A stretch of DNA of 64,000 bases. Source: an uncultured Tabrizicola sp. GTDB taxonomy: Bacteria > Pseudomonadota > Alphaproteobacteria > Rhodobacterales > Rhodobacteraceae. Below, piece after piece: positions 1 to 64,000 of this stretch. How positions within the stretch are numbered: position 1 is the first letter of the stretch; each line of letters begins with the position of its first letter. Under the pieces are notes generated by a model that saw only the letters and a program-made list of their open reading frames with translations, was not told where the DNA came from and searched no databases. Location of the stretch: the NCBI GenBank assembly GCA_964393035.1, contig CAYMRX010000003.1, forward strand, positions 212,846 through 276,845. The letters are read 5' to 3'. A program made the translations under genes and the position numbers.

Positions 1-1
1 C

Positions 2-37
2 TTTCGCTGCGCAGCGAAACGTGCCGGGGCGCCCGGC
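2..37 (-). terminator. Possible terminator hairpins downstream of the ferredoxin gene; the tail lies outside the window
   Basis: An 18-nt perfect palindrome TTTCGCTGCGCAGCGAAA lies at 2-19 and a GC hairpin GCCGGG-GCG-CCCGGC at 23-37, just 3' of the minus-strand stop at 51. No U-tract can be seen because the window ends. Confidence 0.3.
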
Positions 38-50
38 TCGATGGGTTGCC

Positions 51-371
51 TCAGCGCCCCGTAGCCACTTGAAAGACGGCGCCATCCAGCGCCTCTGTGA
101 CGATGATCTGGCAGGTCAGGCGACTGTTCTCGCGCGGCTCATGCGCGTTGAATTCAACCGTATCCGCCTCATCCTGCTTCTGTGCTGACAAAGCGCCATC
201 GGCGGCCGAAATCACATAGCAATGGCAGGTCGCGCACATCGCTGATCCGCCGCATTCCGCGATGATGCCCCTGACCCCGGCATTGCGCGCCGGATACATC
301 AATGGTTCGCCCACCGGGGCCTCGATTGCCCGCCGCGTGCCGTCAGCCTCGATGAATGTGACCTGAACCAT
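51..371 (-). CDS. 2Fe-2S ferredoxin, adrenodoxin/putidaredoxin type (likely P450 redox partner)
   Basis: 106 aa. Cys cluster ECGGSAMCATCHC plus a distal LTCQI Cys. ATG start with a GGGGGA RBS. Last gene of the P450 operon. Confidence 0.9.
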   Translation of the reverse strand: MVQVTFIEADGTRRAIEAPVGEPLMYPARNAGVRGIIAECGGSAMCATCHCYVISAADGALSAQKQDEADTVEFNAHEPRENSRLTCQIIVTEALDGAVFQVATGR

Positions 372-381
372 TCCGTCCCCC

Positions 382-1128
382 TCAGATGAACTGCCGCCCG
401 CCGTCGATCACCAGCGTCTGGCCGGTCATATAGCCTGACAGCGGCGAGGCGAGCATCAGCGCACCCCCAACGATATCTTCAACCTCTGCCGCCCGCTTCA
501 GCGCGGCGCGGTCGACACCATAGCTGCGGGCGTTTTCCATCAGGCCAAGGCTGGCTTCCGTCATAGTAAAACCCGGTGCCAGCACATTCACCCGCACCTC
601 ATCCGCCCCCATTTCCTTGGCCATGGTGCGGCTAAGACCAATGACCGCACCCTTCGAGGCGACATAGTGCATCCACAGCGGCGAGCCAGAAAACACGGTG
701 GACGAGGCGATGTTCACAATCGCGCCCTTGGCAGCACGCAACTGGGGCGAAAAGGCCCGGCACATCTGCCAGACGCCCTTGACGTTGACCGCCATGACCC
801 CGTCCCAGACATCTTCGTCAAGGTCTTCAAAGTTGCGCCGCTCCAACCCGCCATACATCGCGGCATTGTTCACCAGCACATCCACCCCGCCCATCTGCGC
901 CTGCGCCAGATCGGCCAAGGCACGGCAACTTGCGGTATTGGTCACATCGACCTGCGCGGCAATCGCGCCTGTCAGGGCGGCGGTTTCCTTGCAGCCCGCG
1001 AGGTTGACATCACAGGCCATGACCTGTGCGCCCGCCTTGACAAACGCCAGCACAAAGGCCCGGCCAAGCCCCCCGGCCGCGCCAGAGATCACCACCCGTT
1101 TGCCCGCAAGCCCCAGATCGGTCGTCAT
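382..1128 (-). CDS. Short-chain dehydrogenase/reductase (SDR)
   Basis: I take the internal ATG (MTTDLGLAGKRVVISGAAGGLGRAF) as the start. It overlaps the upstream stop by 4 nt (ATGA). Motifs: Gly-rich NAD site, NNAA, YVASK (YxxxK). Confidence 0.85.
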   Translation of the reverse strand: MTTDLGLAGKRVVISGAAGGLGRAFVLAFVKAGAQVMACDVNLAGCKETAALTGAIAAQVDVTNTASCRALADLAQAQMGGVDVLVNNAAMYGGLERRNFEDLDEDVWDGVMAVNVKGVWQMCRAFSPQLRAAKGAIVNIASSTVFSGSPLWMHYVASKGAVIGLSRTMAKEMGADEVRVNVLAPGFTMTEASLGLMENARSYGVDRAALKRAAEVEDIVGGALMLASPLSGYMTGQTLVIDGGRQFI

Positions 1129-1727
1129 GCGCCCGCCCCCATGTAGTTCGTCAATTCCAATTCTGCCCGCAAACTGGCGGTGAAGCCTTCGGCCATCGCC
1201 TTGCCCGGCGCCGTCAGCAGGCGCGGGTTTGACACCACCGAAACCATGTCGATGTATTCGGCGAGTGACCAATCATACCAGCCGCGAATGATCCGCATGC
1301 CATGCGGCGTGGTGCGCCAGCCCTTGTCGGCATCTTTCATCACCGCGTCATTCAGGGATCGCGCCTCGTTCGTGGTGTCATGGCCGTCGATGATGGCCAA
1401 AATCTCCTCCACCCGGCCCACGCCATGGTGGTTCAAGATGTCGCGCGCGATCACGACCGAGTGGCGTTCATGCTCAAAGACCAGATCACGCCGCGTCGGG
1501 TTGCGACCGATGGCGGCCAACAGCAACTCTGGCGGAATGCGTTTCCAGCCGACGTCATGAAGCAGGATCGCGGGCAGGACGACATCGGCCTCGGCCTCGG
1601 GCAGTTGCGACAAGAGCGCCTTGGCGACGCCATAGGCGACCTGCGTGTGTTCGTCATTGTTGCGCACATCAAGATAGGGCCTTGCCTCGGCCCAAAGTGG
1701 TTCATCCTCGGGGCGAAGCAGGCTCAT
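1125..1727 (-). CDS. HD-domain metal-dependent protein, paralog 2
   Basis: 200 aa. Motifs DEHTQ, LLHDVGW, EHERH, IIDGHDT, KDADKGW. ATGA overlap with the ALDH stop. Colinear similarity to the 3173-3769 product. Confidence 0.8.
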   Translation of the reverse strand: MSLLRPEDEPLWAEARPYLDVRNNDEHTQVAYGVAKALLSQLPEAEADVVLPAILLHDVGWKRIPPELLLAAIGRNPTRRDLVFEHERHSVVIARDILNHHGVGRVEEILAIIDGHDTTNEARSLNDAVMKDADKGWRTTPHGMRIIRGWYDWSLAEYIDMVSVVSNPRLLTAPGKAMAEGFTASLRAELELTNYMGAGA

Positions 1728-3160
1728 CGCGGAACCTCGTAGCTTAGATACATGGTCTTGTATTCCAGATAGCTTTCCACGCCGTAGCGCCCCTTTTCGC
1801 GGCCAAGCCCGCTTTCCTTGACGCCACCGAAGGGTTCATAATGCGAGGAGCGCTGAATGTCATTCAGCCAGACCGACCCGGCCTCCATCCCCTCGCACAG
1901 GGTCAGGCCACGGGCGAGATCGCGGGTAAAGACAAAGCCCGCAAGGCCATAGCGGTTGTCATTGGCAAAGGCCAAGGCTTGCCACGGGTCGCCCACCGGG
2001 CAAATGCCCAAGACCGGACCAAAGGTTTCTTCCGTCAGCACCAGCATGTCATGTGTGGCATCGGCCACCAGCGTCGGCTGATAATAGAACCCGCCGTCAA
2101 ACCCCGGCCCCGTCTGCCGTTGCCCGCCACAGAGGATGCGCGCGCCCTTGGTACGGGCGTCGTCGACCTGGATGGCGGAGTTGGCGTAGATCTTTTCATT
2201 GACCAAGGGGCCAAGATCACCCTCACCGCCTACCGGCGCGAGGGTGAATGTCTGCACCCTTGCCAACAGCTTTTGCAGGAAGCGGTCATAGACCGGGCGC
2301 TCGACGTAAATGCGGTTGACCCGATAGCAGAACTGGCCGGAATTGGCGAAACCGTGGCGGGCAATCGCCTCGGCGGCCTTGTCGATATCGGCATCGGCGC
2401 AGACGATGGCGGCAGATTGGCCGCCCAGCTCCAGCGTCACGCGCTTCATGGTTTGAACGGCGGCGGCGGCGATGGCCTTGCCTGCGCTGGTGCCGCCGGT
2501 GAAGGCTATCTTGCGGGGGACCGGGTGGTTGACCAGCGCATCGCCAATCGCCCGACCTGCACCGGTGACGACGTTGAACACACCGGCAGGCAGGCCCGCC
2601 TTGTAGAAAATCTCGGCCAGAAGCAGCGTTGAAGTCGGCGTGTCAGCGGAAGGTTTGGCGACCACGGTGCAACCGGCGACCAGCGCGGCCCCGAGTTTGA
2701 ACATCAAAAGGTTCAGCGGATAGTTGAACGGCGTGATCGCCACCACGACACCCACCGGATCGCGCGTCACGATGGTCTTTTCGCCAACCCCTCCGCTTGT
2801 CATATGCGCTTGCAGCCGCAGGCCTTCTTCGGCGTAGATGTCCAGCAGATCCGCAGCGCGCGCCACTTCTTGCAAGCAGGCAGGCAAAGGGCGGCCAAGT
2901 TCCTTGTGCAGTGCACCGCCCACCAGATCGGCGGCCTCGCGCATCGCCTGCGCCAGCCGCTTTTGCAGCCTCACGCGGTCGGCCATCGGCACCTGCCGCC
3001 AGCTTGCAAAGGCGCGTTGCGCAGAACGGATGGCGATATCAGCATCTTCGGCACCGCCCTGCGGCACGGTGTCAAAGACGGCACCAGAGCGCGGATCAGT
3101 CACGGGTTGCGTGGCACCGCTGACAGCGGGCGCCCAGCGCCCTTCGATGAACATTTCCAT
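1724..3160 (-). CDS. NAD(P)-dependent aldehyde dehydrogenase
   Basis: 478 aa. ALDH hallmarks: ELGGQS and the catalytic-Cys context NSGQFCY. Confidence 0.92.
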   Translation of the reverse strand: MEMFIEGRWAPAVSGATQPVTDPRSGAVFDTVPQGGAEDADIAIRSAQRAFASWRQVPMADRVRLQKRLAQAMREAADLVGGALHKELGRPLPACLQEVARAADLLDIYAEEGLRLQAHMTSGGVGEKTIVTRDPVGVVVAITPFNYPLNLLMFKLGAALVAGCTVVAKPSADTPTSTLLLAEIFYKAGLPAGVFNVVTGAGRAIGDALVNHPVPRKIAFTGGTSAGKAIAAAAVQTMKRVTLELGGQSAAIVCADADIDKAAEAIARHGFANSGQFCYRVNRIYVERPVYDRFLQKLLARVQTFTLAPVGGEGDLGPLVNEKIYANSAIQVDDARTKGARILCGGQRQTGPGFDGGFYYQPTLVADATHDMLVLTEETFGPVLGICPVGDPWQALAFANDNRYGLAGFVFTRDLARGLTLCEGMEAGSVWLNDIQRSSHYEPFGGVKESGLGREKGRYGVESYLEYKTMYLSYEVPR

Positions 3161-3172
3161 GGTCAGCGCCCC

Positions 3173-3769
3173 TTAAAGCACATGCACTTTCAAAGCCTTG
3201 CGCGTTTGCGCCAAGGCTGCCGTCGCCATCGTCCGGCCCGGCTCAGTTTCAAACTTGGTCAGGATTTTCTCATTCCGCGTGCAATTCTGCGCGGGCGTCT
3301 CGCCGAACCAATCACAGCCCACGGCCGTGCCCGTCACCTCATAGCGCCACAGCTTGTCGCTATCCCGCACGATGCGATCATTGAGGTGGCGCGGGTCAAT
3401 CCGCGTATCATGGCCGTCGATGATCTCGCAGACCTGCGCGATAACGGCCTCGTTCCACCCCGTTTCGCGCAGCACGGCCGTCGCCAGTTTCACGCCCTCG
3501 GCCTCGTGGCGATAGCGCACATCGGATTGCAGGATATTCTCGCCCCGGAACCCGTCCGAAATGATCGTCTCCATGTCGATCGCCCACCAGCCGATATCAT
3601 GCAGAAGGATCGCCAGCAGGCAGACATCGCGGTCGGCCTGCGGAAAATGCTCCAACAGCCGCGCGCACCAGTCGAAGGACAGGGGGATATGCACATCGTT
3701 CTTGCGCGCCCGCATATAGGGTTCTGCGGCGCGCCAGACCGGGTCATAGCGCGAAAGGTCGTGCGTCAT
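3173..3769 (-). CDS. HD-domain metal-dependent protein, paralog 1
   Basis: Start set at the internal ATG (MTHDLSRYDPVW...) by alignment with the paralog N-terminus (MSLLRPEDEPLW...). Motifs DVHIP, LLHDIGW, RYRHEAEG, IIDGHDT, RDSDKLW. Confidence 0.75.
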   Translation of the reverse strand: MTHDLSRYDPVWRAAEPYMRARKNDVHIPLSFDWCARLLEHFPQADRDVCLLAILLHDIGWWAIDMETIISDGFRGENILQSDVRYRHEAEGVKLATAVLRETGWNEAVIAQVCEIIDGHDTRIDPRHLNDRIVRDSDKLWRYEVTGTAVGCDWFGETPAQNCTRNEKILTKFETEPGRTMATAALAQTRKALKVHVL

Positions 3770-3823
3770 CGGTTTGGTCCGTTTTGGGCAGGGGTGGGGG
3801 GGCATTGCTGCCCCCCAATGCAT

Positions 3824-5635
3824 TCAATCAAGGATCGTCACGGTGCCGGTGTTGCCATCCACCCGCAGCCGCATGCCGGTCTTGATCTTGGCCGTCGCGG
3901 TGCCGGTGCCGGTCACGGCGGGCAGGCCGTATTCGCGGCAGACGATGGCGGCGTGGCTCATCATGCCGCCGATGTCGGTGACGGCTGCGGCGATCTTGCC
4001 AAAGACCGGGGCCCAGGACGGCGCGGTGACGGGCGTGACCAGAATCTCGCCCTTTTGCAATTCGCCCAACTGGTCGGGGCTGCGCAGAACCCGGGCGATG
4101 CCTTCGACAGCCCCCGGCGCTGCTGCCATCCCCTTCAGGCCACCGGACTCATCCCCCTTGCCCGTCCAGCGGTCAATGGCGTCCGAGGTGATGCCCCAGA
4201 GCATGATGGTGAAGGGTTCGGTGATGACCTCGGGCGGATCGTTCAACGCGGGCAGCGGCGGCTGGCTGGCCAAGGCCGACACCAAGACACGGCGTCGGGC
4301 AACCTCGGCCGGCCAGATGGCCGAACCGACATTCGGCGTGCCAATCGCCCAAGCCGCGCCGTAATCCCACAGCACATCGCGCACCTCGTTGCGGTTGAGG
4401 TAGAACATGCCGTCCTCATCCGGCCAGAAGCCCGCCTCAGACAGCATCTTCGACAATTCCCGCATCTTGCGCCAGAACACGCCCAGCGCCCAATGTTCGA
4501 TATAGAAGTTGTGGTCTTCCACGTAAGGGAACACGGTGCGCGCCAGGCCCAGCTTGCCGTCAAACACGGCCTGCGCCTCCTCATCCATCATGTCGCGGTA
4601 TTCTTCGGTGATCCGGTCACGCTCTTTCAACAACCGCTCGGTCGGGCGCTCGATCTGCTCGCCCGCCTTGGCGCGCGGGATATAGTCGCGCAGATACCCC
4701 AGCGGAATATCGAGATGGTCGATCCAGTATTTGTCGGTCGAATAGAAGCCGTTGCCGGAGGTAAAATTGAACCACGGATCCTGCGCGGCCTTCCACGCGG
4801 CCAGCCACTTGGCCCCGTTCGGTGCTTTGCCGACAGCGGCCAAAGCCTCATCCACCGAACCGGTCATCAGCGCGCCATCCACGCCAAGTTCCACCGCCAG
4901 ACGGGCCAGTTTCTTGATCTCGTCATCGGGGCGGAACAGCTCGCTGTCCACACCCTGCACCATCTTGGCAATCGCCTGATCTGGAATGGTGGGGAATTGC
5001 GATTTCACGAAACCGAAGAAATCCAGATAGGCCGCATAGCCCAGATTCAGGAATTCGAAGTGGTATTGCCAAGTCTTGTAGCTGAGTTCGATCAGCTTGT
5101 CGTAGGCCTCGAAAATCGCGTTGGTGTTGTCCAGCCCGACGCCACCCTTGACCCAATCCACCGGCACGACATCCGGCAATTCGGTGAAGGAAATCGCGCT
5201 CATCTGCGCGATCATGTCCATGACCTTGGTCTTCCAGTTGGCCAGAAGATCGTTCCAGTTCATGAAGTAATGCCCGGCGCGGTCCAGAAACTGCGGGATG
5301 CGGGCCTCGATGTTTTCGGGGGCCACGGCCACCGGGCTGAAATAGACGAACCCGTTCAGGATGCGGTAGTCGATGCCGTTGGCGGGCGGCACCAGAAGAT
5401 GGCGGCTATTGTATTGGCCAAGGCATTTGATCGCGAAATCAAGGAAGATCACATCGAACGGGCGCAGCGGCGTCGGCCAGTGCTGGCTGTTGCAGAACCA
5501 GAACTTTTCGTCGTCCTCCTTGCGGCGCGAGGGCTGGAACTGGGTGTAATAGGGGTAAAGCCCCTCCCAGCCTTCCGCCCCCTTCGGTGCCTTCACATCA
5601 AAGGCACTGGGGAACATCGGGGTCTTGGCGTCCAT
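3824..5635 (-). CDS. PEP-utilizing enzyme with C-terminal swivel phospho-histidine domain (PpsA-like large subunit of a split PEP synthase/phenylphosphate synthase-type enzyme)
   Basis: 603 aa. The C-terminus GEILVTPVTAPSWAPVFGKIAAAVTDIGGMMSHAAIVCREYGLPAV is a typical PEP-utilizer mobile domain with the catalytic His. Strong RBS AGGGAGGAAA. Confidence 0.85.
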   Translation of the reverse strand: MDAKTPMFPSAFDVKAPKGAEGWEGLYPYYTQFQPSRRKEDDEKFWFCNSQHWPTPLRPFDVIFLDFAIKCLGQYNSRHLLVPPANGIDYRILNGFVYFSPVAVAPENIEARIPQFLDRAGHYFMNWNDLLANWKTKVMDMIAQMSAISFTELPDVVPVDWVKGGVGLDNTNAIFEAYDKLIELSYKTWQYHFEFLNLGYAAYLDFFGFVKSQFPTIPDQAIAKMVQGVDSELFRPDDEIKKLARLAVELGVDGALMTGSVDEALAAVGKAPNGAKWLAAWKAAQDPWFNFTSGNGFYSTDKYWIDHLDIPLGYLRDYIPRAKAGEQIERPTERLLKERDRITEEYRDMMDEEAQAVFDGKLGLARTVFPYVEDHNFYIEHWALGVFWRKMRELSKMLSEAGFWPDEDGMFYLNRNEVRDVLWDYGAAWAIGTPNVGSAIWPAEVARRRVLVSALASQPPLPALNDPPEVITEPFTIMLWGITSDAIDRWTGKGDESGGLKGMAAAPGAVEGIARVLRSPDQLGELQKGEILVTPVTAPSWAPVFGKIAAAVTDIGGMMSHAAIVCREYGLPAVTGTGTATAKIKTGMRLRVDGNTGTVTILD

Positions 5636-5677
5636 TTGCGTTTCCTCCCTGAAACGGACTTTTGGTTGGACCGTGCG

Positions 5678-6742
5678 TCAGCGCTTCACGGTCAAGGCTG
5701 AATTCAGCGTGCCGACGATCCCCATCATGCCGGTTGCATAGGTCTTTTTCGGGGTTTCGGTCTTTTTCTGGCTCCAGATCGTCTCGGGCCGCGATTGCAG
5801 CGCGAGAAGGTTTTCACCCTCGGGCAGATCGGCGTCGATCGCCCATTCCACGTCCTGCGGGCATTTGTTCTGCCGCTCCAGCCGCTTGGCCAAGGCGGCC
5901 ACGGCGACCACCTCGGCATCGGTCAGGCATTGGCGGTGGCGACGGTCAGCGGACACCTCGCGCTCCACCGCCTCACCGGCCTCGGCGTCGCCCACAAGTT
6001 CGACATGCTTGTCTGAAATCTTGCGGTCGATGATTTCCATCAGCACTTTTTCAACGGTGAAATTGTCAGGCGTCACCACGCCCGAGACCACCATTTCGCC
6101 CAGGCCCCAGGAGGCATCGATCACGATCTTGGTCCGGTCGCCGTTCACCGGGTCCAGCGACATCACCACACCGGCGGCGCGGGCGTTGACCATCTTCTGC
6201 ACGCCGACACTCATCAAAACGTCGATATGCGGGATGCGGTTCTTCTCGCGGTAGGCCACGGCGCGGGTGGTATAAAGCGAGGCCCAGCAATCGCGGACCT
6301 TCTCCACCACCTGATCGGCCCCGCGCACCCAAAGGTAGGTGTCTTGCTGGCCGGCAAAGGACGCGTCCGGCAGGTCTTCCGCCGTAGCAGACGACCGCAC
6401 GGCCACGGGCATATCATCGCCCATCGCGGCATAGGCGGCGCGGATATCAGCCTCAACCTGCGGCGGCAGTTTGTGGCTGCGGATACGGATGCGGATGGCT
6501 TGGGCGGCGCGGTCGATCTGATCGATGTCGAAGGGGTCCACGCCCGCCAGATGGCGTTCGATTTCAGCTTTCATGCCGTGGTGATCCAGCATCGCCTGAT
6601 AGGCTTCGGTGGTCACCGCAAAGCCCGGCGGCACCGCCACCCCGGCCTGTGTCATTTCGCCCAAACTGGCGCATTTGCCGCCGACGCGGGCGAAATCGGC
6701 ATGGCTGATGCGGCTGAAATCCAGCGTGTAAAGGTCGCTCAT
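5678..6742 (-). CDS. PEP/pyruvate-binding ATP-grasp domain protein (PpsB-like small subunit)
   Basis: 354 aa. The N-terminus VGGKCASLGEM...GVAVPPGFAVT is typical of the PPDK/PEP synthase nucleotide-binding domain. The start overlaps the P450 stop by 4 nt. Confidence 0.85.
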   Translation of the reverse strand: MSDLYTLDFSRISHADFARVGGKCASLGEMTQAGVAVPPGFAVTTEAYQAMLDHHGMKAEIERHLAGVDPFDIDQIDRAAQAIRIRIRSHKLPPQVEADIRAAYAAMGDDMPVAVRSSATAEDLPDASFAGQQDTYLWVRGADQVVEKVRDCWASLYTTRAVAYREKNRIPHIDVLMSVGVQKMVNARAAGVVMSLDPVNGDRTKIVIDASWGLGEMVVSGVVTPDNFTVEKVLMEIIDRKISDKHVELVGDAEAGEAVEREVSADRRHRQCLTDAEVVAVAALAKRLERQNKCPQDVEWAIDADLPEGENLLALQSRPETIWSQKKTETPKKTYATGMMGIVGTLNSALTVKR

Positions 6743-7995
6743 TTGCCCGCCCCTGTTTTCCCCGTCTCCACCATCACCGATTGCGGCACGCGGAAGCCAA
6801 GGTTGCGGTGGTATTGCGCCTCGAACCCGTCCACCAACTTCATGTCAGGGAAGCGTGCGGGGAGTTGTTTGAACAGTTCCGTGGCCTCCATCTTGGCAAG
6901 CTGGAAGCCAAGGCAGTAGTGGATGCCATAGCCAAAGGACAAATGGGTGCGGGCATTGCTGCGCGTCAGGTTCAGCTTTTCGCCATCGGGGAATTGCGCC
7001 TCATCCCGGTTGGCAGACCCTGTAATCATCAGGATTTCCGCGCCCTCCGGCAGGTCCACCCCGCCGACCGTGGTGGCGTGGCGGGCCTTGCGGCGCCAGC
7101 CGATGACCGAAGGGGTAAAGCGCAGCATTTCCTCCACCGCATTGGGGATCAGCGCCGGATCGGCCTTCAACTGCTCCCAGGCGTCGCGGTGCTGCATGAT
7201 GGTCAGCACATAATTGCCCATGAAGGTCGAAGTTGTCTCGTGCCCCGCGAATAGCGTGGAATAAAGCACGCCCGCAATTTCCTCATCGCTGATCTCGGCG
7301 CCCTCGGCCTGCAAGCGCAAAAGGTCGGACGGAAAGTCATCGCCCGGCGTCTTGCGGCGCATGTCCAGCAGATCGTGGATGTATTTCCAATAGGCCACCA
7401 TGTCATGGGCCACCTCGACCTGTTCGTCGTCGGTCAGCTCGCCCCATGTCATCTTGCCCCGGCTGGCGCCGTATTGCTTGATCTTCGGTACATCCTCGTC
7501 CGGGATGCCCATCAGGGTGAACAGCACATAGGCCGGCACCGGATAGGCGACCACTTCCCAAAAATTCACCGGGCCGCCTGCGCCCTGCGCCTCCAACTGG
7601 TCGAGATGGCGGCGCACGATGCCTTCGATCTGCGGCTGGATCGACTTGAACCGGCGCGGGCCAAAGCAGGACTGCGCCACCTTGCGGATACGGGTATGAT
7701 CGGGGGGGACGCGGGCGGTCAGGCCGGAATAGGCGGTGAAGCCGCCATCCGTCAGAACCTTGCGCCCCGCTTCGCACATCGCCCGCACGGGCTTTTGCGC
7801 GTTTTCGGAACTGAAGGTCTTGTAGTCGTCGAAAATCGCCTTGATGTCGTCATAGCGCGTCACCACCCAATAATTGGTGGCTTCGTGAAAGAAGATCGGT
7901 TCTTCGCGGCGAAGCTCGGCCCATTTGGCATGGGGTTTGTTCAGATCGAACGGGTCAAAGCCGTCGGCCGGCGTGGCGCCTGCGTGGTCCTTCAT
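6739..7995 (-). CDS. Cytochrome P450 monooxygenase
   Basis: 418 aa. Heme-binding loop FGYGIHYCLG, I-helix AGHETT, ExxR (EEMLR). RBS AGGGAGGA. Confidence 0.93.
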   Translation of the reverse strand: MKDHAGATPADGFDPFDLNKPHAKWAELRREEPIFFHEATNYWVVTRYDDIKAIFDDYKTFSSENAQKPVRAMCEAGRKVLTDGGFTAYSGLTARVPPDHTRIRKVAQSCFGPRRFKSIQPQIEGIVRRHLDQLEAQGAGGPVNFWEVVAYPVPAYVLFTLMGIPDEDVPKIKQYGASRGKMTWGELTDDEQVEVAHDMVAYWKYIHDLLDMRRKTPGDDFPSDLLRLQAEGAEISDEEIAGVLYSTLFAGHETTSTFMGNYVLTIMQHRDAWEQLKADPALIPNAVEEMLRFTPSVIGWRRKARHATTVGGVDLPEGAEILMITGSANRDEAQFPDGEKLNLTRSNARTHLSFGYGIHYCLGFQLAKMEATELFKQLPARFPDMKLVDGFEAQYHRNLGFRVPQSVMVETGKTGAGK

Positions 7996-8077
7996 CGCGG
8001 TATCCTCCCTATGATGTCCGGCCGCTCTCTCCCAAAAGCTGAGCCTGACATGTTGAGAATCAGCCTAAGTCCGCTGG

Positions 8078-8094
8078 CTTTGGTTTTTCTTTGG
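8078..8094 (-). promoter_or_regulatory. Direct repeat CCAAAG-AAAAA-CCAAAG (11-nt periodicity) upstream of the P450 operon; candidate SARP-type activator site
   Basis: The plus strand reads CTTTGGTTTTTCTTTGG. On the coding (minus) strand it lies 83-99 nt upstream of the P450 ATG. It matches the repeat at 9616-9632 at 16 of 17 positions. Confidence 0.4.
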
Positions 8095-8120
8095 CGGTTT
8101 TCACGGCAGGCGAAAAACCG

Positions 8121-9566
8121 TCACCCCACCTTGGAGAGATCTCGATAAAGTGATTTGATTTCAATACCTTCTCTGGCACCTATCGCCTCCAACGCGGCGC
8201 GGTATTGCCGATACTGTCGATGCATGGCGTCCAACCGGCCTTGGGCGACGAAGATTTTCATGGCCTCGGCATTGGCCCCTTCGCTGGCCGGGTCAATCGC
8301 CAGCGCCTTTTGGCAATGGGCCAGCGCCTCGCGGGTGCGCCCCGAGGACATGCAAACCTTGGCAAAGTCATACTGCAATTTCACCGCCATTTCGCGCAGC
8401 CAGATCCGGCGCGGCATGCACCAATCGTCGGTTTCCGAGCGCACATATTCCAGCGGCAAATCTTCAAACAATTCACCGCCGTAAAGCTGGTCGGCGGCGG
8501 CATAGACGCGCAAGGCCGCGTTCAACTCGCCGCGCTTGTAAAGCGACAGGCCCCGGCGGCAAAGCTGCTCGAACGTGTCAATGTCGATCCAGCTTCCGGG
8601 CGGGGCTTTCAGCCGGTAGGTCTCGCCCACCCGCTCCACAGCCGCCGCGTCGCCCAGCGTCTTGCGCAGCATGGCAACCGTGTGGTGCAGACGGGTGCGC
8701 TTCAAATCCTCTGATTCGCCCTCGGGCCAGAGAAGTTCGCCCAACTGGTCGGCATGCGCCCCCTTGTCGCCGCTTTGCAAAAGATAGGCAAAGAGCGTGC
8801 GGGTCTTTTTCGGCGCGCCACCGGGAAGCTGCCAGTTCACCTCTTGCCCGCCGATCAATACCTTGAGCCGCCCAAGGCAATGCACATGCCAGCGCAAGCC
8901 CCCCACCGGGTTGCCAAGCCCCGCGCGTGGCGGCGCGAGCCATGACGGCGTGGCCCCGCGCGCAAACATCTGCCCCTGCTGGCGGCGTGCCAAAAGCCCG
9001 GCATAATCGGGAACCACCCGGCCCAGCATGAACGAAAGCTGTTCATCCAAAGCACCCCCTTCCAAGAGGCTGGCCGGAATCCAATACGGGTTTTCATAAA
9101 GGCCAGAGGGCGCCAGAAACTGCCGGTGCGCCCGCAGCGCCGCCTGAATCTGCTCCTCGATCGTCAGATCCTGATTGTAGAGCGACACCACCGGCAGGTT
9201 GAAATGCGCCGCCAGCCGGTCGGCCACCCCGCCCCAGTTTTCCAGCCCCGCAACGCCCTGCATATTACCAACGACCCAGCCCATATCGACCACCAGCGCC
9301 GCGATACCCTTGGCGGTGCCCAGCTCTTGTCGCAGCCGCACGAAGGCTTCCTCGGGGTCCATCGGCGCATGATCCAGCCCCACCTCGGCAAAGCCGATCC
9401 GCCGCGCGGCGGGCATATCCGGCAAAAGGCGTAAATCGTCACTGACCAGCCAGGTCTTTGCCGGGGTCGCCAATTGGCCCAGCGCCTTGGCCACAAAACC
9501 CGGCACCGCGAAATCGGCAATCAAGGCGGCATTGATGCGTTCTGCGGCTTTGGGTTTGCGCGGCAT
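8121..9566 (-). CDS. Transcriptional regulator: N-terminal MEDS-like sensory domain, winged-helix DNA-binding domain and BTAD/TPR domain (SARP/AfsR-DnrI type)
   Basis: Start set at the internal ATG (MPRKPKAA) with a GGAGG RBS. The middle segment LGRLKVLIGGQEV...RTLFAYLL...QLGELLWPE...LHHTVAMLRKTL...YRL is wHTH-like. The C-terminus with DIDTFEQL...ALRVY...GELFEDLP and TPR-like helices is BTAD-like. The N-terminal ...VVSLYNQDL...ALRAHRQFL...YENPYW resembles MEDS. Confidence 0.8.
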   Translation of the reverse strand: MPRKPKAAERINAALIADFAVPGFVAKALGQLATPAKTWLVSDDLRLLPDMPAARRIGFAEVGLDHAPMDPEEAFVRLRQELGTAKGIAALVVDMGWVVGNMQGVAGLENWGGVADRLAAHFNLPVVSLYNQDLTIEEQIQAALRAHRQFLAPSGLYENPYWIPASLLEGGALDEQLSFMLGRVVPDYAGLLARRQQGQMFARGATPSWLAPPRAGLGNPVGGLRWHVHCLGRLKVLIGGQEVNWQLPGGAPKKTRTLFAYLLQSGDKGAHADQLGELLWPEGESEDLKRTRLHHTVAMLRKTLGDAAAVERVGETYRLKAPPGSWIDIDTFEQLCRRGLSLYKRGELNAALRVYAAADQLYGGELFEDLPLEYVRSETDDWCMPRRIWLREMAVKLQYDFAKVCMSSGRTREALAHCQKALAIDPASEGANAEAMKIFVAQGRLDAMHRQYRQYRAALEAIGAREGIEIKSLYRDLSKVG

Positions 9567-9614
9567 GGGCCCTCCGATTTCTTTGGGAAATCTATAATAA
9601 GTGCGCCTTAAAAG

Positions 9615-9676
9615 TCCAAAGAAAATCCAAAGGTAACTTGTTAAGCTGATTCGGAGAAGACCTTGGAAAACCAAGG
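9615..9676 (+). promoter_or_regulatory. Divergent control region: TCCAAAG-AAAA-TCCAAAG direct repeat (9615-9632) and CCTTGG-AAAA-CCAAGG inverted repeat (9661-9676)
   Basis: An AT-rich stretch lies between the regulator start (9566) and the GMC oxidoreductase start (9796). The repeat period is 11 nt. A related inverted half-site CTTTGGG sits at 9581-9587. Confidence 0.4.
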
Positions 9677-9795
9677 CTGGGAGGTTCTGACGGAAATCAT
9701 GGGTCCGGCGTTTTGCCGGGGCGGTGGCGCTTTGCGGCCAGTGCAATCATGCCCCATGCCGGATGGCCCCCACGAGAGGGGAGAGAACGCGGCGC

Positions 9796-11382
9796 ATGTC
9801 CGATTTGGGTCAGTTCGATTACGTCATCGTCGGCGCCGGATCTTCCGGGGCGGTCTTGGCCAATCGTCTCTCCGCCGATCCGCGCCTGACCGTCTGCCTG
9901 ATCGAGGCGGGGCCTGCCGACCGCAGCCCTTTCATCACCGTGCCTTTGGGGGTGATGAAGCTGTCGAAGGATGCGCGGCACAACTGGCTTTACACAACCG
10001 CGCCGCAAACCGGATTGGAAGGCCGCGAAATCTCGGTGCCGCGCGGCAAGGTGCTGGGCGGGTCTTCGGCGATCAACGGCATGATCTACATCCGCGGCCA
10101 TCGGGCGGATTACGACGCTTGGGCCGCGGCGGGTTGCACCGGCTGGGGGTATGAGGATGTTCTGCCGCATTTCCGCCGGTCAGAGAACAACCGCCGGGCG
10201 GGGATCGACACCCACCACCACGGCACAAGCGGGGAATTGGCGGTCGCAGACCTGCGCGATGTGAATCCGGTCGATCACGACTTCATCGCGGCGGCGGCTG
10301 AATTGCAACTTCGCCCCTGCCCCGATTTCAACATGGCCGAACCCGAGGGCATGGGCATCTATCAGGTCACGCAAAAGGACGGAAAACGCCATTCGACGGG
10401 CCGCGCCTTTCTGACGGCGGCGGTCAAGGCACGGCCGAACCTGCATATCCTGACCGGGGCCGAGGTGCTGGGCCTGACACTGGCCGACAGGCGCGCGACG
10501 GGCGTTGCCCTGCGCCGCGCCGGGCGGGTGGAGACGGTTCGCTCTCGGGGCGAGGTGATCTTGTCGGCGGGTGCCATCGGTTCGCCCGATATCCTTCTGC
10601 GCTCAGGGATAGGGGCCGGGCTGGCGCATCACCTGCCCGGCGTCGGGCAGAACCTGCAAGACCATGTCGATTGCATGGTGATCTGCCAAAGCCGTTCGCG
10701 CACGCCTTATGGCATTTCCATTCCCGCCCTGCCGCGTCTGGCGCTGGAGGGGGCGAAGTGGCTCATCGGCAATCGCGGCATGCTGTCGTCGAACATGGTG
10801 GAGGCGGGGGGCTTTGTGCGCAGCTCACCGGCCGAGGATCGCCCCGACATCCAGTTCCACATCATTCCGGGGCGCAAGAGCCACCGGGGGCGGATGGTGG
10901 AATATGGCCACGGGGTTTCGGTGCATACTTGCGTCTTGCGCCCCGAAAGCCGGGGATCCGTCAGCCGCACCACCCCAACCGGCGCTCCGGTGATCGACCT
11001 TGGCCTTTTGACCGATGACCGCGACATGGTTCGGCTGCTGAAAGGTGTCAAACTCGCCCGCCAAATTCTGCGGCAAGGCCCGATGGCCCGGCATGGCCTG
11101 ACCGAAATCATCCCCGGCAACGGCGTGGAAAGTGACGAATCCCTGCGCGCCTATGTCCGCGCCAATGCCCGCACCGTCTATCACCCGGTCGGCACCTGCG
11201 CGATGGGAACCGGACCTTTGGCCGTGGTTGACCCGCGCCTGCGTGTCCATGGCCTCCGGGGCCTGCGCGTGGTCGATGCCTCGATCATGCCGACCATCGT
11301 AAGCGGGAACACCAATGCCCCCGCCATCATGATCGCCGAGAAAGCCGCCGAGATGATCCTTGAGGACCGCAAGTCGGCCTGA
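9796..11382 (+). CDS. GMC-family FAD oxidoreductase (choline/alcohol dehydrogenase-like)
   Basis: Start at the internal ATG (MSDLGQFDYVIVGAGSSGAVLANRLS, the FAD GxGxxG site). Also GGSSAINGMIY and C-terminal GMC motifs (HPVGTCAMG). Confidence 0.92.
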   Translation: MSDLGQFDYVIVGAGSSGAVLANRLSADPRLTVCLIEAGPADRSPFITVPLGVMKLSKDARHNWLYTTAPQTGLEGREISVPRGKVLGGSSAINGMIYIRGHRADYDAWAAAGCTGWGYEDVLPHFRRSENNRRAGIDTHHHGTSGELAVADLRDVNPVDHDFIAAAAELQLRPCPDFNMAEPEGMGIYQVTQKDGKRHSTGRAFLTAAVKARPNLHILTGAEVLGLTLADRRATGVALRRAGRVETVRSRGEVILSAGAIGSPDILLRSGIGAGLAHHLPGVGQNLQDHVDCMVICQSRSRTPYGISIPALPRLALEGAKWLIGNRGMLSSNMVEAGGFVRSSPAEDRPDIQFHIIPGRKSHRGRMVEYGHGVSVHTCVLRPESRGSVSRTTPTGAPVIDLGLLTDDRDMVRLLKGVKLARQILRQGPMARHGLTEIIPGNGVESDESLRAYVRANARTVYHPVGTCAMGTGPLAVVDPRLRVHGLRGLRVVDASIMPTIVSGNTNAPAIMIAEKAAEMILEDRKSA

Positions 11383-11439
11383 CCAAAGCCGGGCCATGGG
11401 AGGGCCCGGAAAACCGAAACCAAACGGGAGGAAACGCTG

Positions 11440-12693
11440 ATGAACCTGAAGAACGGATTGGCCGGGGCCGTCGCCCTCGCCTTCACTTGCATCGCGGGGG
11501 CCGCCTTTGCCGCGCCCTCATGCGGGGCGAACACGGGGCAGGCCGCAACCGGCGCCCCGATCATTGTGGGCGGGATCTACTCCAACGGCGCGCCGGGCGA
11601 CTGGTCTTCGTCCACCGACGCGGCGGCGGCCTATTTTGCCTGCGTGAACGCCAATGGCGGCATCAACGGCCGACCGATTGAATACCATGTCGAGGATGAC
11701 CAATGGAACCCCGAGGCCGCAGCGGCGGCAGCGGCCAAGCTGGTGAATGACCAAAAGGCCGTCGCCATGGTCGGCAACGGCTCTTTCACCGAAATGGCCG
11801 TCAACGCGCAAACCTATGTTGACCAAGGCATCATGGCGATGGCCAGCGCCTGCGCGATTTCGGAATGCTTTGAAACGCCGAACCTTGTGTCCACCAACCA
11901 AGGCCCGCTCGCCTCGAACCTTGGTGCCGCGCAATATGCGCAGGAGGAACTTGGGTCCAAGAACGTCGCCTGCATCGGGCTGAACATTCCGAACAACGGC
12001 ATCTGGTCGTGTCAGGCGGTCATCGACTACATGACGTCGAAAGGCGGCACCGGCAGCATGGCCATGCTGAACCCCGGCGCGCCGGATGTGAACTCGGCCC
12101 TGCTGGAGGCCGTGGCTTCGGGCGCGGATACGATCCTGATGAACCTGCCCGCTGGCCTTGCGCTGGCTGTGCTGAAGGCCGCCCAGGAACAGGACCTGCG
12201 CGACAGCTACACCTGGATCGCGCCGACGCCGCTTTATGACCTGTCGGTGCCGGATGCGGTGGGCGACTACTGGCACGGCAAGATCTGGGTCAACGCCGAG
12301 CTTGCGCCGATCAATCAGGGCGGGCCGGACGGGCAGAACTGGCTGGCGGTTCTGGACACCTTCGGCAAGGCCGACGATCCGCGCGACACCTTCAGCCAGG
12401 CCGGTTACCTTTCGGCGCAGTTCTTCGTGAAGGCGCTGCTGGAGATGGACCCGGCGGGCCTTGATGACCGCGCCGCCGTGACGGCGGCGATCAAAGGGAT
12501 CAAGGGCTACACCTCGGATCTGATGTGCGGCCCCTATTATGTCGGCGACGCCGCCTTCCACCAGCCGAACCACGCGGGCCAGATGGTCAAGGTCGTGGCC
12601 GGTGGCTTCGAGGTTGTGCGCCCCTGCTATGAATATGACAGCGCCTATTTCGACCGCCACAAGGACGTCGAAAAATCCTTGGGCATGAACTGA
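11440..12693 (+). CDS. ABC transporter periplasmic substrate-binding protein, LivK/branched-chain amino acid-type fold
   Basis: 417 aa. Signal peptide MNLKNGLAGAVALAFTCIAGAAFA, then a type I periplasmic binding pattern (IIVGGIY...GGINGRPIE...). GAGGAAA RBS. Confidence 0.88.
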   Translation: MNLKNGLAGAVALAFTCIAGAAFAAPSCGANTGQAATGAPIIVGGIYSNGAPGDWSSSTDAAAAYFACVNANGGINGRPIEYHVEDDQWNPEAAAAAAAKLVNDQKAVAMVGNGSFTEMAVNAQTYVDQGIMAMASACAISECFETPNLVSTNQGPLASNLGAAQYAQEELGSKNVACIGLNIPNNGIWSCQAVIDYMTSKGGTGSMAMLNPGAPDVNSALLEAVASGADTILMNLPAGLALAVLKAAQEQDLRDSYTWIAPTPLYDLSVPDAVGDYWHGKIWVNAELAPINQGGPDGQNWLAVLDTFGKADDPRDTFSQAGYLSAQFFVKALLEMDPAGLDDRAAVTAAIKGIKGYTSDLMCGPYYVGDAAFHQPNHAGQMVKVVAGGFEVVRPCYEYDSAYFDRHKDVEKSLGMN

Positions 12694-12751
12694 GCAATCC
12701 TAGCCCCCGGCCTGACCTTGGCTGGGGGTTTTCCCCTATCGCGGAGCCAGC

Positions 12752-13708
12752 ATGACGCGCAGCGCAATATTGAACGGGGTGATCTATGCCGTCCTGATGG
12801 TCGGCATTTGGGTCACGCTGGCGGGCGGCATGCCGTTCAAGGTGACGGGCATGTTCCTTGCCTCGGGCCTTGCCATCGGTTCGCTTTACGCCTTGGGCGG
12901 GATTGGCATGGTGGTGCTGTATCGCGCCTCGGGTGTCTTGAATTTCTCGGCCGGGGCCGCCGGGGCGGCAGGCGCAATGACCGCGTGGCAATGCGTGCAA
13001 TGGGGTCTTTGGCCCCCCTTGGGTTGGGCCGCCTGTATCGCCGTCGCCCTTGCGCTGACTTTGGCCTATGGCCGATACCTTGCGCCCCTTCTGGCGTGGC
13101 GCGAAACCGTGGTGAAAGCGGTCGCCACCCTTGGCTTTGCCCTTATCATTCTGGGTCTTGTCTCTTTCATCTGGATCGACGACCCTCGAAGTCTTGAATT
13201 GCCCACCGATCAAACCGGCGTGGTGCTGTTCGGCTTGCGCGTCACCGCCACCCGACTGATTGCCTTTGCCGCCGCCATCGCCATTGTCATCGCCATCTGG
13301 GCCTTCCTTGGTCGCACCGAAGTGGGCTTGCAGATGCGCGCCGTCGCCAATTCGCGCGACCTGTCGGCGCTGCTTGGCATCCCCATTCGGCGGGTGGAAA
13401 CCATCGCCTGGGGCATCTCGGGCCTCTTGGCAGGCTTCACCGGGCTGATGTTCGCCAACCTGATCCGGCTTGAACCTGTGGTCATCACCTTCATGGTCAT
13501 CCCCTCCATCGCAGCGGCCCTCGCGGGCAGGCTGAACTCGCTGGCGCTTGTGCTGGTCGGAGGCCTGTCGATGGGCGTCATCGAGAGTCTGCTGACGCTC
13601 TCGCCCACCCTGAAAGGGGTCCGCCCCATCGCGCCCTTCGTCATCGCCGCCCTTGTCCTGCTGTGGAGCCAGCGCGGCACCAAACTCACCTTCGGAGGGC
13701 GCGACTGA
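12752..13708 (+). CDS. ABC transporter permease (LivH-like)
   Basis: 318 aa polytopic membrane protein in an SBP-permease-permease-ATPase-ATPase operon. Confidence 0.88.
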   Translation: MTRSAILNGVIYAVLMVGIWVTLAGGMPFKVTGMFLASGLAIGSLYALGGIGMVVLYRASGVLNFSAGAAGAAGAMTAWQCVQWGLWPPLGWAACIAVALALTLAYGRYLAPLLAWRETVVKAVATLGFALIILGLVSFIWIDDPRSLELPTDQTGVVLFGLRVTATRLIAFAAAIAIVIAIWAFLGRTEVGLQMRAVANSRDLSALLGIPIRRVETIAWGISGLLAGFTGLMFANLIRLEPVVITFMVIPSIAAALAGRLNSLALVLVGGLSMGVIESLLTLSPTLKGVRPIAPFVIAALVLLWSQRGTKLTFGGRD

Positions 13709-14691
13709 TGGACCGTTCGCTCATCCGCCTTACCCCGTCCGGCGTCTCTGGCCTGATCTTTGCGGGCCTGTGCTTTGTCTTCCTGCCCCTGCTGGCAGGG
13801 TCATACTGGCTGTCGGTCTTCACCTCGGCGGCGATCTTTGCCATGGCGATTTCCGGCGTCGCTTTCATGTATGCCCGGCTTGGCATGGTCAGCCTGACCC
13901 AAGTCGGCCTGATGGGCATCGGCGGCTGGGTGACGCTGCGGCTGAACCATCTGTGGAACTGGCCGTTCGAGGTGAACATGGTGCTGGCCGCCCTTGCCAC
14001 CATGATCTGCGGCTGGGTCCTTGCCCTGCCTGCGCTCAGGATGCGCGGGCTTTACCTCGCCCTTGTCACGCTGATGGCCGCAGGGGGGCTGGAGATCCTG
14101 TTTGCCACCTATCAATTCCCCAATGGCGGCGCAGGGTTCTGGGGCGTCAAGATCGGCTCGACCGAGCCGTTCCGCCGCCCGGTTCTGGCGCAATCGCCCG
14201 AGGCTTATCTGCGCTACTGCATCGGCATTGCCACGCTTGGCTTTCTGTTCATCGAAGGCCACCGCCGCCTGTTTCCCGGCCGGGCCTGGGCACTGATCCG
14301 GCGCAGTGAGGCCGCCGCCATGGCCGCGGGCGTCAATGTCACGCTGTACAAAACCTGGGCCTTTGGCATCGCCGGCGCGATTGCCGGGGCGGCGGGTGCG
14401 CTGCTTGCAGGATCGCTTGGGCTTTTGGATGACGGCACCTTCCGGTCGTCAGAATCCATCATGCTGTTTGCCCTTGCCGTGGTTGGCGGGGCGCGGTTCT
14501 GGCTGGGCGCGGTGATCGCGGCGTTCCTGTTCCGCATCCTGCCGGGCCTGCTGAACACATGGGGCGTCGATACCGATCTGGCCTTTGTGATCTTCGGTGC
14601 GGGATTGTTGCACGCGCTTATCACCGCGCCAAACGGGATCGCCGGGCAGGTCCATGACCTGATCGCCAAACTGCGGGGGGCCAAACCATGA
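13708..14691 (+). CDS. ABC transporter permease (LivM-like)
   Basis: Start at the internal ATG (MDRSLIRL), overlapping the upstream TGA by 1 nt (TGATG). Polytopic membrane protein. Confidence 0.85.
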   Translation: MDRSLIRLTPSGVSGLIFAGLCFVFLPLLAGSYWLSVFTSAAIFAMAISGVAFMYARLGMVSLTQVGLMGIGGWVTLRLNHLWNWPFEVNMVLAALATMICGWVLALPALRMRGLYLALVTLMAAGGLEILFATYQFPNGGAGFWGVKIGSTEPFRRPVLAQSPEAYLRYCIGIATLGFLFIEGHRRLFPGRAWALIRRSEAAAMAAGVNVTLYKTWAFGIAGAIAGAAGALLAGSLGLLDDGTFRSSESIMLFALAVVGGARFWLGAVIAAFLFRILPGLLNTWGVDTDLAFVIFGAGLLHALITAPNGIAGQVHDLIAKLRGAKP

Positions 14692-15407
14692 TCGAAATCA
14701 ACGCCGTCACCGTGCGCTTTGGCGGGCTGGTCGCCCTGAACGAGGTGTCAGCCAGCCTGACCGCCCCTGTCGCCGGGATCATCGGACCGAATGGTGCGGG
14801 CAAGACCACGCTGATGAATGTGGTTTCGGGTTTCATCACCGCGCGGTCGGGCCGGGTGATGGTGGACGGGCAGGATTTCCTGCCGCTCGCCCCGCACAAA
14901 CGCGCGCACAGAGGGCTTCGGCGGTCGTTCCAGAAAGAACAGATCGCCGATGATCTGACGGTGCTGGAAAACGTGCTGGTGCAAACCGACTGGTCGCTGA
15001 CGGGCGCGCGCACCAAGCGGGCCGAGGCGATGGAGATGCTGGCGCTGGTGGGCCTTGCCGATCGCGCCGGCACGCTGGGGGCGGCGCTGTCGGGGTTCGA
15101 ACGCCGCCTGACCGATGTCGCCCGCTGCATGGTCGGGCAACCCCGGCTTATCATGTTCGACGAACCGGCAGGCGGGATGAGCGTTGAGGAAACCTCCCGG
15201 CTGGGCGATCTGATCGTGCAAATCCACGACCACACCGGCGCGCAGACGGTCATCATCGACCATGATGTCGAATTGATCCGCCGCATCTGCGCCGAAACGC
15301 TGGTTCTGGACTTTGGCCGCCGCATCGCCTTTGGGCCGACGGCAGCAGTGCTGGCCGACCCCAAGGTCAAGGCCGCCTATCTTGGAACCGAGGAGATCGC
15401 CCCATGA
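14688..15407 (+). CDS. ABC transporter ATP-binding protein (LivG-like)
   Basis: Walker A GPNGAGKTT and Walker B LIMFDEPAGG. 4-nt overlaps with both neighbours. Confidence 0.92.
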   Translation: MIEINAVTVRFGGLVALNEVSASLTAPVAGIIGPNGAGKTTLMNVVSGFITARSGRVMVDGQDFLPLAPHKRAHRGLRRSFQKEQIADDLTVLENVLVQTDWSLTGARTKRAEAMEMLALVGLADRAGTLGAALSGFERRLTDVARCMVGQPRLIMFDEPAGGMSVEETSRLGDLIVQIHDHTGAQTVIIDHDVELIRRICAETLVLDFGRRIAFGPTAAVLADPKVKAAYLGTEEIAP

Positions 15408-16108
15408 CATTGCAGGTTCAGGGGCTGACGGTTCAGGATGGAAACCGAACGGCCGTTCAGAATGTCGATCTGACGGTGGAGCCGGGCAAGGTGACGGCGG
15501 TCATTGGCGCCAATGGTGCGGGGAAATCCGAACTGGTGCTGGCGCTGGCCGGCATGTTGCCAATCACGGCTGGCAGCGTGCTTCTGGATGGCAAGCCACT
15601 GGTCGCCAAATCCCCCGAGGCACTGCGCCGCGCGGGCATTGCAGCCGTGCCGGAAGGCCACCGGGTGCTGACCGATCTTTCCATCGACGACAATCTGCGC
15701 GCCGCCGGCAGCCTTGTCAAAGGCGGGCTGGAGGCACGGCTGGCGGAAACCTACGCCATCTTCCCCGAACTTGCCGAACGCAAACCCCAGCTTGCAGGCA
15801 CGCTTTCTGGCGGGCAGCAGCAGATGGTGGCGCTGGCCCATGCCCTGATGAGCCGCCCGCGCTATCTGCTGATTGACGAAATGTCGCTGGGTCTTGCCCC
15901 CCTGATCGTCAAGCGGCTTTTGGGCGTGGTGACGGATCTGAAGACGCGCGGCACCGGGATTTTGCTGATCGAGCAATTCACCGATCTGGCGGTTGGCATC
16001 GCCGAAAGCGCCGTCGTGCTGCGCGGCGGCAAGATGCGCTACAACGGCCCGGCACAGGTGCTGACCGAAGACGCCAAACGCCTGCATGAGGCCTATTTTG
16101 GCACCTGA
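15404..16108 (+). CDS. ABC transporter ATP-binding protein (LivF-like)
   Basis: Walker A GANGAGKSE, signature LSGGQQQM, Walker B LLIDEMSLGL. Confidence 0.92.
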   Translation: MTLQVQGLTVQDGNRTAVQNVDLTVEPGKVTAVIGANGAGKSELVLALAGMLPITAGSVLLDGKPLVAKSPEALRRAGIAAVPEGHRVLTDLSIDDNLRAAGSLVKGGLEARLAETYAIFPELAERKPQLAGTLSGGQQQMVALAHALMSRPRYLLIDEMSLGLAPLIVKRLLGVVTDLKTRGTGILLIEQFTDLAVGIAESAVVLRGGKMRYNGPAQVLTEDAKRLHEAYFGT

Positions 16109-16498
16109 GGACATCTTCGGCCTCAGGGGCAAGACCTGCCTTGTCACCGGCGGGGCGGGGAGTATAGGGCTCGCTTCTGCCACGCTGTTGCAACGCCACG
16201 GGGCAAGGATTGCGCTGGTGGACCGCGTGCGGGCGCGCTGGCCAAGGCCGCCGCCACGCTTGGCCCCGACACCCTGATCCTTGCCGCCGATGTGGCCAAT
16301 GGCTTTCAGGCCCGGGTCGAAAGCGATCTGACCCCGCTTCTGGGCCGCAACGCCACGCAGTTCTTCGATGACAATATCCCCATGGGTCGACACGCCACCC
16401 CGCAGGAAATCGCGGCTTCGGTGCTGTATCTGGCATCCGGCCAGTCGGCCTATACCACCGGGCTGATTCTATCCGTCGATGGCGGGATGAGCGTTTAA
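16086..16498 (+). pseudogene. Decayed SDR gene: N-terminal Rossmann segment, a frameshift, an internal deletion of the catalytic core, and the C-terminal tail
   Basis: Frame A reads LRGKTCLVTGGAGSIGLASATLLQRHGARIALVDR. After about 16225 the sense continues in another frame (ALAKAAATLGPDTLILAADVANG...), which runs straight into the SDR C-terminus (PMGRHATPQEIAASVLYLASGQSAYTTGLILSVDGGMSV). Only about 137 codons remain, and there is no NNAG/Ser/YxxxK core. Confidence 0.7.
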
Positions 16499-17572
16499 CC
16501 CCCAGTCCGCCCCCTGCATTTCACGCAAGCGGCTGGCCGTGCGTTCAAATTCAAAAGCACCCGACCCTTCGAGATACAGCCGCTCCGGCACATCGGCAGC
16601 GGAACAGATCAGCCGCACCTTCGCCTCGTATAGCGCGTCAAGCAGCGTGACGAAGCGTTTGGCCTCGTTGTAATTTTCGGCCGAAAGCTGCGGGATGTCC
16701 TCAAGGATCAGGACACGGACCGCCTGTGCGATCGCCAGATAATCGCCGGGGCCAAGCGGGCGGGAACACAGATCCCAGAAGGTCGCGCGCCCGATACCAT
16801 TGGCAAAGCGCGGCAGGTCAATCGTGCGGCCATTCACCGGCAAAACCAGCGCCATGCCCTGCGCCCCGCCGGTCAGGTCATTCCAGATATTCTGGATCTC
16901 TCCCTTCACCCTGCCCGAGGGGTGGAAATAGACCTGCGCGCCCGCCAGCCGGTGCTGGCGATAGTCATGCGGGCTTTCCAGTTCCACCACCTGCAATTTT
17001 TCGCGCAGCATGGTGATGAAGGGCAGGAAAAGCTGGCGGTTGAGGCCGTTCTTATACAGCTCCTCCGGCGCGCGGTTCGAGGTGGTAACAATAACCACCC
17101 CCGCCGCCATCAGCTTTTCAAACAGGCGCCCGACGATCATCGCATCCGTGATGTCGGTGATCTGCATCTCGTCAAAGGCCAAAAGCCGGATGTCGCGCGA
17201 CACAGCCTCGGCCACGGGGGCCAGCGCATCCTCGACGCCTTGCTTGCGGGCCTCGTGCATGCCCTTGTGGATTTCCTGCATGAAGGCATGAAAATGCACC
17301 CGACGCTTTTGCGTGATGGCGGTGTTTTCTACAAACAGGTCCATCACCATGGACTTGCCGCGCCCCACCCCACCCCATAGGTAAAGCCCCGGCGGCGGTG
17401 TCAGCGGCTTGGCAAACAGCCCGGCAAAGAGGCCGACTTTGCGGGTCGCATTGGCCTCCAGCCAAATGCGCAAGTCTTGCAGGATCGGTAAAACCGCGTG
17501 CTGTGCGGGATCAGGGCGCAGGGCGCCGCTGGCCACTTTGGCATCATAGATTTCGGTCAGGGTTATCTGCAT
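16469..17572 (-). CDS. zapE: AFG1-family ATPase ZapE
   Basis: 367 aa. Walker A GGVGRGKSMVMD and Walker B LLAFDEMQITD. Confidence 0.9.
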   Translation of the reverse strand: MQITLTEIYDAKVASGALRPDPAQHAVLPILQDLRIWLEANATRKVGLFAGLFAKPLTPPPGLYLWGGVGRGKSMVMDLFVENTAITQKRRVHFHAFMQEIHKGMHEARKQGVEDALAPVAEAVSRDIRLLAFDEMQITDITDAMIVGRLFEKLMAAGVVIVTTSNRAPEELYKNGLNRQLFLPFITMLREKLQVVELESPHDYRQHRLAGAQVYFHPSGRVKGEIQNIWNDLTGGAQGMALVLPVNGRTIDLPRFANGIGRATFWDLCSRPLGPGDYLAIAQAVRVLILEDIPQLSAENYNEAKRFVTLLDALYEAKVRLICSAADVPERLYLEGSGAFEFERTASRLREMQGADWGLNAHPAIDG

Positions 17573-17621
17573 ACGATTGTATACCGCACCCTGTTCTGAC
17601 GGGAAAGCCCGACCGCCGCGA

Positions 17622-18233
17622 TCAGCTCTGCTTCAGCGCTGCCGTCAGCGCGTCCACATCGCCCTTTTGCTTGTCCAGCATGGCACCAATCTCGGCCCGC
17701 TCGCTGGCCAGCATGTTCACCCCCTCGATGATGAGGTTGAAGAACCTGAGCGACCCCGATTTGTCCGACACATGCCAACGCAGGTCAAACGGCGCTTCGC
17801 CCTTCAGCCTGGCGATCGAGATCACCTCATAATAGCTTTTCACCGGCTTGGCGTCCGTCACCTCGATGGTGCCGCCGATGAACTCGCGGAAGCGGCGACC
17901 GTATTTGCGGCTGATGTAGCCCTGAAACGCCTTAGTAAAGACCGACATCTGCGCCTTGGAAGCCTGTTTTGCGGCCGGACCAAGAGCCGAACGGGCGATA
18001 ACCGGCACATCGGCGTATTTCGCGAAGATCCGCTCGAAATCACGGATCATCGCGCCTTCGGACTTGCCCGAACTGATGACGGCGTTGATGTCGTTCACGG
18101 CCTTGTCGATCAACGCGCGCGCCTGATCCACCGTCAGCGCGGCGGCCCGCATCGGCAGGGCAAAAGCCACGGTCCCCAAGGCAAGCCCGGCGGCAAAACG
18201 GCGGCGCGAAAGAAGCGAGGTGTCATTCAGCAT
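17622..18233 (-). CDS. mlaC: MlaC/Ttg2D-family periplasmic phospholipid-binding protein
   Basis: 203 aa. Tat/Sec-like leader (SRRRFAAGLALGTVAFALPMRAAA). Family-typical FERIFAKYADVPVIARSALG...F..Y....Y core. Sits downstream of mlaA. Confidence 0.78.
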   Translation of the reverse strand: MLNDTSLLSRRRFAAGLALGTVAFALPMRAAALTVDQARALIDKAVNDINAVISSGKSEGAMIRDFERIFAKYADVPVIARSALGPAAKQASKAQMSVFTKAFQGYISRKYGRRFREFIGGTIEVTDAKPVKSYYEVISIARLKGEAPFDLRWHVSDKSGSLRFFNLIIEGVNMLASERAEIGAMLDKQKGDVDALTAALKQS

Positions 18234-18960
18234 AGGGGTCCTCGTAGGGGTCGACGAAGTCGGCTTCGTCCTCAGTCTGGCCTAGCTGGTGCCGACGGTT
18301 CTGCAAATACAGAAGCCGCGCCTGCGCATAGCTGTCTGCACTCTCATATAGAATGGAATCAACCAATTCGGAATAGCGTCCGCGGTCACCAATTTTTGAA
18401 GCCAGCTTGACACCGGCCACGCCCATCACCTGCGTGCGGTTCAAGTGGTTCAAGGGGTCGATGGCCAGATCAACCACCGATCCGGCCAGATCGCGGGTGG
18501 TCGAAGGCCCCATGAAGGGCACCTCAAGATAGGCACCCTCGCCAAAGCCCCAGACATGCAGGGTTTCCCCGAAATCGGTATCATTTTCGGGCATACCGGC
18601 CGCGGTTGCCACATCGAAGAACCCGCCAAGCCCGAAGATCGTGTTCATGCCAAAGCGCAGGGTGTTTTCGCTGGCTTTGACCAAGCGCAGTTGCAGCAGG
18701 TTGTTGACGATATCCGCCGGCTTGCCAAGGTTCGCAGAGAAATCGCTGATCCGCGTCGCCACATCGCCATTGCCACGGGTCGACAGCGCGACAGGCCGCA
18801 ACGCATGCCGGTCAATCCCCCGGTTGAACAGGTGAATTTGCCGGTTGAACGGCTCGATCGGGTCACGGGTCACCGTCGGCTCACCGGTCGGGGCACAGGC
18901 GGAAACCGTCGCCCCAACAAAGCCGCAAACGAGTGCAAAAGATCGGATGGTCCGGGTCAT
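18223..18960 (-). CDS. mlaA: MlaA/VacJ-family outer-membrane lipoprotein
   Basis: Start at the internal ATG (MTRTIRSFALVCGFVGATVSAC, a lipobox). Conserved DPIEPFNR...FN and NT..G.GG.FDVA motifs. Confidence 0.85.
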   Translation of the reverse strand: MTRTIRSFALVCGFVGATVSACAPTGEPTVTRDPIEPFNRQIHLFNRGIDRHALRPVALSTRGNGDVATRISDFSANLGKPADIVNNLLQLRLVKASENTLRFGMNTIFGLGGFFDVATAAGMPENDTDFGETLHVWGFGEGAYLEVPFMGPSTTRDLAGSVVDLAIDPLNHLNRTQVMGVAGVKLASKIGDRGRYSELVDSILYESADSYAQARLLYLQNRRHQLGQTEDEADFVDPYEDPYAE

Positions 18961-19159
18961 GGATATCAAAAGAGATGGAATCACAGGCTGCATAGGTCTA
19001 GGGTCTGCCCGAGCCAACCTTGCACAGGCTGACACCGGGAATGGCAATGGATAAGCGCAGGTCAAGGGCAAGACAACGGCCAAAAGTGACCAACAGGTGA
19101 CGCAAGACATTTTACGCCGACGCCCTTGTGGCGGATGCGACATTTAGTCAGGGGGACTT

Positions 19160-20896
19160 ATGTCTCAAAGTGAATTCGCTCGGGGTTATGCCGAGCTGCG
19201 GGCCGCACGGTCCGACCAGATCAAGTTGTTCTGGGCCGTTGGCATGTTTTCCGTGCTGGTCAACATCCTGATGCTGACCGGCCCGCTCTATATGCTGCAA
19301 GTCTATGACAGGATATTGGGCAGCCGGTCCGAGGCGACGCTGGTCGCGCTGTCGCTTTTGGTGACATTCCTGTTCCTTGCGATGGGGCTTTTGGACCATG
19401 CCCGCAGCCGCATCATGGCGCGCATCGGCGCCGCCATGCAGGACAGGTTGGACCATCGCGTCTTTGCCGCCGCGATGAAGCGGCTGGCCCTTGCCCCGAC
19501 CGACCCGGTGGGCCTTGCCGCGCAGCGCGATCTGGAAGCCGTGCAGCGGCTCTGGGCCTCGCCGGTGTTGATGTCGATTTTCGATATCCCCTTCACCCCG
19601 TTCTTCATTGCCGCCATCTTTGTCTTTCACCCGCTCTTGGGCTGGCTCGCCGTTAGCGGCGGGGTGTTTCTCATTGTTATCACCGTGCTGAACCAGCGCC
19701 TGACGCAAGCCCCGATCAACCGCACCAATGGCCTTGCGCTGCAAGCAGAACGCATGTCCGATCTCATCAAGACCGAGGCCGAGGCCGTGCAGGCCCTTGG
19801 CATGACGGGGGCCGCCTTTCAGCGCTGGCAAAAGGCGCGGGGTGCCGCCTTGGCCGAAGGGCTGAAGGCCGGAGATGTTGGGGGGCGTTTCGGCTCCATT
19901 TCCAAGACATTCCGCATCTTCCTGCAATCTGCGATGCTGGGCCTTGGCGCTTGGCTGGTGTTGAAAGGACAGTTGTCCTCTGGCGCCATGATCGCAGGGT
20001 CCATCCTGATGGGACGGGCGCTGCAACCCATCGAACAGGCGGTTGGCCAATGGGCCGTGGTCACCCGCGCCCAGGAAGGCACCGCACGGCTGGCCGAACT
20101 GCTGTCGCGCGTGCCACCTGAACCCCCACGCACCGCCCTGCCGCGCCCGCGCGCCATTCTGGATGTGCAATCGCTGTCGGTCGTGCCCCCCGGTGAGACG
20201 CAGGCCGTGCTGCGCGGCGTCACCTTCCAATTGGGCGAGGGGCAGGCCTTGGGCATCATCGGTCCCTCGGGGGCAGGCAAATCCACGCTGGCACGGGCGA
20301 TCATCGGGGTCTGGCGCCCTGCGGCGGGCAAGATCCGGCTGGATGGTGCTGCCCTTGACCAATACGACCCGGACGTTCTGGGCGGCTACATCGGCTATCT
20401 GCCGCAACGCGTGACTCTGTTTGAGGGCACCATCGCCGAAAACATCGCCCGCCTGCAACCAAGGGCCGACAGCGCCAAGATTGTCGAGGCGGCCCAAAAA
20501 GCCGCCGCGCATGACATGATCCTGCGGCTTCCCGATGGCTATGACACGCGGGTTTCCACCCTTGGCGGGCGGCTCTCGGGTGGGCAGATCCAGCGCATCG
20601 GGTTGGCCCGCGCCCTTTATGACAACCCGGTGCTGCTGGTTCTGGACGAGCCGAACTCGAACCTCGACAATGATGGCACCATGGCGCTGAACATTGCCAT
20701 CCGCAGCATCAAGGCTGCAGGGGGTTCGGTCATCATCATGGCCCACCGCCCGGCTGCCATTCAGGAATGCGACCTCTTGTTGGTGGTGGAGGAAGGGATG
20801 CGCCGCGCCTTTGGCCCGCGCGATCAGGTGTTGAAGGAAATGGTCAAGAACCACACGGATATTGTCCGCTCCGCCGGGCCGGGGGGCGTGTCATGA
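19160..20896 (+). CDS. Type I secretion system ABC permease/ATPase (PrtD/AprD/HasD type, no C39 peptidase domain)
   Basis: 578 aa. N-terminal TMD with LYMLQVYDRIL. Walker A GPSGAGKST, LSGGQ, Walker B LLVLDEP. Confidence 0.9.
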   Translation: MSQSEFARGYAELRAARSDQIKLFWAVGMFSVLVNILMLTGPLYMLQVYDRILGSRSEATLVALSLLVTFLFLAMGLLDHARSRIMARIGAAMQDRLDHRVFAAAMKRLALAPTDPVGLAAQRDLEAVQRLWASPVLMSIFDIPFTPFFIAAIFVFHPLLGWLAVSGGVFLIVITVLNQRLTQAPINRTNGLALQAERMSDLIKTEAEAVQALGMTGAAFQRWQKARGAALAEGLKAGDVGGRFGSISKTFRIFLQSAMLGLGAWLVLKGQLSSGAMIAGSILMGRALQPIEQAVGQWAVVTRAQEGTARLAELLSRVPPEPPRTALPRPRAILDVQSLSVVPPGETQAVLRGVTFQLGEGQALGIIGPSGAGKSTLARAIIGVWRPAAGKIRLDGAALDQYDPDVLGGYIGYLPQRVTLFEGTIAENIARLQPRADSAKIVEAAQKAAAHDMILRLPDGYDTRVSTLGGRLSGGQIQRIGLARALYDNPVLLVLDEPNSNLDNDGTMALNIAIRSIKAAGGSVIIMAHRPAAIQECDLLLVVEEGMRRAFGPRDQVLKEMVKNHTDIVRSAGPGGVS

Positions 20897-22299
20897 GCTT
20901 GTTGCGCAAAAAACCTGATGCCGCGACCGCGACGCCAAAAACCGCCCATCTTCCGGCAAAAGCGGGCGGGGACGCCCCGCCCCGCCCCCCGACCGAGGCC
21001 GAAGTGGCCCGCCTTTTGTCGGCCCGCCCCTCGGTGCTGATGGGCAGCATCACCGCCGCCGTTCTGGTTTTCGGCTTTGGCCTGTGGTCGGTGCTGACCG
21101 AAATCTCGGGCGCGATCGTTGCCTCGGGCCAGTTGGAGGTGTCGCAAAACCGTCAGATCGTGCAGCACCCGGATGGCGGCGTGGTGGCCGAGATTGCTGT
21201 GAAAGAGGCGCAAACCGTCAAGGCGGGCGACCTTTTGATCCGGCTGGATGGCGCGCTTGTGAAATCCGAATTGGCCATCGTTGAGGGCCAGTTGTTTGAA
21301 GTCATGGCGCGCTCTGCCCGGCTGGAGGCCGAACGTGACGATGCCGCCGCGCCGGTATTTTCCGGCGAAATCGCCGACCTTGCCAAAACCAACCCCGAGG
21401 TGGCCGGCCTGATCAAAGGCCAGCACAGCCTGTTCATCGCCCGCCGTGACACGGTTTTGAAACAATCGGAACAGTTGCAAAAACGCTCTGCCCAGATCGC
21501 CGCCCAGATCGAGGGGGTCGATGCCCAAGTGAAATCGCTCAGCGAACAACTTGCCCTGATCGAACAAGAGCTGAAAGACCAGCGCACCCTGCTGGAAAAG
21601 GGTCTTGCGCAATCGTCGCGCGTTTTGGCGCTGGAACGCGAGGCCTCGCGCCTGCAAGGCTCGGTTGGGGAATTGCAATCCTCGCGCGCGCAGGCCGAGG
21701 GGCGGGCAACGGAGGTGGAACTGGAAGTGCTGCGCCTTGCGGCAGTCCGCCGTGAGGAGGCCAACACACAATTGCGCGACATCGGGGCCAAGATGTTGGA
21801 ACTGGCCGAACGCCGCCGCGCCCTGACCGAACAAATCAACCGGCTGGAGATTCGCGCGCCCGTCTCGGGCACCGTGCTTGGCCTTGCGGTGACGACGCCG
21901 CGGTCGGTGATCCGCCCGGCCGATCCCTTGTTGTATCTCATCCCGCAGGACCGGCCTTTGGTCATCAATGCGCAGGTGCAAACCATCCATATCGACGAGG
22001 TTCACGTCGGCCAGAAAGTGCGCCTGATGTTCCCGGCCTTCTCTGCCCGGACCACACCGGAAACCTTTGGCCATGTGGTGTCGATCTCGGCGGATGCCTT
22101 GGTGGATGAACGCACCCAGATCGCATATTACAAGGCCGAAATCGTGCTGGACGCCGGCGAGTTGGAACGGCTGCAAGGGCTGACGCTGGTACCCGGCATG
22201 CCGGTGGAAGCCTTTATCGAAACCGGTGCGCGCAGCCCGATGGCCTATCTCCTCAAGCCCTTCACCGATTACTTCAGCGCCGCATTCCGCGAAAGCTGA
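20893..22299 (+). CDS. Type I secretion membrane fusion protein (HlyD/PrtE family)
   Basis: Start at the internal ATG (MSLLRKKPD), with an ATGA overlap onto the ABC gene. One N-terminal TM, a long coiled-coil and a C-terminal beta-barrel with the LKPF tail motif. Confidence 0.9.
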   Translation: MSLLRKKPDAATATPKTAHLPAKAGGDAPPRPPTEAEVARLLSARPSVLMGSITAAVLVFGFGLWSVLTEISGAIVASGQLEVSQNRQIVQHPDGGVVAEIAVKEAQTVKAGDLLIRLDGALVKSELAIVEGQLFEVMARSARLEAERDDAAAPVFSGEIADLAKTNPEVAGLIKGQHSLFIARRDTVLKQSEQLQKRSAQIAAQIEGVDAQVKSLSEQLALIEQELKDQRTLLEKGLAQSSRVLALEREASRLQGSVGELQSSRAQAEGRATEVELEVLRLAAVRREEANTQLRDIGAKMLELAERRRALTEQINRLEIRAPVSGTVLGLAVTTPRSVIRPADPLLYLIPQDRPLVINAQVQTIHIDEVHVGQKVRLMFPAFSARTTPETFGHVVSISADALVDERTQIAYYKAEIVLDAGELERLQGLTLVPGMPVEAFIETGARSPMAYLLKPFTDYFSAAFRES

Positions 22300-22322
22300 A
22301 CGGGGCGGGCACAGCGCAAAAG

Positions 22323-22356
22323 AAGGCGGGGCTATACAGGCCCCGCCTTTTCCTTT
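22323..22356 (+). terminator. Rho-independent terminator after the T1SS pair
   Basis: A 10-bp perfect stem AAGGCGGGGC / GCCCCGCCTT with the 7-nt loop TATACAG, followed by TTTCCTTTAT. Confidence 0.8.
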
Positions 22357-22483
22357 ATGGGCCGCGGATCGGCGCAAGCATCCTATGGCGCAGCGACGGG
22401 CAGGGAGGCCCGGCTGCCATATAAGGGGAAAGGTGCCGGACTGGTATCTCGGGCAACTGAACGCCCCCCTTTTGGAAAAGAAC

Positions 22484-24826
22484 ATGCAAGATCTGAATAT
22501 CGCCGCGCCCCTCGCGGCGGCCCTGTCCGCCCGTGGCTATGCCTCGCTGACCCCCGTGCAAGAGGCCGTTCTGGCCGATGGCGTCGCGGGCCGTGATGCG
22601 CTGGTGTCGGCCCAGACCGGCTCGGGCAAAACCGTCGCCTTTGGTCTGGCCATTGCGCCGGAAATCCTGAACGGCGCGGATCAACTGCTGTATGCCGATG
22701 TGCCCGCAGCCCTCATCATCGCCCCCACCCGCGAACTGGCCCAACAGGTCGCGCGCGAGTTGGAATGGCTCTATGGTCCCGCCGGGGCCAAGCTGGCCAC
22801 CTGCGTCGGCGGCATGGATTACCGCACCGAAAAGCGCGCGCTGGATCGTGGCGCGCATATCGTTGTCGGCACGCCCGGCCGTCTGCGTGATCATATTGAA
22901 CGCGGCAGTCTTGATCTGTCGGGCATTCAGGCCGTGGTGCTGGATGAGGCGGATGAGATGCTCGACCTCGGCTTTGCCGAAGATCTGGAATTCATCCTCG
23001 CCGCCGCGCCGGAAACCCGCCGCACGCTGATGTTCTCGGCCACAGTGCCGCAGGAAATCGCCAAGCTGGCGCAGACCTTCCAGAAAGACGCGCTGCGGAT
23101 CGTGGCGCAGGGCGAGGCCAAGCAGCACTCCGACATCGAATATCGCGGCATCTCGGTGGCCGTGCGCGACCGCGAACATGCGATCTTCAACATCCTGCGC
23201 TTTTACGAGGCCCGCACGGCGATTGTGTTCTGCAAGACCCGTGCCAATGTGAACCACCTTCTGGCGCGCATGGGCAACCGCGGTTTTCAGGTTGTGGCGC
23301 TGTCGGGCGAGCTTTCCCAGACCGAACGCATGCACGCCCTGCAAGCCCTGCGCGATGGCCGTGCACGGGTCTGTATTGCCACCGACGTTGCCGCGCGCGG
23401 GATTGACCTGCCGGGGCTGGAACTGGTGATCCACGCCGATCTGCCGCAAAATTCCGAAACGCTGCTGCACCGCTCGGGCCGCACCGGGCGCGCAGGCAAA
23501 AAGGGCGTCTCGGCCCTGATCGCAGCACCTTCGGAATTCCGCAAGGCACAGCGCCTGTTGCAAGGCGCCAAGGTTGTCGCCGAATGGGGCCCCGCCCCCA
23601 GCGCCGACGATGTGCAGGCCAAGGACGATTTGCGGATTCTCGAACACCCCGCGCTTGGCACTGCCCCCGGCGACGAAGCAACGATGGCCGAAACCCTGTT
23701 GACCCGCTTTGGTGCCGAACAGGTCGCCGCCGCCTTTGTGCGGATGTGGCGCGAAGGCCGCTCGGCCCCCGAGGTGCTGTCCGACGCCCTGCCGCCGTCG
23801 GAACCCCGCGCACCGCGCGAACGTGGCGAGTTCGGCCCCTCCACCTGGTTCAAGCTCTCGGTCGGCCATACCGGTCGCGCCGAAGCCCGCTGGCTTTTGC
23901 CGAAAATCTGCGAGGCAGGCGGGATTGCCCGCGACAGCATCGGCGCAATCCGCGTGCAGCAGGATGAAACCTTTGTGCAGATCGCACAGGCGGTTGCCGG
24001 GCGTTTCCCGGATGCGCAGGAATTGGAATCCGGCCTGAGCATGGAAAAGATCGCCGGAGAGCCGAACCTTGAGCGCCCCGAGCGCGCGCCCCGTGGAGAC
24101 TCTCGTGGCGCCCCGGCCGCGCGCCCACCGCGTGCGCCGCGCGCTGAAAAGCCGGTCTATACGCCCAAACCCTCGCGCTTTGTCGAGGACGAGGCCGACA
24201 GCCCCGCCCGCCCGCCGCGCGCCCCGCGTGAGGAAAGCGAGCGCAAGCCCTACGCCCCGCGTGAAGCGGCCGAACGCAAGCCTTATGCCAAACGCGAAGA
24301 TGGCCCGCGCAAGCCTTACACCCCGCGCGAAGACAGTGACCGCAAGCCCTATGCCAAACGCGATGACGCCGCCCCGCGCCCCTATGCCAAGCGCAGCGAC
24401 GACGGGGCCAAGCCCTATGCCAAGCGTGAGGATGGCCCGCGCAAACCTTATGCCCCGCGTGAGGATGGCGAGCGCAAGCCGCGTTGGGGGGCTGGCGACA
24501 AGCCCGCGCCGAAATCGGCAGGCTACAAATCACATGGCGGTTCTGCCGACCGCCCGGCCCGTGCCGAAGGCTTCAAAAGCCACCGCTCTGATGCCCCGTC
24601 CAAGCCGCGCGGCGACAGCTTTGGCGAAGAAAAGCGCCCCTACGCCCCCCGCAAGGATGGCGCGGATGCCCGGCCCTTTGCCAAGAAATCCGGCCCGGTA
24701 AAGGCCGCAGGTTTCAAAAGCCACGGCGCCGAGGGCAAAAAACCCTTTGCCAAGGCCAAACCTGCCGCACCCAGAACCGATGCGCGCGATACCTCCAAGC
24801 GGTTCGTGCCGCCGAAGAAGAAGTAA
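22484..24826 (+). CDS. DEAD-box ATP-dependent RNA helicase with DbpA-like RNA-binding domain and a long basic repetitive C-terminal tail
   Basis: Start at the internal ATG (MQDLNIAAPL). Motifs AQTGSGKT, DEAD (VLDEADEML), SAT, HRSGRTGRAG. The DbpA-like segment is WFKLSVGHTGRAEARWLLPKICEAGGI. Confidence 0.92.
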   Translation: MQDLNIAAPLAAALSARGYASLTPVQEAVLADGVAGRDALVSAQTGSGKTVAFGLAIAPEILNGADQLLYADVPAALIIAPTRELAQQVARELEWLYGPAGAKLATCVGGMDYRTEKRALDRGAHIVVGTPGRLRDHIERGSLDLSGIQAVVLDEADEMLDLGFAEDLEFILAAAPETRRTLMFSATVPQEIAKLAQTFQKDALRIVAQGEAKQHSDIEYRGISVAVRDREHAIFNILRFYEARTAIVFCKTRANVNHLLARMGNRGFQVVALSGELSQTERMHALQALRDGRARVCIATDVAARGIDLPGLELVIHADLPQNSETLLHRSGRTGRAGKKGVSALIAAPSEFRKAQRLLQGAKVVAEWGPAPSADDVQAKDDLRILEHPALGTAPGDEATMAETLLTRFGAEQVAAAFVRMWREGRSAPEVLSDALPPSEPRAPRERGEFGPSTWFKLSVGHTGRAEARWLLPKICEAGGIARDSIGAIRVQQDETFVQIAQAVAGRFPDAQELESGLSMEKIAGEPNLERPERAPRGDSRGAPAARPPRAPRAEKPVYTPKPSRFVEDEADSPARPPRAPREESERKPYAPREAAERKPYAKREDGPRKPYTPREDSDRKPYAKRDDAAPRPYAKRSDDGAKPYAKREDGPRKPYAPREDGERKPRWGAGDKPAPKSAGYKSHGGSADRPARAEGFKSHRSDAPSKPRGDSFGEEKRPYAPRKDGADARPFAKKSGPVKAAGFKSHGAEGKKPFAKAKPAAPRTDARDTSKRFVPPKKK
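24239..24487 (+). repeat. Seven and a half tandem copies of a 33-nt (11-aa) in-frame repeat, consensus xRKPYA(K/P)RED(G/x), inside the helicase tail
   Basis: Read directly from the sequence: GAGCGCAAGCCCTACGCCCCGCGTGAAGCGGCC / GAACGCAAGCCTTATGCCAAACGCGAAGATGGC / CCGCGCAAGCCTTACACC..., and so on. The period is exactly 33 nt and in frame with the CDS. Confidence 0.85.
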
Positions 24827-24837
24827 GCAAGAACCGC

Positions 24838-24880
24838 TGCCCCCCTGTCACCCCCCTCCGTGGGGAGGGGCTGGGGGGGC
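24838..24880. terminator. Composite GC hairpin between convergent genes (probable bidirectional terminator)
   Basis: Outer 8-bp stem GCCCCCCC (24838-45) / GGGGGGGC (24873-80). Inner 7-bp stem CCCCTCC (24853-59) / GGAGGGG (24864-70). Located between the helicase stop (24826) and the minus-strand stop (24887). Confidence 0.5.
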
Positions 24881-24886
24881 CGCCTG

Positions 24887-25660
24887 TCAGGGTCTGAACT
24901 CTGCCAGAATGCCGCGATGAACGCCCGGCGGCGCGACCAGAACACCCGCCGTCTTTGCACCGCGTGAATTGAACCGCAACGGCCCGCCATTGCGGTCACT
25001 GACCGCCGCCCCGGCCCGCGCAGCAATCAGGCTGCCCGCCGCAATATCCCATTCCCAGGCGTCGCGGGTCGAGATCATGCCGTCAAAGGCCCCTTCGGCC
25101 ACCAGACACAACCGATACGCGATCGAGGACCGGAAGCTGCGCTTCAGGTCCGGCGGCGGTTGCCGCCAATGCTCCGGTGCCAGAAAGCTTTTGGACATCA
25201 AGAGGTTCGCCCCATCAAGCTGAGCGCGATCTCCACACGTGATGACTTCTCCGTTGCACAGTGCTGGGCCATCATCACTGGCGCTGTAAAGCCGATCCAG
25301 CGCGGGCAAATAGATCGCACCGGCAATGACCCTACCCCTGTCGGCCACAGCAATCGACACGGCAAAGTGTTTTTCACCCGCGATAAAGGCCCGTGTGCCG
25401 TCGATAGGGTCCAGAATAAACACGCGTTCACAGTCAAGACGCGCCGGGTCATCCGGGGTTTCTTCGGACAGCCAGCCATAGCCCGGTCGCGCCGCCTGTA
25501 GCCGCGTGGTGAGCATTTCGTTCACCGCCAGATCGGCTTCGGTCACCGGGCCAAGGCCCGGTTTTTCCCAGACCTGCGGGTCTGCCCGCCAATAGCGCAG
25601 TGTGATCGCGCCAGCCGCACGGGCCGCCTCGGCGATCAGGGCAAGGTCAGGCCCCGGCAA
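24887..25660 (-). CDS. Inositol monophosphatase-family phosphatase (IMPase/CysQ-like)
   Basis: 257 aa. Motifs WLSEE, FILDPIDGTRAF, WEWDIAAG. The apparent start is TTG and overlaps the pmbA 3' end, so the start is uncertain. Confidence 0.82.
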   Translation of the reverse strand: MPGPDLALIAEAARAAGAITLRYWRADPQVWEKPGLGPVTEADLAVNEMLTTRLQAARPGYGWLSEETPDDPARLDCERVFILDPIDGTRAFIAGEKHFAVSIAVADRGRVIAGAIYLPALDRLYSASDDGPALCNGEVITCGDRAQLDGANLLMSKSFLAPEHWRQPPPDLKRSFRSSIAYRLCLVAEGAFDGMISTRDAWEWDIAAGSLIAARAGAAVSDRNGGPLRFNSRGAKTAGVLVAPPGVHRGILAEFRP

Positions 25661-26990
25661 GGGTCAAACTCTCGACCAGAAGGCTTGGCACCCGCGTTGA
25701 CAGATGCGCCCGCGCGTCATTTGCTGCAATCATGCTGCGCAGCATGTCCTTGAGATTGCCCGCAATTGTGCATTCATTGACCGGGAATTTCACCTGCCCG
25801 CCTTCAACCCAGAAGCCCGAGGCGCCGCGCGAATAATCGCCCGTCGTCGGGTTGATGGTGGATCCGATAAGCGACGTTACAAGCAGCCCGGTGCCCATCT
25901 GCGCAATCAGATCGTCGCGGCTGAACACCCCCGGCGTCACCTCGATGTTCGAGGTGGCAGGCGACGGCGGCGAGGAGGTGCCGCGCGCGGCATTGGCCGT
26001 GCTGGCCATCCCCAGCTTGCGCCCTGTGGCCAGATCCAGCGTCCAGCCCATCAGCACACCATCCTGAACGATCATTCGCTTTGCCGTCGGCAACCCTTCG
26101 CCATCAAAGGGGCGAGAGCCAGAAATACGCGGGCGCAACGGGTCTTCGATGATCGACATGCCTTTGGGCAGCACTTGCGTGCCCAAAGCATCAAGCAGCC
26201 AGCTTGCGCCCCGCGCAATCGAGGTGCCGTTCACTGCCGACAGCAAATGCCCAATCAGGGAGGCCGCGATGCGTTCGTCAAACAGCACAGGAAAGTGGCC
26301 GGTCTTGGGTTTCACCGCCCCCGCGCGGGCCAAGGCGCGTTCGGCGGCCAAGGCCCCAATCCCAATTGCATCCGGCAGATCGGCCTGAAACACCCGGCCT
26401 TCGCCCGCAAAATCCCGCTCCATCCCGGTGCCTGTGCCGGTAAAGGCCACGGCGGACACCGACCGCGAGGTACGGGCATAATGGCCAGAAAATCCATTGG
26501 TTGCCGCAAGATAGACCTGCCGTGCCGAATAGCCTGCGCTGGCCTGAACCTGGGTGATACCCTTGGCGGCCATTGCGCCCGCCTCTGCCGCGCGGGCGTC
26601 TTGCTCCAAGGCCGCGGCCGAAGGTTCGCCCGCAGGATCGGCCAGCTCCAGCCCTGCCAGATCCCAATGCTGCGCAATCTGCGAAGGGTCGGCCAACCCG
26701 GCCGTTGGATCCTCAGGCGCCTCGCGCGCCATGGCGACGGCCCGCTCGGCCAGCGCCGCAATCGTTGCCGCCGACGTATCGGACGCGGAAACACACGCCT
26801 GCCGCCCGCCGATCAACACCCTGAGGCCGATCTCCACCGCCTCCGACCGTTCGGCCTGTTCCAGCGCGCCCGCCCGAATGTCGATCGAGGTCGAACTGCC
26901 ATCCAGCGCCATGGCATCGGCGCTTTCGGCACCCGCCTTGCGGGCAGCGTCCAAAAGGGCATGGGTCAAGCGTTGAAGCGTGTCGGACAT
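25647..26990 (-). CDS. pmbA: TldD/PmbA-family metalloprotease (PmbA/TldE)
   Basis: 447 aa with family-typical full-length similarity (...GYSRGASGFWVEGG...). Confidence 0.88.
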   Translation of the reverse strand: MSDTLQRLTHALLDAARKAGAESADAMALDGSSTSIDIRAGALEQAERSEAVEIGLRVLIGGRQACVSASDTSAATIAALAERAVAMAREAPEDPTAGLADPSQIAQHWDLAGLELADPAGEPSAAALEQDARAAEAGAMAAKGITQVQASAGYSARQVYLAATNGFSGHYARTSRSVSAVAFTGTGTGMERDFAGEGRVFQADLPDAIGIGALAAERALARAGAVKPKTGHFPVLFDERIAASLIGHLLSAVNGTSIARGASWLLDALGTQVLPKGMSIIEDPLRPRISGSRPFDGEGLPTAKRMIVQDGVLMGWTLDLATGRKLGMASTANAARGTSSPPSPATSNIEVTPGVFSRDDLIAQMGTGLLVTSLIGSTINPTTGDYSRGASGFWVEGGQVKFPVNECTIAGNLKDMLRSMIAANDARAHLSTRVPSLLVESLTLAGA

Positions 26991-27089
26991 GAGAGCCTCC
27001 TATTTCCGGGGCTTTGGGCCACAAGCGTGACCAAGCTGCAAGGCCAAAGCAAGGGGGCGACCAAGACGGGCCGCCCCAAACCGCATTGG

Positions 27090-28574
27090 TTACTGCAACT
27101 GCTGGCCGTTGGCGTAGAAATGCTTGTCCTTGAATTCCAGCGTCGAGGTCAGCACATCTTCGCCCTCGCCCGCCTTGGCAAACATCGCGAGCATCATCCG
27201 CGCGCCCATGGCCTGATCCTCGGTCACCAGCCCCATGCTGACCAGCTTGTCCAAAAGCCCGTTGCCGCCCGTCAGCTTCATTTCAAGGGTGCCCGTCGGC
27301 ACCGGCGCGCCGCCATAAGTCGTCAGATCGGTGTTGTCGAAGGTGAACGCCCCTTTTCCGGTCAGTTCCGCCCCGGCCATGCGCGCGGTGATGTCGTTGA
27401 CATTCAATGACAAAAGCTCTGCGTCGGGTGGGGTGCCTTCCGGTGTGGCCAGCAGATCGGACTTCAGCCGCGCCTGACCTGTGGCATCAATCACCAGCGT
27501 TGCGGGATCATGCGGCAAGACGCCTGTCGGGTCGAACAGGCCCCAGATCTCATCCGACACCTGCAAATCGACGATCTTGTAAAGCAGGGCAAAATCCTGC
27601 CCGGCCTCGGCTTTCGACAGGGGCACCGTCAAGTTGAACGCGCTTTCGGCATAGCTCAGCTTGACCTCTGGAAAGGGCAGGTCGGCACTTGAAAAGGTTG
27701 CCTCTACCGCATTGCCGCTGCCTGACAACGCCATCCGGGACGCATCCACTGCCAGTTGGAACGCTCCCCCCTGCGAACCACCGACCAGTTTGGACGGACC
27801 CGTCGCATCGGTGATGTCAAAATCATAGTTGAGAGCGCCCAAGGACAGACCCATATCCAACGCAAAGCCCTTGGCCAGCGCATTGGAAAACTCCGGCTCC
27901 TCCATCCCTGCGGAATTGCTCTTGATCGTGCCGGCAAGATCGGCGGCGCTCAGCGTGCCTGCAAAATTGGTTTCTCCCTCCGCGCCCTCCAGCGACAGGG
28001 CCGCCGAACTAGCCGCAAAAGAGCCATCCAGCAGCTTGGCCGTCGCCGGGCCGGACAGATGATATGACGAACTCGCCCCGCTGAGCAGCACCCCGATCTT
28101 GCCTGCCGGTTTGCCATCCTCGGTCGGCGTCAGCGCAAGATCGACGCTTGGCATGTCAAAGGCATAGGCCATGTCGCCGACCGAGCCGGACACCGTGCCG
28201 ACCAGACCCGGCATCTTCATCGTGCCGGTGGCGCCAAAGGGCTTGCCCCCGTCAACGCCGGGGGAGGCAGAGGTAAAGCTGGCCTCCTCGGCCATGGTCA
28301 CTTCAACCGTGCCATCGCCCTTGTCCCGCAGACGAATTTCGGAGATTGCGGTTTCGCCCTTGCCCTCGGCCCCGTCGAAGGCCGCCTTGACATCCGTCAC
28401 AATCAGGGTGTCCCCATCGCGCGCCACCGAGCCGGTGGTCACGGTGCTGCCCATGGTGGCCATGACATCTTGCCAGCTTTGCCAGACGTCTTCCGGGGTC
28501 ACATCGGCCAGTACGGGATTCGCGGCGATCAGGGCCAAAACAGCAGCACTTCCGGCCAGCTTCCACGTCTTCAT
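27090..28574 (-). CDS. Secreted hypothetical protein (resembles the alphaproteobacterial DUF2125 family)
   Basis: Start at the internal ATG (MKTWKLAGSAAVLALIAANPVLA, a signal peptide). Coding-like Ala/Gly/Thr-rich composition. No catalytic motif recognised. Confidence 0.65.
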   Translation of the reverse strand: MKTWKLAGSAAVLALIAANPVLADVTPEDVWQSWQDVMATMGSTVTTGSVARDGDTLIVTDVKAAFDGAEGKGETAISEIRLRDKGDGTVEVTMAEEASFTSASPGVDGGKPFGATGTMKMPGLVGTVSGSVGDMAYAFDMPSVDLALTPTEDGKPAGKIGVLLSGASSSYHLSGPATAKLLDGSFAASSAALSLEGAEGETNFAGTLSAADLAGTIKSNSAGMEEPEFSNALAKGFALDMGLSLGALNYDFDITDATGPSKLVGGSQGGAFQLAVDASRMALSGSGNAVEATFSSADLPFPEVKLSYAESAFNLTVPLSKAEAGQDFALLYKIVDLQVSDEIWGLFDPTGVLPHDPATLVIDATGQARLKSDLLATPEGTPPDAELLSLNVNDITARMAGAELTGKGAFTFDNTDLTTYGGAPVPTGTLEMKLTGGNGLLDKLVSMGLVTEDQAMGARMMLAMFAKAGEGEDVLTSTLEFKDKHFYANGQQLQ

Positions 28575-28707
28575 GTTAAACCCCTTGTCGAATTGATTGC
28601 CCCAAAACATCCGCCCCCGACTGGCCAGCGTCAAGAGCGCAAATCGGCGGTTTCAATTGGGTCGCCGGATGGGCTAACACTTTCGCAGGTCAGGCAAAAG
28701 GTGTGTC

Positions 28708-29454
28708 ATGCAGGGTAAAGTGGTCGCGATAACCGGGGCAAGCCGGGGGATCGGCGCGGCAGCGGCGCGCGTCTTTGCACAGGCCGGGGCAAAGGTTGCG
28801 CTTCTGGCACGAAACCGGGGAGAGATTGAGGCGCTGGCCGCTGAAATCGGTCCGGCGGCACTGGCCCTGCGCTGCGATGTGGCAGACTGGACCTCGGTCC
28901 AGCGGGTGGTGGCAACCACGGTGCAGCATTTTGGTCGTCTGGATGTGTTTATCAACAATGCAGGCACGATTGAGCCGATCGCCCGTCTGGCCGAGGCGGA
29001 ACCCAGCACTTGGGGCCGCGGCATTGATGTGAACCTGAAAGGTGTTTTTCACGGGATGCGTGCCGCCATCCCGGTGATGCGGGCGCAAGGTGGCGGCACG
29101 ATCATCACGGTATCATCAGGCGCGGCCCGCAATGCGTATGAAGGCTGGTCCAGCTATTGCGCGGGCAAGGCTGGGGCCTTGATGCTGACGCAAGCCGCGC
29201 ATCTGGAAGAAGGGCCGCATGGAATCCGCGTGCTTGACCTGTCGCCCGGCACGGTGGCGACCGATATGCAGGTCAAGATCAAGGCCAGCGGTCTGAACCC
29301 GGTCAGTCAGCTTGATCCGTCGGTGCATATTCCGGCCAGTTGGCCCGCACGGGCGCTGTTGTGGATGTGTGGAGCCGAGGCCGATCCGTGGCTTGGCACG
29401 GACATCTCGTTGCGCGATGCAGCGGTGCGCAAGGCAGTGGGGCTATATGCATGA
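28708..29454 (+). CDS. Short-chain dehydrogenase/reductase
   Basis: 248 aa. Motifs TGASRGIG, NNAG, YCAGK. Confidence 0.88.
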   Translation: MQGKVVAITGASRGIGAAAARVFAQAGAKVALLARNRGEIEALAAEIGPAALALRCDVADWTSVQRVVATTVQHFGRLDVFINNAGTIEPIARLAEAEPSTWGRGIDVNLKGVFHGMRAAIPVMRAQGGGTIITVSSGAARNAYEGWSSYCAGKAGALMLTQAAHLEEGPHGIRVLDLSPGTVATDMQVKIKASGLNPVSQLDPSVHIPASWPARALLWMCGAEADPWLGTDISLRDAAVRKAVGLYA

Positions 29455-30065
29455 TCGAGATTTCACGCGAAACCGGGCTGTGGGTGCTGACGCTCAACCG
29501 TCCTGACAAGGCCAATTCGGTGACGAAGGCGATGCTGACCACACTTGCCGACGCGGTGGACGAAGCCCGCGCCGCGGGCGTGGCCGCGCTGATCCTGACC
29601 GGGGTGGGCAAGGTGTTTTCTGCCGGGGCCGATCTGGAGGATGCCCGCGCCGGGCTGGCCACCGATCCGGTCTGGGAACGGCTTTCTTCGGCGATTGCCG
29701 CCTTTCCCGGCCTGACCATTGCCGCGCTGAATGGCACGCTGGCGGGCGGGTCGATGGGCATGGCGCTGGCTTGCGATCTGCGGCTGGCGGTGCCGGGGGC
29801 CAAGTTCTTTTACCCGGTGATGAAGTTGGGCTTTCTGCCGCAACCGTCAGACCCGGCCCGTCTGGTGGCGCTGGTCGGCGCGGCACGGGCCAAGATGATC
29901 CTGATGGCCGGGCAAAAGATCGAAGCCGACGAAGCCTTGGCCTGGGGCCTGATCGACCGCATCCTGCCGGGCGAGGCCTTGATGGACACCGCCCGGACGC
30001 TGGCCACCGATGTGCTGGCGGCCAAGCCCGGTCATGCGGCGGCGATCAAGGCGATGATCGTTTAG
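29451..30065 (+). CDS. Enoyl-CoA hydratase/isomerase (crotonase) family protein, short form
   Basis: Start at the internal ATG (MIEISRETGLWVLTLNRPDKANS), with an ATGA overlap onto the SDR. Oxyanion-hole context FSAGADL and GGSMGMALACD. At 204 aa it is shorter than typical crotonases. Confidence 0.78.
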   Translation: MIEISRETGLWVLTLNRPDKANSVTKAMLTTLADAVDEARAAGVAALILTGVGKVFSAGADLEDARAGLATDPVWERLSSAIAAFPGLTIAALNGTLAGGSMGMALACDLRLAVPGAKFFYPVMKLGFLPQPSDPARLVALVGAARAKMILMAGQKIEADEALAWGLIDRILPGEALMDTARTLATDVLAAKPGHAAAIKAMIV

Positions 30066-33000
30066 GCCGCCACCCGCGGCCCGAACAGCCACCACTTGCG
30101 GCGCGGTTTTTTCACATCGTCATGCGACACCAGCATCAGCATCGACGGCGTCACCACCAGCGTCAGAATCGTGGCAAAGGCCAGGCCATAGACGATGGCC
30201 GATGACAGCGAGATCCACCATTGCGTCGAAGGCGCGCCGATGGTGGTTTCGTGGTTCAGAAGTTCCAGATTCAACCCGAAGGCAATCGGCAGCACCCCGA
30301 AAATCGCGGTCAATGCGGTCAGCACCACCGGGCGCGCCCGCTCGCGGCAGGTTTCCAGAATGGCCTCGATCTTCGACATGCCATGGTGGCGCAACTCATC
30401 ATAGGTGGCGATCAGCACGATGTTGTTGTTCACAACCACACCGGCCAGCGCGATCACCCCGATGCCGGTCATCACCACGCCGAACGGCTGGCCCATGATC
30501 ATCAGGCCAAGGAAAACCCCTATGGTCGACATGATCACCGCCGACAGCACCAGACCGACCGAGATGAACTTGTTGAACTGCGCCAACAGGACGCCAAAGA
30601 TCAGGAAGATCGCCGCCCCAAAGGCCTTGCCCAGAAACGCCCCGGCCTCGGCCTGTTCTTCATCCTCGCCCGCCATGGTCCAGCGATAGCCCGCGTCGGT
30701 CAGCTTCTTGTCGCGGAACTCTGCCTCGACCAGTTTTGCGACGGCATCGCGCACCGGCTGTTCCTGCACGCCCGCGGCAATCCCCGCCTGAATGGTGATG
30801 GTGCGCGCGCCGTCGATGCGGGTCAGCGTGCCCACCGTCGGCGCGGGCTGGCGGGTGACAAAGTTGGATATCGGCACCGGCCCATCGGGAGTTTCGATCC
30901 GAAGCTGATCCAGCGCCGCAATGTTGCGCTGCGCCGAGGGCAGGCGCAGCACGATGTCCACCGCATCATCGCTGCCTGCCGGGCGATATTCCGTCAGCCG
31001 CAAACCGCCGGTGACCATCTGCACCACAGCCCCCACCGCCCCCGGCGACGCGCCATAACGTGCCGCCTCGGCGCGGTTCACCCGCAACTCCCAGTCGATA
31101 CCCGGCAACGGCAAACCATTCGACACATCAATCACATGCGCAACGCCTGCCACCTTTTCCGCCAGATCTCGGGCGGCCTCATTCAGACCATTCGGATCAT
31201 CGGCGGAAAGCCGAAGCTGAATGGCCTTGCCGGTCGGTGGCCCAGCCTGCGGCACCGACACTTCGATATCCACACCCGGAATCCCCACCATCACCGCGCG
31301 CAGATCGCTGAGGATTTCGTTTGCGTTCTTGCGCTCGCGCCAGTCGACGAATTCATATTGCAGAACGCCGATGGCGTCGGCAGGGCCTTCGCCCATGGAT
31401 TGCCCGGCGCTGCCAACACGGGTGTAAATGGTCTTGACCCCCGGCCAGCCCAGAAGCCGCGCCTCTGCCTGTTTGACCAGCGCGTCCTTTTCGTGGATCG
31501 ACAGGTTGCCCCGTGCCTTCACATACAAAAGACCATAATCCGGCTCGACGTTCGGGAAGAACTCCACCCCCTTGCCGATCTTGCCATAGACCACGGGCAC
31601 GGCGACCAGACTGCCAACCGCCAGCATCAGCACAATCCACGGATGCCGGATGGCACGGCCGACCAGCGCCATATAGGCCCCGTCCTTGTGGTGGGGCGGC
31701 ACCTTGAAGGGCCGGGCAATCAGCGCACCCAGAACCGGCACGAAGATCAGCGCATAGGCCATGGAGGCCGACAGCGTGGCGATCAGGGTGATCGGCATGT
31801 ATTTCATGAACTCGCCCACCACGCCGGGCCAGAACAGCAAGGGCGAGAAGGCGGCGATCCGCGTCATGGTTGACGCGATGACCGGACCTGCCATGCGATG
31901 GCTTGCTTCGGCAAAGGCTTGGCGGCGGTCCTGCCCTTCGGCCATGCGGCGTTCGGCATATTCCACCACGATGATGGCATCATCCACCAGCATGCCGACA
32001 GCCAGGATCAGGCTGAACAGCACCACAAGGTTCACGGTGAGCCCCGCCATTTGCAGGCCCAGAATCCCCATCAGGAAACTGGCCGGAATGGCCAGACCGA
32101 TCAGGATCGACGACCGCACCGTCAGCGCATAAAGGATGACGATGAACACCAGCACCACCGCCGTCAGGACCGAGTTTTGCAGGTCCGACAGCAACTGGCG
32201 AATGGTGGTGGATTTGTCCTGACTGAAGGAAACGACCACGCCCTCCGGCAGGTCTTTTTGCAGCGCCTCGGTTGTGGCTTTCACCGCATCGACCGTCTCG
32301 ATCAGATTTGCCCCGACCCGTTTTGACACCTCAATCGCAACGGCGGCCTTGCCATCCAGCCGGGTGATGGTTTCGGGGTCTTTCAGGGTGGGGCGGATCT
32401 CGGCGATGTCCATGGCGCGGACCACAGCGGTATCCGACGCGACCACGGGCAGACGGGCCACATCTTCGACGGTTTCCAGAAGCGAGGGCACCTTGATGGC
32501 ATAACGGCCCTCGGCCCCTTCCATCGCGCCTGCGGCAATCAACTGGTTGTTGGCCATGACACCCGCGATCATGGCGTCGGGGCGCAGACCATAGGACGAC
32601 AGCTTGGCCGGGTCGATGATGACCTCGACCAGATCATCGCGCGTGCCGCGCAGACCCGCTTCCAGCACACCGGGAATTTCTTCGATCCGGTCGCGCAAGG
32701 TGCGCCCTGCCGCCGTCAGCACCCGCTCCGGCACATCGCCCGACAGCGTGACCACCAAGACCGGGAATTCCGAGATATTGACCTCGTTCACCGTCGGCTC
32801 GTCGGCTTCGGACGGCAAATCGCGCCGCGCGTCATCCACCTTGTTGCGCACATCTGTCAGCGCCTTATCAAGGTCGGCACCGGCCTGAAACTCCATCAGC
32901 ACGTTGCCACCGCCCTGATAGGCGGTCGCGGTCATCTTCTTGATACCCTGAATGGATTTCAGCGCGGTTTCCATCGGGCGCAACAGCAGACGCTCGCTGT

Positions 33001-33172
33001 CTTCGGGCGAGATGCCTTCGTATCCCATCGAGACATAGATGATCGGAATCTGGATGTCCGGCTCGGCCTCTTTCGGGATGGTCATGTAAGCCATGGTCCC
33101 CGACAGGATCAGAAAGACCAGAATCGACAGGGTCAGCCGCGTGTTGCGGATGGCAAACTCGACAAGGTTCAT
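30062..33172 (-). CDS. RND efflux transporter, AcrB/AcrD/AcrF family inner-membrane pump
   Basis: 1036 aa with 12-TM/two-loop architecture and a family-typical N-terminus (FAIRN..LT..L..L.L.G). Confidence 0.93.
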   Translation of the reverse strand: MNLVEFAIRNTRLTLSILVFLILSGTMAYMTIPKEAEPDIQIPIIYVSMGYEGISPEDSERLLLRPMETALKSIQGIKKMTATAYQGGGNVLMEFQAGADLDKALTDVRNKVDDARRDLPSEADEPTVNEVNISEFPVLVVTLSGDVPERVLTAAGRTLRDRIEEIPGVLEAGLRGTRDDLVEVIIDPAKLSSYGLRPDAMIAGVMANNQLIAAGAMEGAEGRYAIKVPSLLETVEDVARLPVVASDTAVVRAMDIAEIRPTLKDPETITRLDGKAAVAIEVSKRVGANLIETVDAVKATTEALQKDLPEGVVVSFSQDKSTTIRQLLSDLQNSVLTAVVLVFIVILYALTVRSSILIGLAIPASFLMGILGLQMAGLTVNLVVLFSLILAVGMLVDDAIIVVEYAERRMAEGQDRRQAFAEASHRMAGPVIASTMTRIAAFSPLLFWPGVVGEFMKYMPITLIATLSASMAYALIFVPVLGALIARPFKVPPHHKDGAYMALVGRAIRHPWIVLMLAVGSLVAVPVVYGKIGKGVEFFPNVEPDYGLLYVKARGNLSIHEKDALVKQAEARLLGWPGVKTIYTRVGSAGQSMGEGPADAIGVLQYEFVDWRERKNANEILSDLRAVMVGIPGVDIEVSVPQAGPPTGKAIQLRLSADDPNGLNEAARDLAEKVAGVAHVIDVSNGLPLPGIDWELRVNRAEAARYGASPGAVGAVVQMVTGGLRLTEYRPAGSDDAVDIVLRLPSAQRNIAALDQLRIETPDGPVPISNFVTRQPAPTVGTLTRIDGARTITIQAGIAAGVQEQPVRDAVAKLVEAEFRDKKLTDAGYRWTMAGEDEEQAEAGAFLGKAFGAAIFLIFGVLLAQFNKFISVGLVLSAVIMSTIGVFLGLMIMGQPFGVVMTGIGVIALAGVVVNNNIVLIATYDELRHHGMSKIEAILETCRERARPVVLTALTAIFGVLPIAFGLNLELLNHETTIGAPSTQWWISLSSAIVYGLAFATILTLVVTPSMLMLVSHDDVKKPRRKWWLFGPRVAA

Positions 33173-34308
33173 GGCTGATCCGCCTTTTGGGCGGCCGCTT
33201 GCGCCGCCTCGGCCTCGGCGCGGGTCAGTTCCTTGACGACAACCATGTCGCCGTCGCGCACCAGATCCTGCCCGGCCACAATCACCCGTGCGCCCTGCGG
33301 CACGCCCGTCACCATGAAGCCCTGCTCGGTGTCATCAATCAATTGCACCGGCAAAAAGGCTGCCACATCGCCGTCTCCCGCCACGCGCACGCCCACCTGC
33401 CCGGCCTCGTTCAAGGTCAGGACCGACCGGGGCACCAGCAGCGCCGGTTGCGCCGCCGCGGTCAGCCGCACCTCGGCGGTCATGCCAGACGGAATTGCCC
33501 CATCCGGGTTCGGCAGAGCAACCTCCAGCGCAAAGGTGCGGGTCTTGTCGCTGGCCTTGCGGGCCAGATGCCGGACCGTGCCTTCCAACTCGGCCCCCGA
33601 CACCAGCCGCACCTTGGCCTTGGCTCCAACAGCCACATGCGCCACATCCTGTTCGCTGACCTCTGCCTTGACCACGATCGGGTCCAGCGAGATCAGCGTC
33701 GCAATCGGCGTGCCGGCCTGCACCCACTCTCCGATTTCCACATTCACCGCATCAACCGTTCCAGCAAAAGGCGCGGTCAGCGACAGACGATCCGCGGCGG
33801 CCTGCGCCTGTGCCAAAGCGCCCTCGGCCGCGGTTTTGGCGGCACGGCGGGCGGTCACTTCGGTTTCGGGCAGGCTACCCTTGGCCTTCAGCGCCTCACC
33901 CACCGCAAGCTGTTCCGCCGCTTGGGCAAGCTGGTCTTCCGCCGCCTTGACGGCGGCACGCACATCTTCACCTTCCAGCAAAAGCACGGTCGCACCCGCC
34001 GCCACACCATCGCCCGCCGCAGCCCCCAGCTCCTGCACGACGCCATTCGAGCGCGCCGCAAGAACGGCCAGCTTGTCGGCCTCGGTCACGCCGGAAATGC
34101 GGATCAGACGGGCGTAATCGGCCAGATCAGCCCTGACCACGGCCACGGTGCGCTTGGGCGTCTCGGCCACGGGTTCCGCTGCTCTGGTCTCGGTGGCCTC
34201 GGCCTCCTCGCTCCCCACGGCGGCAAAATGCCCGGTCAGCACCCAAAGGGCAGCCAGAACAAGAACCACCAGAGCCAGAAGCCGATGCCGGGGAAGACGG
34301 AAGACCAT
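33169..34308 (-). CDS. RND efflux periplasmic adaptor (membrane fusion protein)
   Basis: ATGA overlap with the pump gene. Membrane anchor MVFRLPRHRLLALVVLVLAALWVL, then coiled-coil and beta-barrel segments. An alternative TTG start at 34395 is possible. Confidence 0.82.
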   Translation of the reverse strand: MVFRLPRHRLLALVVLVLAALWVLTGHFAAVGSEEAEATETRAAEPVAETPKRTVAVVRADLADYARLIRISGVTEADKLAVLAARSNGVVQELGAAAGDGVAAGATVLLLEGEDVRAAVKAAEDQLAQAAEQLAVGEALKAKGSLPETEVTARRAAKTAAEGALAQAQAAADRLSLTAPFAGTVDAVNVEIGEWVQAGTPIATLISLDPIVVKAEVSEQDVAHVAVGAKAKVRLVSGAELEGTVRHLARKASDKTRTFALEVALPNPDGAIPSGMTAEVRLTAAAQPALLVPRSVLTLNEAGQVGVRVAGDGDVAAFLPVQLIDDTEQGFMVTGVPQGARVIVAGQDLVRDGDMVVVKELTRAEAEAAQAAAQKADQP

Positions 34309-34449
34309 GCCAAATGCCTTTGCGATAACCGTCACCCACCACGGGATGCCCCGCAGCCGTGACACATGAGCGGAAAGATCATGCCTTTTCAGCAAAGGTC
34401 AATGGCGCATGCAGGTTTTCTTGCCGGCGCGCGCCTGCTTTCCCTTACG

Positions 34450-35154
34450 TCAAATCATCTTCAAGGCATCCTTGCCCACCGCCAGCACATAACCGCGCCG
34501 GGCGATGGTCTTGACCAGAAGTTCACTGACCAATTGATTGCCCAGCGCATCGCGCAGCCGCTTGACCCGCGTGGCACCGGCGGCCTCATCGCAATCCGCC
34601 TCATTGCGACCTGAAATCACCGCTTCGATCTGCGCGCCGGTCAGCACCTCATCATCCATCCGCGCCTCGGCCAGAACGGCAAGGGTTTCCAGCGCGGCTT
34701 CGGTCAGGGCAAATTCCATGTCATTGATATAGACCGCCCGCGCCTCGCGGCTGATAAGCATGGTCGCCACCTGAATACCCGCACGTTGAATCGCCGAAAT
34801 CCGGCGGTTCAGGGCAACGATGGTGACAAGAAACACCAAGGACGCAATCAAAAGCGCGGTGGCAAACACCAACAGCACGAAGATCACCGAGCGATAGCTG
34901 GTCAACACCTCGGAAAACGAGGTGCCAGACTGCGCGAGTATTTCCAGAAGCTTGATCTCGGCCCCGGTGGTCAGGTTGTCGTTTTCGATGAACAACCGTT
35001 CCACCCGCGCATTGAAGGCGTTGGCGTCCGGCAGGTTCAGGAACAAAAACACCGCCGCGCCCAGAAGGATCAGGACAATGGCGGAAATCCCAAAGGCAAC
35101 CACCCGGTTGCCCGCGCGCAAACTGTCAGAAGCGGAGGAAGTATTCGGCTGCAC
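34450..35154 (-). CDS. Membrane-anchored transcriptional regulator: two TM helices followed by a C-terminal OmpR/PhoB-type winged-helix domain
   Basis: TM1 VVAFGISAIVLILLGAAVFLFL and TM2 VIFVLLVFATALLIASLVFLVTIVAL. The C-terminus ...EFALTEAALETLAVLAE...VLTGAQIEAVI...RVKRLRDALG...LVKTIARRGYVL matches the trans_reg_C pattern. Start ambiguous (GTG 35193, GTG 35154 with a GGAGGAAAGGAAAG RBS, or TTG 35121). Confidence 0.65.
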   Translation of the reverse strand: MQPNTSSASDSLRAGNRVVAFGISAIVLILLGAAVFLFLNLPDANAFNARVERLFIENDNLTTGAEIKLLEILAQSGTSFSEVLTSYRSVIFVLLVFATALLIASLVFLVTIVALNRRISAIQRAGIQVATMLISREARAVYINDMEFALTEAALETLAVLAEARMDDEVLTGAQIEAVISGRNEADCDEAAGATRVKRLRDALGNQLVSELLVKTIARRGYVLAVGKDALKMI

Positions 35155-35404
35155 TGGCTTTCCTTTCCTCCAGCCCTTCGGGACCAAAAACACTCAATAC
35201 ATTCAACAATGTCCATCCCGCGGCGGCAAGCCGATCCGCGAGTTCGGCCATGGCAACAGCCTTGTCACAGGCGGAGACCTGCGCCACACCATAATGCAGC
35301 CGCAGGGGGTCATCCTGCTTGGCCTTGTAATCGGCAAAACACTCAGCCTGAACTGGCAGGGCAAGGGCGACAAGCAGGCCAAAGGCAAGGGATAGGTGGC
35401 GCAT
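35126..35404 (-). CDS. Small secreted protein (92 aa) with two Cys in the mature part
   Basis: ATG start. Clear signal peptide MRHLSLAFGLLVALALPVQA followed by ECFADYKAK.... First gene of the regulator-MFP-RND string. Its 3' end overlaps the regulator ORF. Confidence 0.5.
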   Translation of the reverse strand: MRHLSLAFGLLVALALPVQAECFADYKAKQDDPLRLHYGVAQVSACDKAVAMAELADRLAAAGWTLLNVLSVFGPEGLEERKASAAEYFLRF

Positions 35405-35592
35405 GGAAACGCACTCCTGATGGGTCTGGTTCCATCCTGCACATTCTCTGGCGGGCTATACAATATCTAAACAGGTTTATGGCTTTGCTATCGCCTAACA
35501 GGGCGGCGTTATTGCTTGGCTTTGGCCCAGGGGGTCACGGTTTGCCCATCAGATGCGATCCCCCGCAGCGGGCAAACAAAAACGAGGCAGCC

Positions 35593-35793
35593 ATGGCAAA
35601 GACGATCCACTCCCCCACTTTGGCCGAAACCGCTTACGGACAAACGGCGCAGACCCCGATGGCCCGCATGATCGCCGGTTTCACAGGCTTTGCCGTTGCC
35701 CTTCTGATGATCCTTGCCACCGCGATCCCGGTTGAAGCGCATCGCAGCGTCTACGCCAAACCTGTCGAAGGCACGGCAAGCTGTTCGCAATAG
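35593..35793 (+). CDS. Small membrane protein (66 aa), hypothetical
   Basis: ATG preceded by GAGG. One TM helix (IAGFTGFAVALLMILATAIPV). A strong intrinsic terminator follows 26 nt after the stop. Confidence 0.45.
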   Translation: MAKTIHSPTLAETAYGQTAQTPMARMIAGFTGFAVALLMILATAIPVEAHRSVYAKPVEGTASCSQ

Positions 35794-35818
35794 GTGTCAG
35801 ACCCCCCTGACATCGGAG

Positions 35819-35860
35819 AGAGGGCGGAGGGGTGAGCAGCCTCTGCCCTCTTTTTCTTTT
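35819..35860 (+). terminator. Rho-independent terminator
   Basis: A 12-bp stem AGAGGGCGGAGG / CCTCTGCCCTCT (one G-U pair) with a 9-nt loop, followed by TTTTTCTTTT. Confidence 0.85.
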
Positions 35861-35885
35861 CTTCTATTCCCGCTAGGCCAGTGCC

Positions 35886-36522
35886 ATGGCCCCCACACCG
35901 CCAGATTTCAGCTTTGAAACTGCCGCCCTTGCGCGCGGCCTGTCACCGGTTTGTGGCGTTGATGAGGTTGGCCGCGGCCCCTTGGCTGGCCCCGTCACCG
36001 CCGCCGCCGTGATCCTTGATGCGGCCCGCATCCCGGCGGGTTTGGGCGACAGCAAAGCCCTGTCATCCGCAAAGCGGGAACGGCTTTTCGCTGAAATCAT
36101 GGCGACAGCGCAGGTGTCGGTTGCCCATGCAACGGTCGAGGAGATCGACAGCCTGAACATCCTGCGCGCCAGCCATCTTGCGATGGAGCGGGCCGTGGCG
36201 GGTCTGCCCATGCCCCCGGCCCATGCGCTGATCGACGGCAATCTCATTCCCGCCGGGTTGAAGGGCCGGGCCGAAGCCATTGTGAAGGGGGATGCCAAAT
36301 CACTCTCAATTGCCGCCGCCTCCATCATCGCCAAAGTCACGCGCGACCGCCTCATGGTGGATTTGGCGCAACAGCACCCCGGTTATGGCTGGGAAGGGAA
36401 CGCCGGCTATCCGACCAAAGAGCATTTGGCGGCGCTCCTAAATCTTGGTGTAACCCCTTGGCATAGACGTTCGTTCAAGCCTGTCCACAATATCTTGTAT
36501 CAAGAACTTTCTATAAGTGGTT

Positions 36523-36524
<2 letters not shown>
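35886..36524 (+). CDS. rnhB: Ribonuclease HII
   Basis: 212 aa. Catalytic motif [14 protein letters not shown] and DSK. Confidence 0.93.
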
Positions 36525-37737
<1,213 letters not shown>

Positions 37738-37820
37738 CCTGTTCAGGGTGGGCAACCTGCCCCCCTCTTTCCCCCACATAAAGTTTACGCCTGTGCCGTG
37801 GTCCGCCTGCGGCACAACTA

Positions 37821-37856
37821 GCCCCGGCATGATCTTTTTCATGCCGGGGCCTTTTC
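37821..37856. terminator. Bidirectional intrinsic terminator between convergent ccrM and alkB
   Basis: A 12-bp perfect stem GCCCCGGCATGA / TCATGCCGGGGC with a 6-nt T-rich loop, then CTTTTC. Confidence 0.8.
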
Positions 37857-38946
37857 AGTGCAGATCTTTCCACTCGGTCACGGCGGGATAAAACTGCCGC
37901 CGCCACGCCCTGACCCGCGGGTTCATCCGCCGCCGCCACAGGGGTGGCAACATCGCCATGGTCGCCATCGCCGGATAGCCGAACGGCAGCATCGGCGCCT
38001 CACTTTCCGGATAGGTTTGCAGCAAGGGAAACCGCCGATCCGGTTTGTAGTGATGATCCGAATGGCGTTGCAGGTTGATCAAGAGCCAATTCGACACCCG
38101 CTGCGGCGCGTTCCAACTGTGATGCGGGCGAACCGGCTCATACTTGCCATTCGGCAACTTCTGCCGCACCAGCCCGTAATGCTCGACGTAATTGGTCAGC
38201 TCCAACTGCCAAACGGCAAAAAAGGCCTGCAAGACAAACAGCCCAACGCCATAGCTGCCCCCCACCGCAAAGGCCGCCAGAAGGGCCAGAGCCTGCAAGG
38301 CACCATAGCGCCAGAACGGGTTGGAGCGATGCCACACCGGGCGGCCCACCTTGGCCAGCTTTTCCGCCTCGGCGCGCCATGCCGACCGCGGGCAGGCAAA
38401 CAGCACCCGCCAGAAAAAGCGATGGAACCCCTCGTTATAGCGTGCCGATACGGCGTCGCGCGGCGTGCCGACATGGATGTGATGCACCAGCAAATGTTCC
38501 GTGCGGAAATGGCTGTAAAGCACGGTCGCCAGCAATAAGTCACCCAGCCAACGCTCGCCACGATTGCCCTGATGCAAAAGCTCGTGGGCATAGACAATGC
38601 CGATGGTGCCCGAGGCAACCCCCACGCCGAACATCAGCGCACCGACCTCCAGCCAGCCCATATCGGCCCGCACCACCCACCAGATGGCCCCATAGATGAT
38701 TGCCGCCTGCACCGGAAACCAGATCAGCGTGATCAGCCGATACCAGAACAACTCACGCTCATCCGTCCGCGGGTCGGGGTTTTCTTCGTTCAACCCCAAG
38801 AGAAGATCCAGCACCGTGACCAGCGCCCAAGCGTAAAGTGGCATCAACACCACCGTCCAACCGCCAAGGGTCACCCCGATCACCGCCAAAGGCACCAGCC
38901 CAAGCGAGAGCCAGAACGGCATGGCAGCGCGAAACGTCTTGGACAT
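37855..38946 (-). CDS. alkB: Alkane 1-monooxygenase (AlkB-type integral-membrane diiron hydroxylase)
   Basis: Start at the internal ATG (MSKTFRAAMPFW). His boxes HELLHQ, EHLLVHH and LQRHSDHH, plus NYVEHYG. Confidence 0.87.
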   Translation of the reverse strand: MSKTFRAAMPFWLSLGLVPLAVIGVTLGGWTVVLMPLYAWALVTVLDLLLGLNEENPDPRTDERELFWYRLITLIWFPVQAAIIYGAIWWVVRADMGWLEVGALMFGVGVASGTIGIVYAHELLHQGNRGERWLGDLLLATVLYSHFRTEHLLVHHIHVGTPRDAVSARYNEGFHRFFWRVLFACPRSAWRAEAEKLAKVGRPVWHRSNPFWRYGALQALALLAAFAVGGSYGVGLFVLQAFFAVWQLELTNYVEHYGLVRQKLPNGKYEPVRPHHSWNAPQRVSNWLLINLQRHSDHHYKPDRRFPLLQTYPESEAPMLPFGYPAMATMAMLPPLWRRRMNPRVRAWRRQFYPAVTEWKDLH

Positions 38947-38989
38947 AGGGAAACTCCACTTTCTCACCAGCTTAGGCCGGGATGGGGCG

Positions 38990-40036
38990 TCACTCAACCG
39001 CGCGAAGGGTCGCAGCATCCCAAGCCTTGCGCATCAGCGTTGGCAGATCATCGGCGCGAAAATCGGCCATAAACCCGCCGCGCTGTGGATTGCCCGCGCC
39101 TGTCGCCGCCTTTACTTGCAAGATCAGATGAAAGTGCGTGAAGGTGTGCCGCACCTCGCCCATATCGCGCCACTCTGCCGCCAAGGGGGCCTCACCGCCC
39201 GCGCCATCCCAAGCGTCACCGGGAAAGCCGAGCATGCCGCCCAAAAGCCCCCGCTCGGGCCGCCGCTCCAGCAGCACCGCCCCATCTGGCCGCCGCAAGA
39301 CCCAGACCACACCTTGCCGCACCGGCTTTGCCGACTTTGGAAGTTTTCGCGGCAACGCCGCCGCAATCCCCACGCTTTGCCCGGCGCAAAGCCCGATCAA
39401 GGGGCAAATCGCACAAGCCGGACTGCGCGGCGTGCAAATCGTCGCCCCCAGATCCATCATCGCCTGCGCATGATCGCCGGGCCGCAACTGGGGCGTCAAA
39501 AGCCCCGCCAGCCGCACCAGATCGGGCTTTGCCGCGGGCAGCGGGGTTTCCACCGCGAAAAGCCGGGCGCAGACCCGCTCGACATTGCCATCAACCACCA
39601 CAGCCGGTTCATCAAAGGCAATCGAAGCCACCGCCGCCGCCGTATAGGGCCCCACCCCCGGCAAGCTGCGCAACCCCTCGGCCGTTTGGGGGAACCTCCC
39701 GCCGTGATCGCGCACGACCGCCCGCGCACAGGCAAGCAAATTTCGCGCCCGCGCGTAATAACCAAGCCCGGCCCATTCCCCCATGACCTCGGCATCTTCT
39801 GCCGCCGCCAAATCCTCGACCCGCGGCCAACGGGTCAGAAACCGCCGGAAATAGTCCCGCACCGTAGCCACGGTGGTCTGCTGCAACATCACCTCGGAAA
39901 GCCAGACATGATAAGGCTCAGGCCGCACCCCCGCCGCCCGCTCCGCAGGGCCGACACGCCACGGCATCAGGCGGGCATGGGTGTCATACCAGCGCAAAAG
40001 CCGCCGGCCAGCCTCCTCACAATCCATCTCACGCAA
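38990..40036 (-). CDS. mutY: A/G-specific adenine DNA glycosylase MutY
   Basis: 348 aa. HhH-GPD region, 4Fe-4S motif CTPRSPACAICPLIGLC, and a NUDIX-like C-terminal domain. Confidence 0.92.
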   Translation of the reverse strand: MREMDCEEAGRRLLRWYDTHARLMPWRVGPAERAAGVRPEPYHVWLSEVMLQQTTVATVRDYFRRFLTRWPRVEDLAAAEDAEVMGEWAGLGYYARARNLLACARAVVRDHGGRFPQTAEGLRSLPGVGPYTAAAVASIAFDEPAVVVDGNVERVCARLFAVETPLPAAKPDLVRLAGLLTPQLRPGDHAQAMMDLGATICTPRSPACAICPLIGLCAGQSVGIAAALPRKLPKSAKPVRQGVVWVLRRPDGAVLLERRPERGLLGGMLGFPGDAWDGAGGEAPLAAEWRDMGEVRHTFTHFHLILQVKAATGAGNPQRGGFMADFRADDLPTLMRKAWDAATLRAVE

Positions 40037-40107
40037 GATTTACCCCGGTCCTTCCCAGCCCACTTTCGTTCTTAAAACTCATAACCATTTGACTAAAATT
40101 GCCTTTC

Positions 40108-40156
40108 ATCTTGGCAATAAATACCCCACGGGGGTCCGGGGGGAGGAGCCCCCCGG
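40108..40156. repeat. Intergenic REP-like element: CTTGGCAATAAATACCCC followed by GC hairpin CCGGGGGG-AGGAG-CCCCCCGG
   Basis: An 8-bp perfect GC stem lies at 40136-40156. The 5' AT-rich box resembles the one at 53391-53408. Confidence 0.35.
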
Positions 40157-40230
40157 CGGCCAGACCCATGCAACAGGCTTCCCTTTCCGCCCGCCGCCCG
40201 TAGAATAGCGCCAATTCCGGACAGGACCAG

Positions 40231-40761
40231 ATGGCCCGTACACCCGCCCCTCCGCCAACCCGCCGCCAGCGCGGCTTTGAACCCACCGGTGGGCTATTAA
40301 AACAGCAGATCCGCAGCGCCGGGGAATCGCGGGGCTTTGCCGTGGCGCGGCTTCTGACCCATTGGGCAGAAGTGGCCGGTGAAGACCTTGCGCACGTCAC
40401 CCGACCCGTCAAGGTCGGTTACGGGCGCGAGGGCATGGGGGCGACGCTGACCCTTCTGACCACCGGCGCCATGGCCCCGATGGTCGAGATGCAAAAGGAA
40501 CGTCTGCGCGAACGGGTGAACGCCGTCTATGGCTATGCCGCCATCTCGCACATCCGCTTGACCCAAACCGCCGCCACCGGCTTTGCCGAGGGCCAGGCCG
40601 AATTCATCCCGGCCCCCAAGGCTGCGCCGAAACCCGACCCGCAGGTTCTGGCCAAGGCCGCCGAAACCACCGCCCCGGTGCAAGATCCCGCCCTGCGCGC
40701 CGCCCTTGAGGCCATGGCGCAAAATATTCTGACCCGACGCACTCCAAAAAAAGGCGCATGA
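40231..40761 (+). CDS. DUF721 (DciA-like) domain protein
   Basis: 176 aa. Conserved W..VAGE.LA..T.P pattern (HWAEVAGEDLAHVTRPVKV). Typically divergent from mutY in alphaproteobacteria. Confidence 0.78.
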   Translation: MARTPAPPPTRRQRGFEPTGGLLKQQIRSAGESRGFAVARLLTHWAEVAGEDLAHVTRPVKVGYGREGMGATLTLLTTGAMAPMVEMQKERLRERVNAVYGYAAISHIRLTQTAATGFAEGQAEFIPAPKAAPKPDPQVLAKAAETTAPVQDPALRAALEAMAQNILTRRTPKKGA

Positions 40762-41387
40762 CCATGAAAACCACCCTTGCCTCCGGCCTGATGGCCCTCA
40801 CGCTGGCCTTTGGCCTTGGCGGCGGCGCCGTCGCACAGGAAACCGCCCCGGCGGCGGCGGTCGAACTCAAGGATTTCTCGATCGGCGCGCCGGATGCCAA
40901 GGTGCAAATGACCGAATACGCCTCGTTCACCTGCCCGCATTGCGCCAATTTCCATGACACCGTGTTCAAGGCGTTGAAGGCCGATTACATCGACACCGGC
41001 AAGGTGCATTTCACCTATCGCGAAGTGTATTTCGACCGCCCCGGCCTTTGGGCCGCAATGATCGCCCGCTGCGGCGGTGACATGCGCTATTTCGGGATTT
41101 CCGACATCCTGTTCGATACCCAAAAAGAATGGTCAGCCTCGGATGATCCGGCTGTCATCATGGGAAACCTGAAAAAGATTGGCCGCACCGCAGGCATGAA
41201 TGACGCCGCGATGGACACCTGCATGACAGACGCAGCCACCGCGCAGGCGATGATCGACCGGTCCGAGGCAAACATGAAGGCCGACGCTGTCAATGGCACC
41301 CCGACCTTGATGATTAACGGCGTGCAACATTCCAACATGTCTTACGACGAGCTGAAAACAATCCTCGATACAGAGCTGGCCAAGTAA
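40758..41387 (+). CDS. DsbA-family thiol:disulfide oxidoreductase
   Basis: 209 aa. Signal peptide and CPHC active site (FTCPHCANF). Confidence 0.88.
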   Translation: MTMKTTLASGLMALTLAFGLGGGAVAQETAPAAAVELKDFSIGAPDAKVQMTEYASFTCPHCANFHDTVFKALKADYIDTGKVHFTYREVYFDRPGLWAAMIARCGGDMRYFGISDILFDTQKEWSASDDPAVIMGNLKKIGRTAGMNDAAMDTCMTDAATAQAMIDRSEANMKADAVNGTPTLMINGVQHSNMSYDELKTILDTELAK

Positions 41388-42515
41388 ATGAACACCCCAC
41401 TTGCCGGCATCAAGGTTGTCGAACTCGCCCGTATTCTGGCTGGCCCCTGGGCCGGTCAGACCCTTGCCGATCTCGGTGCGGACGTCATCAAGGTAGAAGC
41501 CCCCGAAGGCGACGACACCCGCCGCTGGGGCCCGCCCTTCATTGATCGCGACGGCGAGAAATCGGCGGCCTATTTCCACGCCACCAACCGCGGCAAGCGC
41601 GGCATCACCTGCGATTTTCGCACGCCCGAGGGGCAGGAAACCGTGCGCCGTCTGGTCGCCGATGCCGATGTTCTGATCGAGAATTTCAAGGTCGGCGGCC
41701 TGACGAAATACGGGCTGGACTATGAAAGCCTGAAAAAGGTGAACCCCCGGCTGATCTATTGCTCGATCACCGGGTTCGGCCAGACCGGCCCCTATGCCCA
41801 CCGCGCGGGCTATGACTTCATCATTCAGGGCATGGCCGGATTGATGAGCGTCACCGGCGAACCGGATGGCCAGCCGCAAAAGGTCGGCGTGGCGGTGACG
41901 GATGTGTTCACCGGCGTTTATGGCGCGACGGCCATTCTCGCCGCCCTCGTGCAGCGCGGCCGCACGGGCGAAGGCCAGCATATCGACATGGCGCTTTTGG
42001 ATGTGGCGATCAGCATCATGGCCAATCAGGCGATGAACTTCCTTGTGTCGGGCAAGCCGCCCACCATGATGGGCAATGCGCACCCGAACCTTGCCCCCTA
42101 TGCGGTCTTTGATTGCGCCGATGGCTGGATCATCCTTGCGACCGGCAATGACGCGCAATACCAGCGGCTTTGCGCCATTCTGGGCTTGGACGACATGGCA
42201 AAGGCCTCGGACTTCCTGACCAACGCCGACCGCATCGCCAACCGGACGGAAATGACTGCCCGGATCACCGAGGCGACCAAGCGTTGGGCCAAGGCCGATC
42301 TTTTACAGGCCTGCGAAGATCAGGGCGTGCCGGCCGGGCCGATCAACAATCTGGCCGAGGTGTTTGACGACCCGCAGGTGCAGGCCCGCGGGATGAAGAT
42401 CACCCCCGGCGGCCTGCCCGGCGTGCGCAGCCCGATGACTTTTTCGGGCGCCGATTTGTCGCTGGATCGTCCCGCACCAAAACTGGGGCAGCATCAGGAC
42501 GAGATCTTGGGCTAA
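41388..42515 (+). CDS. Family III CoA-transferase (CaiB/BaiF family)
   Basis: 375 aa. N-terminal GIKVVELARILAGPWAGQTLADLGADVIKVE pattern. Confidence 0.9.
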   Translation: MNTPLAGIKVVELARILAGPWAGQTLADLGADVIKVEAPEGDDTRRWGPPFIDRDGEKSAAYFHATNRGKRGITCDFRTPEGQETVRRLVADADVLIENFKVGGLTKYGLDYESLKKVNPRLIYCSITGFGQTGPYAHRAGYDFIIQGMAGLMSVTGEPDGQPQKVGVAVTDVFTGVYGATAILAALVQRGRTGEGQHIDMALLDVAISIMANQAMNFLVSGKPPTMMGNAHPNLAPYAVFDCADGWIILATGNDAQYQRLCAILGLDDMAKASDFLTNADRIANRTEMTARITEATKRWAKADLLQACEDQGVPAGPINNLAEVFDDPQVQARGMKITPGGLPGVRSPMTFSGADLSLDRPAPKLGQHQDEILG

Positions 42516-43030
42516 CGGAACAGCCGCACCACCAGAACCTGACCGTCGATGTGCAAGGCGTCTTCGGTCAGGATCAGATCCTGCGTAGCCATGGTGTGGC
42601 CATTCACCTGCGAGACGGCCAACGCATATACGGCCAGCATCCCGCCTGCGGGAATTTGCGCGGCCCCTGTAACCACCGCCACTTCCGGGCGTGGCAAGGC
42701 GCGATCCGTCATCACGTTGAAATCATCCGACGGGGCGGTAACGCCGCCGGCCCGCACCGGCACATCCCCGGCAAAAGCCACGGGGATCAGCGGGCGGGCA
42801 GGCAGATGCAGCCCGTCGCCGACCAGATCAAACCCCGGCCCGGTCAAGACGGTCAGGTTCCGCTCCACCCCCGGAAAGATCGAGAAATCGCCGTTCTCCA
42901 CCACCGAAGCGCGCGAAAGCCGCCATTCCAGCCGCCCGCCTTCCACGGTTTTCAGCATTTCAATCGTCGTGCCCTTGCCATTGGCCCAAGGCATCACGGT
43001 GTAATCAACAGGGGTCAGATGGCGCATCAT
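42512..43030 (-). CDS. HutD/Ves-family protein
   Basis: 172 aa. N-terminal ...MPWANGKGTTIE... motif. Confidence 0.75.
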   Translation of the reverse strand: MMRHLTPVDYTVMPWANGKGTTIEMLKTVEGGRLEWRLSRASVVENGDFSIFPGVERNLTVLTGPGFDLVGDGLHLPARPLIPVAFAGDVPVRAGGVTAPSDDFNVMTDRALPRPEVAVVTGAAQIPAGGMLAVYALAVSQVNGHTMATQDLILTEDALHIDGQVLVVRLFR

Positions 43031-44187
43031 TCGGCGACTTGCGGTCCTAGGAGGGGGGAAGGGTCGGTCGGCTTCAGTTCTTCGAAGTCGAAATTGTCCA
43101 ACCGCGCAGCCCGTTTGCCCGCGCGTTCGGCGGCGGTGGAAATCCCGTCAAGGTCTTGGCGGGCCTGATTGAAATGGGTGTTCAGCTTGTCCACCCGCTC
43201 CACCACGATCTCCACATCGCGGTGCAACTGGCGCAGCGCGGTGCGAATGGCCCCGGCTTGTTCGCGCATCCGGGCATCTTTCAAAACCGCGCGCATGGTG
43301 TTCAGCGTCGCCATGCAGGTGGTGGGCGAGACGATCCAGACGCGGGCCGCGAAGCCTTCGCGCACCACTTCGGGGAAATTCGCGTGCAACTCGGCATAGA
43401 CGGCTTCCGAGGGCAGAAACATCAGCGCGCCATCGGCGGTTTCGCCCTCAAGGATATATTTCTCGGCGATCGCCTTGATATGCGCCCGCACCGCACCGCG
43501 CAAAAGGGTCTGGGCTTCCTGCACCATGCGCGGATTGTCAGCCCGGCGCAGGGCCTCATAGGCCTCCAGCGGAAATTTCGCGTCGATCACAATGGGACCG
43601 GGCGGGTTGGGCAGGTGGATCAGACAATCGGCCCGCTTGCCGTTCGAAAGCGTTGCCTGCATCGTATAGGCGTCAGCGGGCAGCGCCTTTTGTACGATGT
43701 CATTCAACTGGATTTCACCAAAAGCCCCGCGCGCCTGTTTATTGGCCAGAATATCCTGCAAGTTCAGTACATTGCCGGACAGCTTCTCGATATTGGTCTG
43801 CGCCTTGTCGATGGTTTCCAGCCGCTGCTGCAACTCGCCCAAAGACCGCGCCGTGCGCGTTGCCGTGCCTTGCAGGCTTTCCCCCATCTGCCGCGTGACC
43901 TCAGCCAGACGTTGCTCCATCACCTTCAGCATCGCGGTCTGGCTGACCGCCTGATTTTCCGACACATGATGCAGCCCGCCCGCAAGCCGCTCCTGCCCTT
44001 CGGACAGGGACTGCACCCGTTGCGACATCCAGGACATTTCGCGCAGCAACGGTTCGGCGGATCGCGCCGACCGCCCGGCGCTGCGCAGCGTCAGCAACAG
44101 CAACCCGACAAGCAGCACAAGCAGCCCGCCGACCAGCAAAACCTCGGGAGAGTTCCACGCATAGCTCTGGCCAAACAGCGTCATCAT
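43027..44187 (-). CDS. rmuC: DNA recombination protein RmuC
   Basis: 386 aa. N-terminal TM, coiled-coil and a C-terminal RmuC nuclease-like domain (IVIDAKFPLEAY...). Confidence 0.88.
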   Translation of the reverse strand: MMTLFGQSYAWNSPEVLLVGGLLVLLVGLLLLTLRSAGRSARSAEPLLREMSWMSQRVQSLSEGQERLAGGLHHVSENQAVSQTAMLKVMEQRLAEVTRQMGESLQGTATRTARSLGELQQRLETIDKAQTNIEKLSGNVLNLQDILANKQARGAFGEIQLNDIVQKALPADAYTMQATLSNGKRADCLIHLPNPPGPIVIDAKFPLEAYEALRRADNPRMVQEAQTLLRGAVRAHIKAIAEKYILEGETADGALMFLPSEAVYAELHANFPEVVREGFAARVWIVSPTTCMATLNTMRAVLKDARMREQAGAIRTALRQLHRDVEIVVERVDKLNTHFNQARQDLDGISTAAERAGKRAARLDNFDFEELKPTDPSPLLGPQVAE

Positions 44188-46028
44188 CTGCGGCCGAACA
44201 ACCGTTCAATATCGTGAAGCTGCAACTCCACATAGGTCGGGCGCCCATGGTTGCACTGGCCGGAATGCGGCGTCGCCTCCATCTCGCGCAGCAGAGCGTT
44301 CATCTCATCAGGGCGAAGCGCGCGGCCCGAACGGACCGAGCCATGGCAGGCCATGCGGGACAGGATCGCCTCGATCTTGGCCTGCACCGTATCGCTACGG
44401 CCAAGATCGACGAGTTCGTCCAGCACGTCGCGGATAAGTGCCGCGGCGGAAACCGTGCCCAGAATGGCCGGGGTTTCGCGCAGGGCCACGGCAGAACCGC
44501 CAAAGGGTTCGATGGTCAAGCCAAGGTTGGAAAGGGCGGACGCATGCGACAGAAGAAGCGCCGCATCGCCGGCAGAAAGCTCCACGATTTCCGGGATCAA
44601 CAGCGCCTGCGCCTTGACCCCGGTTTCCGCCATCTGCCGTTTCAGCCGTTCATAAACCAACCGCTCATGCGCGGCGTGCTGGTCGACGATCACCATGCCA
44701 CGCGCGGTTTGGGCCACGATATAGTTGCCATGCAACTGCGCCTTGGCCGCGCCCAAGGGATAGGTCGCGTCGTCGGCCTGAGGCTGCGTTTCGGCGGGTT
44801 CCATTCTGGCTTGCGGCATTTCGGCAAAACCACAGGCCTCGCCCGTGGCTTCGGGGGCTTGCCATGTCGCGGCGCGGGCAAAGCTGGCCTGTGAAGGACG
44901 GTCCATCTGATAGATGCGCGGGGCCTCGGGGCGCATGGCGGCCAGCGTCGCATCGGCCACAGTGGTCGACGCCCGATGCCCCGCCCCCGAAAGCGCGGTG
45001 CGAAGGCCCGTAATGATCAGGCTGCGGGCGGCTTCGGGTTCGCGAAAGCGCACCTCGGATTTCGCCGGATGCACGTTCACATCGACCCGTTCGGGGTCGC
45101 AGATCAGATTCAGCACGGCAGCGGGGTGGCGGTCGCGCGACAGGAAGTCAAAATAAGCCACCCTGAGCGCGCCCAAGAGCATCCGGTCCAAAACCGGACG
45201 GCCGTTCACAAACACGAATTGCTGCACTGACGAGCCGCGCGAATAGGTTGGCAAGGCAGCGTAGCCGGTCAGATGCAGGCCATCACGCTCGATGTCGATC
45301 TTCAGCGCATTGGCGGTGAATTCAGCACCCAAAACCCCCGTCAGCCGCCCATGCAGCGCGTCAAAGAAATCCCCTGACTGCGGATCGGCGCGGAAGATCA
45401 CCCGTGGCGCCTCCCCCTCTGCCACCTCGGACAAGGTAAAGCCGACAGAAGGCTCGGCCATCGCCAGACGGCGGACCACCTCGGCAATCGCCTGCGCCTC
45501 GGCCCGGTCGGAGCGCAGGAACTTCAGCCGTGCGGGCGTGGCATAAAACAGATCGCGCAGTTCAATGACGGTGCCCTTTTGCGCCGCTGCCGGGCGGGGG
45601 CCAGACAGACGCCCCCCGGCCACGGTGATCTGCGCGCCATCGCCACCCTCAATCCGGCTGGTGATGGTCAACCGACCGACCGATCCGAGCGAGGCGAGCG
45701 CCTCACCGCGAAAGCCGAAGGAGCGGATGTTGAGAAGATCAGAACCATCAATCTTTGATGTCGCATGGCGAGCGACGGCCAAGGGCAAATCATCCGCCGT
45801 CATGCCGCAGCCGTCATCCGTCACCCGGATCAACACCTTGCCGCCCGCCGCATAGTCCACGGCGATCCGGCGCGCGCCTGCATCCAGCGCGTTTTCCACC
45901 AGCTCCTTGACGGCAGAGGCGGGACGTTCCACCACCTCACCCGCCGCGATGCGGTTGATCGCCGCCTCGTCCAAGGGGCGGATCACAGGGCGCGAAGCAC
46001 CAGATATATTGGGGGCGTGCAGCGTCAT
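44184..46028 (-). CDS. mutL: DNA mismatch repair protein MutL
   Basis: 614 aa. GHKL ATPase motifs (VKELVENALDAG, DDGCGM, GFRGEALAS). Confidence 0.95.
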   Translation of the reverse strand: MTLHAPNISGASRPVIRPLDEAAINRIAAGEVVERPASAVKELVENALDAGARRIAVDYAAGGKVLIRVTDDGCGMTADDLPLAVARHATSKIDGSDLLNIRSFGFRGEALASLGSVGRLTITSRIEGGDGAQITVAGGRLSGPRPAAAQKGTVIELRDLFYATPARLKFLRSDRAEAQAIAEVVRRLAMAEPSVGFTLSEVAEGEAPRVIFRADPQSGDFFDALHGRLTGVLGAEFTANALKIDIERDGLHLTGYAALPTYSRGSSVQQFVFVNGRPVLDRMLLGALRVAYFDFLSRDRHPAAVLNLICDPERVDVNVHPAKSEVRFREPEAARSLIITGLRTALSGAGHRASTTVADATLAAMRPEAPRIYQMDRPSQASFARAATWQAPEATGEACGFAEMPQARMEPAETQPQADDATYPLGAAKAQLHGNYIVAQTARGMVIVDQHAAHERLVYERLKRQMAETGVKAQALLIPEIVELSAGDAALLLSHASALSNLGLTIEPFGGSAVALRETPAILGTVSAAALIRDVLDELVDLGRSDTVQAKIEAILSRMACHGSVRSGRALRPDEMNALLREMEATPHSGQCNHGRPTYVELQLHDIERLFGRR

Positions 46029-46076
46029 ACCCCCAAGTCTAGCAGCAAGGTCAGGCCAAGGCCACAGATTCGCGGC

Positions 46077-47384
46077 TCACTCGGTCGCCTCGACACCCAC
46101 AGGTTCGCCCACCACCACAAAGGACAGGTTTTCGGGCTTCAACAGCCCTTTGGCGACGCGCGAGATATCGTCCATCGTCACAGCGTTCACCTTGTCATTG
46201 CGGGTTTTCGGATAATCCGCGGGCAGGCCCAGCATCTGCATCCCGACCAGAATACTGGCAATCTGGCCATTGCCATCAAAGCGCAGGGGATAAGCGCCGG
46301 TCATATAGGTCTTGGCGGTGGCCAGTTCTTCCTCGGTCACGCCCTCGGCCGCCATCTTGGCCCATTCCTCGCGCACGACCTTGATCGCCTCGACCACCTT
46401 GTCGTTGGACGCCTGAAACTGCCCGACCCATTCAGCCGACAGGTCACGGCTGGCTAGCCCCGTGCCGATACCATAGGTCAGCCCGCGCTTTTCACGCACC
46501 TCTTGCATCAGCCGGGCCGAAAAACGCCCACCACCCAGAATGTCGTTCAAGAGGCTGGCGGCAAAGAAATCCGGGTCGTCAAAGGCGATACCGCCATGGC
46601 CGAACAGCACCACAGATTGCGGGCCGGGGAAAGATTGCAGCAGAACGCCGGGCTTTTCATTCAGCACCGCCTTGGACGGCATCGGCCAACCAGCATCGGG
46701 CAGGCCCGCCAAAAGCTGATCCAGCAACAGCCCCAATTCTTCGGCCGAAATATCGCCCGCCGCCGCAACATAGATGCGGTCCCGCGCCATCGCCCCTTGC
46801 CATGCCGCCACCACATCATCGCGCGTCAGGGCGGTGACACTGTCAATCGTGCCATCACCGGATGACCCATAGGGATGCGCCCCATAGGCCCGCACGCGGG
46901 ACAGCTTGGCGGCAATGGCCGACGGGTCTTGCTCCTCGGCGCGCAGGCCCGCCAGAACCTGCCCCTTGACCCGCTCTACCGCGTCCTGATCGAAGCGCGG
47001 GGCGGTCAGGGCAAGGTGCAAAAGATCCACCGCAGCATCGCGGTTTTCGGTCAGCGTCTGCATCGAGACGGAAATCTCATCCGCCCCCGCACCAAAGCCG
47101 ATCTGTGCCGCAAGCCCGTCACGCGCCATGGCAAAGCCCTGCGCGTCCATCTCGCCCGCGCCTTCCTCCAGCGTGGCGGCCATCAGGTTGATCGCACCGC
47201 GCTTGCCGGGCTGGTCCAGCGATGTGCCGCCGCGAAAGCGCAACTCCAGCGCCATGAAAGGGATGTTGTGATCTTCGACCAGCCAAGCCTTGATGCCACC
47301 GGGCGAGGTGACCTCCTGAATGGCAATCTCTGCCCGCAAGGGGGTGGCCATCGCCAGCAGGAAAAGCGCGATACGCAGGATCAT
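46077..47384 (-). CDS. M16-family peptidase-like protein, non-catalytic partner (no HxxEH)
   Basis: 435 aa with a signal peptide and the M16 fold pattern, but no zinc-binding HxxEH. ATGA-coupled to the upstream M16 gene. Confidence 0.85.
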   Translation of the reverse strand: MILRIALFLLAMATPLRAEIAIQEVTSPGGIKAWLVEDHNIPFMALELRFRGGTSLDQPGKRGAINLMAATLEEGAGEMDAQGFAMARDGLAAQIGFGAGADEISVSMQTLTENRDAAVDLLHLALTAPRFDQDAVERVKGQVLAGLRAEEQDPSAIAAKLSRVRAYGAHPYGSSGDGTIDSVTALTRDDVVAAWQGAMARDRIYVAAAGDISAEELGLLLDQLLAGLPDAGWPMPSKAVLNEKPGVLLQSFPGPQSVVLFGHGGIAFDDPDFFAASLLNDILGGGRFSARLMQEVREKRGLTYGIGTGLASRDLSAEWVGQFQASNDKVVEAIKVVREEWAKMAAEGVTEEELATAKTYMTGAYPLRFDGNGQIASILVGMQMLGLPADYPKTRNDKVNAVTMDDISRVAKGLLKPENLSFVVVGEPVGVEATE

Positions 47385-48724
47385 TCCTTGGCCTCCTTCT
47401 CGGGGACGGGGGCTTGCAGCCAGCCGGTGACAGCGCGTTTGCGGTCAAAAACCTCGGTCGCGGCGGCCATGACGTCTTCGGCGGTGACGGCTTGCAGAAT
47501 ATCCGGCCAATCCTGCACATCCTTGACCGTCAATCCGATGGCCAGCGCCTGCCCATACATGTTCGCCATCCCTTCGGCATTGTCGCGGCCATAGATGGTC
47601 GAGGCGCGGACCTGCGTCTTGATGCGCGCCAGTTCCTCGGCGTTCACCCCGTCTTTCAGAAAACCCGCAATCACCTCATCCAAGGCGGCTTCGGCATCGG
47701 CCAAGGCCACGCCCGGCACCGGCATGACATAGACGCCAAAGGTATCAGGATCGACCGAGGTGCCATCATAAAAGGCCGCCGACCATGTCGCCACACCGCG
47801 CTTGAACTGCAATTCGCGGGCAAAGACAGAGGTTGTCGGATTGCCCCCCAAAAGCTCTGCCAGCAGGGTCAGGGCGGCGGCTTTGCGCTGGTCGCCGGGG
47901 TTGCGCTCGGCGGCCAGATAGCTGCGGATGACATAGGGCTCCGACACACGGCTGTCTTCCAGCACGATGCGGCGCTCGGCCAGTTGCGGCGGCTCCACCG
48001 GGCGGATACGGGGCAGGATATCGGCGGAGGGTTCCAGCGGCCCATAATGGGTTTCCGCCAGTTTCAGCGCCTGATCGGGCGTCACATCGCCCGCAACCAC
48101 GACAATCGCGTTGTTGGGCGCATAATTGGCCTTGTAAAAGGCCAACGCATCTTCGCGGGTCAGCGCCTTGATCTCGTGCAGCCAGCCGATCACCGGGCGG
48201 CCATAGGGATGGTTCATGTATTGCGCCGCCGCCATCTGCTCATTGAGCAAGGCGCCGGGGTCGCTGTCGGTGCGCTGACCGCGTTCCTCGACAATGACCT
48301 GCCGTTCGGTCACCACATCGTCTTCCGAAAGCGTCAGATCACGCATGCGGTCGGCTTCCATCTGCATCATCAGACCCAGACGATCCGAGGCAACCCTTTG
48401 GAAATAGGCGGTATAATCCAAACTGGTAAAGGCGTTGTCATTGCCGCCCTGCGCCTCGACCGTGGCGGAAAACTCCCCCGGCGCCAGATCATCGGTGCCT
48501 TGAAACATCAGATGTTCAAAGAAATGCGCAATGCCGGAATGGCCCGGCGCCTCATCCGCCGCGCCGATGCGATACCAGACCATCTGCGTCACCACCGGCG
48601 CGCGGTGATCTTCGATCACCACCAGTTCCATCCCGTTTTTCAGCGCAAAGGTCGTGACATCATCCGCATAAAGCGGCGCGGCCGCTGCCAGTCCAAAGGA
48701 CAACGCCATCAGGGGCAGACGCAT
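47381..48724 (-). CDS. M16-family zinc metallopeptidase (pitrilysin type)
   Basis: Start at the internal ATG (MRLPLMALSFGLAAAAPLYA) with a GGAG RBS. Zinc motif HFFEHLMFQG. Confidence 0.87.
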   Translation of the reverse strand: MRLPLMALSFGLAAAAPLYADDVTTFALKNGMELVVIEDHRAPVVTQMVWYRIGAADEAPGHSGIAHFFEHLMFQGTDDLAPGEFSATVEAQGGNDNAFTSLDYTAYFQRVASDRLGLMMQMEADRMRDLTLSEDDVVTERQVIVEERGQRTDSDPGALLNEQMAAAQYMNHPYGRPVIGWLHEIKALTREDALAFYKANYAPNNAIVVVAGDVTPDQALKLAETHYGPLEPSADILPRIRPVEPPQLAERRIVLEDSRVSEPYVIRSYLAAERNPGDQRKAAALTLLAELLGGNPTTSVFARELQFKRGVATWSAAFYDGTSVDPDTFGVYVMPVPGVALADAEAALDEVIAGFLKDGVNAEELARIKTQVRASTIYGRDNAEGMANMYGQALAIGLTVKDVQDWPDILQAVTAEDVMAAATEVFDRKRAVTGWLQAPVPEKEAKE

Positions 48725-48819
48725 CGGGAAAACTCCGGCAAGGGCATGTGGCAAAGATTTAGGCGAGGCAGGTCATCTGCGAAAGCCCGCTTGCGAGAAT
48801 GTGATGCGGTGTCAGCGCC

Positions 48820-49362
48820 TTAGCGCTCGCTCGCCTTGCGGGGTGGGGCCGAAGGCGTGCCTGCGCCCACCGCGCGCCAGCGTTCAAGCTCGGCCTGCTG
48901 GTCCAGCGATTGCTTGCGATAGGCGCGATAATAGACGTTCACACCGAACAGACGTTCCAACAAACGGCCATTGTTCTTGCGGCGGTATTTGATGTCTTCT
49001 TCTGCCAACGTCGGACGGATATCGGCCGCAACACCGCCGCGTCCGGCATAGGCCAACAGCGCGCCATCGGATGCCGGCACGGCCGCACTGGCCACGCGCG
49101 CAGTACCGCCCAAGGCGATCGCAGCGTCATCCTTGGGCCGCTGATCGGTGCGATTTTCGCCACCCGGTGTCGGTTCAGGCAACAGCGCCAGATCTTCCGG
49201 CATTTCCAGCGGTTTGGGCGGAACGATCGAAAATTCATCCGGCCCGTTGGTTGACGATCGCAGGTTCATCAACTGCGGCGGCTTGTCCCGCCAGCCGCCA
49301 CATCCGGCCAACACCAGCAGCGAAGCGCCCGCAAACGCGAGAACCAAACGTGCTGCCGTCAT
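48820..49362 (-). CDS. Lipoprotein, DUF3035-like
   Basis: Start at the internal ATG (MTAARLVLAFAGASLLVLAGC, a lipobox). Confidence 0.68.
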   Translation of the reverse strand: MTAARLVLAFAGASLLVLAGCGGWRDKPPQLMNLRSSTNGPDEFSIVPPKPLEMPEDLALLPEPTPGGENRTDQRPKDDAAIALGGTARVASAAVPASDGALLAYAGRGGVAADIRPTLAEEDIKYRRKNNGRLLERLFGVNVYYRAYRKQSLDQQAELERWRAVGAGTPSAPPRKASER

Positions 49363-49434
49363 GCCTGCCTCCTTTTTCCCCTGCGGGAGTTTCCACCTTC
49401 TAACCCAAAGCACATGGCGCGTCACGGGGTCATA

Positions 49435-49923
49435 TCACCCCTTGGGCGCCGCCTTGCCACTTTGACCCCTCCCGGTAAAGAGAACAAGTCCAACGGCCCC
49501 GACAAAGATGAAAACATCGGCGATATTGAAGGCATAGGGGTTTTCAATGCCACAACAGGACATGTTCAGAAAATCGGCGACATAGCCATAGGCCAGCCGG
49601 TCAATCACATTGCCCGCCGCTCCGCCAACCAAAAGCCCCGCCGAGATCATCGCCCAGCGGCCAAACTGTTCCTTCCGCGCCCAACGGATCACCCAAGCCG
49701 AAATGGCAACCGCCAACAGGATCAAAAGCCAGCGTGTCAGCTCGGAATCGCCCGACATGAGGCCAAAGTTCACACCCCGGTTTTCCGCCCAGCGAAAGTT
49801 CAGCACCGGGTCGATCACATCAATCTCAACCCGGTTCGGCAGGTCCAACAGATGAATCATGGCCAGCTTGGAGGCCTGATCGCCCCCCAAGGCGGCAAGC
49901 GCGGTCAGGGCAAGCGCACGCAT
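49435..49923 (-). CDS. lspA: Lipoprotein signal peptidase (signal peptidase II)
   Basis: 162 aa. Motifs NRGVNFG and FNIADVFI. Confidence 0.92.
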
Positions 49924-49927
49924 CGGA

Positions 49928-51529
49928 TCAGTGCCGGAAATGCCGCTGGCCGGTAAAGACCATCGCCAGCCCCGCCTTGTCGGCGGCCTCGATCACGGCG
50001 GCATCGTTCATGCTGCCGCCGGGCTGGATCAACGCGGTCGCCCCCGCTTCGGCTGCGGTCAACAGGCCGTCGGCAAAGGGAAAGAAGGCATCCGACGCCA
50101 CGACCGAGCCAATGGTGGGTGACGCCGCCAGCCCCAGCACCTCGGCCATGTCCTGCGCCTTGCGCGCGGCAATCCGGGTTGAATCCACACGGCTCATCTG
50201 GCCCGCCCCCACACCCACGGTCGCGCCATCCTTGACATAAACGATGGCGTTCGACTTCACATGCTTGGCAACTTTCCACGCAAACAGCAGATCCGCAAGT
50301 TCGGCTTCGGTCGGTGCGCGCTTTGTCACCACTTTCAGATCGGCGGCGGTGATGCTGTCCACATCGCCGTCTTGCACCAAAAATCCGCCCGCCACCTGAC
50401 GGAACGACAGCCCGCCCTTTTTCGCATCGGGCAAACCAGCGGTGGTCAGCAGGCGCAGGTTCTTCTTGGCAGCAAAGATCGCCCTGGCCTCATCACTCGC
50501 CCCCGGCGCAATCACAACCTCGGTGAAGATCTTGACGATCTCCTCCGCCGTCGCCGCGTCCAAAGGCTGGTTCAACGCCACGATCCCGCCAAAGGCCGAG
50601 GTCTGATCGCACTGATAAGCGCGCTGATATGCCTCGATTAGGCTTGCGCCCTTGCCCACCCCACAGGGGTTGGCGTGCTTGATGATGGCGCAGGCCGGAC
50701 CTTGGCCTGCAAACTCGGCCACCAGTTCAAAAGCCGCGTCGGTGTCGTTGATGTTGTTGTAGGAGAGTTCCTTACCCTGCCACTGCCTGGCGGTCGAAAC
50801 CCCCTCGCGCTTCGTCCCATCGGTGTAGAACGCCGCCCCCTGATGCGGGTTTTCGCCATAACGCAGGGGTTGGGCCAGCTTGCCCGCGAAAGACCGATAG
50901 CGCGGCGCGGTGTCTTTCAACTCGCCCGCCAACCAAGTGGACACGGCGGTGTCATAGGCGGCGGTGCGGGAATAGGCGGTCAGCGCCAGTTTCTGCCGGA
51001 AGGCGAGCGTCGTCGCGCCATCATTGGCCTTCATCTGGTCGATCAACTGCGCGTAATCGCAAGGGTCGGTCACGACCGTGACAAACTTGTGGTTCTTGGC
51101 CGCCGCGCGGATCATCGCCGGACCGCCGATATCAATATTCTCGATGCAAGTGGCGTGATCGGCGCCCTTGGCCACGGTTTCTTCAAACGGGTAAAGGTTG
51201 ACGATCAACAGGTCGATCGGGTCAATCCCATGCGCGGCCATGGCCAACAGGTGTTCGTCATCATCTCGCAGCGCCAAAAGCCCGCCATGCACATTCGGGT
51301 GCAGCGTCTTGACGCGACCATCCATCATCTCGGGAAAACCCGTGATCTCTGACACATCGCGCACCGCCAGCCCTGCGGTCCGCAGCATGTTCGACGTGCC
51401 CCCGGTGGACACCAACTCCACCCCCATGGCCGACAACACGCGGGCAAGGTCCAAAAGCCCGGTCTTGTCGGAAACGGAAATCAATGCGCGTCCGACATAG
51501 ACATGATCGGTGGCGACGGGATGGGTCAT
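49928..51529 (-). CDS. purH: Bifunctional AICAR transformylase / IMP cyclohydrolase
   Basis: 533 aa with full-length PurH pattern ([11 protein letters not shown]..., KTLHP.VHGG...). Confidence 0.96.
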
Positions 51530-51553
51530 GGCAGCCTCACCTCTTGGGGGACA

Positions 51554-53284
51554 TCACAGGGGAACAGGCATCTCCCCAAGGTCCAGATCGCGGATGGCCA
51601 GCGGAGTATCCTGTGCCTTGGCCAAGGTCCAGCCCAGAGGCGTTTCAATCTCCATCGCGCGCCCCGAAAGCACGATCTGAAGCGCCGGTCGCGGCCGCAG
51701 GCGGCCCTTTTGCAGATAGACCGATGGTTCCAACGACAGGCTTGCCTCCGAATTGTGCCGAAACACCCAGATCTCGCCACTTTTCAAGACAATCGAAACC
51801 GCCGTGCCGCCCATGTCCAGCGTGGCATCCGCATCAGGATGCAGATGAAAGCGCAAGGCATAGCCGACACCCGACAGACGGCCTTCGGTCATCAACCGCT
51901 CGAATCGGGCCTTTTGGGCCGGGGTGGCGGCGATCAGATTATCCTGCCCGCTCAGACGACGGCCATCGGTCGACAGGGTCAAGGTGCGCAGATGCGACAG
52001 GCCATGCGTGCGCGCCCAACCGTCATGGCTGGCCGAAAAGAACGGCCCCCCCTCGCCCGCGCCAAGCCGCAGATGATGCACTTCGGCCAGATCTGACAGG
52101 GCATCTGACCCCGGCTTGAATCGCGATGAGGAAAACCCATCCACCGCCAGCGTCGAATGGCTGGGGGTGGCACGGCCGGCCAGCCGCCATTCCGGCCCAA
52201 ACGGCGCACCCGATCCGCAGGACACGATCAACGGCCGTCGCCCCGAGGTCAGCTCGAATGCCAGCGTCGAGGCATGGGCCGATATTCCCGCCCGCCCCTC
52301 CGGCGGCGCTGCCGCATCGATGACAACACTGGTACGCCCGCCTTGCAAACGGGCAAAACCCATCGCCAGACCCTGCCCGCCGGTTGCGCCCGGCTTCACC
52401 CCCGCCGCAGCCAGCGCCTGCTCCAGCCGCCCTTCGGCCCCGCGACCGCCCGCGTGAAACCGGGCCAGACCGCCATCGGCATGGCGCAACACCCGCAAGG
52501 TCGGGGCAATTTTCTCGATCGCATGAACCAGCGCTTCCGGCGCGATTTGCCCCGCCTCGGACAGCGCGCGCTCGGCCCAGATCAACAAGGTAAAGACGTC
52601 CAGCAACTCCTCGGGATTGCGCGTTGGAATCCCCCCGCGTCGATCCACCTCACGCCCACATTCCGCCGCCAGCGCCGCAACCGCCGGCGCGACCAGCTTT
52701 TCCATCCCGGTCAGCGCCAGCCCGGCCACCACCAACCCGGACAGGGCCTCAAACCGCGGTCGGCCGGGGGCCGCCTGCTTCCAGCGCCAGGATAAAAACA
52801 CCGTCTGCGCCGTGACTTGCGCGAAATAGGTCTCTGATTGCGCCTTGTCGCATCCATTGAGCAAAAACAGCGCGTGGTTGATCCAGCGGATCAACCGTCG
52901 CCCGGTCAGATCGGGCGACCATCCCGGCCCGCGCCCGACACCATAGCGCGCGATCCAGTCCCAAACCCAATCCTGCGCCCGCTTTCGCGCTGGCCCGTCG
53001 CCCACCGCCGCCAGATCATCCAGCCAGACAAAGCCATGCACATCATCCGCCTGCCCCGGGTCCGGCTGCGCAATCTCCCACAGGCTTTGGCCCTTCAACT
53101 CCACCAATTGCCCGCCGAACAACACATTCCCGGCAATCAACTGCCGCCCGCGCGCATAAAGCCCCATCGAGCGTGGCTCGGGCTGCGATACGAACCCGCT
53201 TGCCGCCTGCGCCTTCAACGCACGCGCCACGGTCCAGCGATTGCCAAAACTGCCTTTCGCGGCCGGGATCGTCCAGAATGTCAT
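51554..53284 (-). CDS. Heparinase II/III-family protein
   Basis: 576 aa. Recognised from overall family resemblance and its usual position next to purH in alphaproteobacteria. No catalytic claim made. Confidence 0.72.
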   Translation of the reverse strand: MTFWTIPAAKGSFGNRWTVARALKAQAASGFVSQPEPRSMGLYARGRQLIAGNVLFGGQLVELKGQSLWEIAQPDPGQADDVHGFVWLDDLAAVGDGPARKRAQDWVWDWIARYGVGRGPGWSPDLTGRRLIRWINHALFLLNGCDKAQSETYFAQVTAQTVFLSWRWKQAAPGRPRFEALSGLVVAGLALTGMEKLVAPAVAALAAECGREVDRRGGIPTRNPEELLDVFTLLIWAERALSEAGQIAPEALVHAIEKIAPTLRVLRHADGGLARFHAGGRGAEGRLEQALAAAGVKPGATGGQGLAMGFARLQGGRTSVVIDAAAPPEGRAGISAHASTLAFELTSGRRPLIVSCGSGAPFGPEWRLAGRATPSHSTLAVDGFSSSRFKPGSDALSDLAEVHHLRLGAGEGGPFFSASHDGWARTHGLSHLRTLTLSTDGRRLSGQDNLIAATPAQKARFERLMTEGRLSGVGYALRFHLHPDADATLDMGGTAVSIVLKSGEIWVFRHNSEASLSLEPSVYLQKGRLRPRPALQIVLSGRAMEIETPLGWTLAKAQDTPLAIRDLDLGEMPVPL

Positions 53285-53390
53285 GAAAATAAATGCTCTT
53301 GCCTGCCGCCCATGAACCAGAGCGCTTTCGGCACAGTCTAGCCAAATCGGCCCAACCTGTCACCCCAATGCCGGGCGCTTCGCAGCTTTA

Positions 53391-53440
53391 CCTTGGTAAA
53401 AATATCCCCGCCGGAGGCATCCGTCCCCAGACCGGGGTGA
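53391..53440. repeat. Intergenic REP-like element related to 40108-40156
   Basis: CTTGGTAAAAATATCCCC followed by GC-rich self-complementary segments (CCCCAGACCGGGG). Lies in the 193-nt spacer upstream of the heparinase-like gene. Confidence 0.3.
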
Positions 53441-53477
53441 CCGGGAGAAAGCCTGTTCCCCCGGTCCCAGACGCCGT

Positions 53478-54629
53478 TTAGGCCAGATGGTCGACGCGGG
53501 CCATATATTGCGCCAGATGCGTCACCTGACCCAAGAACTTCGCGATCAGCTTCGGATTATGCGGGGCGGCATGAACCCCCGCCGCAAACTCGCGCGCCAG
53601 CACCGATTCGATGGCCATCGACACCGGCACCGACACCAGCCGACCCATGGCAGACCCGCGCGCATCGCCCCAGGCATCCATCGCCCAAGTCTGGTCAAAG
53701 ACCGCGCGGCCGTCACGTTCCGCCTTCAGGCTGACAAACAGCACCACCCGGTCCGGCTCGCCCGGTGCGTAGGAGTTCTCGACCAAAAGCGCATCGGCCC
53801 GTGCGGTCAGCGCCGCGTTGATCTCGGCATCCGATTTGCCTTCCAGCCCCTCGATCTCTCGGAAGATCGGCGCCCAGGCCTCGGCCCAGCCGTTCAGACG
53901 GATCGTGCCGCGCACGAAATCACGCACCTTCCAGGCCTTATCGAACCGGTAATCCTCCATGAACGGATAGCTGTCGCGGTTCGGATAAACCTCAAAGCTT
54001 TCGGGCTGCGGCAAGGGCGCGTCATAGCGGGTGATCGCATCCCAAGGACGGTTCACGCGCAATTCGCTGAAATTCTTCAAGCTGCGTGAGGGCGAACGCA
54101 GCGCCTTCAAAACCCCCGCCGGCGCCCACGAGAATTTATAGCGGAACGGATTCGGGATCTTCGGCACGCCGCCGCAATAGGACACGAAGGACAGCACGTT
54201 ATCAACGTGATAAGCGGGAGAGGCGCGGTAAGCGGCCACCAGATCATGCGCCATCAGGTGGTCGATCCCGGGGTCAAGGCCAACTTCATTGACCGAAACC
54301 AGACCCTTGGCGCGGAATTCATCGTCCAGCGCCCGCATTTCCGGCGCGATATAGGAAGACGAGACAAAGTTCGCGCCTTTGGCAAGGCAGGCCTTGGCAA
54401 TCGACACATGCTGATCCGCCGGCAGCATCGACACGGCCACATCGCCCGGCTGCAAGGCAGCGGTCAGGGCCTCAAGGCTGTAGGCGCGGATGTCGCTTGT
54501 CAGATCGCCCATCACTTCGCGGGCTTTCTCGACGGTGCGGTTCCACACCACCACCTGCTGGCCACCCTCCAGCAAGCGCCGCAGACCCGGACCCGACGAC
54601 AGCCCCGTGCCGCACCAGTGAATCGTCAT
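53478..54629 (-). CDS. Saccharopine dehydrogenase/reductase family protein (LYS9-like)
   Basis: Start at the internal ATG (MTIHWCGTGLSSG). Rossmann N-terminus and Sacchrp_dh C-terminal pattern. Confidence 0.83.
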   Translation of the reverse strand: MTIHWCGTGLSSGPGLRRLLEGGQQVVVWNRTVEKAREVMGDLTSDIRAYSLEALTAALQPGDVAVSMLPADQHVSIAKACLAKGANFVSSSYIAPEMRALDDEFRAKGLVSVNEVGLDPGIDHLMAHDLVAAYRASPAYHVDNVLSFVSYCGGVPKIPNPFRYKFSWAPAGVLKALRSPSRSLKNFSELRVNRPWDAITRYDAPLPQPESFEVYPNRDSYPFMEDYRFDKAWKVRDFVRGTIRLNGWAEAWAPIFREIEGLEGKSDAEINAALTARADALLVENSYAPGEPDRVVLFVSLKAERDGRAVFDQTWAMDAWGDARGSAMGRLVSVPVSMAIESVLAREFAAGVHAAPHNPKLIAKFLGQVTHLAQYMARVDHLA

Positions 54630-54654
54630 TTTCTCTCTCCCAGACTGAGCGACC

Positions 54655-54697
54655 CGGAGTTTTGCAAAACTCCGAACCGATTTCTTGCAAGAAATCG
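54655..54697. promoter_or_regulatory. Two adjacent 20-nt perfect palindromes, both centred on TTGCAA
   Basis: CGGAGTTTTGCAAAACTCCG (54655-74) and CGATTTCTTGCAAGAAATCG (54678-97) lie in the 70-nt spacer between the two saccharopine dehydrogenase genes. Confidence 0.55.
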
Positions 54698-54699
54698 AC

Positions 54700-55752
54700 C
54701 TAGAGGCCGGATGTATGTTTGTCGAAATCCGCCTTCGCCCGACCCCAGACACCCGATGCCAGATCGGTCAGGGTCAAAAGGCTGGGCAAAAGCTGCGCGG
54801 CATAGTCGATGCTCGATTCCACCGGCATCAGCGACGGCAGGTTGTCGATGGCCGTGACATCCAGCGCCGGGTTTTCCGCAACCCGCAGCGCGGGCGCATC
54901 CCAATCGGTGGCTTGGTCATAGACCTTGATCGGCGAGAAATCCGAGGTCGGGTCACAGGCGATATCGCCGATCACCGTCAGCCTGCGTGCGGGGTCGGTC
55001 TTGGCACTGGCCGGAACGAACACCGGACAGCCGGGACGGGCGAGGATGCAGTTCAGGAATATCTCGTGCTGCAAGACTTCGGGGAACGGCCCGCCGCTGG
55101 CGGTTTCGGCCATGTCCCATTTGGTCACTTGCACGCCCATCGCCTCACACAGATCGGCCGCCCCGGTGCCAACCCGGCCATTGGCGCCGATGATGATGGC
55201 GCGCGGGCGCGTCAGGCCCGACAAGTCGGCGCCAAGTTCGGCCAGAAGCGCGTCTTTCGAGCCAACCTTCTTCACCGCGCCCGCAATACCGCCGCGCTGT
55301 TGCGCCGCCCAGCATTTCAGCGAAACCGCCGCACCCGCATAGCCAGCCCAATAGCCAAAAGCCGCGACGCGCCGCCCGGTGGCATCCACCAGATATTCCA
55401 GATCATAAAGCGCGCCGCCGCCCGCTTTGAAGCGTTTCAGCAGCACCTGCCCCGCCGGTTGGCCCTTGAAGGCATGGCCGAACATGATGTGGCGATGGGT
55501 CAGGGGCGTGCCATCCTCGGGCAATTCCTTCAACCCGAAGATGATCGCATCCGACGGCGCCTTGGGCCACAGGTTTTCCTCGGCAATCTCGCAACCCGCC
55601 GCGACATAACCATCCAGCGCAGTCGCCCGGACCGACGATTTTTCCACCGTCACGCGGATACCCGCCTTGACCAGTGCCGCCGCACCTTCCGGGGTCAGGC
55701 CCACGCGTTCCTCGTTCGGGCGCTGTTCGGCCCTTACCCAGAGATGAGTCAT
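54700..55752 (-). CDS. Saccharopine dehydrogenase, L-lysine-forming type (LYS1-like, AlaDH/PNT fold)
   Basis: Start at the internal ATG (MTHLWVRAEQRPNEERVGLTPEG), a typical LYS1-type N-terminus. Confidence 0.83.
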   Translation of the reverse strand: MTHLWVRAEQRPNEERVGLTPEGAAALVKAGIRVTVEKSSVRATALDGYVAAGCEIAEENLWPKAPSDAIIFGLKELPEDGTPLTHRHIMFGHAFKGQPAGQVLLKRFKAGGGALYDLEYLVDATGRRVAAFGYWAGYAGAAVSLKCWAAQQRGGIAGAVKKVGSKDALLAELGADLSGLTRPRAIIIGANGRVGTGAADLCEAMGVQVTKWDMAETASGGPFPEVLQHEIFLNCILARPGCPVFVPASAKTDPARRLTVIGDIACDPTSDFSPIKVYDQATDWDAPALRVAENPALDVTAIDNLPSLMPVESSIDYAAQLLPSLLTLTDLASGVWGRAKADFDKHTSGL

Positions 55753-55796
55753 TTTGTCCCCCGGCCTATGGTCATTTGCGCGGTGAGATACCAGAT

Positions 55797-56738
55797 ATGA
55801 CAGCAATGAACAGAGGCGTTTTCAAGGGAAAGCCCGTGCAAAGGCGGATCATTTTGACCGGACTTGCCCTAGCGGCAAGCATCACGCTTTGGCGGCTCCT
55901 GCGCAGGCCCGCGCAAGGCGACACGCAAGCGGAGACGGCCTTTGGCCAAGCACTTGCCGCCCCCACCGGGCCGATGAAAACCTATCACCTTGGCCACAGC
56001 CTTGTCGGGCGCGACATGCCTGCGATGCTGGCCCAACTGGCGGGTCACACCCATCACAGCCAGCTTGGCTGGGGCGCCTCCTTGGGTGATCACTGGTCCG
56101 GGCAGGTGAACGGCTTTGCAACGGAAAACGCCCACCTCGCCCACCGCCCCGTGCGCAAGGCGCTGGCCAGCGGCGATTATGCCGCCGTGATTTTCACCGA
56201 GATGGTCGAATTGCGTGACGCCATACGCCACCACAACAGCGCCGCGCGGCTGGTCGATTGGGCCACTCTTGCCCGCAAGGCCCGCCCTGATGTGCGGCTC
56301 TATCTTTACGAAACCTGGCACCGCCTTGACGACCCTGCAGGCTGGCTGGAGCGGATCGACACCGATCTGCCCGCGCTGTGGCAGGCGCAGATCCTGCAAC
56401 CGGCGATGCAAAAGGCTGGCGATATCTATCTGATCCCCGCAGGGCAGGTGATGGCCGCCGCCGTCCGCATGGCCGAGGCAGGACAGTTGCCGGGCCTTAG
56501 CACCCGGCGCGATTTCTTTGCAGATGACATTCATCCGAATGATCTGGGCAACTGGCTGGTCGCCATGACGCATTATGCCGTGATGTATCACCGCACGCCA
56601 CTTGGCCTGCCGGCCCAACTGGCCCGCGCCGATGGCAGGCCTGCCACGCCACCTTTGCCCGATACCGCGCATTTTCTGCAAGAACTGGTCTGGAAGGTGG
56701 TGACAGGCTATCCTGCCAGCGGAGTTGCAAAGGTTTAA
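55797..56738 (+). CDS. Membrane-anchored SGNH-like hydrolase-fold protein (GHS variant of block I)
   Basis: Start at the internal ATG (MTAMNRG...). N-terminal TM RRIILTGLALAASITLWRLL. Block I-like HLGHSLVG and block V-like FFADDIHPNDLG. Paralogous to the N-terminal domain of the next gene. Confidence 0.6.
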   Translation: MTAMNRGVFKGKPVQRRIILTGLALAASITLWRLLRRPAQGDTQAETAFGQALAAPTGPMKTYHLGHSLVGRDMPAMLAQLAGHTHHSQLGWGASLGDHWSGQVNGFATENAHLAHRPVRKALASGDYAAVIFTEMVELRDAIRHHNSAARLVDWATLARKARPDVRLYLYETWHRLDDPAGWLERIDTDLPALWQAQILQPAMQKAGDIYLIPAGQVMAAAVRMAEAGQLPGLSTRRDFFADDIHPNDLGNWLVAMTHYAVMYHRTPLGLPAQLARADGRPATPPLPDTAHFLQELVWKVVTGYPASGVAKV

Positions 56739-56740
56739 CC

Positions 56741-59128
56741 ATGTCGGTGTTTTCGGTTCTGGCGGATGTCCTGATGGTGGGCCACAGCCTGTTTGGTGGC
56801 GACACCGCGTTGCTGACCGAATCCGCCCTGCGCGCCATGACCGGGCCTTCGGTGGTCGAAACCCAGATCATCAATGGCGCAAGCCTTGCCTATAACTGGG
56901 ACAATTCTGCCAATGCCGAAGGCGTGGATGCCCGTGCGCGCCTTGCCGCGCGCCCCGCCGATGTGCTGATCCTGACCGAAGCCATCCCGGTTGCCGGCCA
57001 TGTCAAATGGTCAGACACCGCCGGAAACGTTGCGAAATTCACAAACCTTGCACGCGAGGCGAACCCCGACGTGCGGGTGTTCCTGTTCGAAGGCTGGCCC
57101 AGCCGCGATCCGCAGGCCTCCCCCAAAGATGACCCCAACGCCGCGCTGCCATGGCGCGAGCGGCTGGTGAAAGACCTGTCCCTCTGGCAAGGCGCAGCGG
57201 GCGAAGGGGTTCAGATCATCCCGGCGGGTCAGGCGCTGGCCCGGCTGGACGATGCGATTGCCGCAGGCAACGTGCCGGGGATCGACAGCCTTGACGCCAT
57301 CTTTGCGGATGACATTCATCTGAATGGCAAAGGCCAGTATTTCGCCGCCATGGTAATCGCCGGGGCCGTGACTGGCGCCTCTCCCGAAGGGCTGCCCGCC
57401 AAGCTGACCCGCGTCTGGACCAGCCGCGATGCCCAATTGACCGATGCGCAGGCAACCGCCTTTCAACAGGTGGCATGGGCAGCCGTGTCAGAGGCGCGCG
57501 CGGCAACCCAAATGCCCAAGACCAGCGAGAAGGCCAAACCGCAGGCCCTGCCCGACTTCACCCCCATCACCAACCCCAACCTGTCGCTTGGGCTGGCGGG
57601 GGTAAATGACTGGTCGGTGCAGCAGCCCTTTCTTGATGTGATGAAAACCGCCCGGCCTTGGGTCGGCCATCTGCCCGGCCAATGGGGCGGCTGGGGGCAT
57701 GATGACCTTGCCGCCAAGGGCTATCTTGACGCCAACGGCTGGCCCAAATCCCTGCCGCCCGAAGTGTCCGGTCTTTCAACCCTGATCCTGACCGATCTGC
57801 CCGCAGACGCAGGCGGCGTTGCCGGGCGTTATGTGCTGACATGGCAGGGCCAAGGCACGCTTGCCGTCGAAGGCCGGGCCAAGGTGGCCGAGGCGGTGCC
57901 GGGGCGCATCGAGTTTGACTATAGCCCCGGTGACGGCGCGGTGATGATAACGCTGACCGCCATCGCCCCCGCCGATCCGATCCGCAACATCGTGGTGGTG
58001 CGGCAAGACCGGGCCAAGGCACTGGCGGCAGGGCAGATTTTCAACCCCGACTGGCTGGCGCGGATAAAGGGGGTAAAGGCGATCCGCTTCATGGATTGGA
58101 TGGCCACCAATGACAGCCTGCTCGCCAAAGCGTCGGATCGCCCGAAACCCGCCGATTACACTTGGGCGCGTCAGGGTGTGCCGATGGAAATCCTGATCGC
58201 CTTGGCCAATGCGCTGGATGCAGACCCTTGGTTCACGTTGCCGCACCTGTCCGAAGATGCTCTGGTGCGCGACTTCGCCAAGCTGGCCCATGCAGGGTTG
58301 AACCCCGGCCTTGTCGCGCATGTGGAATTTTCCAACGAGGTCTGGAACTGGCAATTCGCCCAAGCGCATTGGACCGAAGAACAGGGCAAGGCCCTGTGGC
58401 ATCAGGAGGGCACATGGGTGCAATTCTACGCCCGCCGTGCCGCCGAAGTGGCCGATATCTGGGCCGATGTGTTCAAGGATGATCCGGCGCGGCTGGTGCG
58501 GGTGATCGCCGTGCAAACCGGCTGGCTGGGGCTGGAGGCACAAATCCTTGATGCCCCGCTTGTCGTGGCCGAAGGGCGCGCGCCCCCGGTTGACAGCTTT
58601 GATGCCTATGCCGTGACCGGCTATTTCTCCGCCCTTCTTGGTGCGGATGAAAAGGCGCTGACCGTCAAGAGCTGGCTTGTGCAATCGCGCGATGCCGACC
58701 CCGCGCAGCCCTATCAACTCGCCAATGAAATCGCCGCCGAGGAACTCCGCGATGGCTCCGTCACCGGCAATGCGGAAGACAGCCTGTCCCGGCTTTTGAC
58801 CGAAGTTTTACCCTATCATGCCAGCATCACCGCCAAACGCGGGTTGAAGCTGCTGATGTATGAAGGCGGCACGCATGTCGTGGGGTTCGGCGCACAGATG
58901 GAGGATGGCGAACTGACCGCTTTCTTCGAACAGCTCAACTATTCTCCGGAAATGGGCATGCTTTATGCCGACCTGCTGGCCGGGTGGCAGGCGATTTCGG
59001 ATCAGCCCTTCAATGCCTTTGTCGATGTTTATCGGCCCGGAAAATGGGGCGCTTGGGGGGCGTTGCGACATCTGGGCGATGACAATCCACGCTGGCAGGC
59101 TTTGGCGAAAGGATGCGACAGGTGCTAA
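56741..59128 (+). CDS. Fusion protein: N-terminal SGNH-like domain (GHS variant) plus a large C-terminal domain with clan GH-A-like NE/E signatures
   Basis: 795 aa. N-terminal motifs MVGHSLFG and IFADDIHLNGKG. C-terminal motifs IRFMDWMATND, EFSNEVWNW (candidate acid/base) and LLMYEGGTH (candidate nucleophile). No signal peptide seen. Confidence 0.62.
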   Translation: MSVFSVLADVLMVGHSLFGGDTALLTESALRAMTGPSVVETQIINGASLAYNWDNSANAEGVDARARLAARPADVLILTEAIPVAGHVKWSDTAGNVAKFTNLAREANPDVRVFLFEGWPSRDPQASPKDDPNAALPWRERLVKDLSLWQGAAGEGVQIIPAGQALARLDDAIAAGNVPGIDSLDAIFADDIHLNGKGQYFAAMVIAGAVTGASPEGLPAKLTRVWTSRDAQLTDAQATAFQQVAWAAVSEARAATQMPKTSEKAKPQALPDFTPITNPNLSLGLAGVNDWSVQQPFLDVMKTARPWVGHLPGQWGGWGHDDLAAKGYLDANGWPKSLPPEVSGLSTLILTDLPADAGGVAGRYVLTWQGQGTLAVEGRAKVAEAVPGRIEFDYSPGDGAVMITLTAIAPADPIRNIVVVRQDRAKALAAGQIFNPDWLARIKGVKAIRFMDWMATNDSLLAKASDRPKPADYTWARQGVPMEILIALANALDADPWFTLPHLSEDALVRDFAKLAHAGLNPGLVAHVEFSNEVWNWQFAQAHWTEEQGKALWHQEGTWVQFYARRAAEVADIWADVFKDDPARLVRVIAVQTGWLGLEAQILDAPLVVAEGRAPPVDSFDAYAVTGYFSALLGADEKALTVKSWLVQSRDADPAQPYQLANEIAAEELRDGSVTGNAEDSLSRLLTEVLPYHASITAKRGLKLLMYEGGTHVVGFGAQMEDGELTAFFEQLNYSPEMGMLYADLLAGWQAISDQPFNAFVDVYRPGKWGAWGALRHLGDDNPRWQALAKGCDRC

Positions 59129-59943
59129 GTGTTATCATCCCCGCCTCGAACGAAGCGGATTATATCGGCCCCTGCCTGACCGCCCTGTTTGCCAGCCACC
59201 CTATCCCCGGCGGGGCCGAGACGATTGTGGTGGCCAATGGCTGCCGCGATGAAACCGCAGACCGCGCCCGCGCCATGGCGGCCACGGCACATGCGGCGGG
59301 CTGGGGCTTTCAGGTGCTGGACCTTGCCCAAGGCGGCAAGCCCAATGCCCTGAACGCGGGCGACCGCGTGGCCTCCGGCGACCTGCGCGCCTATTTGGAC
59401 GCCGATGTGATCGTGGCGCCCGCCGTCATGGCCGAACTTGCCCGTGCATTGACGGCTGATATGCCGCGCTATGCTGGTGCCACCCCGCACATCCCGCGCG
59501 CCCGCAGCGCCGTGACCCGCGCCTATGCAAGGTTCTGGCAGCGCCTGCCCTTTGCCCAAAGCGTGGCCCCCGGCTACGGTCTTTTCGCCGTCAATGCCGC
59601 GGGCCGCACCCGCTGGGGGGATTTTCCGGCCATCATCTCGGATGACACGTTCGTGCGCCTGCAATTCACCCCTGAGGAACGGGGGCAAGTGCCTGCCCCC
59701 TATGACTGGCCGATGATCGAAGGTTTTGCCGCCCTGACCCGCGTGCGCCGCCGTCAGGATGCGGGCGTGGCCGAGATTGACCGGCTTTACCCCGGCCTGT
59801 TGTCGCGCGAGGGCAAACCACGCCTGACCAAACCCGCCCTTGCCAAATTGGCGCTGCAAGACCCCATCGGCTTTGCCACCTATGCTGCCGTCTCGCTGGC
59901 CGTGCGCTTGGGCAAATCGGTGGGCTGGACGCGGGGGCGATAA
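59113..59943 (+). CDS. Family 2 glycosyltransferase
   Basis: 276 aa. N-terminal LSVIIPASNEADYIGPCL and DxD (YLDADVIV). The start may be GTG at 59122. Confidence 0.85.
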   Translation: MRQVLSVIIPASNEADYIGPCLTALFASHPIPGGAETIVVANGCRDETADRARAMAATAHAAGWGFQVLDLAQGGKPNALNAGDRVASGDLRAYLDADVIVAPAVMAELARALTADMPRYAGATPHIPRARSAVTRAYARFWQRLPFAQSVAPGYGLFAVNAAGRTRWGDFPAIISDDTFVRLQFTPEERGQVPAPYDWPMIEGFAALTRVRRRQDAGVAEIDRLYPGLLSREGKPRLTKPALAKLALQDPIGFATYAAVSLAVRLGKSVGWTRGR

Positions 59944-60082
59944 ACGGCGCGAAGTTTTCAGGGCTTCCTCGCATTACGGGGTTGCGCCGCAACAGGTTTC
60001 AAAGGCAATTCTGCCTGCAACGGCGCTTTGGCGGCTGACAGTCTCGGATGTGATGGCCCCTGATCGGGCCAAGGGTAGGAAA

Positions 60083-60916
60083 ATGATGAAAACGATCTCG
60101 GAAAACCGGTGTTTCGACGGCGTGCAGGGGGTGTATAGCCATGCCTCGCAGGCGACAGGCGGCGATATGACCTTTGGCCTTTTCCTGCCGGAGGAGGCGG
60201 AAACCGGCGCGGTTCCGGTGATCTGGTATCTGTCGGGCCTGACCTGCACCCATGAAAACGCCATGACCAAGGCCGGCGCCCAGCGCTGGGCGGCAGAGAT
60301 GGGCGTGGCGCTGGTGTTCCCCGATACCTCCCCCCGTGGCGAAGGTGTCGCCAATGACGCAGCCTATGATCTCGGCCAAGGCGCGGGGTTCTATGTGAAC
60401 GCCACCCAAGCCCCTTGGGCGCCGCATTTCCGCATGTGGGATTATGTGACCGAGGAACTCCCCCGCGTGCTGTTCAACTCTTTCCCGCTGGCCGAAGAAG
60501 CCCAAGCCATCACGGGCCACTCGATGGGCGGTCATGGTGCGCTGACCATCGCGATGAGCTTTCCGGGCCGCTTCCGTTCGGTTTCCGCCTTCTCGCCGAT
60601 CTGCAACCCGACCGCCTCTGATTGGGGCCGCAAACAGTTCACCGCCTATCTTGGCAGTGACGAATCCACCTGGGCCGCCCATGACGCGACTTTGTTGATG
60701 AAGAAGCGCGGCTTTGATGGGCCGATCCTGATCGACCAAGGCACTTCAGACCAGTTCATCGACCTTTTGAAGCCGGAAGCCCTGTCCGCCGCGATGGCCG
60801 AACGCCGTCAGGGTGGCATCTTCCGCATGCAAAAGGGCTATGACCACAGCTATTTCTTCGTCTCCAGCTTCATGGAAGAACACATCGCCTTCCACGCACA
60901 GGCGCTGCACGGCTGA
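60083..60916 (+). CDS. fghA: S-formylglutathione hydrolase (esterase D family)
   Basis: Start at the internal ATG ([13 protein letters not shown]). Motifs [10 protein letters not shown] (GxSxG) and YDHSYFF. Confidence 0.9.
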
Positions 60917-61359
60917 TGGTGATCTGGATCGACGCCGACGCCTGCCCCGTCAAGGACGAGGCCGAGCGGGTCGCCACCCGGCACCGGGTGCGGATGGTTC
61001 TGGTGTCGAATGGCGGCATCCGGCCCAGCGCCAACCCGCTGGTTGAAAGCGTCTATGTCACCGCTGGCCCTGATGAGGCCGACAAACACATCGCTGGCGC
61101 CTGCCAGCCCGGCGATGTGGTGGTGACGGGCGACATTCCCTTGGCCGCGAAATGCGTGGCGGCAGGGGCGCAGGTCATCAAGCCAAACGGCGAAGTGTTG
61201 ACCACTGCCAACATCGGCATGGCTTTGGCTACCCGTGATCTGATGCAAGACCTGCGGTCGGCCGACCCGTTCCGCCAAGGCGGCGGCAGGCCATTTTCCA
61301 AGGCGGACAGATCACGCTTTCTTGACCAATTGGACCGGTTGGTCAAAGCCGCCACCTGA
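60916..61359 (+). CDS. YaiI/YqxD-family protein (UPF0178/DUF188)
   Basis: 147 aa. N-terminal [10 protein letters not shown] motif. The start overlaps the fghA stop (TGATG). Confidence 0.85.
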
Positions 61360-61408
61360 TGTCGCGCCCAAGATAGATTCCCCCACCCGTCACGTTTTGA
61401 CTAACCCC

Positions 61409-62371
61409 ATGAACACACAACCGAAAAGCAATGCCTCGGGTATTCTTCTGGCCTTGGGTGGCGGGATAATCCTGTCGATGAACGATCTGGCGATCAAGGC
61501 GCTGTCAGGCGCCTATGCGCTGCACCAGATCATCCTGATCCGCGCCTTCATTGGCATTGCGCTGGTGCTGGCGCTGATGTGGATCTCCAAGGCCGGGTTC
61601 GGACAGATTCTGACCCGCCGACCCGGTGCACATCTGATCCGCACCTGCATCGTGATGGTGTCAAACATCACCTATTTCGTCGGCCTGTCGCTGATGCCCT
61701 TGGCCGATGCGGTGGCGGTGGCCTTCGTGTCCCCCCTGTTCGTCACCATGATGTCGGCGCTGATCTTGGGCGAACAGGTCGGCCCGCGGCGCTGGGCGGC
61801 GGTGGCGATGGGGCTTTTGGGCGTCGTCATCATGACACGGCCGGGCCAAGGCATGATCCAGCCCGCCGCGATCCTCGTCCTCATTTCCGCCTTTTGCTAT
61901 GCCTCATCCCACATGATGACGCGGCAGATGCGCGATACGGAAAGTGCCGCAACCCTGTCGTTTTATGTGCAGGTGGGGTTCATCATCGTCTCGTCCACCT
62001 TCGGCATCCTGACCGGAGACGGCCATATGGCCCAAGCCCCCGGCAGCACATGGGAATTCCTGTTCCGCCCATGGGTCATGCCCCCCTTCGCCGATTGGTG
62101 GGCCTTTGTGGCCACCGGCATGGCCGTGGGCATCGGCGGGCTGATGATGAGCCAGGCCTACCGCACCACCGAAGCCGCCCTTGTCGCGCCCTTCGAATAT
62201 ATCGGCATGCCAATGGCGATCTTCTGGGGCGTGGTGGTCTTTGGCACATGGCCCGACCACACCGCCTGGGCAGGGATTGCGCTCATCTGCGGGGCGGGGC
62301 TTTATACGCTCTGGCGCGAAACCGTGCGCCGGAAGGTGCAGGATGTCGCAGCCCCAAGTGGAGATATGTGA
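61409..62371 (+). CDS. DMT-superfamily (EamA-type) transporter
   Basis: Start at the internal ATG (MNTQPKSNASGILLALGGG). About 10 TM helices with tandem EamA-like halves. Confidence 0.87.
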   Translation: MNTQPKSNASGILLALGGGIILSMNDLAIKALSGAYALHQIILIRAFIGIALVLALMWISKAGFGQILTRRPGAHLIRTCIVMVSNITYFVGLSLMPLADAVAVAFVSPLFVTMMSALILGEQVGPRRWAAVAMGLLGVVIMTRPGQGMIQPAAILVLISAFCYASSHMMTRQMRDTESAATLSFYVQVGFIIVSSTFGILTGDGHMAQAPGSTWEFLFRPWVMPPFADWWAFVATGMAVGIGGLMMSQAYRTTEAALVAPFEYIGMPMAIFWGVVVFGTWPDHTAWAGIALICGAGLYTLWRETVRRKVQDVAAPSGDM

Positions 62372-62380
62372 GGATTAATT

Positions 62381-63046
62381 TTGAATGTGACGATTGGCGC
62401 GGCGCAAACCGCGAGCAAAGACTTTTTCAGAAAATACATGCCGTTAGGGCGCGCGCTCGATACCTTGAAGCAGGGAATGTATCTCGCCGACCCGGAAAAA
62501 TGGGAAGATGGCAACGACAAGATTTGCATCCAGCGATATGCCGAGATTTTCAAGAAATCGGTTCGCGCCATCTGCGTGACCGAGGGCACAGAAAAGTATC
62601 ATCACTGGCGCAGTTACAGTGAACCCGGCCTGATGGTTGCCCTGCTGCTTCCCAGGAAAGCCTTCATAGCGCAATAGGACGCCCTTGCCTCACCTGATTA
62701 TCAAACCCGCCATGAGTCGATGAGCTATTTCCCAATTCGGCGGGCCGCCGAGATTGCCCCGGCAGATTTGGTATTCTCGAAGTTCAATGGATATGAAAGT
62801 GAACAGGAATATCGCTTTGTTGCCATGGCCGACAGATTAGAGAACCTTCCCCAGCGGCTCCCGCTTTCCGCAGATGCCGTCAAAGGGATTATCGTCAACC
62901 CTTGGGCGGACAACGATCTGGTCGAAGCCATTCGCATAGCGGTAAACGCCATTTCACCCTTCGCTTCGGTCAGTGTCACAAAATCAACTGTTCTTGGAAA
63001 AGACAAATGGATCGCGAAAATCAACGGCATCAGCCCCAAGCGGTGA
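62381..63046 (+). pseudogene. DUF2971-like ORF interrupted by a single in-frame TAG (62675-62677), in an AT-richer islet
   Basis: ORFs 62381-62677 and 62720-63046 share a frame, and the only stop between them is the TAG. The N-terminal part FFRKYMPLGRALDTLKQGMYLADPEKWEDGND and the C-terminal part YESEQEYRFV resemble DUF2971 signatures. Confidence 0.5.
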
Positions 63047-63651
63047 TCTTTGACATCGGCAATGTGCTGACCCGCTGGCAGCCCGAGGCTTTCTATGACC
63101 GGGTAATTGGTGAGGAGCGCCGCCGCGCGCTGTTTGCCGAGGTCGATCTGCACCACATGAATGATCTGGTGGATGCGGGCGGGTTGTTCAGGGAAACCAT
63201 CTACGATTGGGCGGAACGCACCCCACATTGGCAGGACGAAATCCGCCTATGGTATGATCGCTGGATCGAACTGGCCTCGCCCCGCATCGAAGGCGCCATC
63301 GCCTTGCAACGCGCGCTTCGTGCCAAAGGCGTTCCGGTCTTTGCTCTGACCAATTTCGGCAAGTATTCCTTCGAGGAAGCCCTGCCGAAAATGGACTTTC
63401 TGGCCGATTTTGACCGGCTTTATGTCTCAGGCCGGATGGGCGTCATCAAACCCGACCCTCGGATTTATGAAATGGTGGAGGCCGATTGCGGCTTGCCCCC
63501 GCAAAGCCTGCTCTTTACCGATGACCGCGCCGATAACATCGTGGCAGCGGCCCGGCGCGGCTGGCGGACGCATCAGTTCGAAAGCTGGCAGGGTTGGGCG
63601 GCGCGGCTGGTGGCCGAAGGGCTTTTGACAATGAAAGAGGCGGGGATATGA
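63007..63651 (+). CDS. HAD-superfamily hydrolase (subfamily IA-like)
   Basis: Start at the internal ATG (MDRENQRHQPQAVIFDIGNVL, motif I). Motifs LTNFG and TDDRADNI. Overlaps the DUF2971-like 3' end by 40 nt. Confidence 0.8.
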   Translation: MDRENQRHQPQAVIFDIGNVLTRWQPEAFYDRVIGEERRRALFAEVDLHHMNDLVDAGGLFRETIYDWAERTPHWQDEIRLWYDRWIELASPRIEGAIALQRALRAKGVPVFALTNFGKYSFEEALPKMDFLADFDRLYVSGRMGVIKPDPRIYEMVEADCGLPPQSLLFTDDRADNIVAAARRGWRTHQFESWQGWAARLVAEGLLTMKEAGI

Positions 63652-64000
63652 CCATGCAGATCGTGCCGAAAGAGGCGGAAAGCCTGCTGAGTTGGGCGGG
63701 GCTTCTGGATGCGTTTGAGGCAGGTCACCGCCTGCCGAAACCCGACATCAAGGATCTGTTCGTCTATCGCGGGCAAGACACCATTCTGGACCGCGCGACA
63801 TGGATTGATGGCTTGGGCGCCCTGGTCAAAGCGGCCACCGTGGTGCCGGGCAATGCCGCGCGCGGCTTGCCGTCGATCCACGGTGTCGTCACGTTGTTTG
63901 ACGACATCACCGGCGAGTTGACGCATCTGGTGGATTTCCATCTGGTGACCAAATGGAAAACCGCCGGCGACAGCCTCTTGTCAGCCCGCCGCCTCGCCCG
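63648..64000 (+). CDS. Ornithine cyclodeaminase/mu-crystallin family protein, 5' part (runs off the window)
   Basis: Translated by hand: MTMQIVPKEAESLLSWAGLLDAFEAGH...ATWIDGLGALVKAATVVPGN...HLVTKWKTAGDSLLSARRLA, the family-typical T..KT..DS.L motif. ATGA overlap with the HAD stop. No stop before 64000. Confidence 0.8.
   Translation, partial: MTMQIVPKEAESLLSWAGLLDAFEAGHRLPKPDIKDLFVYRGQDTILDRATWIDGLGALVKAATVVPGNAARGLPSIHGVVTLFDDITGELTHLVDFHLVTKWKTAGDSLLSARRLA

Follow-up and report, generated by a model that had tools for sequence, protein, structure and literature searches.

Within the 64,000-nucleotide stretch of DNA analysed here (the window), the eight-gene operon on the minus strand is in all likelihood (probability of about 0.8) an alphaproteobacterial (Paracoccaceae, Tabrizicola-like) homolog of the Cre system, dedicated to the aerobic catabolism of p-cresol or other 4-alkylphenols, as judged by comparison with the genes of C. 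glutamicum. An operon of this kind is already characterised, as the Cre pathway. In that pathway, a phosphate handle is placed on p-cresol-type phenols, the side chain is oxidised by a P450, and 4-hydroxybenzoate is formed; phosphorylation of the phenolic hydroxyl comes first, since only the aryl phosphate is a substrate of the P450.

The eight ORFs (51-7995) were all present with their expected domains after ORF translation and Pfam searches. In the direction of transcription, they encode a CreJ-like cytochrome P450 (6739..7995), a CreI-like ATP-grasp subunit of a putative aryl-phosphate dikinase (5678..6742; PPDK_N, E 3e-113), a CreH-like dikinase subunit for substrate binding and the swivel phospho-His (3824..5635; PEP-utilizers domain at residues 527-597, including GGMMSHAAIVCREYGLP), a CreD-like HD-domain phosphohydrolase (HD protein 1, 3173..3769), an aldehyde dehydrogenase (ALDH) in the predicted CreC role (1724..3160; Aldedh, E 1e-149), a second HD-domain phosphohydrolase paralog (HD protein 2, 1125..1727), a CreG-like SDR alcohol dehydrogenase (382..1128; adh_short, with adh_short_C2 at E 6e-54), and a CreF-like [2Fe-2S] ferredoxin, the putative redox partner of the P450 (51..371). 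The Pfam HMM searches that the first-pass annotation had proposed thus returned p450, PPDK_N, PEP-utilizers, Aldedh, adh_short, Fer2, and two HD matches.

We confirmed the ATGA start/stop overlaps at 6739-6742, 1724-1727, and 1125-1128; the first joins the start of the ATP-grasp gene to the P450 stop codon, and HD gene 2 has such an overlap at each end. The remaining intergenic gaps are 10, 12, 42, and 54 nt, within the limit of about 55 nt given earlier, and two gene starts had to be corrected. The SDR gene starts at the ATG at 1128 (248 aa) rather than the TTG at 1272, and the start of HD gene 1 is most likely at 3769 (198 aa), because it is called there in public assemblies and fits the ortholog alignment. 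The P450 gene has a good Shine-Dalgarno sequence, GGAGG, ahead of its start. Upstream of it lies a leader or promoter region of 125 nt (7996..8120, minus strand), the sole intergenic gap above 54 nt, in which no sigma-70 consensus match and no Rfam family were found. At the other end, the window stops 50 nt past the ferredoxin gene. On the source contig, a convergent gene lies 160 nt downstream of this gene, which is therefore the last of the operon, as had been proposed. The proposal had relied on hairpins: two GC-rich hairpins could be read in the sequence at 2..37, within the 160 nt that separate the convergent operons, but a T-tract is missing, no terminator-like site was detected in the intergenic region, and the fold of this whole region was no better than shuffles (z = -1.06). 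The eight genes thus make up a single compact operon, which is probably co-translated. The arrangement is far from chance, since all eight recur in this order in 11 of the 11 related alphaproteobacterial loci with enough flank.

The first-pass annotation knew of no characterised pathway with these genes; the set corresponds, gene by gene, to the cre cluster of C. glutamicum. The published list and order of that cluster is cg0637-cg0645, which includes creJ, creI, creH, creG, creF, creD, and creC (PMC7764795). The Corynebacterium locus used for comparison has the order IclR, P450, PPDK_N, PEP-utilizers, SDR, Fer2, ferredoxin reductase, HD, and ALDH; this content and order equal the published cre list. 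CreHI phosphorylates 4-cresol, CreJ together with CreE and CreF constitutes the P450 system, and CreD is a phosphohydrolase (PMC12167813, PMC9549646, PMC7764795). Compared with C. glutamicum Cre, the present operon lacks the ferredoxin reductase and has an additional HD paralog; a BTAD regulator takes the place of the IclR regulator of Corynebacterium, and the ALDH belongs to a different lineage from that of actinobacterial Cre. These differences count against the Cre assignment.

Co-inheritance, the check suggested earlier, was found in three groups. The kinase pair, HD, ALDH, and SDR genes adjoin the P450 gene in all alphaproteobacterial (11/11), actinobacterial (47/47), and Chloroflexi (2/2) loci, and the ferredoxin gene does likewise in the first two groups and is absent from the Chloroflexi loci. 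Where P450 identity drops to 39-43%, the set was found in none of seven loci. Gene content, homology, catalytic motifs, and co-inheritance are the established part of this assignment.

The 354-aa and 603-aa proteins, which carry the PPDK_N and PEP-utilizers domains, respectively, are the two halves of a split dikinase resembling phenylphosphate synthase (PpsB/PpsA), as had been proposed. The best NCBIfam model for the 603-aa protein is NF006150 (1017 bits, cut-off 650), which is also the best for Corynebacterium CreH. This protein is 57% identical to CreH of Corynebacterium sp. A21 and 56-64% identical to all cre-linked homologs; the published figure between the three kinase clades (Cre, Hpe, and Pps) is about 45% (PMC12167813). 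A Ser residue stands just ahead of its catalytic His, as in CreH and PpsA, where HpeH has Cys (PMC12167813). The 354-aa protein shows 54% identity to CreI of the A21 locus, against only 42% to HpeI (PDB 9GOJ).

The P450 carries the heme motif FGYGIHYCLG and the I-helix motif AGHETT, together with all 21 positions that separate cre-linked from unlinked P450s, R95 included. It is 47-48% identical (E 6e-125 to 9e-126) to PDB 5GWE/5XJN, which we take to be C. glutamicum CreJ; P450s of Corynebacterium loci match the 5GWE sequence at 83-88% identity. By the 40% identity rule, the protein would belong to the CYP288 family, and an identity of 47% leaves room for another alkylphenol or a methoxyphenol as substrate. 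The ferredoxin has the cysteine pattern CX5CX2C...C and is 43% identical to CreF of the A21 locus. A gene for its reductase (CreE) was found neither in the 64-kb window, as had been noted before, nor in the 10 kb beyond, nor in any alphaproteobacterial locus examined, whereas every actinobacterial locus examined has one.

HD protein 1 shares 41% identity with A21 CreD, clusters with CreD-type sequences in the alignment, and conserves the H..HD..H..HD..D metal ligands. HD protein 2 also keeps the metal ligands; it is 30% identical to CreD and 40-49% identical to the second HD gene of actinobacterial cre loci, which occurs in about 60% of them. For the SDR, identity is 56% to CreG of the A21 strain and 52-60% among actinobacterial loci. 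The ALDH shares only 34-40% identity with actinobacterial CreC (36% with that of A21) and 55-57% with the ALDH of Chloroflexi cre-like clusters; it may be a non-orthologous replacement of CreC.

By homology to the C. glutamicum enzymes, we infer the substrates and every catalytic step as follows. The dikinase would use ATP to pyrophosphorylate the swivel-domain His, with ATP-grasp on the 354-aa protein and substrate binding and the swivel His on the 603-aa protein, and would pass the beta-phosphate to the phenolic hydroxyl, giving an aryl phosphate, AMP, and Pi. The CreJ-like P450, with electrons from the operon ferredoxin and a reductase encoded elsewhere, would anchor on the phosphate and hydroxylate the benzylic carbon of the alkyl side chain. 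The SDR and ALDH would take the alcohol and aldehyde to the acid, and one or both HD phosphohydrolases would strip the phosphate to give 4-hydroxybenzoate, which PobA would turn into protocatechuate. A pobA gene (TIGR02360, 630 bits, cut-off 539) lies 9 kb downstream of the operon, just outside the window.

Between the operon and pobA, likewise just outside the window, the source contig carries a convergent, kinase-less Hpe/Acv-like carboxylase operon encoding IclR, BCCP, biotin carboxylase, carboxyltransferase, a HAD-IIA phosphatase, an acetoacetate-CoA-ligase-like synthetase, and an SDR; past it lie an Amidohydro_2 gene and pobA. As an extension of the Cre reading, the two operons might act as one unit, a proposal to which we give somewhat less than even odds. 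The CreHI-like kinase would then furnish the aryl phosphates required by the carboxylase, directly from 4-hydroxyacetophenone or acetovanillone, or from 4-ethylphenol through phosphorylation, benzylic hydroxylation by the P450, and SDR oxidation to 4-phosphoacetophenone; carboxylation, dephosphorylation, CoA ligation, and cleavage to 4-hydroxybenzoate would follow. The carboxylase operon equals the Hpe gene list, family by family, minus hpeHI, and it would need a kinase because HpeCBA carboxylates the phosphorylated ketone only (PMC9618137). Kinase-less carboxylase clusters are convergent to a cre-like operon in the window genome, Sagittula, Zhengella, Pararhodobacter marinus, Rhodovulum, and Maritimibacter, so that the adjacency is found in two orders, Rhodobacterales and Hyphomicrobiales, and this kinase family has a broad substrate range (PMC12167813; bioRxiv 2022.04.28.489975). 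Three stand-alone carboxylase clusters (Celeribacter, Sinisalibacter, and Oricola) contain instead a gene of UPF0261, the family to which the aromatic kinase MarK belongs (PMC12624787), of which no homolog was found in the window or source contig; this suggests a kinase common to both operons here. However, the association is not obligatory, as no carboxylase adjoins the eight-gene operon in Neotabrizicola shimadae and Pararhodobacter aggregans. Mesobacterium has only a carboxylase remnant beside the operon; its second carboxylase locus has no kinase in the vicinity, and a UPF0261 gene lies near its cre-like operon. In addition, the carboxylase-operon SDR shows no specific similarity to Aromatoleum 1-(4-hydroxyphenyl)ethanol dehydrogenase, and in most genomes the carboxylase genes are not linked to the kinase genes, clusters of the two making up only 52 of 836 cases (PMC13101465).

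It is very unlikely that the genes encode a new pathway in which, as first proposed, P450 hydroxylation comes first, the resulting hydroxyl or enol is then phosphorylated by the Pps-like pair, and phosphate chemistry by the HD proteins follows. Only the gene content, the extra HD paralog, and the missing reductase favour it; homology to Cre reverses the order, every component having its closest characterised relative in a pathway that phosphorylates before it oxidises. The P450 also has all residues specific to the cre-linked clade, and co-inheritance with Cre-type clusters reaches across three phyla. Even less plausible is a phenylphosphate synthase (PpsAB) activating phenol as in the anaerobic pathway of Thauera aromatica. 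Its two-protein architecture is identical, its sizes are similar, and PpsA shares the Ser ahead of the catalytic His (PMC12167813), but the pair is always linked to an O2-dependent P450, and the identity of the 603-aa protein to cre-linked CreH exceeds that reported between the three kinase clades (PMC12167813). As observed previously, no PpsC or UbiD-type phenylphosphate carboxylase occurs among the annotated genes of the module and its flanks. A secondary-metabolite tailoring cluster, to which the SARP/BTAD-type regulator and weak NCBIfam matches of the kinase domains to PigC, RedH, and RPH (rifamycin phosphotransferase) might point, is the least credible reading, as those scores (100-310 bits) are far under the cut-offs (1000-1700), core biosynthetic genes are absent, other lineages have an IclR regulator instead, and the neighbours (ABC uptake system, pobA, and carboxylase operon) are catabolic.

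The BTAD/TPR (SARP-like) transcription regulator (8121..9566, minus strand; BTAD E 2e-14 plus TPR; 481 aa in public assemblies) lies upstream of the P450 gene in Rhodobacterales and also in Chloroflexi (31-33% identity), and IclR replaces it in Zhengella and Actinobacteria. Next to it is a divergent GMC-family oxidoreductase gene (9724..11382, plus strand; GMC_oxred_N and GMC_oxred_C), which probably starts slightly downstream of the GTG at 9724. Its NCBIfam score was below the choline dehydrogenase cut-off, and copies 66-91% identical occupy the equivalent position in alphaproteobacterial loci. A five-gene ABC uptake system follows (11440..16108, plus strand; Pfam), with a Peripla_BP_6 binding protein, two permeases, and two ATPases; the ORF at 15404-16108 has Walker motifs, and a matching set adjoins the operon in Neotabrizicola, Mesobacterium, and Zhengella.

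The eight-gene operon occupies positions 51-7995 of the minus strand. Pfam assigned p450 to the product of 6739-7995, PPDK_N to that of 5678-6742 (354-aa protein), PEP-utilizers to the C-terminus of the 603-aa protein (3824-5635), HD to the products of 3173-3769 (HD1) and 1125-1727 (HD2), Aldedh to that of 1724-3160, adh_short to that of 382-1128 (SDR), and Fer2 to that of 51-371, which agrees exactly with the eight reading frames and the domain content described in the first-pass annotation. The three ATGA overlaps described there are present in the sequence, the overlap of the P450 stop with the kinase start among them, and the other intergenic gaps are 10, 12, 42, and 54 nt. The SDR start was corrected to the ATG at 1128, and the HD1 start most likely lies at 3769 (198 aa), the call of the public assemblies, which fits the ortholog alignment. 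The terminator scan gave no site above chance inside the operon, promoter and terminator scans of the operon region gave nothing above chance, and no Rfam family matched in window 1-12000. The hairpins at 2-37, previously read as a sign that the operon ends at the ferredoxin gene, exist, but they lack a T-tract, and shuffled sequences fold equally well as this region, so that a terminator function could not be demonstrated for them. The proposed end itself was confirmed in another way: the window edge lies only 50 nt past the ferredoxin gene, and in L001, the contig taken as the source, which continues beyond window position 1 (GCA_974429245.1, CDDARV010000019.1), a convergent gene lies 160 nt downstream, indicating that the operon ends at the ferredoxin gene. 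A 965-aa ORF on the plus strand (window 2804-5701), antisense to the HD1 and CreH-like genes, is a by-product of high G+C content and not a gene.

The catabolism of 4-cresol and other alkylphenols by the Cre pathway of Corynebacterium glutamicum reportedly proceeds via phosphorylated intermediates (work of Du et al. in JBC, 2016, and PNAS, 2017). Comparing the window P450 with solved structures, we found that PDB entries 5GWE, 5XJN, and 7CCF, which we take to be CreJ (CYP288A2) of C. glutamicum, matched best (E 6e-125 to 9e-126, 47-48% identity), while the next solved P450 reached 1e-73. The name CYP288A2 is that of an earlier report (PMC9357085). The 5GWE sequence is 83-88% identical to the P450s of three Corynebacterium loci recovered in our genome scan; for this reason we rejected the label of a vitamin-D-binding P450 attached to 5GWE elsewhere (PMC10879549), where PDB entry codes were probably mixed up.

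The cre locus of Corynebacterium sp. A21 (L056) served as the reference for the other proteins. Its genes are arranged as IclR, P450, PPDK_N, PEP-utilizers, SDR, Fer2, ferredoxin reductase, HD, and ALDH, the same list and order as in the published cre cluster, creJ, I, H, G, F, E, D, and C from cg0645 down to cg0637 (PMC7764795). In that cluster, creH and creI encode 4-methylbenzyl phosphate synthase, creJ, creE, and creF a class I P450 system, creG an alcohol dehydrogenase, creC an aldehyde dehydrogenase, and creD a phosphohydrolase (PMC7764795). Identities to the L056 proteins were 57% for the 603-aa swivel-His protein (CreH), 54% for the 354-aa ATP-grasp protein (CreI), 56% for the SDR (CreG), 43% for the ferredoxin (CreF), 36% for the ALDH (CreC), and 41% and 30% for HD1 and HD2 (CreD). 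The SDR contains the TGxxxGxG and YxxxK motifs. Both HD proteins retain the metal ligands of the HD superfamily, and HD1, with these ligands conserved, groups with CreD-type sequences; a PDB search with the HD proteins returned no relative. We also identified 21 P450 positions at which conservation among 76 cre-linked P450s reaches at least 97% while unlinked P450s differ, and all 21 are kept in the window P450, including S62, S63, E64, Q67, S90, G91, R95, Y202, and Y245. Thus seven of the eight functions of creJIHGFEDC (cg0637-cg0645) are found in the window operon at identities of 36-57%, comprising a two-component dikinase, a CYP288-family P450, a [2Fe-2S] ferredoxin, an SDR, an ALDH, and an HD phosphohydrolase. 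These results indicate that the operon encodes a Cre-type pathway, in a rearranged form without a reductase gene and with two HD genes, and that it is not without precedent. The first-pass annotation knew of no characterised pathway with this gene set; since the set maps onto the characterised cre catabolic cluster, that statement was overturned.

The dikinase subunits were compared with the known kinase clades. Pfam placed the PPDK_N and PEP-utilizers domains in two separate adjacent proteins, and the best NCBIfam model, NF006150, was common to the 603-aa protein (1017 bits) and Corynebacterium CreH (1312 bits; cut-off 650). The catalytic His of the 603-aa protein is present in GGMMSHAA and is preceded by Ser, as in CreH and PpsA, while HpeH has Cys (PMC12167813). 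Identity of the 603-aa subunit to every cre-linked homolog lies at 56-64%, which is higher than the approximately 45% reported from one clade to another among the Cre, Hpe, and Pps kinases (PMC12167813). The Hpe/Acv pathways (hpeHICBADEF of Rhodococcus rhodochrous GD02; acvABCDEF of Sphingobium lignivorans SYK-6) use a homologous two-component dikinase, and in them a phosphate is likewise put on a 4-hydroxyphenyl substrate and later removed. Orthology of the window kinase to HpeHI was not supported, since its ATP-grasp subunit shows 42% identity to HpeI (PDB 9GOJ) versus 54% to CreI, and the residue before the His is Ser and not Cys. P450, ferredoxin, HD protein, and ALDH are all missing from the Hpe pathway, and its phosphatase belongs to the HAD superfamily and not to the HD superfamily. 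Protein searches with the 603-aa query returned thousands of close homologs, all with generic names such as 'PEP-utilizing enzyme', and no PpsA, HpeH, or CreH reference sequence.

Anaerobic phenol activation was also considered: PpsABC of Thauera aromatica and Aromatoleum likewise has a split dikinase, working in a ping-pong manner via phospho-His on a phenolic OH with release of AMP and Pi. The Pps system is coupled to PpsC and a UbiD-type phenylphosphate carboxylase and runs without oxygen, whereas the window pair is linked to an oxygen-dependent P450, and Pfam annotation of the module, of the 10 kb downstream of it, and of the related loci showed no PpsC or UbiD-type carboxylase; this candidate was rejected. 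In the literature, HpeHI and CreHI count as two-component homologs of rifampin phosphotransferase (RPH; PMC12167813), and the window proteins share with it the ATP-grasp domain, the swivel His, and an RPH-type substrate-binding domain, but RPH is one continuous chain of about 865 aa acting in antibiotic resistance, and the window proteins scored only 105-308 bits in NCBIfam against a cut-off of 999, so rifamycin-type resistance was also rejected. A prodigiosin-type ligase (NCBIfam matches far below the cut-offs) and secondary-metabolite tailoring (no core biosynthetic genes, catabolic neighbours) were dismissed.

The mechanism that we propose for the Cre-type operon is based on homology and on the literature of the enzyme families (PMC12167813, PMC9618137, PMC9549646, bioRxiv 2022.04.28.489975). 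By analogy, the ATP-grasp subunit would pyrophosphorylate the swivel His of the large subunit, the gamma-phosphate would be hydrolysed, and the beta-phosphate would pass to the phenolic OH. The P450 and its ferredoxin would then oxidise the alkyl side chain of the aryl phosphate, the SDR and subsequently the ALDH would finish the oxidation to the acid, and an HD phosphohydrolase would free 4-hydroxybenzoate. In C. glutamicum, 4-alkylphenols are phosphorylated in an ATP-dependent manner, and the P450 oxidises the phosphorylated substrate only (PMC12167813, PMC9549646). The order proposed at first pass, hydroxylation before phosphorylation, is thus reversed in our homology-derived scheme, where phosphorylation would come first. 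The expected end product of Cre, 4-hydroxybenzoate, is matched by a pobA gene near the operon, located 9 kb downstream in L001 (TIGR02360, 630 bits, cut-off 539).

To our knowledge, the Cre strategy has been studied in Corynebacterium only. To analyze co-inheritance, we scanned genomes with a P450 alignment as the query and kept the best 80 loci of 482 relatives. Loci were counted if at least 8 kb of sequence followed the P450 gene, and they were scored for same-strand copies of the kinase-pair, HD, ALDH, and SDR genes. Among these best 80 of 482, the set was present in 11/11 alphaproteobacterial loci (P450 77-94% identical to that of the window), in 47/47 actinobacterial loci (45-50%), all of which also carried the reductase, and in 2/2 Chloroflexi loci (46-48%), but in 0/7 loci of more distant P450s (39-43%). 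The ferredoxin gene accompanied the set in every alphaproteobacterial (11) and every actinobacterial (47) locus of this sample and was not found in those of Chloroflexi. The expectation that the Pps-like pair, the P450, and the HD genes are inherited together was therefore borne out by these counts. The identical eight-gene order was found in Tabrizicola oligotrophica, Neotabrizicola shimadae, Mesobacterium pallidum, Sagittula sp. S175, Pararhodobacter species, and Zhengella mangrovi, the last a member of the Hyphomicrobiales. In the literature searched, no description of a Cre-type cluster in Alphaproteobacteria was found, and a survey lists two CYP288B P450s in Alphaproteobacteria with no function assigned (PMC8197338). 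What is new here is the reductase-less, two-HD, rearranged Cre-type operon in Alphaproteobacteria, while the kind of pathway itself is known.

Several features set the window operon, in its alphaproteobacterial host, apart from Cre. The kinase genes are separated from the SDR/ferredoxin genes by those for HD and ALDH, creE is missing, and an extra HD paralog is present. Using Corynebacterium CreE in tblastn searches, we found a match in 47/47 actinobacterial loci among the best 80 of 482, whereas neither the 64-kb window nor L001 nor any of the alphaproteobacterial and Chloroflexi loci gave one. The ALDH, although its role is the same as that of CreC, appears to belong to another lineage, being 34-40% identical to actinobacterial CreC versus 55-57% to the ALDH of Chloroflexi clusters, and a BTAD/TPR regulator, shared with Chloroflexi at 31-33% identity, stands where Cre has IclR. 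Three Chloroflexi clusters (L059, L076, and L077) resemble window 1-9566 in gene order, in this ALDH lineage and BTAD regulator, and in having no reductase. The shared gene order, ALDH lineage, and regulator suggest that the whole module moved laterally between the alphaproteobacterial and Chloroflexi lineages.

Among the best 80 of 482, about 60% of the actinobacterial cre loci, but none of the Corynebacterium loci, contain a further HD gene whose product is 40-49% identical to HD2, so HD2 appears from this distribution to be an old accessory of cre clusters that the characterised C. glutamicum system lacks. The actinobacterial HD2-type genes lie at varying positions, for example near 8245 in L024, 18931 in L027, and 14334 in L019. 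Upstream of the window operon, as a further difference from Cre, a GMC oxidoreductase gene has been conserved together with the five genes of an ABC uptake system. They lie at window 9724-16108, where the GMC oxidoreductase gene is divergent and its product falls below the choline dehydrogenase cut-off, and the ABC system is of the branched-chain type; both are conserved in Rhodobacterales and Zhengella. The GMC enzyme may be an aryl-alcohol oxidoreductase and the ABC system a substrate importer. In Zhengella mangrovi (L090), an IclR regulator replaces the BTAD regulator, and genes for an extra ALDH and a thiamine-diphosphate enzyme resembling benzoylformate decarboxylase in its architecture lie between GMC and IclR (3113-6419).

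A last difference from Cre is the kinase-less carboxylase operon that adjoins the window operon just outside the window, convergent to the ferredoxin gene (L001 10481-20321) and followed by Amidohydro_2 and pobA genes. It encodes IclR, BCCP, biotin carboxylase, carboxyltransferase, a HAD-IIA phosphatase, a synthetase of the acetoacetate-CoA-ligase type, and an SDR; the carboxylase, HAD phosphatase, CoA synthetase, and a CouO/HpeF-like gene of the amidohydrolase family are features of Hpe/Acv. Family by family, its predicted products correspond to the Hpe/Acv hydroxyphenylethanone pathway minus the kinase (PMC9618137). Because the Hpe carboxylase accepts phosphorylated ketones only (PMC9618137), a kinase is needed. 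No own kinase gene was found in the cre-adjacent carboxylase clusters of the window genome, Sagittula, Zhengella, Pararhodobacter marinus, Rhodovulum, and Maritimibacter, nor in the partial views of such clusters from Tabrizicola, a Paracoccaceae MAG, and Planktotalea. Three stand-alone clusters contain a UPF0261 gene, in Celeribacter (L092 15901-17157), Sinisalibacter (L095 16069-17298), and Oricola (L096 11856-13109); the aromatic kinase MarK belongs to this UPF0261 family (PMC12624787). MarK of Novosphingobium aromaticivorans does the same job, phosphorylation of phenolic monomers before the Acv/Hpe carboxylase acts, but unlike the window kinase it has an unrelated fold, is a single component, and yields ADP and not AMP. 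UPF0261 homologs were absent from the window and L001, and in the sampled loci a UPF0261 gene inside the carboxylase cluster and an adjoining cre-like operon were mutually exclusive.

Such complementarity suggests a second task for the CreHI-like kinase, in serving the carboxylase. It is possible, at somewhat less than even odds in our estimate, that the Cre-type and kinase-less Hpe/Acv-type operons form one composite island in Rhodobacterales and some Hyphomicrobiales, with one CreHI-like dikinase adding the phosphate both for P450 side-chain oxidation and for biotin-dependent carboxylation. The composite route would be aerobic and so far undescribed, and would run beside the p-cresol route, from 4-ethylphenol via 4-ethylphenyl phosphate, 1-(4-phosphophenyl)ethanol, and 4-phosphoacetophenone through carboxylation to 4-hydroxybenzoate, and HD2 would be the phosphatase of one branch. 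If the kinase is shared, this would explain why most Hpe/Acv-type carboxylase clusters have no linked kinase, and would link two phosphate-dependent aromatic pathways so far treated apart. The carboxylase and HAD genes form an operon separate from and convergent to that of the cre-like kinase, and the two adjoin in many but not all eight-gene carriers, Neotabrizicola and Pararhodobacter aggregans having no adjacent carboxylase. Mesobacterium, with a decayed carboxylase remnant, is an exception to the complementary pattern. In addition, the Aromatoleum 1-(4-hydroxyphenyl)ethanol dehydrogenase (4URE) ranked only about 60th among generic SDR matches of the carboxylase operon's SDR, so this comparison gave no support to the composite model.

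Some local variants were also seen in these loci. Mesobacterium pallidum shows signs of decay: next to its cre-like operon only 141 aa of a carboxyltransferase remain (L088 17384-17809), and the HAD phosphatase gene of a second carboxylase locus is split in two (L091 11468-12291). In Sagittula sp. S175, a HipB/HipA toxin-antitoxin pair lies between the cre-like and carboxylase operons (L089 16047-17611).

Alkylphenols arise from tyrosine fermentation and from lignin. In the Cre pathway, the temporary phosphate acts as a directing group for the P450, and the system serves as a 'chemomimetic' biocatalyst for selective alkylphenol oxidation. Judging from gene content, a complete Cre version without its own reductase is common in aquatic Rhodobacterales, which points to alkylphenol turnover by abundant aquatic heterotrophs and offers new enzyme variants for biocatalysis. 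The generic name 'PEP-utilizing enzyme' can be replaced by a usable annotation for Cre-type genes.

The annotated part of the window at 16.4-42.5 kb contains housekeeping genes and added nothing to the pathway; with these surroundings, the catabolic module stands in an ordinary chromosomal context. Within this part, a CcrM-like N6-adenine DNA methyltransferase with a RAMA domain is encoded at window 36613-37737, among housekeeping genes for MutY, an AcrB-type pump, PmbA, and a DEAD-box helicase.

What the first reader, a model, noticed from the sequence alone, without database searches (positions are those of the whole stretch)
8078..9676. MEDS-like/SARP-type regulator with near-identical 11-nt-period CCAAAG direct repeats in front of both flanking operons
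The 481-aa regulator combines an N-terminal region resembling the MEDS sensory domain with a winged helix and a BTAD/TPR domain. MEDS is the DcmR-type domain associated with sensing small hydrocarbon-like or methylated compounds. The wHTH plus BTAD layout is that of Streptomyces antibiotic regulatory proteins. SARPs are known to bind direct repeats spaced one helical turn (11 nt) apart, overlapping the -35 region. Such a repeat occurs twice. CCAAAGAAAAACCAAAG lies on the minus strand at 8094-8078, upstream of the P450 operon. CCAAAGAAAATCCAAAG lies on the plus strand at 9616-9632, pointing toward the GMC oxidoreductase/ABC importer operon. The two copies match at 16 of 17 positions. Related half-sites are CTTTGGG (9581-87) and CCTTGG-N4-CCAAGG (9661-76). 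This ties the two operons into one putative regulon covering uptake, oxidation, and P450/Pps chemistry. A MEDS-SARP fusion in an alphaproteobacterium is itself uncommon.
Basis: partly seen in the sequence, partly recalled or inferred. Interest (0 to 1): 0.62.

Follow-up and report, generated by a model that had tools for sequence, protein, structure and literature searches.

The report
SARP-like regulator and its conserved operator
A Streptomyces-type (SARP) transcription activator with an extra N-terminal sensor-like domain sits in a Rhodobacteraceae genome, and its predicted DNA site, CCAAAG repeated 11 bases apart, lies just upstream of the promoters of the two flanking operons for alkylphenol (cresol-type) breakdown and stays letter-for-letter the same in every related genome examined.

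Summary
The 481-aa protein (8121-9566, minus strand) has a remote MEDS-like N-domain, a disordered linker, and a SARP module (winged helix plus BTAD/TPR) whose predicted fold best matches AfsR and EmbR.

The 17-mers at 8078-8094(-) and 9616-9632(+) are the only two sites in the 3.64-Mb genome that fit the composite pattern. That pattern is CCAAAG, an AT-rich 5-mer, CCAAAG, then 9-10 nt and TANNNT.

Across 301 genomes of the same family (300 genera), the regulator and the exact 17-mer co-occur in 12 of 13 carriers. Only 1 of 288 non-carriers has the 17-mer (Fisher p = 2e-19). The site always lies directly upstream of the CreJ-like P450 operon. Where a divergent GMC oxidoreductase/ABC (or MFS) operon is present, a second copy usually lies in front of it. 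The site stays identical down to about 45% regulator identity while its flanks diverge.

The geometry matches the SARP rule: direct repeats about 8 nt upstream of -10, taking the place of a -35 element.

One is a leader hairpin with compensatory changes. The other is conserved only in close relatives.

Binding, transcription starts, the sign of regulation and the ligand remain untested. I class this as a new variant of a known kind, of moderate interest.

The parts
8121..9566 (-). Regulator gene, 481 aa: MEDS-like N-domain, linker, SARP winged helix, BTAD/TPR
   Evidence: Translation. Pfam. Fold matches to AfsR and EmbR.
9012..9566 (-). N-terminal domain (residues 1-185): alpha/beta, remote MEDS homologue, weakly RecA/KaiC-like fold, no GK[ST] P-loop motif seen by eye
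   Evidence: Domain model with pLDDT 89.8 and pTM 0.86. Fold hits to RecA, Sak4, Elp456 and KaiC at E 5e-3 to 0.1. hhalign against true MEDS domains gives 91% probability, E 9e-7.
8898..9011 (-). Low-confidence linker (about residues 186-223)
   Evidence: pLDDT below 50 for residues 182-223 in the full model.
8589..8897 (-). OmpR/SARP-type winged-helix DNA-binding domain (about residues 224-326). The presumed recognition helix KR(T/A)RLHHTVAMLRKTLG is nearly invariant in the family.
   Evidence: Alignment A1. Fold match to the AfsR and EmbR DNA-binding domain plus BTAD. Weak Trans_reg_C hits. That this helix is the recognition helix is my inference.
8124..8588 (-). BTAD/TPR domain (residues 327-481)
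   Evidence: PF03704, E 1.6e-14, residues 327-476.
8078..8094 (-). Box 1: CCAAAGAAAAACCAAAG, two direct CCAAAG units at an 11-nt period, 27 nt after the regulator stop and 83 nt before the P450 start codon
   Evidence: Conserved in 23 of 23 orthologous loci with at most 1 mismatch, and also in the distant loci L038 and L039.
8057..8067 (-). Predicted -10 of the P450 operon promoter: TAGGCT (8062-8067) followed by GATTC, 10 nt after box 1
   Evidence: The TA..(G/C)T columns are conserved in the anchored alignment of 21 non-redundant sites. No -35-like hexamer is found. This is a prediction; no transcription start was mapped.
51..7995 (-). Target operon 1: CreJ-like P450, CreI/CreH-like two-part phenol dikinase, HD phosphohydrolases, aldehyde dehydrogenase and further genes
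Evidence: Pfam. The P450's best PDB matches are 5xjn and 5gwe at E 1e-125. Synteny with the regulator holds in every locus long enough to show it.
9616..9632 (+). Box 2: CCAAAGAAAATCCAAAG, pointing at the GMC/ABC operon, 50-66 nt upstream of the regulator's own start codon on the other strand
   Evidence: A box at this place in 19 loci. Lacking in L024-L026, which have no GMC gene, and in L022, which has one.
9642..9652 (+). Predicted -10 of the GMC/ABC operon promoter: TAAGCT (9642-9647) followed by GATTC, 9 nt after box 2
   Evidence: Anchored alignment. This is a prediction.
9591..9599 (-). Possible -10 of the regulator's own promoter. TATAGA is in register with TANNNT in the orthologues, and TATTAT overlaps it. 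It lies 16-19 nt from box 2 on the opposite strand.
   Evidence: Conserved 'TA' columns about 20 nt upstream of box 2. My reading of those sequences; not tested.
9661..9676 (+). 5' leader stem-loop CCTTGG-AAAA-CCAAGG, followed by the conserved CTGGGAGGTTCTGACGG. Not a binding half-site.
   Evidence: RNAalifold: 6 pairs, 4 of them with compensatory changes. No Rfam match.
9796..16108 (+). Target operon 2: GMC flavoprotein oxidoreductase plus a Liv-type ABC importer (Peripla_BP_6 binding protein, two permeases, two ATPases)
   Evidence: Pfam for the GMC enzyme and the binding protein. ORF list. The GMC gene is conserved divergently from the regulator, with the binding-protein gene beside it in most loci.

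Best explanation
The 481-aa protein is a one-component, SARP-type transcription activator. Two of its winged-helix domains are proposed to bind head-to-tail to the direct repeat CCAAAG-N5-CCAAAG. That repeat occupies the place of a missing -35 element, 9-10 nt upstream of a TA(G/A)NNT -10 hexamer. From there the BTAD/TPR domain would recruit RNA polymerase, as AfsR does.

The same box stands in front of two promoters:
- the Cre-like alkylphenol operon (P450, phenol dikinase, HD phosphatases, aldehyde dehydrogenase);
- the divergent GMC oxidoreductase/ABC importer operon.

In this genome the regulon is therefore just these two operons. The N-terminal MEDS-like domain, joined by a flexible linker, is the likely input module. 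It would switch the activator on in response to a pathway substrate or intermediate, such as an alkylphenol or its aryl phosphate. Box 2 also overlaps the -35 region of the regulator's own divergent promoter, so some autoregulation is likely.

Shown here: the domain architecture; the uniqueness, position and deep conservation of the box; its co-occurrence with the regulator and operon; the lack of a -35 consensus.

Inferred: binding by this protein, activation rather than repression, the -10 elements and transcription starts, the ligand, and autoregulation.
For: Architecture:
- BTAD at E 1.6e-14.
- Fold matches to AfsR and EmbR, E 5e-8 to 4e-7.
- MEDS homology at family level.

Site:
- It is exact at both places.
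- Only two sites in the genome fit the composite pattern.

Co-occurrence across 301 genomes of the family:
- The regulator is in 13, the exact 17-mer is in 13, and 12 overlap.
- The reversed control pattern is found in 0 of 301.
- Fisher p = 1.8e-19.
- The one carrier without an exact site (G206) has a 1-mismatch site in the expected place.

Position:
- The box lies directly upstream of the P450 gene in 23/23 loci and upstream of the GMC gene or the regulator in 19.
- It is followed by TA...T after 9-10 nt.
- Information content is near maximal over the 17-mer and near zero in the flanks.

The box follows the promoter, not the regulator's 3' end:
- In L021 an extra 239-aa gene separates the regulator from the P450, and the box stays next to the P450.
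- In different orthologues the called regulator ORF reads through the box in three different frames, giving the tails QRKTK, KEKPK and PKKNQ. What is conserved is therefore the DNA, not a peptide.

Distant members:
- L038, with 35% N-domain identity, keeps the identical box.
- The 551-aa member in L039 keeps CCAAAG-N5-CCAAAG with a different spacer.

Promoter context:
- No sigma-70 -35/-10 consensus occurs in either intergenic region. This is as expected for activator-dependent promoters.

Literature:
- SARP boxes are direct repeats about 8 nt upstream of -10 that overlap -35, and two DNA-binding domains bind them side by side (PMC11301090).
- They are heptameric repeats that overlap the -35 region (PMC10972967).
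Against: No binding, footprint or transcription-start data exist. The public RNA runs hold only fragments from relatives and give no 5' ends.

The regulator and the P450 operon always travel together. Co-occurrence therefore cannot separate 'site of this regulator' from 'site of another factor tied to the operon'.

Sequence-only similarity to solved SARPs is marginal: AfsR at E 0.99 with the family profile. The wHTH assignment rests on a model of moderate confidence (pLDDT 72.7; 60-87 across the DNA-binding domain).

The spacing to the predicted -10 is 9-10 nt after the hexamer, which is 8-9 nt if the unit is counted as a heptamer. It is not uniformly the canonical 8.

The MEDS match covers only half of the domain, and this protein is itself below Pfam's cut-off. 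A sensing role for MEDS is itself only a prediction (PMC11507031).
Confidence: 0.78

Rival explanations
1. The protein binds the same boxes but acts mainly as a repressor. It would block RNA polymerase at the -35 position until an inducer releases it.
For: The box overlaps the -35 position of all three putative promoters. A few SARPs are reported as repressors (table in PMC10972967). Box 2 sits inverted about 19 nt from the putative -10 of the regulator's own promoter, a position that could give autorepression.
Against: Neither target promoter has a recognisable -35 hexamer. The bases at the -35 position would read AAGAAA, so an activator is needed. The geometry is that of the AfsR-type activation complex. 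BTAD is an activation domain that is conserved in 29/29 members.
Confidence: 0.1
2. The conserved 17-mer is a promoter or operator element for a different factor that travels with the Cre-like operon, such as an alternative sigma factor or another regulator. The adjacent SARP-like protein would then bind elsewhere.
For: Co-occurrence cannot separate the regulator from the operon, because they are always linked. Some loci carry a LysR gene nearby.
Against: No other regulator gene is consistently present in the cluster. A direct repeat at an 11-nt period, at a fixed short distance from -10, is the hallmark of OmpR/SARP-type binding and not of a sigma -35 element. The near-invariant helix that I take to be the recognition helix parallels the invariant site. 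The second box goes with a different operon (GMC), whose only link to the P450 operon is that both flank the regulator gene.
Confidence: 0.07
3. The two 17-mers resemble each other by chance, or are low-complexity A-rich intergenic sequence with no function.
For: With up to 1 mismatch, CCAAAG-N5-CCAAAG is no more frequent than its reversed control in this genome (46 against 38).
Against: The two sites are unique in the genome under the composite pattern. The 17-mer is identical in 12 of 13 regulator-bearing genomes of different genera and in 1 of 288 genomes without the regulator. The reversed control is found in 0 of 301. The flanks are not conserved.
Confidence: 0.01

Closest known systems
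Streptomyces antibiotic regulatory proteins (SARPs): AfsR SARP module, ActII-ORF4, DnrI, RedD; also Mycobacterium tuberculosis EmbR
   Same: An OmpR-type winged helix is directly followed by a BTAD/TPR domain. The best fold matches are AfsR and EmbR. The predicted target is a direct repeat at an 11-nt period, about 8-9 nt upstream of the -10 and replacing the -35.
   Different: The host is an alphaproteobacterium (Rhodobacteraceae/Paracoccaceae), not an actinobacterium. The target is a catabolic pathway with its importer, not a biosynthetic gene cluster. The extra domain lies N-terminal to the DNA-binding domain, whereas in small, medium and large SARPs the SARP module is N-terminal and the extras are C-terminal. 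There is no NB-ARC/ATPase domain. Sequence similarity is very low (17-22% identity in the structural alignments).
MEDS-domain regulators (DcmR of Methylobacterium; EtnR2-type sensors; MEDS-HTH proteins)
   Same: The N-domain aligns with the C-terminal half of MEDS, including the DMxW, (C/S)xY and terminal His motifs. It sits in a regulator of a pathway for a small organic substrate.
   Different: The homology is remote and this protein is below Pfam's cut-off. The first MEDS motif (HxCxFY) and the conserved Cys are missing. The output module is SARP, not a simple HTH or a histidine kinase. No ligand is known for either.
Cre pathway of Corynebacterium glutamicum (CreHI dikinase, CreJ P450 and partners) and related phenol dikinase pathways (HpeHI, PpsAB)
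   Same: The regulated operon encodes a P450 whose best solved relatives are 5xjn and 5gwe, at E 1e-125. From memory, these are CreJ. It also encodes a split PPDK_N and PEP-utilizers dikinase of the CreHI/HpeHI/PpsAB type, an HD phosphohydrolase and an aldehyde dehydrogenase.
   Different: This comparison concerns the targets, not the regulator. I found no report of a SARP-type regulator for the Cre or Hpe pathways in the held literature. From memory, the C. glutamicum cluster has a regulator of another family; this is unverified.

Membership tests
SARP (AfsR/DnrI/RedD) family | OmpR-type winged-helix DNA-binding domain | tested here: met
   Fold matches to AfsR 8hvr/8k60 and EmbR 2ff4/2fez cover the DNA-binding domain plus BTAD, E 5e-8 to 4e-7. 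Trans_reg_C is weak (E 0.09 here; 12/29 members at E<=0.1, best 2.5e-4). NCBIfam BagI/FevR SARP model at E 5.7e-5.
SARP (AfsR/DnrI/RedD) family | BTAD (bacterial transcriptional activator domain) directly after the DNA-binding domain | tested here: met
   PF03704 at E 1.6e-14, 55 bits against a cut-off of 22.1, residues 327-476. Present in 29/29 family members.
SARP (AfsR/DnrI/RedD) family | SARP module at the N-terminus, with any extra domains C-terminal | tested here: not met
   A 185-aa domain and a roughly 40-aa linker precede the DNA-binding domain. All three SARP classes in the review have an N-terminal SARP module (PMC10972967).
SARP (AfsR/DnrI/RedD) family | Target sites are direct repeats at a 10-11-nt period, overlapping -35, about 8 nt upstream of -10 | tested here: inconclusive
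   The sequence geometry fits: CCAAAG-N5-CCAAAG, then 9-10 nt, then TANNNT, conserved in 42 sites. The -10 is predicted only, and no transcription start or binding data exist.
SARP (AfsR/DnrI/RedD) family | Physical binding of the protein to the repeats and activation of transcription | not testable with these tools
   Needs EMSA or footprinting, reporter assays and a deletion mutant.
SARP (AfsR/DnrI/RedD) family | Actinobacterial host and control of secondary metabolism (the customary scope of the name) | tested here: not met
   The relatives are Tabrizicola, Cypionkella, Neotabrizicola, Maritimibacter, Pararhodobacter and Rhodobacteraceae MAGs. The targets are catabolic and uptake genes.
MEDS domain (PF14417) | Match to the Pfam model above its curated cut-off | tested here: inconclusive
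   This protein scores 18.1 bits against a cut-off of 29.8, E 0.0024. At family level 21/29 members hit at E<=0.1, best 2.5e-7. The distant member P0137 scores 31.4 bits, above the cut-off. hhalign against seven true MEDS domains gives 91% probability and E 9e-7, but over the C-terminal 89 columns only.
MEDS domain (PF14417) | Conserved motifs of true MEDS domains (HxCxFY at the start; DMxW; CxYD; terminal His) | tested here: inconclusive
   DMxW (D94 M95 W97), SxY(N/D) (S128 Y130) and H147 are kept and invariant or nearly so. The first motif and both conserved Cys are absent.
MEDS domain (PF14417) | Sensing of a small hydrocarbon-derived ligand | not testable with these tools
   This is only a literature prediction for MEDS. 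Testing it needs ligand-binding assays.

The most novel reading that the evidence does not exclude
This would be a SARP lineage outside Actinobacteria, not yet described in the literature I could search. In it the activation module is gated by an N-terminal, catalytically dead RecA-like/MEDS-type domain that senses an alkylphenol or its aryl-phosphate intermediate. One 17-bp box would serve two back-to-back promoters in opposite orientations. It lies 9 nt from the -10 of the GMC operon and about 19 nt, one helical turn further, from the -10 of the regulator's own gene. A single bound dimer would thus activate the catabolic and uptake operons and set its own level. If true, this gives a compact, orthogonal activator/operator pair and a ready biosensor for cresol-type phenols.
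Probability: 0.35. Interest if true: 0.62.

Novelty: new variant of a known kind. Interest (0 to 1): 0.5.

Why it matters
SARPs are studied almost only as switches of antibiotic production in actinomycetes, and little is known about how small SARPs are controlled.

This small family has 13 carriers among 301 Rhodobacteraceae genomes and 56 cluster representatives among 1.84 billion. It offers several things:
- a SARP module in a Gram-negative host;
- a plausible dedicated input domain;
- a two-promoter regulon;
- a sharply defined operator. All three can be tested directly in a cultured isolate (Tabrizicola oligotrophica KMS-5 carries a 92% identical copy).

It also supplies the missing regulatory layer for the phosphate-guided (Cre-type) alkylphenol pathway in Alphaproteobacteria. 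It links that pathway to a GMC oxidoreductase and a Liv-type ABC importer, which are thereby candidates for the alcohol-oxidation and uptake steps.

In practical terms, the regulator/box pair is a candidate part for cresol or alkylphenol biosensors.

Tried and rejected
- Rfam scan of 7900-9900 at a permissive threshold found only noise (E 0.2-1.4), so the leader hairpin is not a known RNA family.
- Sequence searches of the PDB, with the single protein and with the family profile, were dominated by designed TPR proteins. AfsR appeared only at E 0.99. Fold comparison was needed.
- The consensus sigma-70 promoter scan found 0 sites in 7950-9850. I read this as activator dependence, not as absence of promoters.
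- Transcription-start mapping was not possible. Only DNA metagenomes hold the stretch. RNA runs hold 5-14% of the words, and the contigs laid on it are fragments from relatives with no informative ends.
- The fold search with the N-domain alone gave only weak RecA-like matches (best E 4.8e-3, TM about 0.45). This is suggestive, not proof.
- The 'related half-sites' were rejected. CCTTGG-N4-CCAAGG changes to CCCCGG/CCGGGG and other forms in orthologues while keeping its pairing. CTTTGGG at 9581-9587 is kept only in the four closest relatives and is CCCACAG in L010.
- I looked for further regulon members in this genome with a relaxed pattern and found none.
- An upstream small ORF starting at ATG 9699 was rejected. 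Reading the aligned leaders by eye, the ATG shifts frame between orthologues (WIN and L012).
- The lone variant box in G106 (CCAAAGAAAAGCCAAAG, no regulator in that genome) was taken as a chance hit.
Full report
**Observation.**
- The minus strand of 8078-8094 is CCAAAGAAAAACCAAAG.
- The plus strand of 9616-9632 is CCAAAGAAAATCCAAAG.
- The ORF 8121-9566 on the minus strand encodes 481 aa.
- Box 1 lies 27 nt after the regulator's stop codon and 83 nt before the start of the co-directional P450 gene (6739-7995).
- Box 2 lies in the divergent intergenic region between the regulator (start 9566) and the GMC oxidoreductase gene (start 9796).

**Chance.**
- The window's genome (3.64 Mb, 62.5% G+C) holds five exact CCAAAG-N5-CCAAAG.
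- About 0.3 are expected from base composition and about 2.4 from the hexamer's own frequency. The other three have GC-rich spacers.
- With one mismatch allowed the pattern is no commoner than its reversed control (46 against 38). So it is these two copies, not the hexamer pair in general, that stand out.
- Two of five random hits falling within 1.6 kb of each other has a chance of about 0.009.
- A relaxed composite pattern allows up to 2 mismatches in the half-sites, an AT-rich spacer, and TANNNT 8-10 nt downstream. It returns only these two places in the whole genome.
- The 12-mer TTA.[GC][CT]TGATTC that follows both boxes also occurs only there.

**The protein.**
- Pfam gives BTAD (E 1.6e-14) and TPR repeats. 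MEDS scores only 18.1 bits, below its cut-off of 29.8. NCBIfam gives a weak SARP (BagI/FevR) hit.
- An AlphaFold model built on 29 homologues has pLDDT 72.7. Residues 182-223 are a low-confidence linker.
- Its best fold matches in the PDB are the SARP modules of AfsR (8hvr, 8k60) and EmbR (2ff4, 2fez), E 5e-8 to 4e-7 over about 260 columns. Residues about 224-481 are therefore a SARP winged helix plus BTAD.

**The N-domain.**
- Modelled alone, residues 1-190 fold with high confidence (pLDDT 89.8, pTM 0.86).
- That model resembles RecA-type folds only weakly: Sak4, RecA, Elp456, KaiC and Psy3-Csm2, E 5e-3 to 0.1, TM about 0.45.
- I see no GK[ST] P-loop motif in the sequence.
- At family level 21 of 29 members hit MEDS at E<=0.1, best 2.5e-7.
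- A distant member, P0137, passes the curated cut-off with 31.4 bits.
- A profile of 20 N-domains aligns with a profile of seven true MEDS domains, taken from other alphaproteobacterial genomes. The probability is 91% and E is 9e-7 over 89 columns.
- That alignment matches DMxW, (C/S)xY(D/N) and the final His.
- Only the C-terminal half aligns. The HxCxFY motif and the conserved cysteines of true MEDS domains are missing.
- I therefore call it a remote MEDS homologue.

**Comparative evidence for the boxes.**
- Ten orthologous loci were found in Tabrizicola, Cypionkella and Rhodobacteraceae/Paracoccaceae MAGs, with regulators 68-96% identical. All carry box 1, exact in nine and with a G in the spacer in L014. 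All carry box 2 in the same places and orientations, with one mismatch in L010. The flanks diverge.
- Three more distant loci (53-56% identity: Maritimibacter, Pararhodobacter, one metagenome) show the same.
- I then sampled 301 genomes of the same taxonomic family (300 genera). The regulator (E<=1e-40) is in 13, the exact CCAAAGAAAANCCAAAG is in 13, and 12 overlap. The reversed control pattern is in none. Fisher p = 1.8e-19.
- The one carrier without an exact site (G206) has a one-mismatch site at the expected place. The one non-carrier with a site (G106) has a variant spacer.
- In every locus long enough to show it, the order is regulator, P450, PPDK_N protein, PEP-utilizers protein, HD, aldehyde dehydrogenase (the last is missing in L026). 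The box lies directly upstream of the P450 gene, even at 44-50% regulator identity.
- Anchored alignments of 23 P450-side and 19 GMC-side sites show near-maximal information over the 17-mer, almost none in the flanks, and a conserved TA...T 9-10 nt downstream.

**Three details show that the DNA is what is conserved and that the box belongs to the promoter.**
- In L021 an extra 239-aa gene separates the regulator from the P450, and the box stays next to the P450.
- In several orthologues the called regulator ORF runs through the box in three different frames, giving the tails QRKTK, KEKPK and PKKNQ.
- The second box usually goes with the GMC operon. It is absent in three loci that lack the GMC gene (L024-L026). 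It survives as a one-mismatch copy with no TANNNT after it, perhaps a relic, in two others (L019, L028). No box 2 was found in L022, which has the GMC gene.
- Even the most distant members keep the half-sites. L038 (35% N-domain identity) has the identical 17-mer and TAGAGT-GATTC. A 551-aa member (L039) has CCAAAGAACTTCCAAAG. The CCAAAG units and their 11-nt period are thus the constant. The A-tract spacer is usual but not obligatory.

**Mechanism.**
- SARP boxes are direct repeats that overlap the -35 element and end about 8 nt upstream of the -10. Two DNA-binding domains bind them side by side on one face of the helix (PMC11301090; PMC10972967).
- Here the last G of the repeat is 9 nt (GMC side) or 10 nt (P450 side in this genome; 9 nt in most orthologues) from TANNNT. 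That is 8-9 nt if the unit is counted as a heptamer.
- The bases at the -35 position would read AAGAAA, and a consensus scan finds no sigma-70 promoter in either intergenic region.
- The most economical reading is a class-II-like, activator-dependent promoter pair driven by this protein.
- The helix KR(T/A)RLHHTVAMLRKTLG is almost invariant across the family. I take it to be the recognition helix, and its constancy fits an invariant target.
- On the other strand of box 2, a conserved TA about 20 nt away fits a TANNNT -10 for the regulator's own promoter, 19 nt from the box. Autoregulation is therefore plausible, but its sign is unknown. It is not universal, because loci without the GMC operon lack that box.

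**What is regulated.**
- The P450's best solved relatives are 5xjn and 5gwe (E about 1e-125), far ahead of the next hit at 1e-73. From memory, these entries are CreJ of Corynebacterium glutamicum.
- The PPDK_N and PEP-utilizers pair is of the CreHI/HpeHI/PpsAB two-component phenol dikinase type.
- The divergent operon adds a GMC flavoprotein oxidoreductase and a Liv-type ABC importer. By shared control these become candidates for the alcohol-oxidation and uptake steps. That assignment is my inference.

**Rarity and novelty.**
- Full-length relatives occur in 13 of 301 genomes of the family.
- They occur in none of 299 genomes sampled from other families of the class. There only the SARP half finds matches, in 11 of them (plus one further genome of the window's own family), in proteins of other sizes.
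- The N-domain finds only 56 cluster representatives among 1.84 billion, most of them full-length members or fragments.
- All distant full-length members tested keep the N-domain plus BTAD layout.
- Databases name these proteins 'AfsR/SARP family' or 'BTAD domain-containing' regulators.
- I found no experimental study of them, nor any SARP-type regulator of Cre or Hpe pathways, in the held literature.
- In the described SARP classes the SARP module is N-terminal. Here the extra domain precedes it.

- CCTTGG-N4-CCAAGG (9661-9676) is a stem-loop in the leader of the GMC operon. Four of its six pairs show compensatory changes, and it is followed by the conserved CTGGGAGGTTCTGACGG. It has no Rfam match.
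- CTTTGGG (9581-9587) is kept only in the closest relatives.

**Limits.** No binding data, transcription starts, expression data or ligand exist, and the public RNA runs were uninformative.

**Verdict.** This is a real, well-defined regulator/operator pair and a new architectural variant of the SARP kind, in an unusual host and with an unusual (catabolic) target. The mechanism is predicted with good confidence from geometry and conservation, but it has not been shown.

Noticed in passing
window 9661-9722 (+): The leader of the GMC/ABC operon has a stem-loop (9661-9676) with compensatory changes in orthologues. It is followed by the conserved CTGGGAGGTTCTGACGG and a second small hairpin, CCGGC-GTTTT-GCCGG (9705-9719). 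There is no Rfam match. It may be a 5' stabilising hairpin or an unknown regulatory leader. About 140 nt lie between the predicted start and the ATG at 9796.
   Followed up: partly
alignment A1 tails; L019 7461-7477, L020 7467-7483: In many orthologues the annotated regulator ORF runs on through the operator. The 17-mer is read in three different frames, giving the C-terminal tails QRKTK, KEKPK and PKKNQ. These tails are probably incidental to the DNA site.
   Followed up: partly
L021 7643-8362: A 239-aa gene with no Pfam hit lies between the regulator and the P450 in one metagenomic relative. The box stays with the P450 promoter.
   Followed up: no
L019 5942-5958 and L028 around 5879-5895 (minus strand): Box-like sequences (CCAAAGAAACACCAAAG and CCAAAGAAAAAACAAAG) persist upstream of the regulator in two genomes that lack the GMC operon. 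They may be relics of a lost divergent promoter or sites kept for autoregulation.
   Followed up: no
window 9591-9599 (-): A TANNNT-like hexamer on the regulator's strand lies at a fixed 19 nt from box 2 in most orthologues. [quoted passage not shown]
   Followed up: partly
L020 2876-5838: In Pararhodobacter the GMC gene under the second box is followed by an MFS transporter instead of the Liv-type ABC importer. The uptake component of the regulon is therefore interchangeable.
   Followed up: no
window 5600-10400: Metatranscriptome contigs from riverine and biofilm samples, 88-95% identical, cover parts of the P450, dikinase, regulator and GMC genes. Relatives of this cluster are therefore transcribed in nature.
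   Followed up: partly
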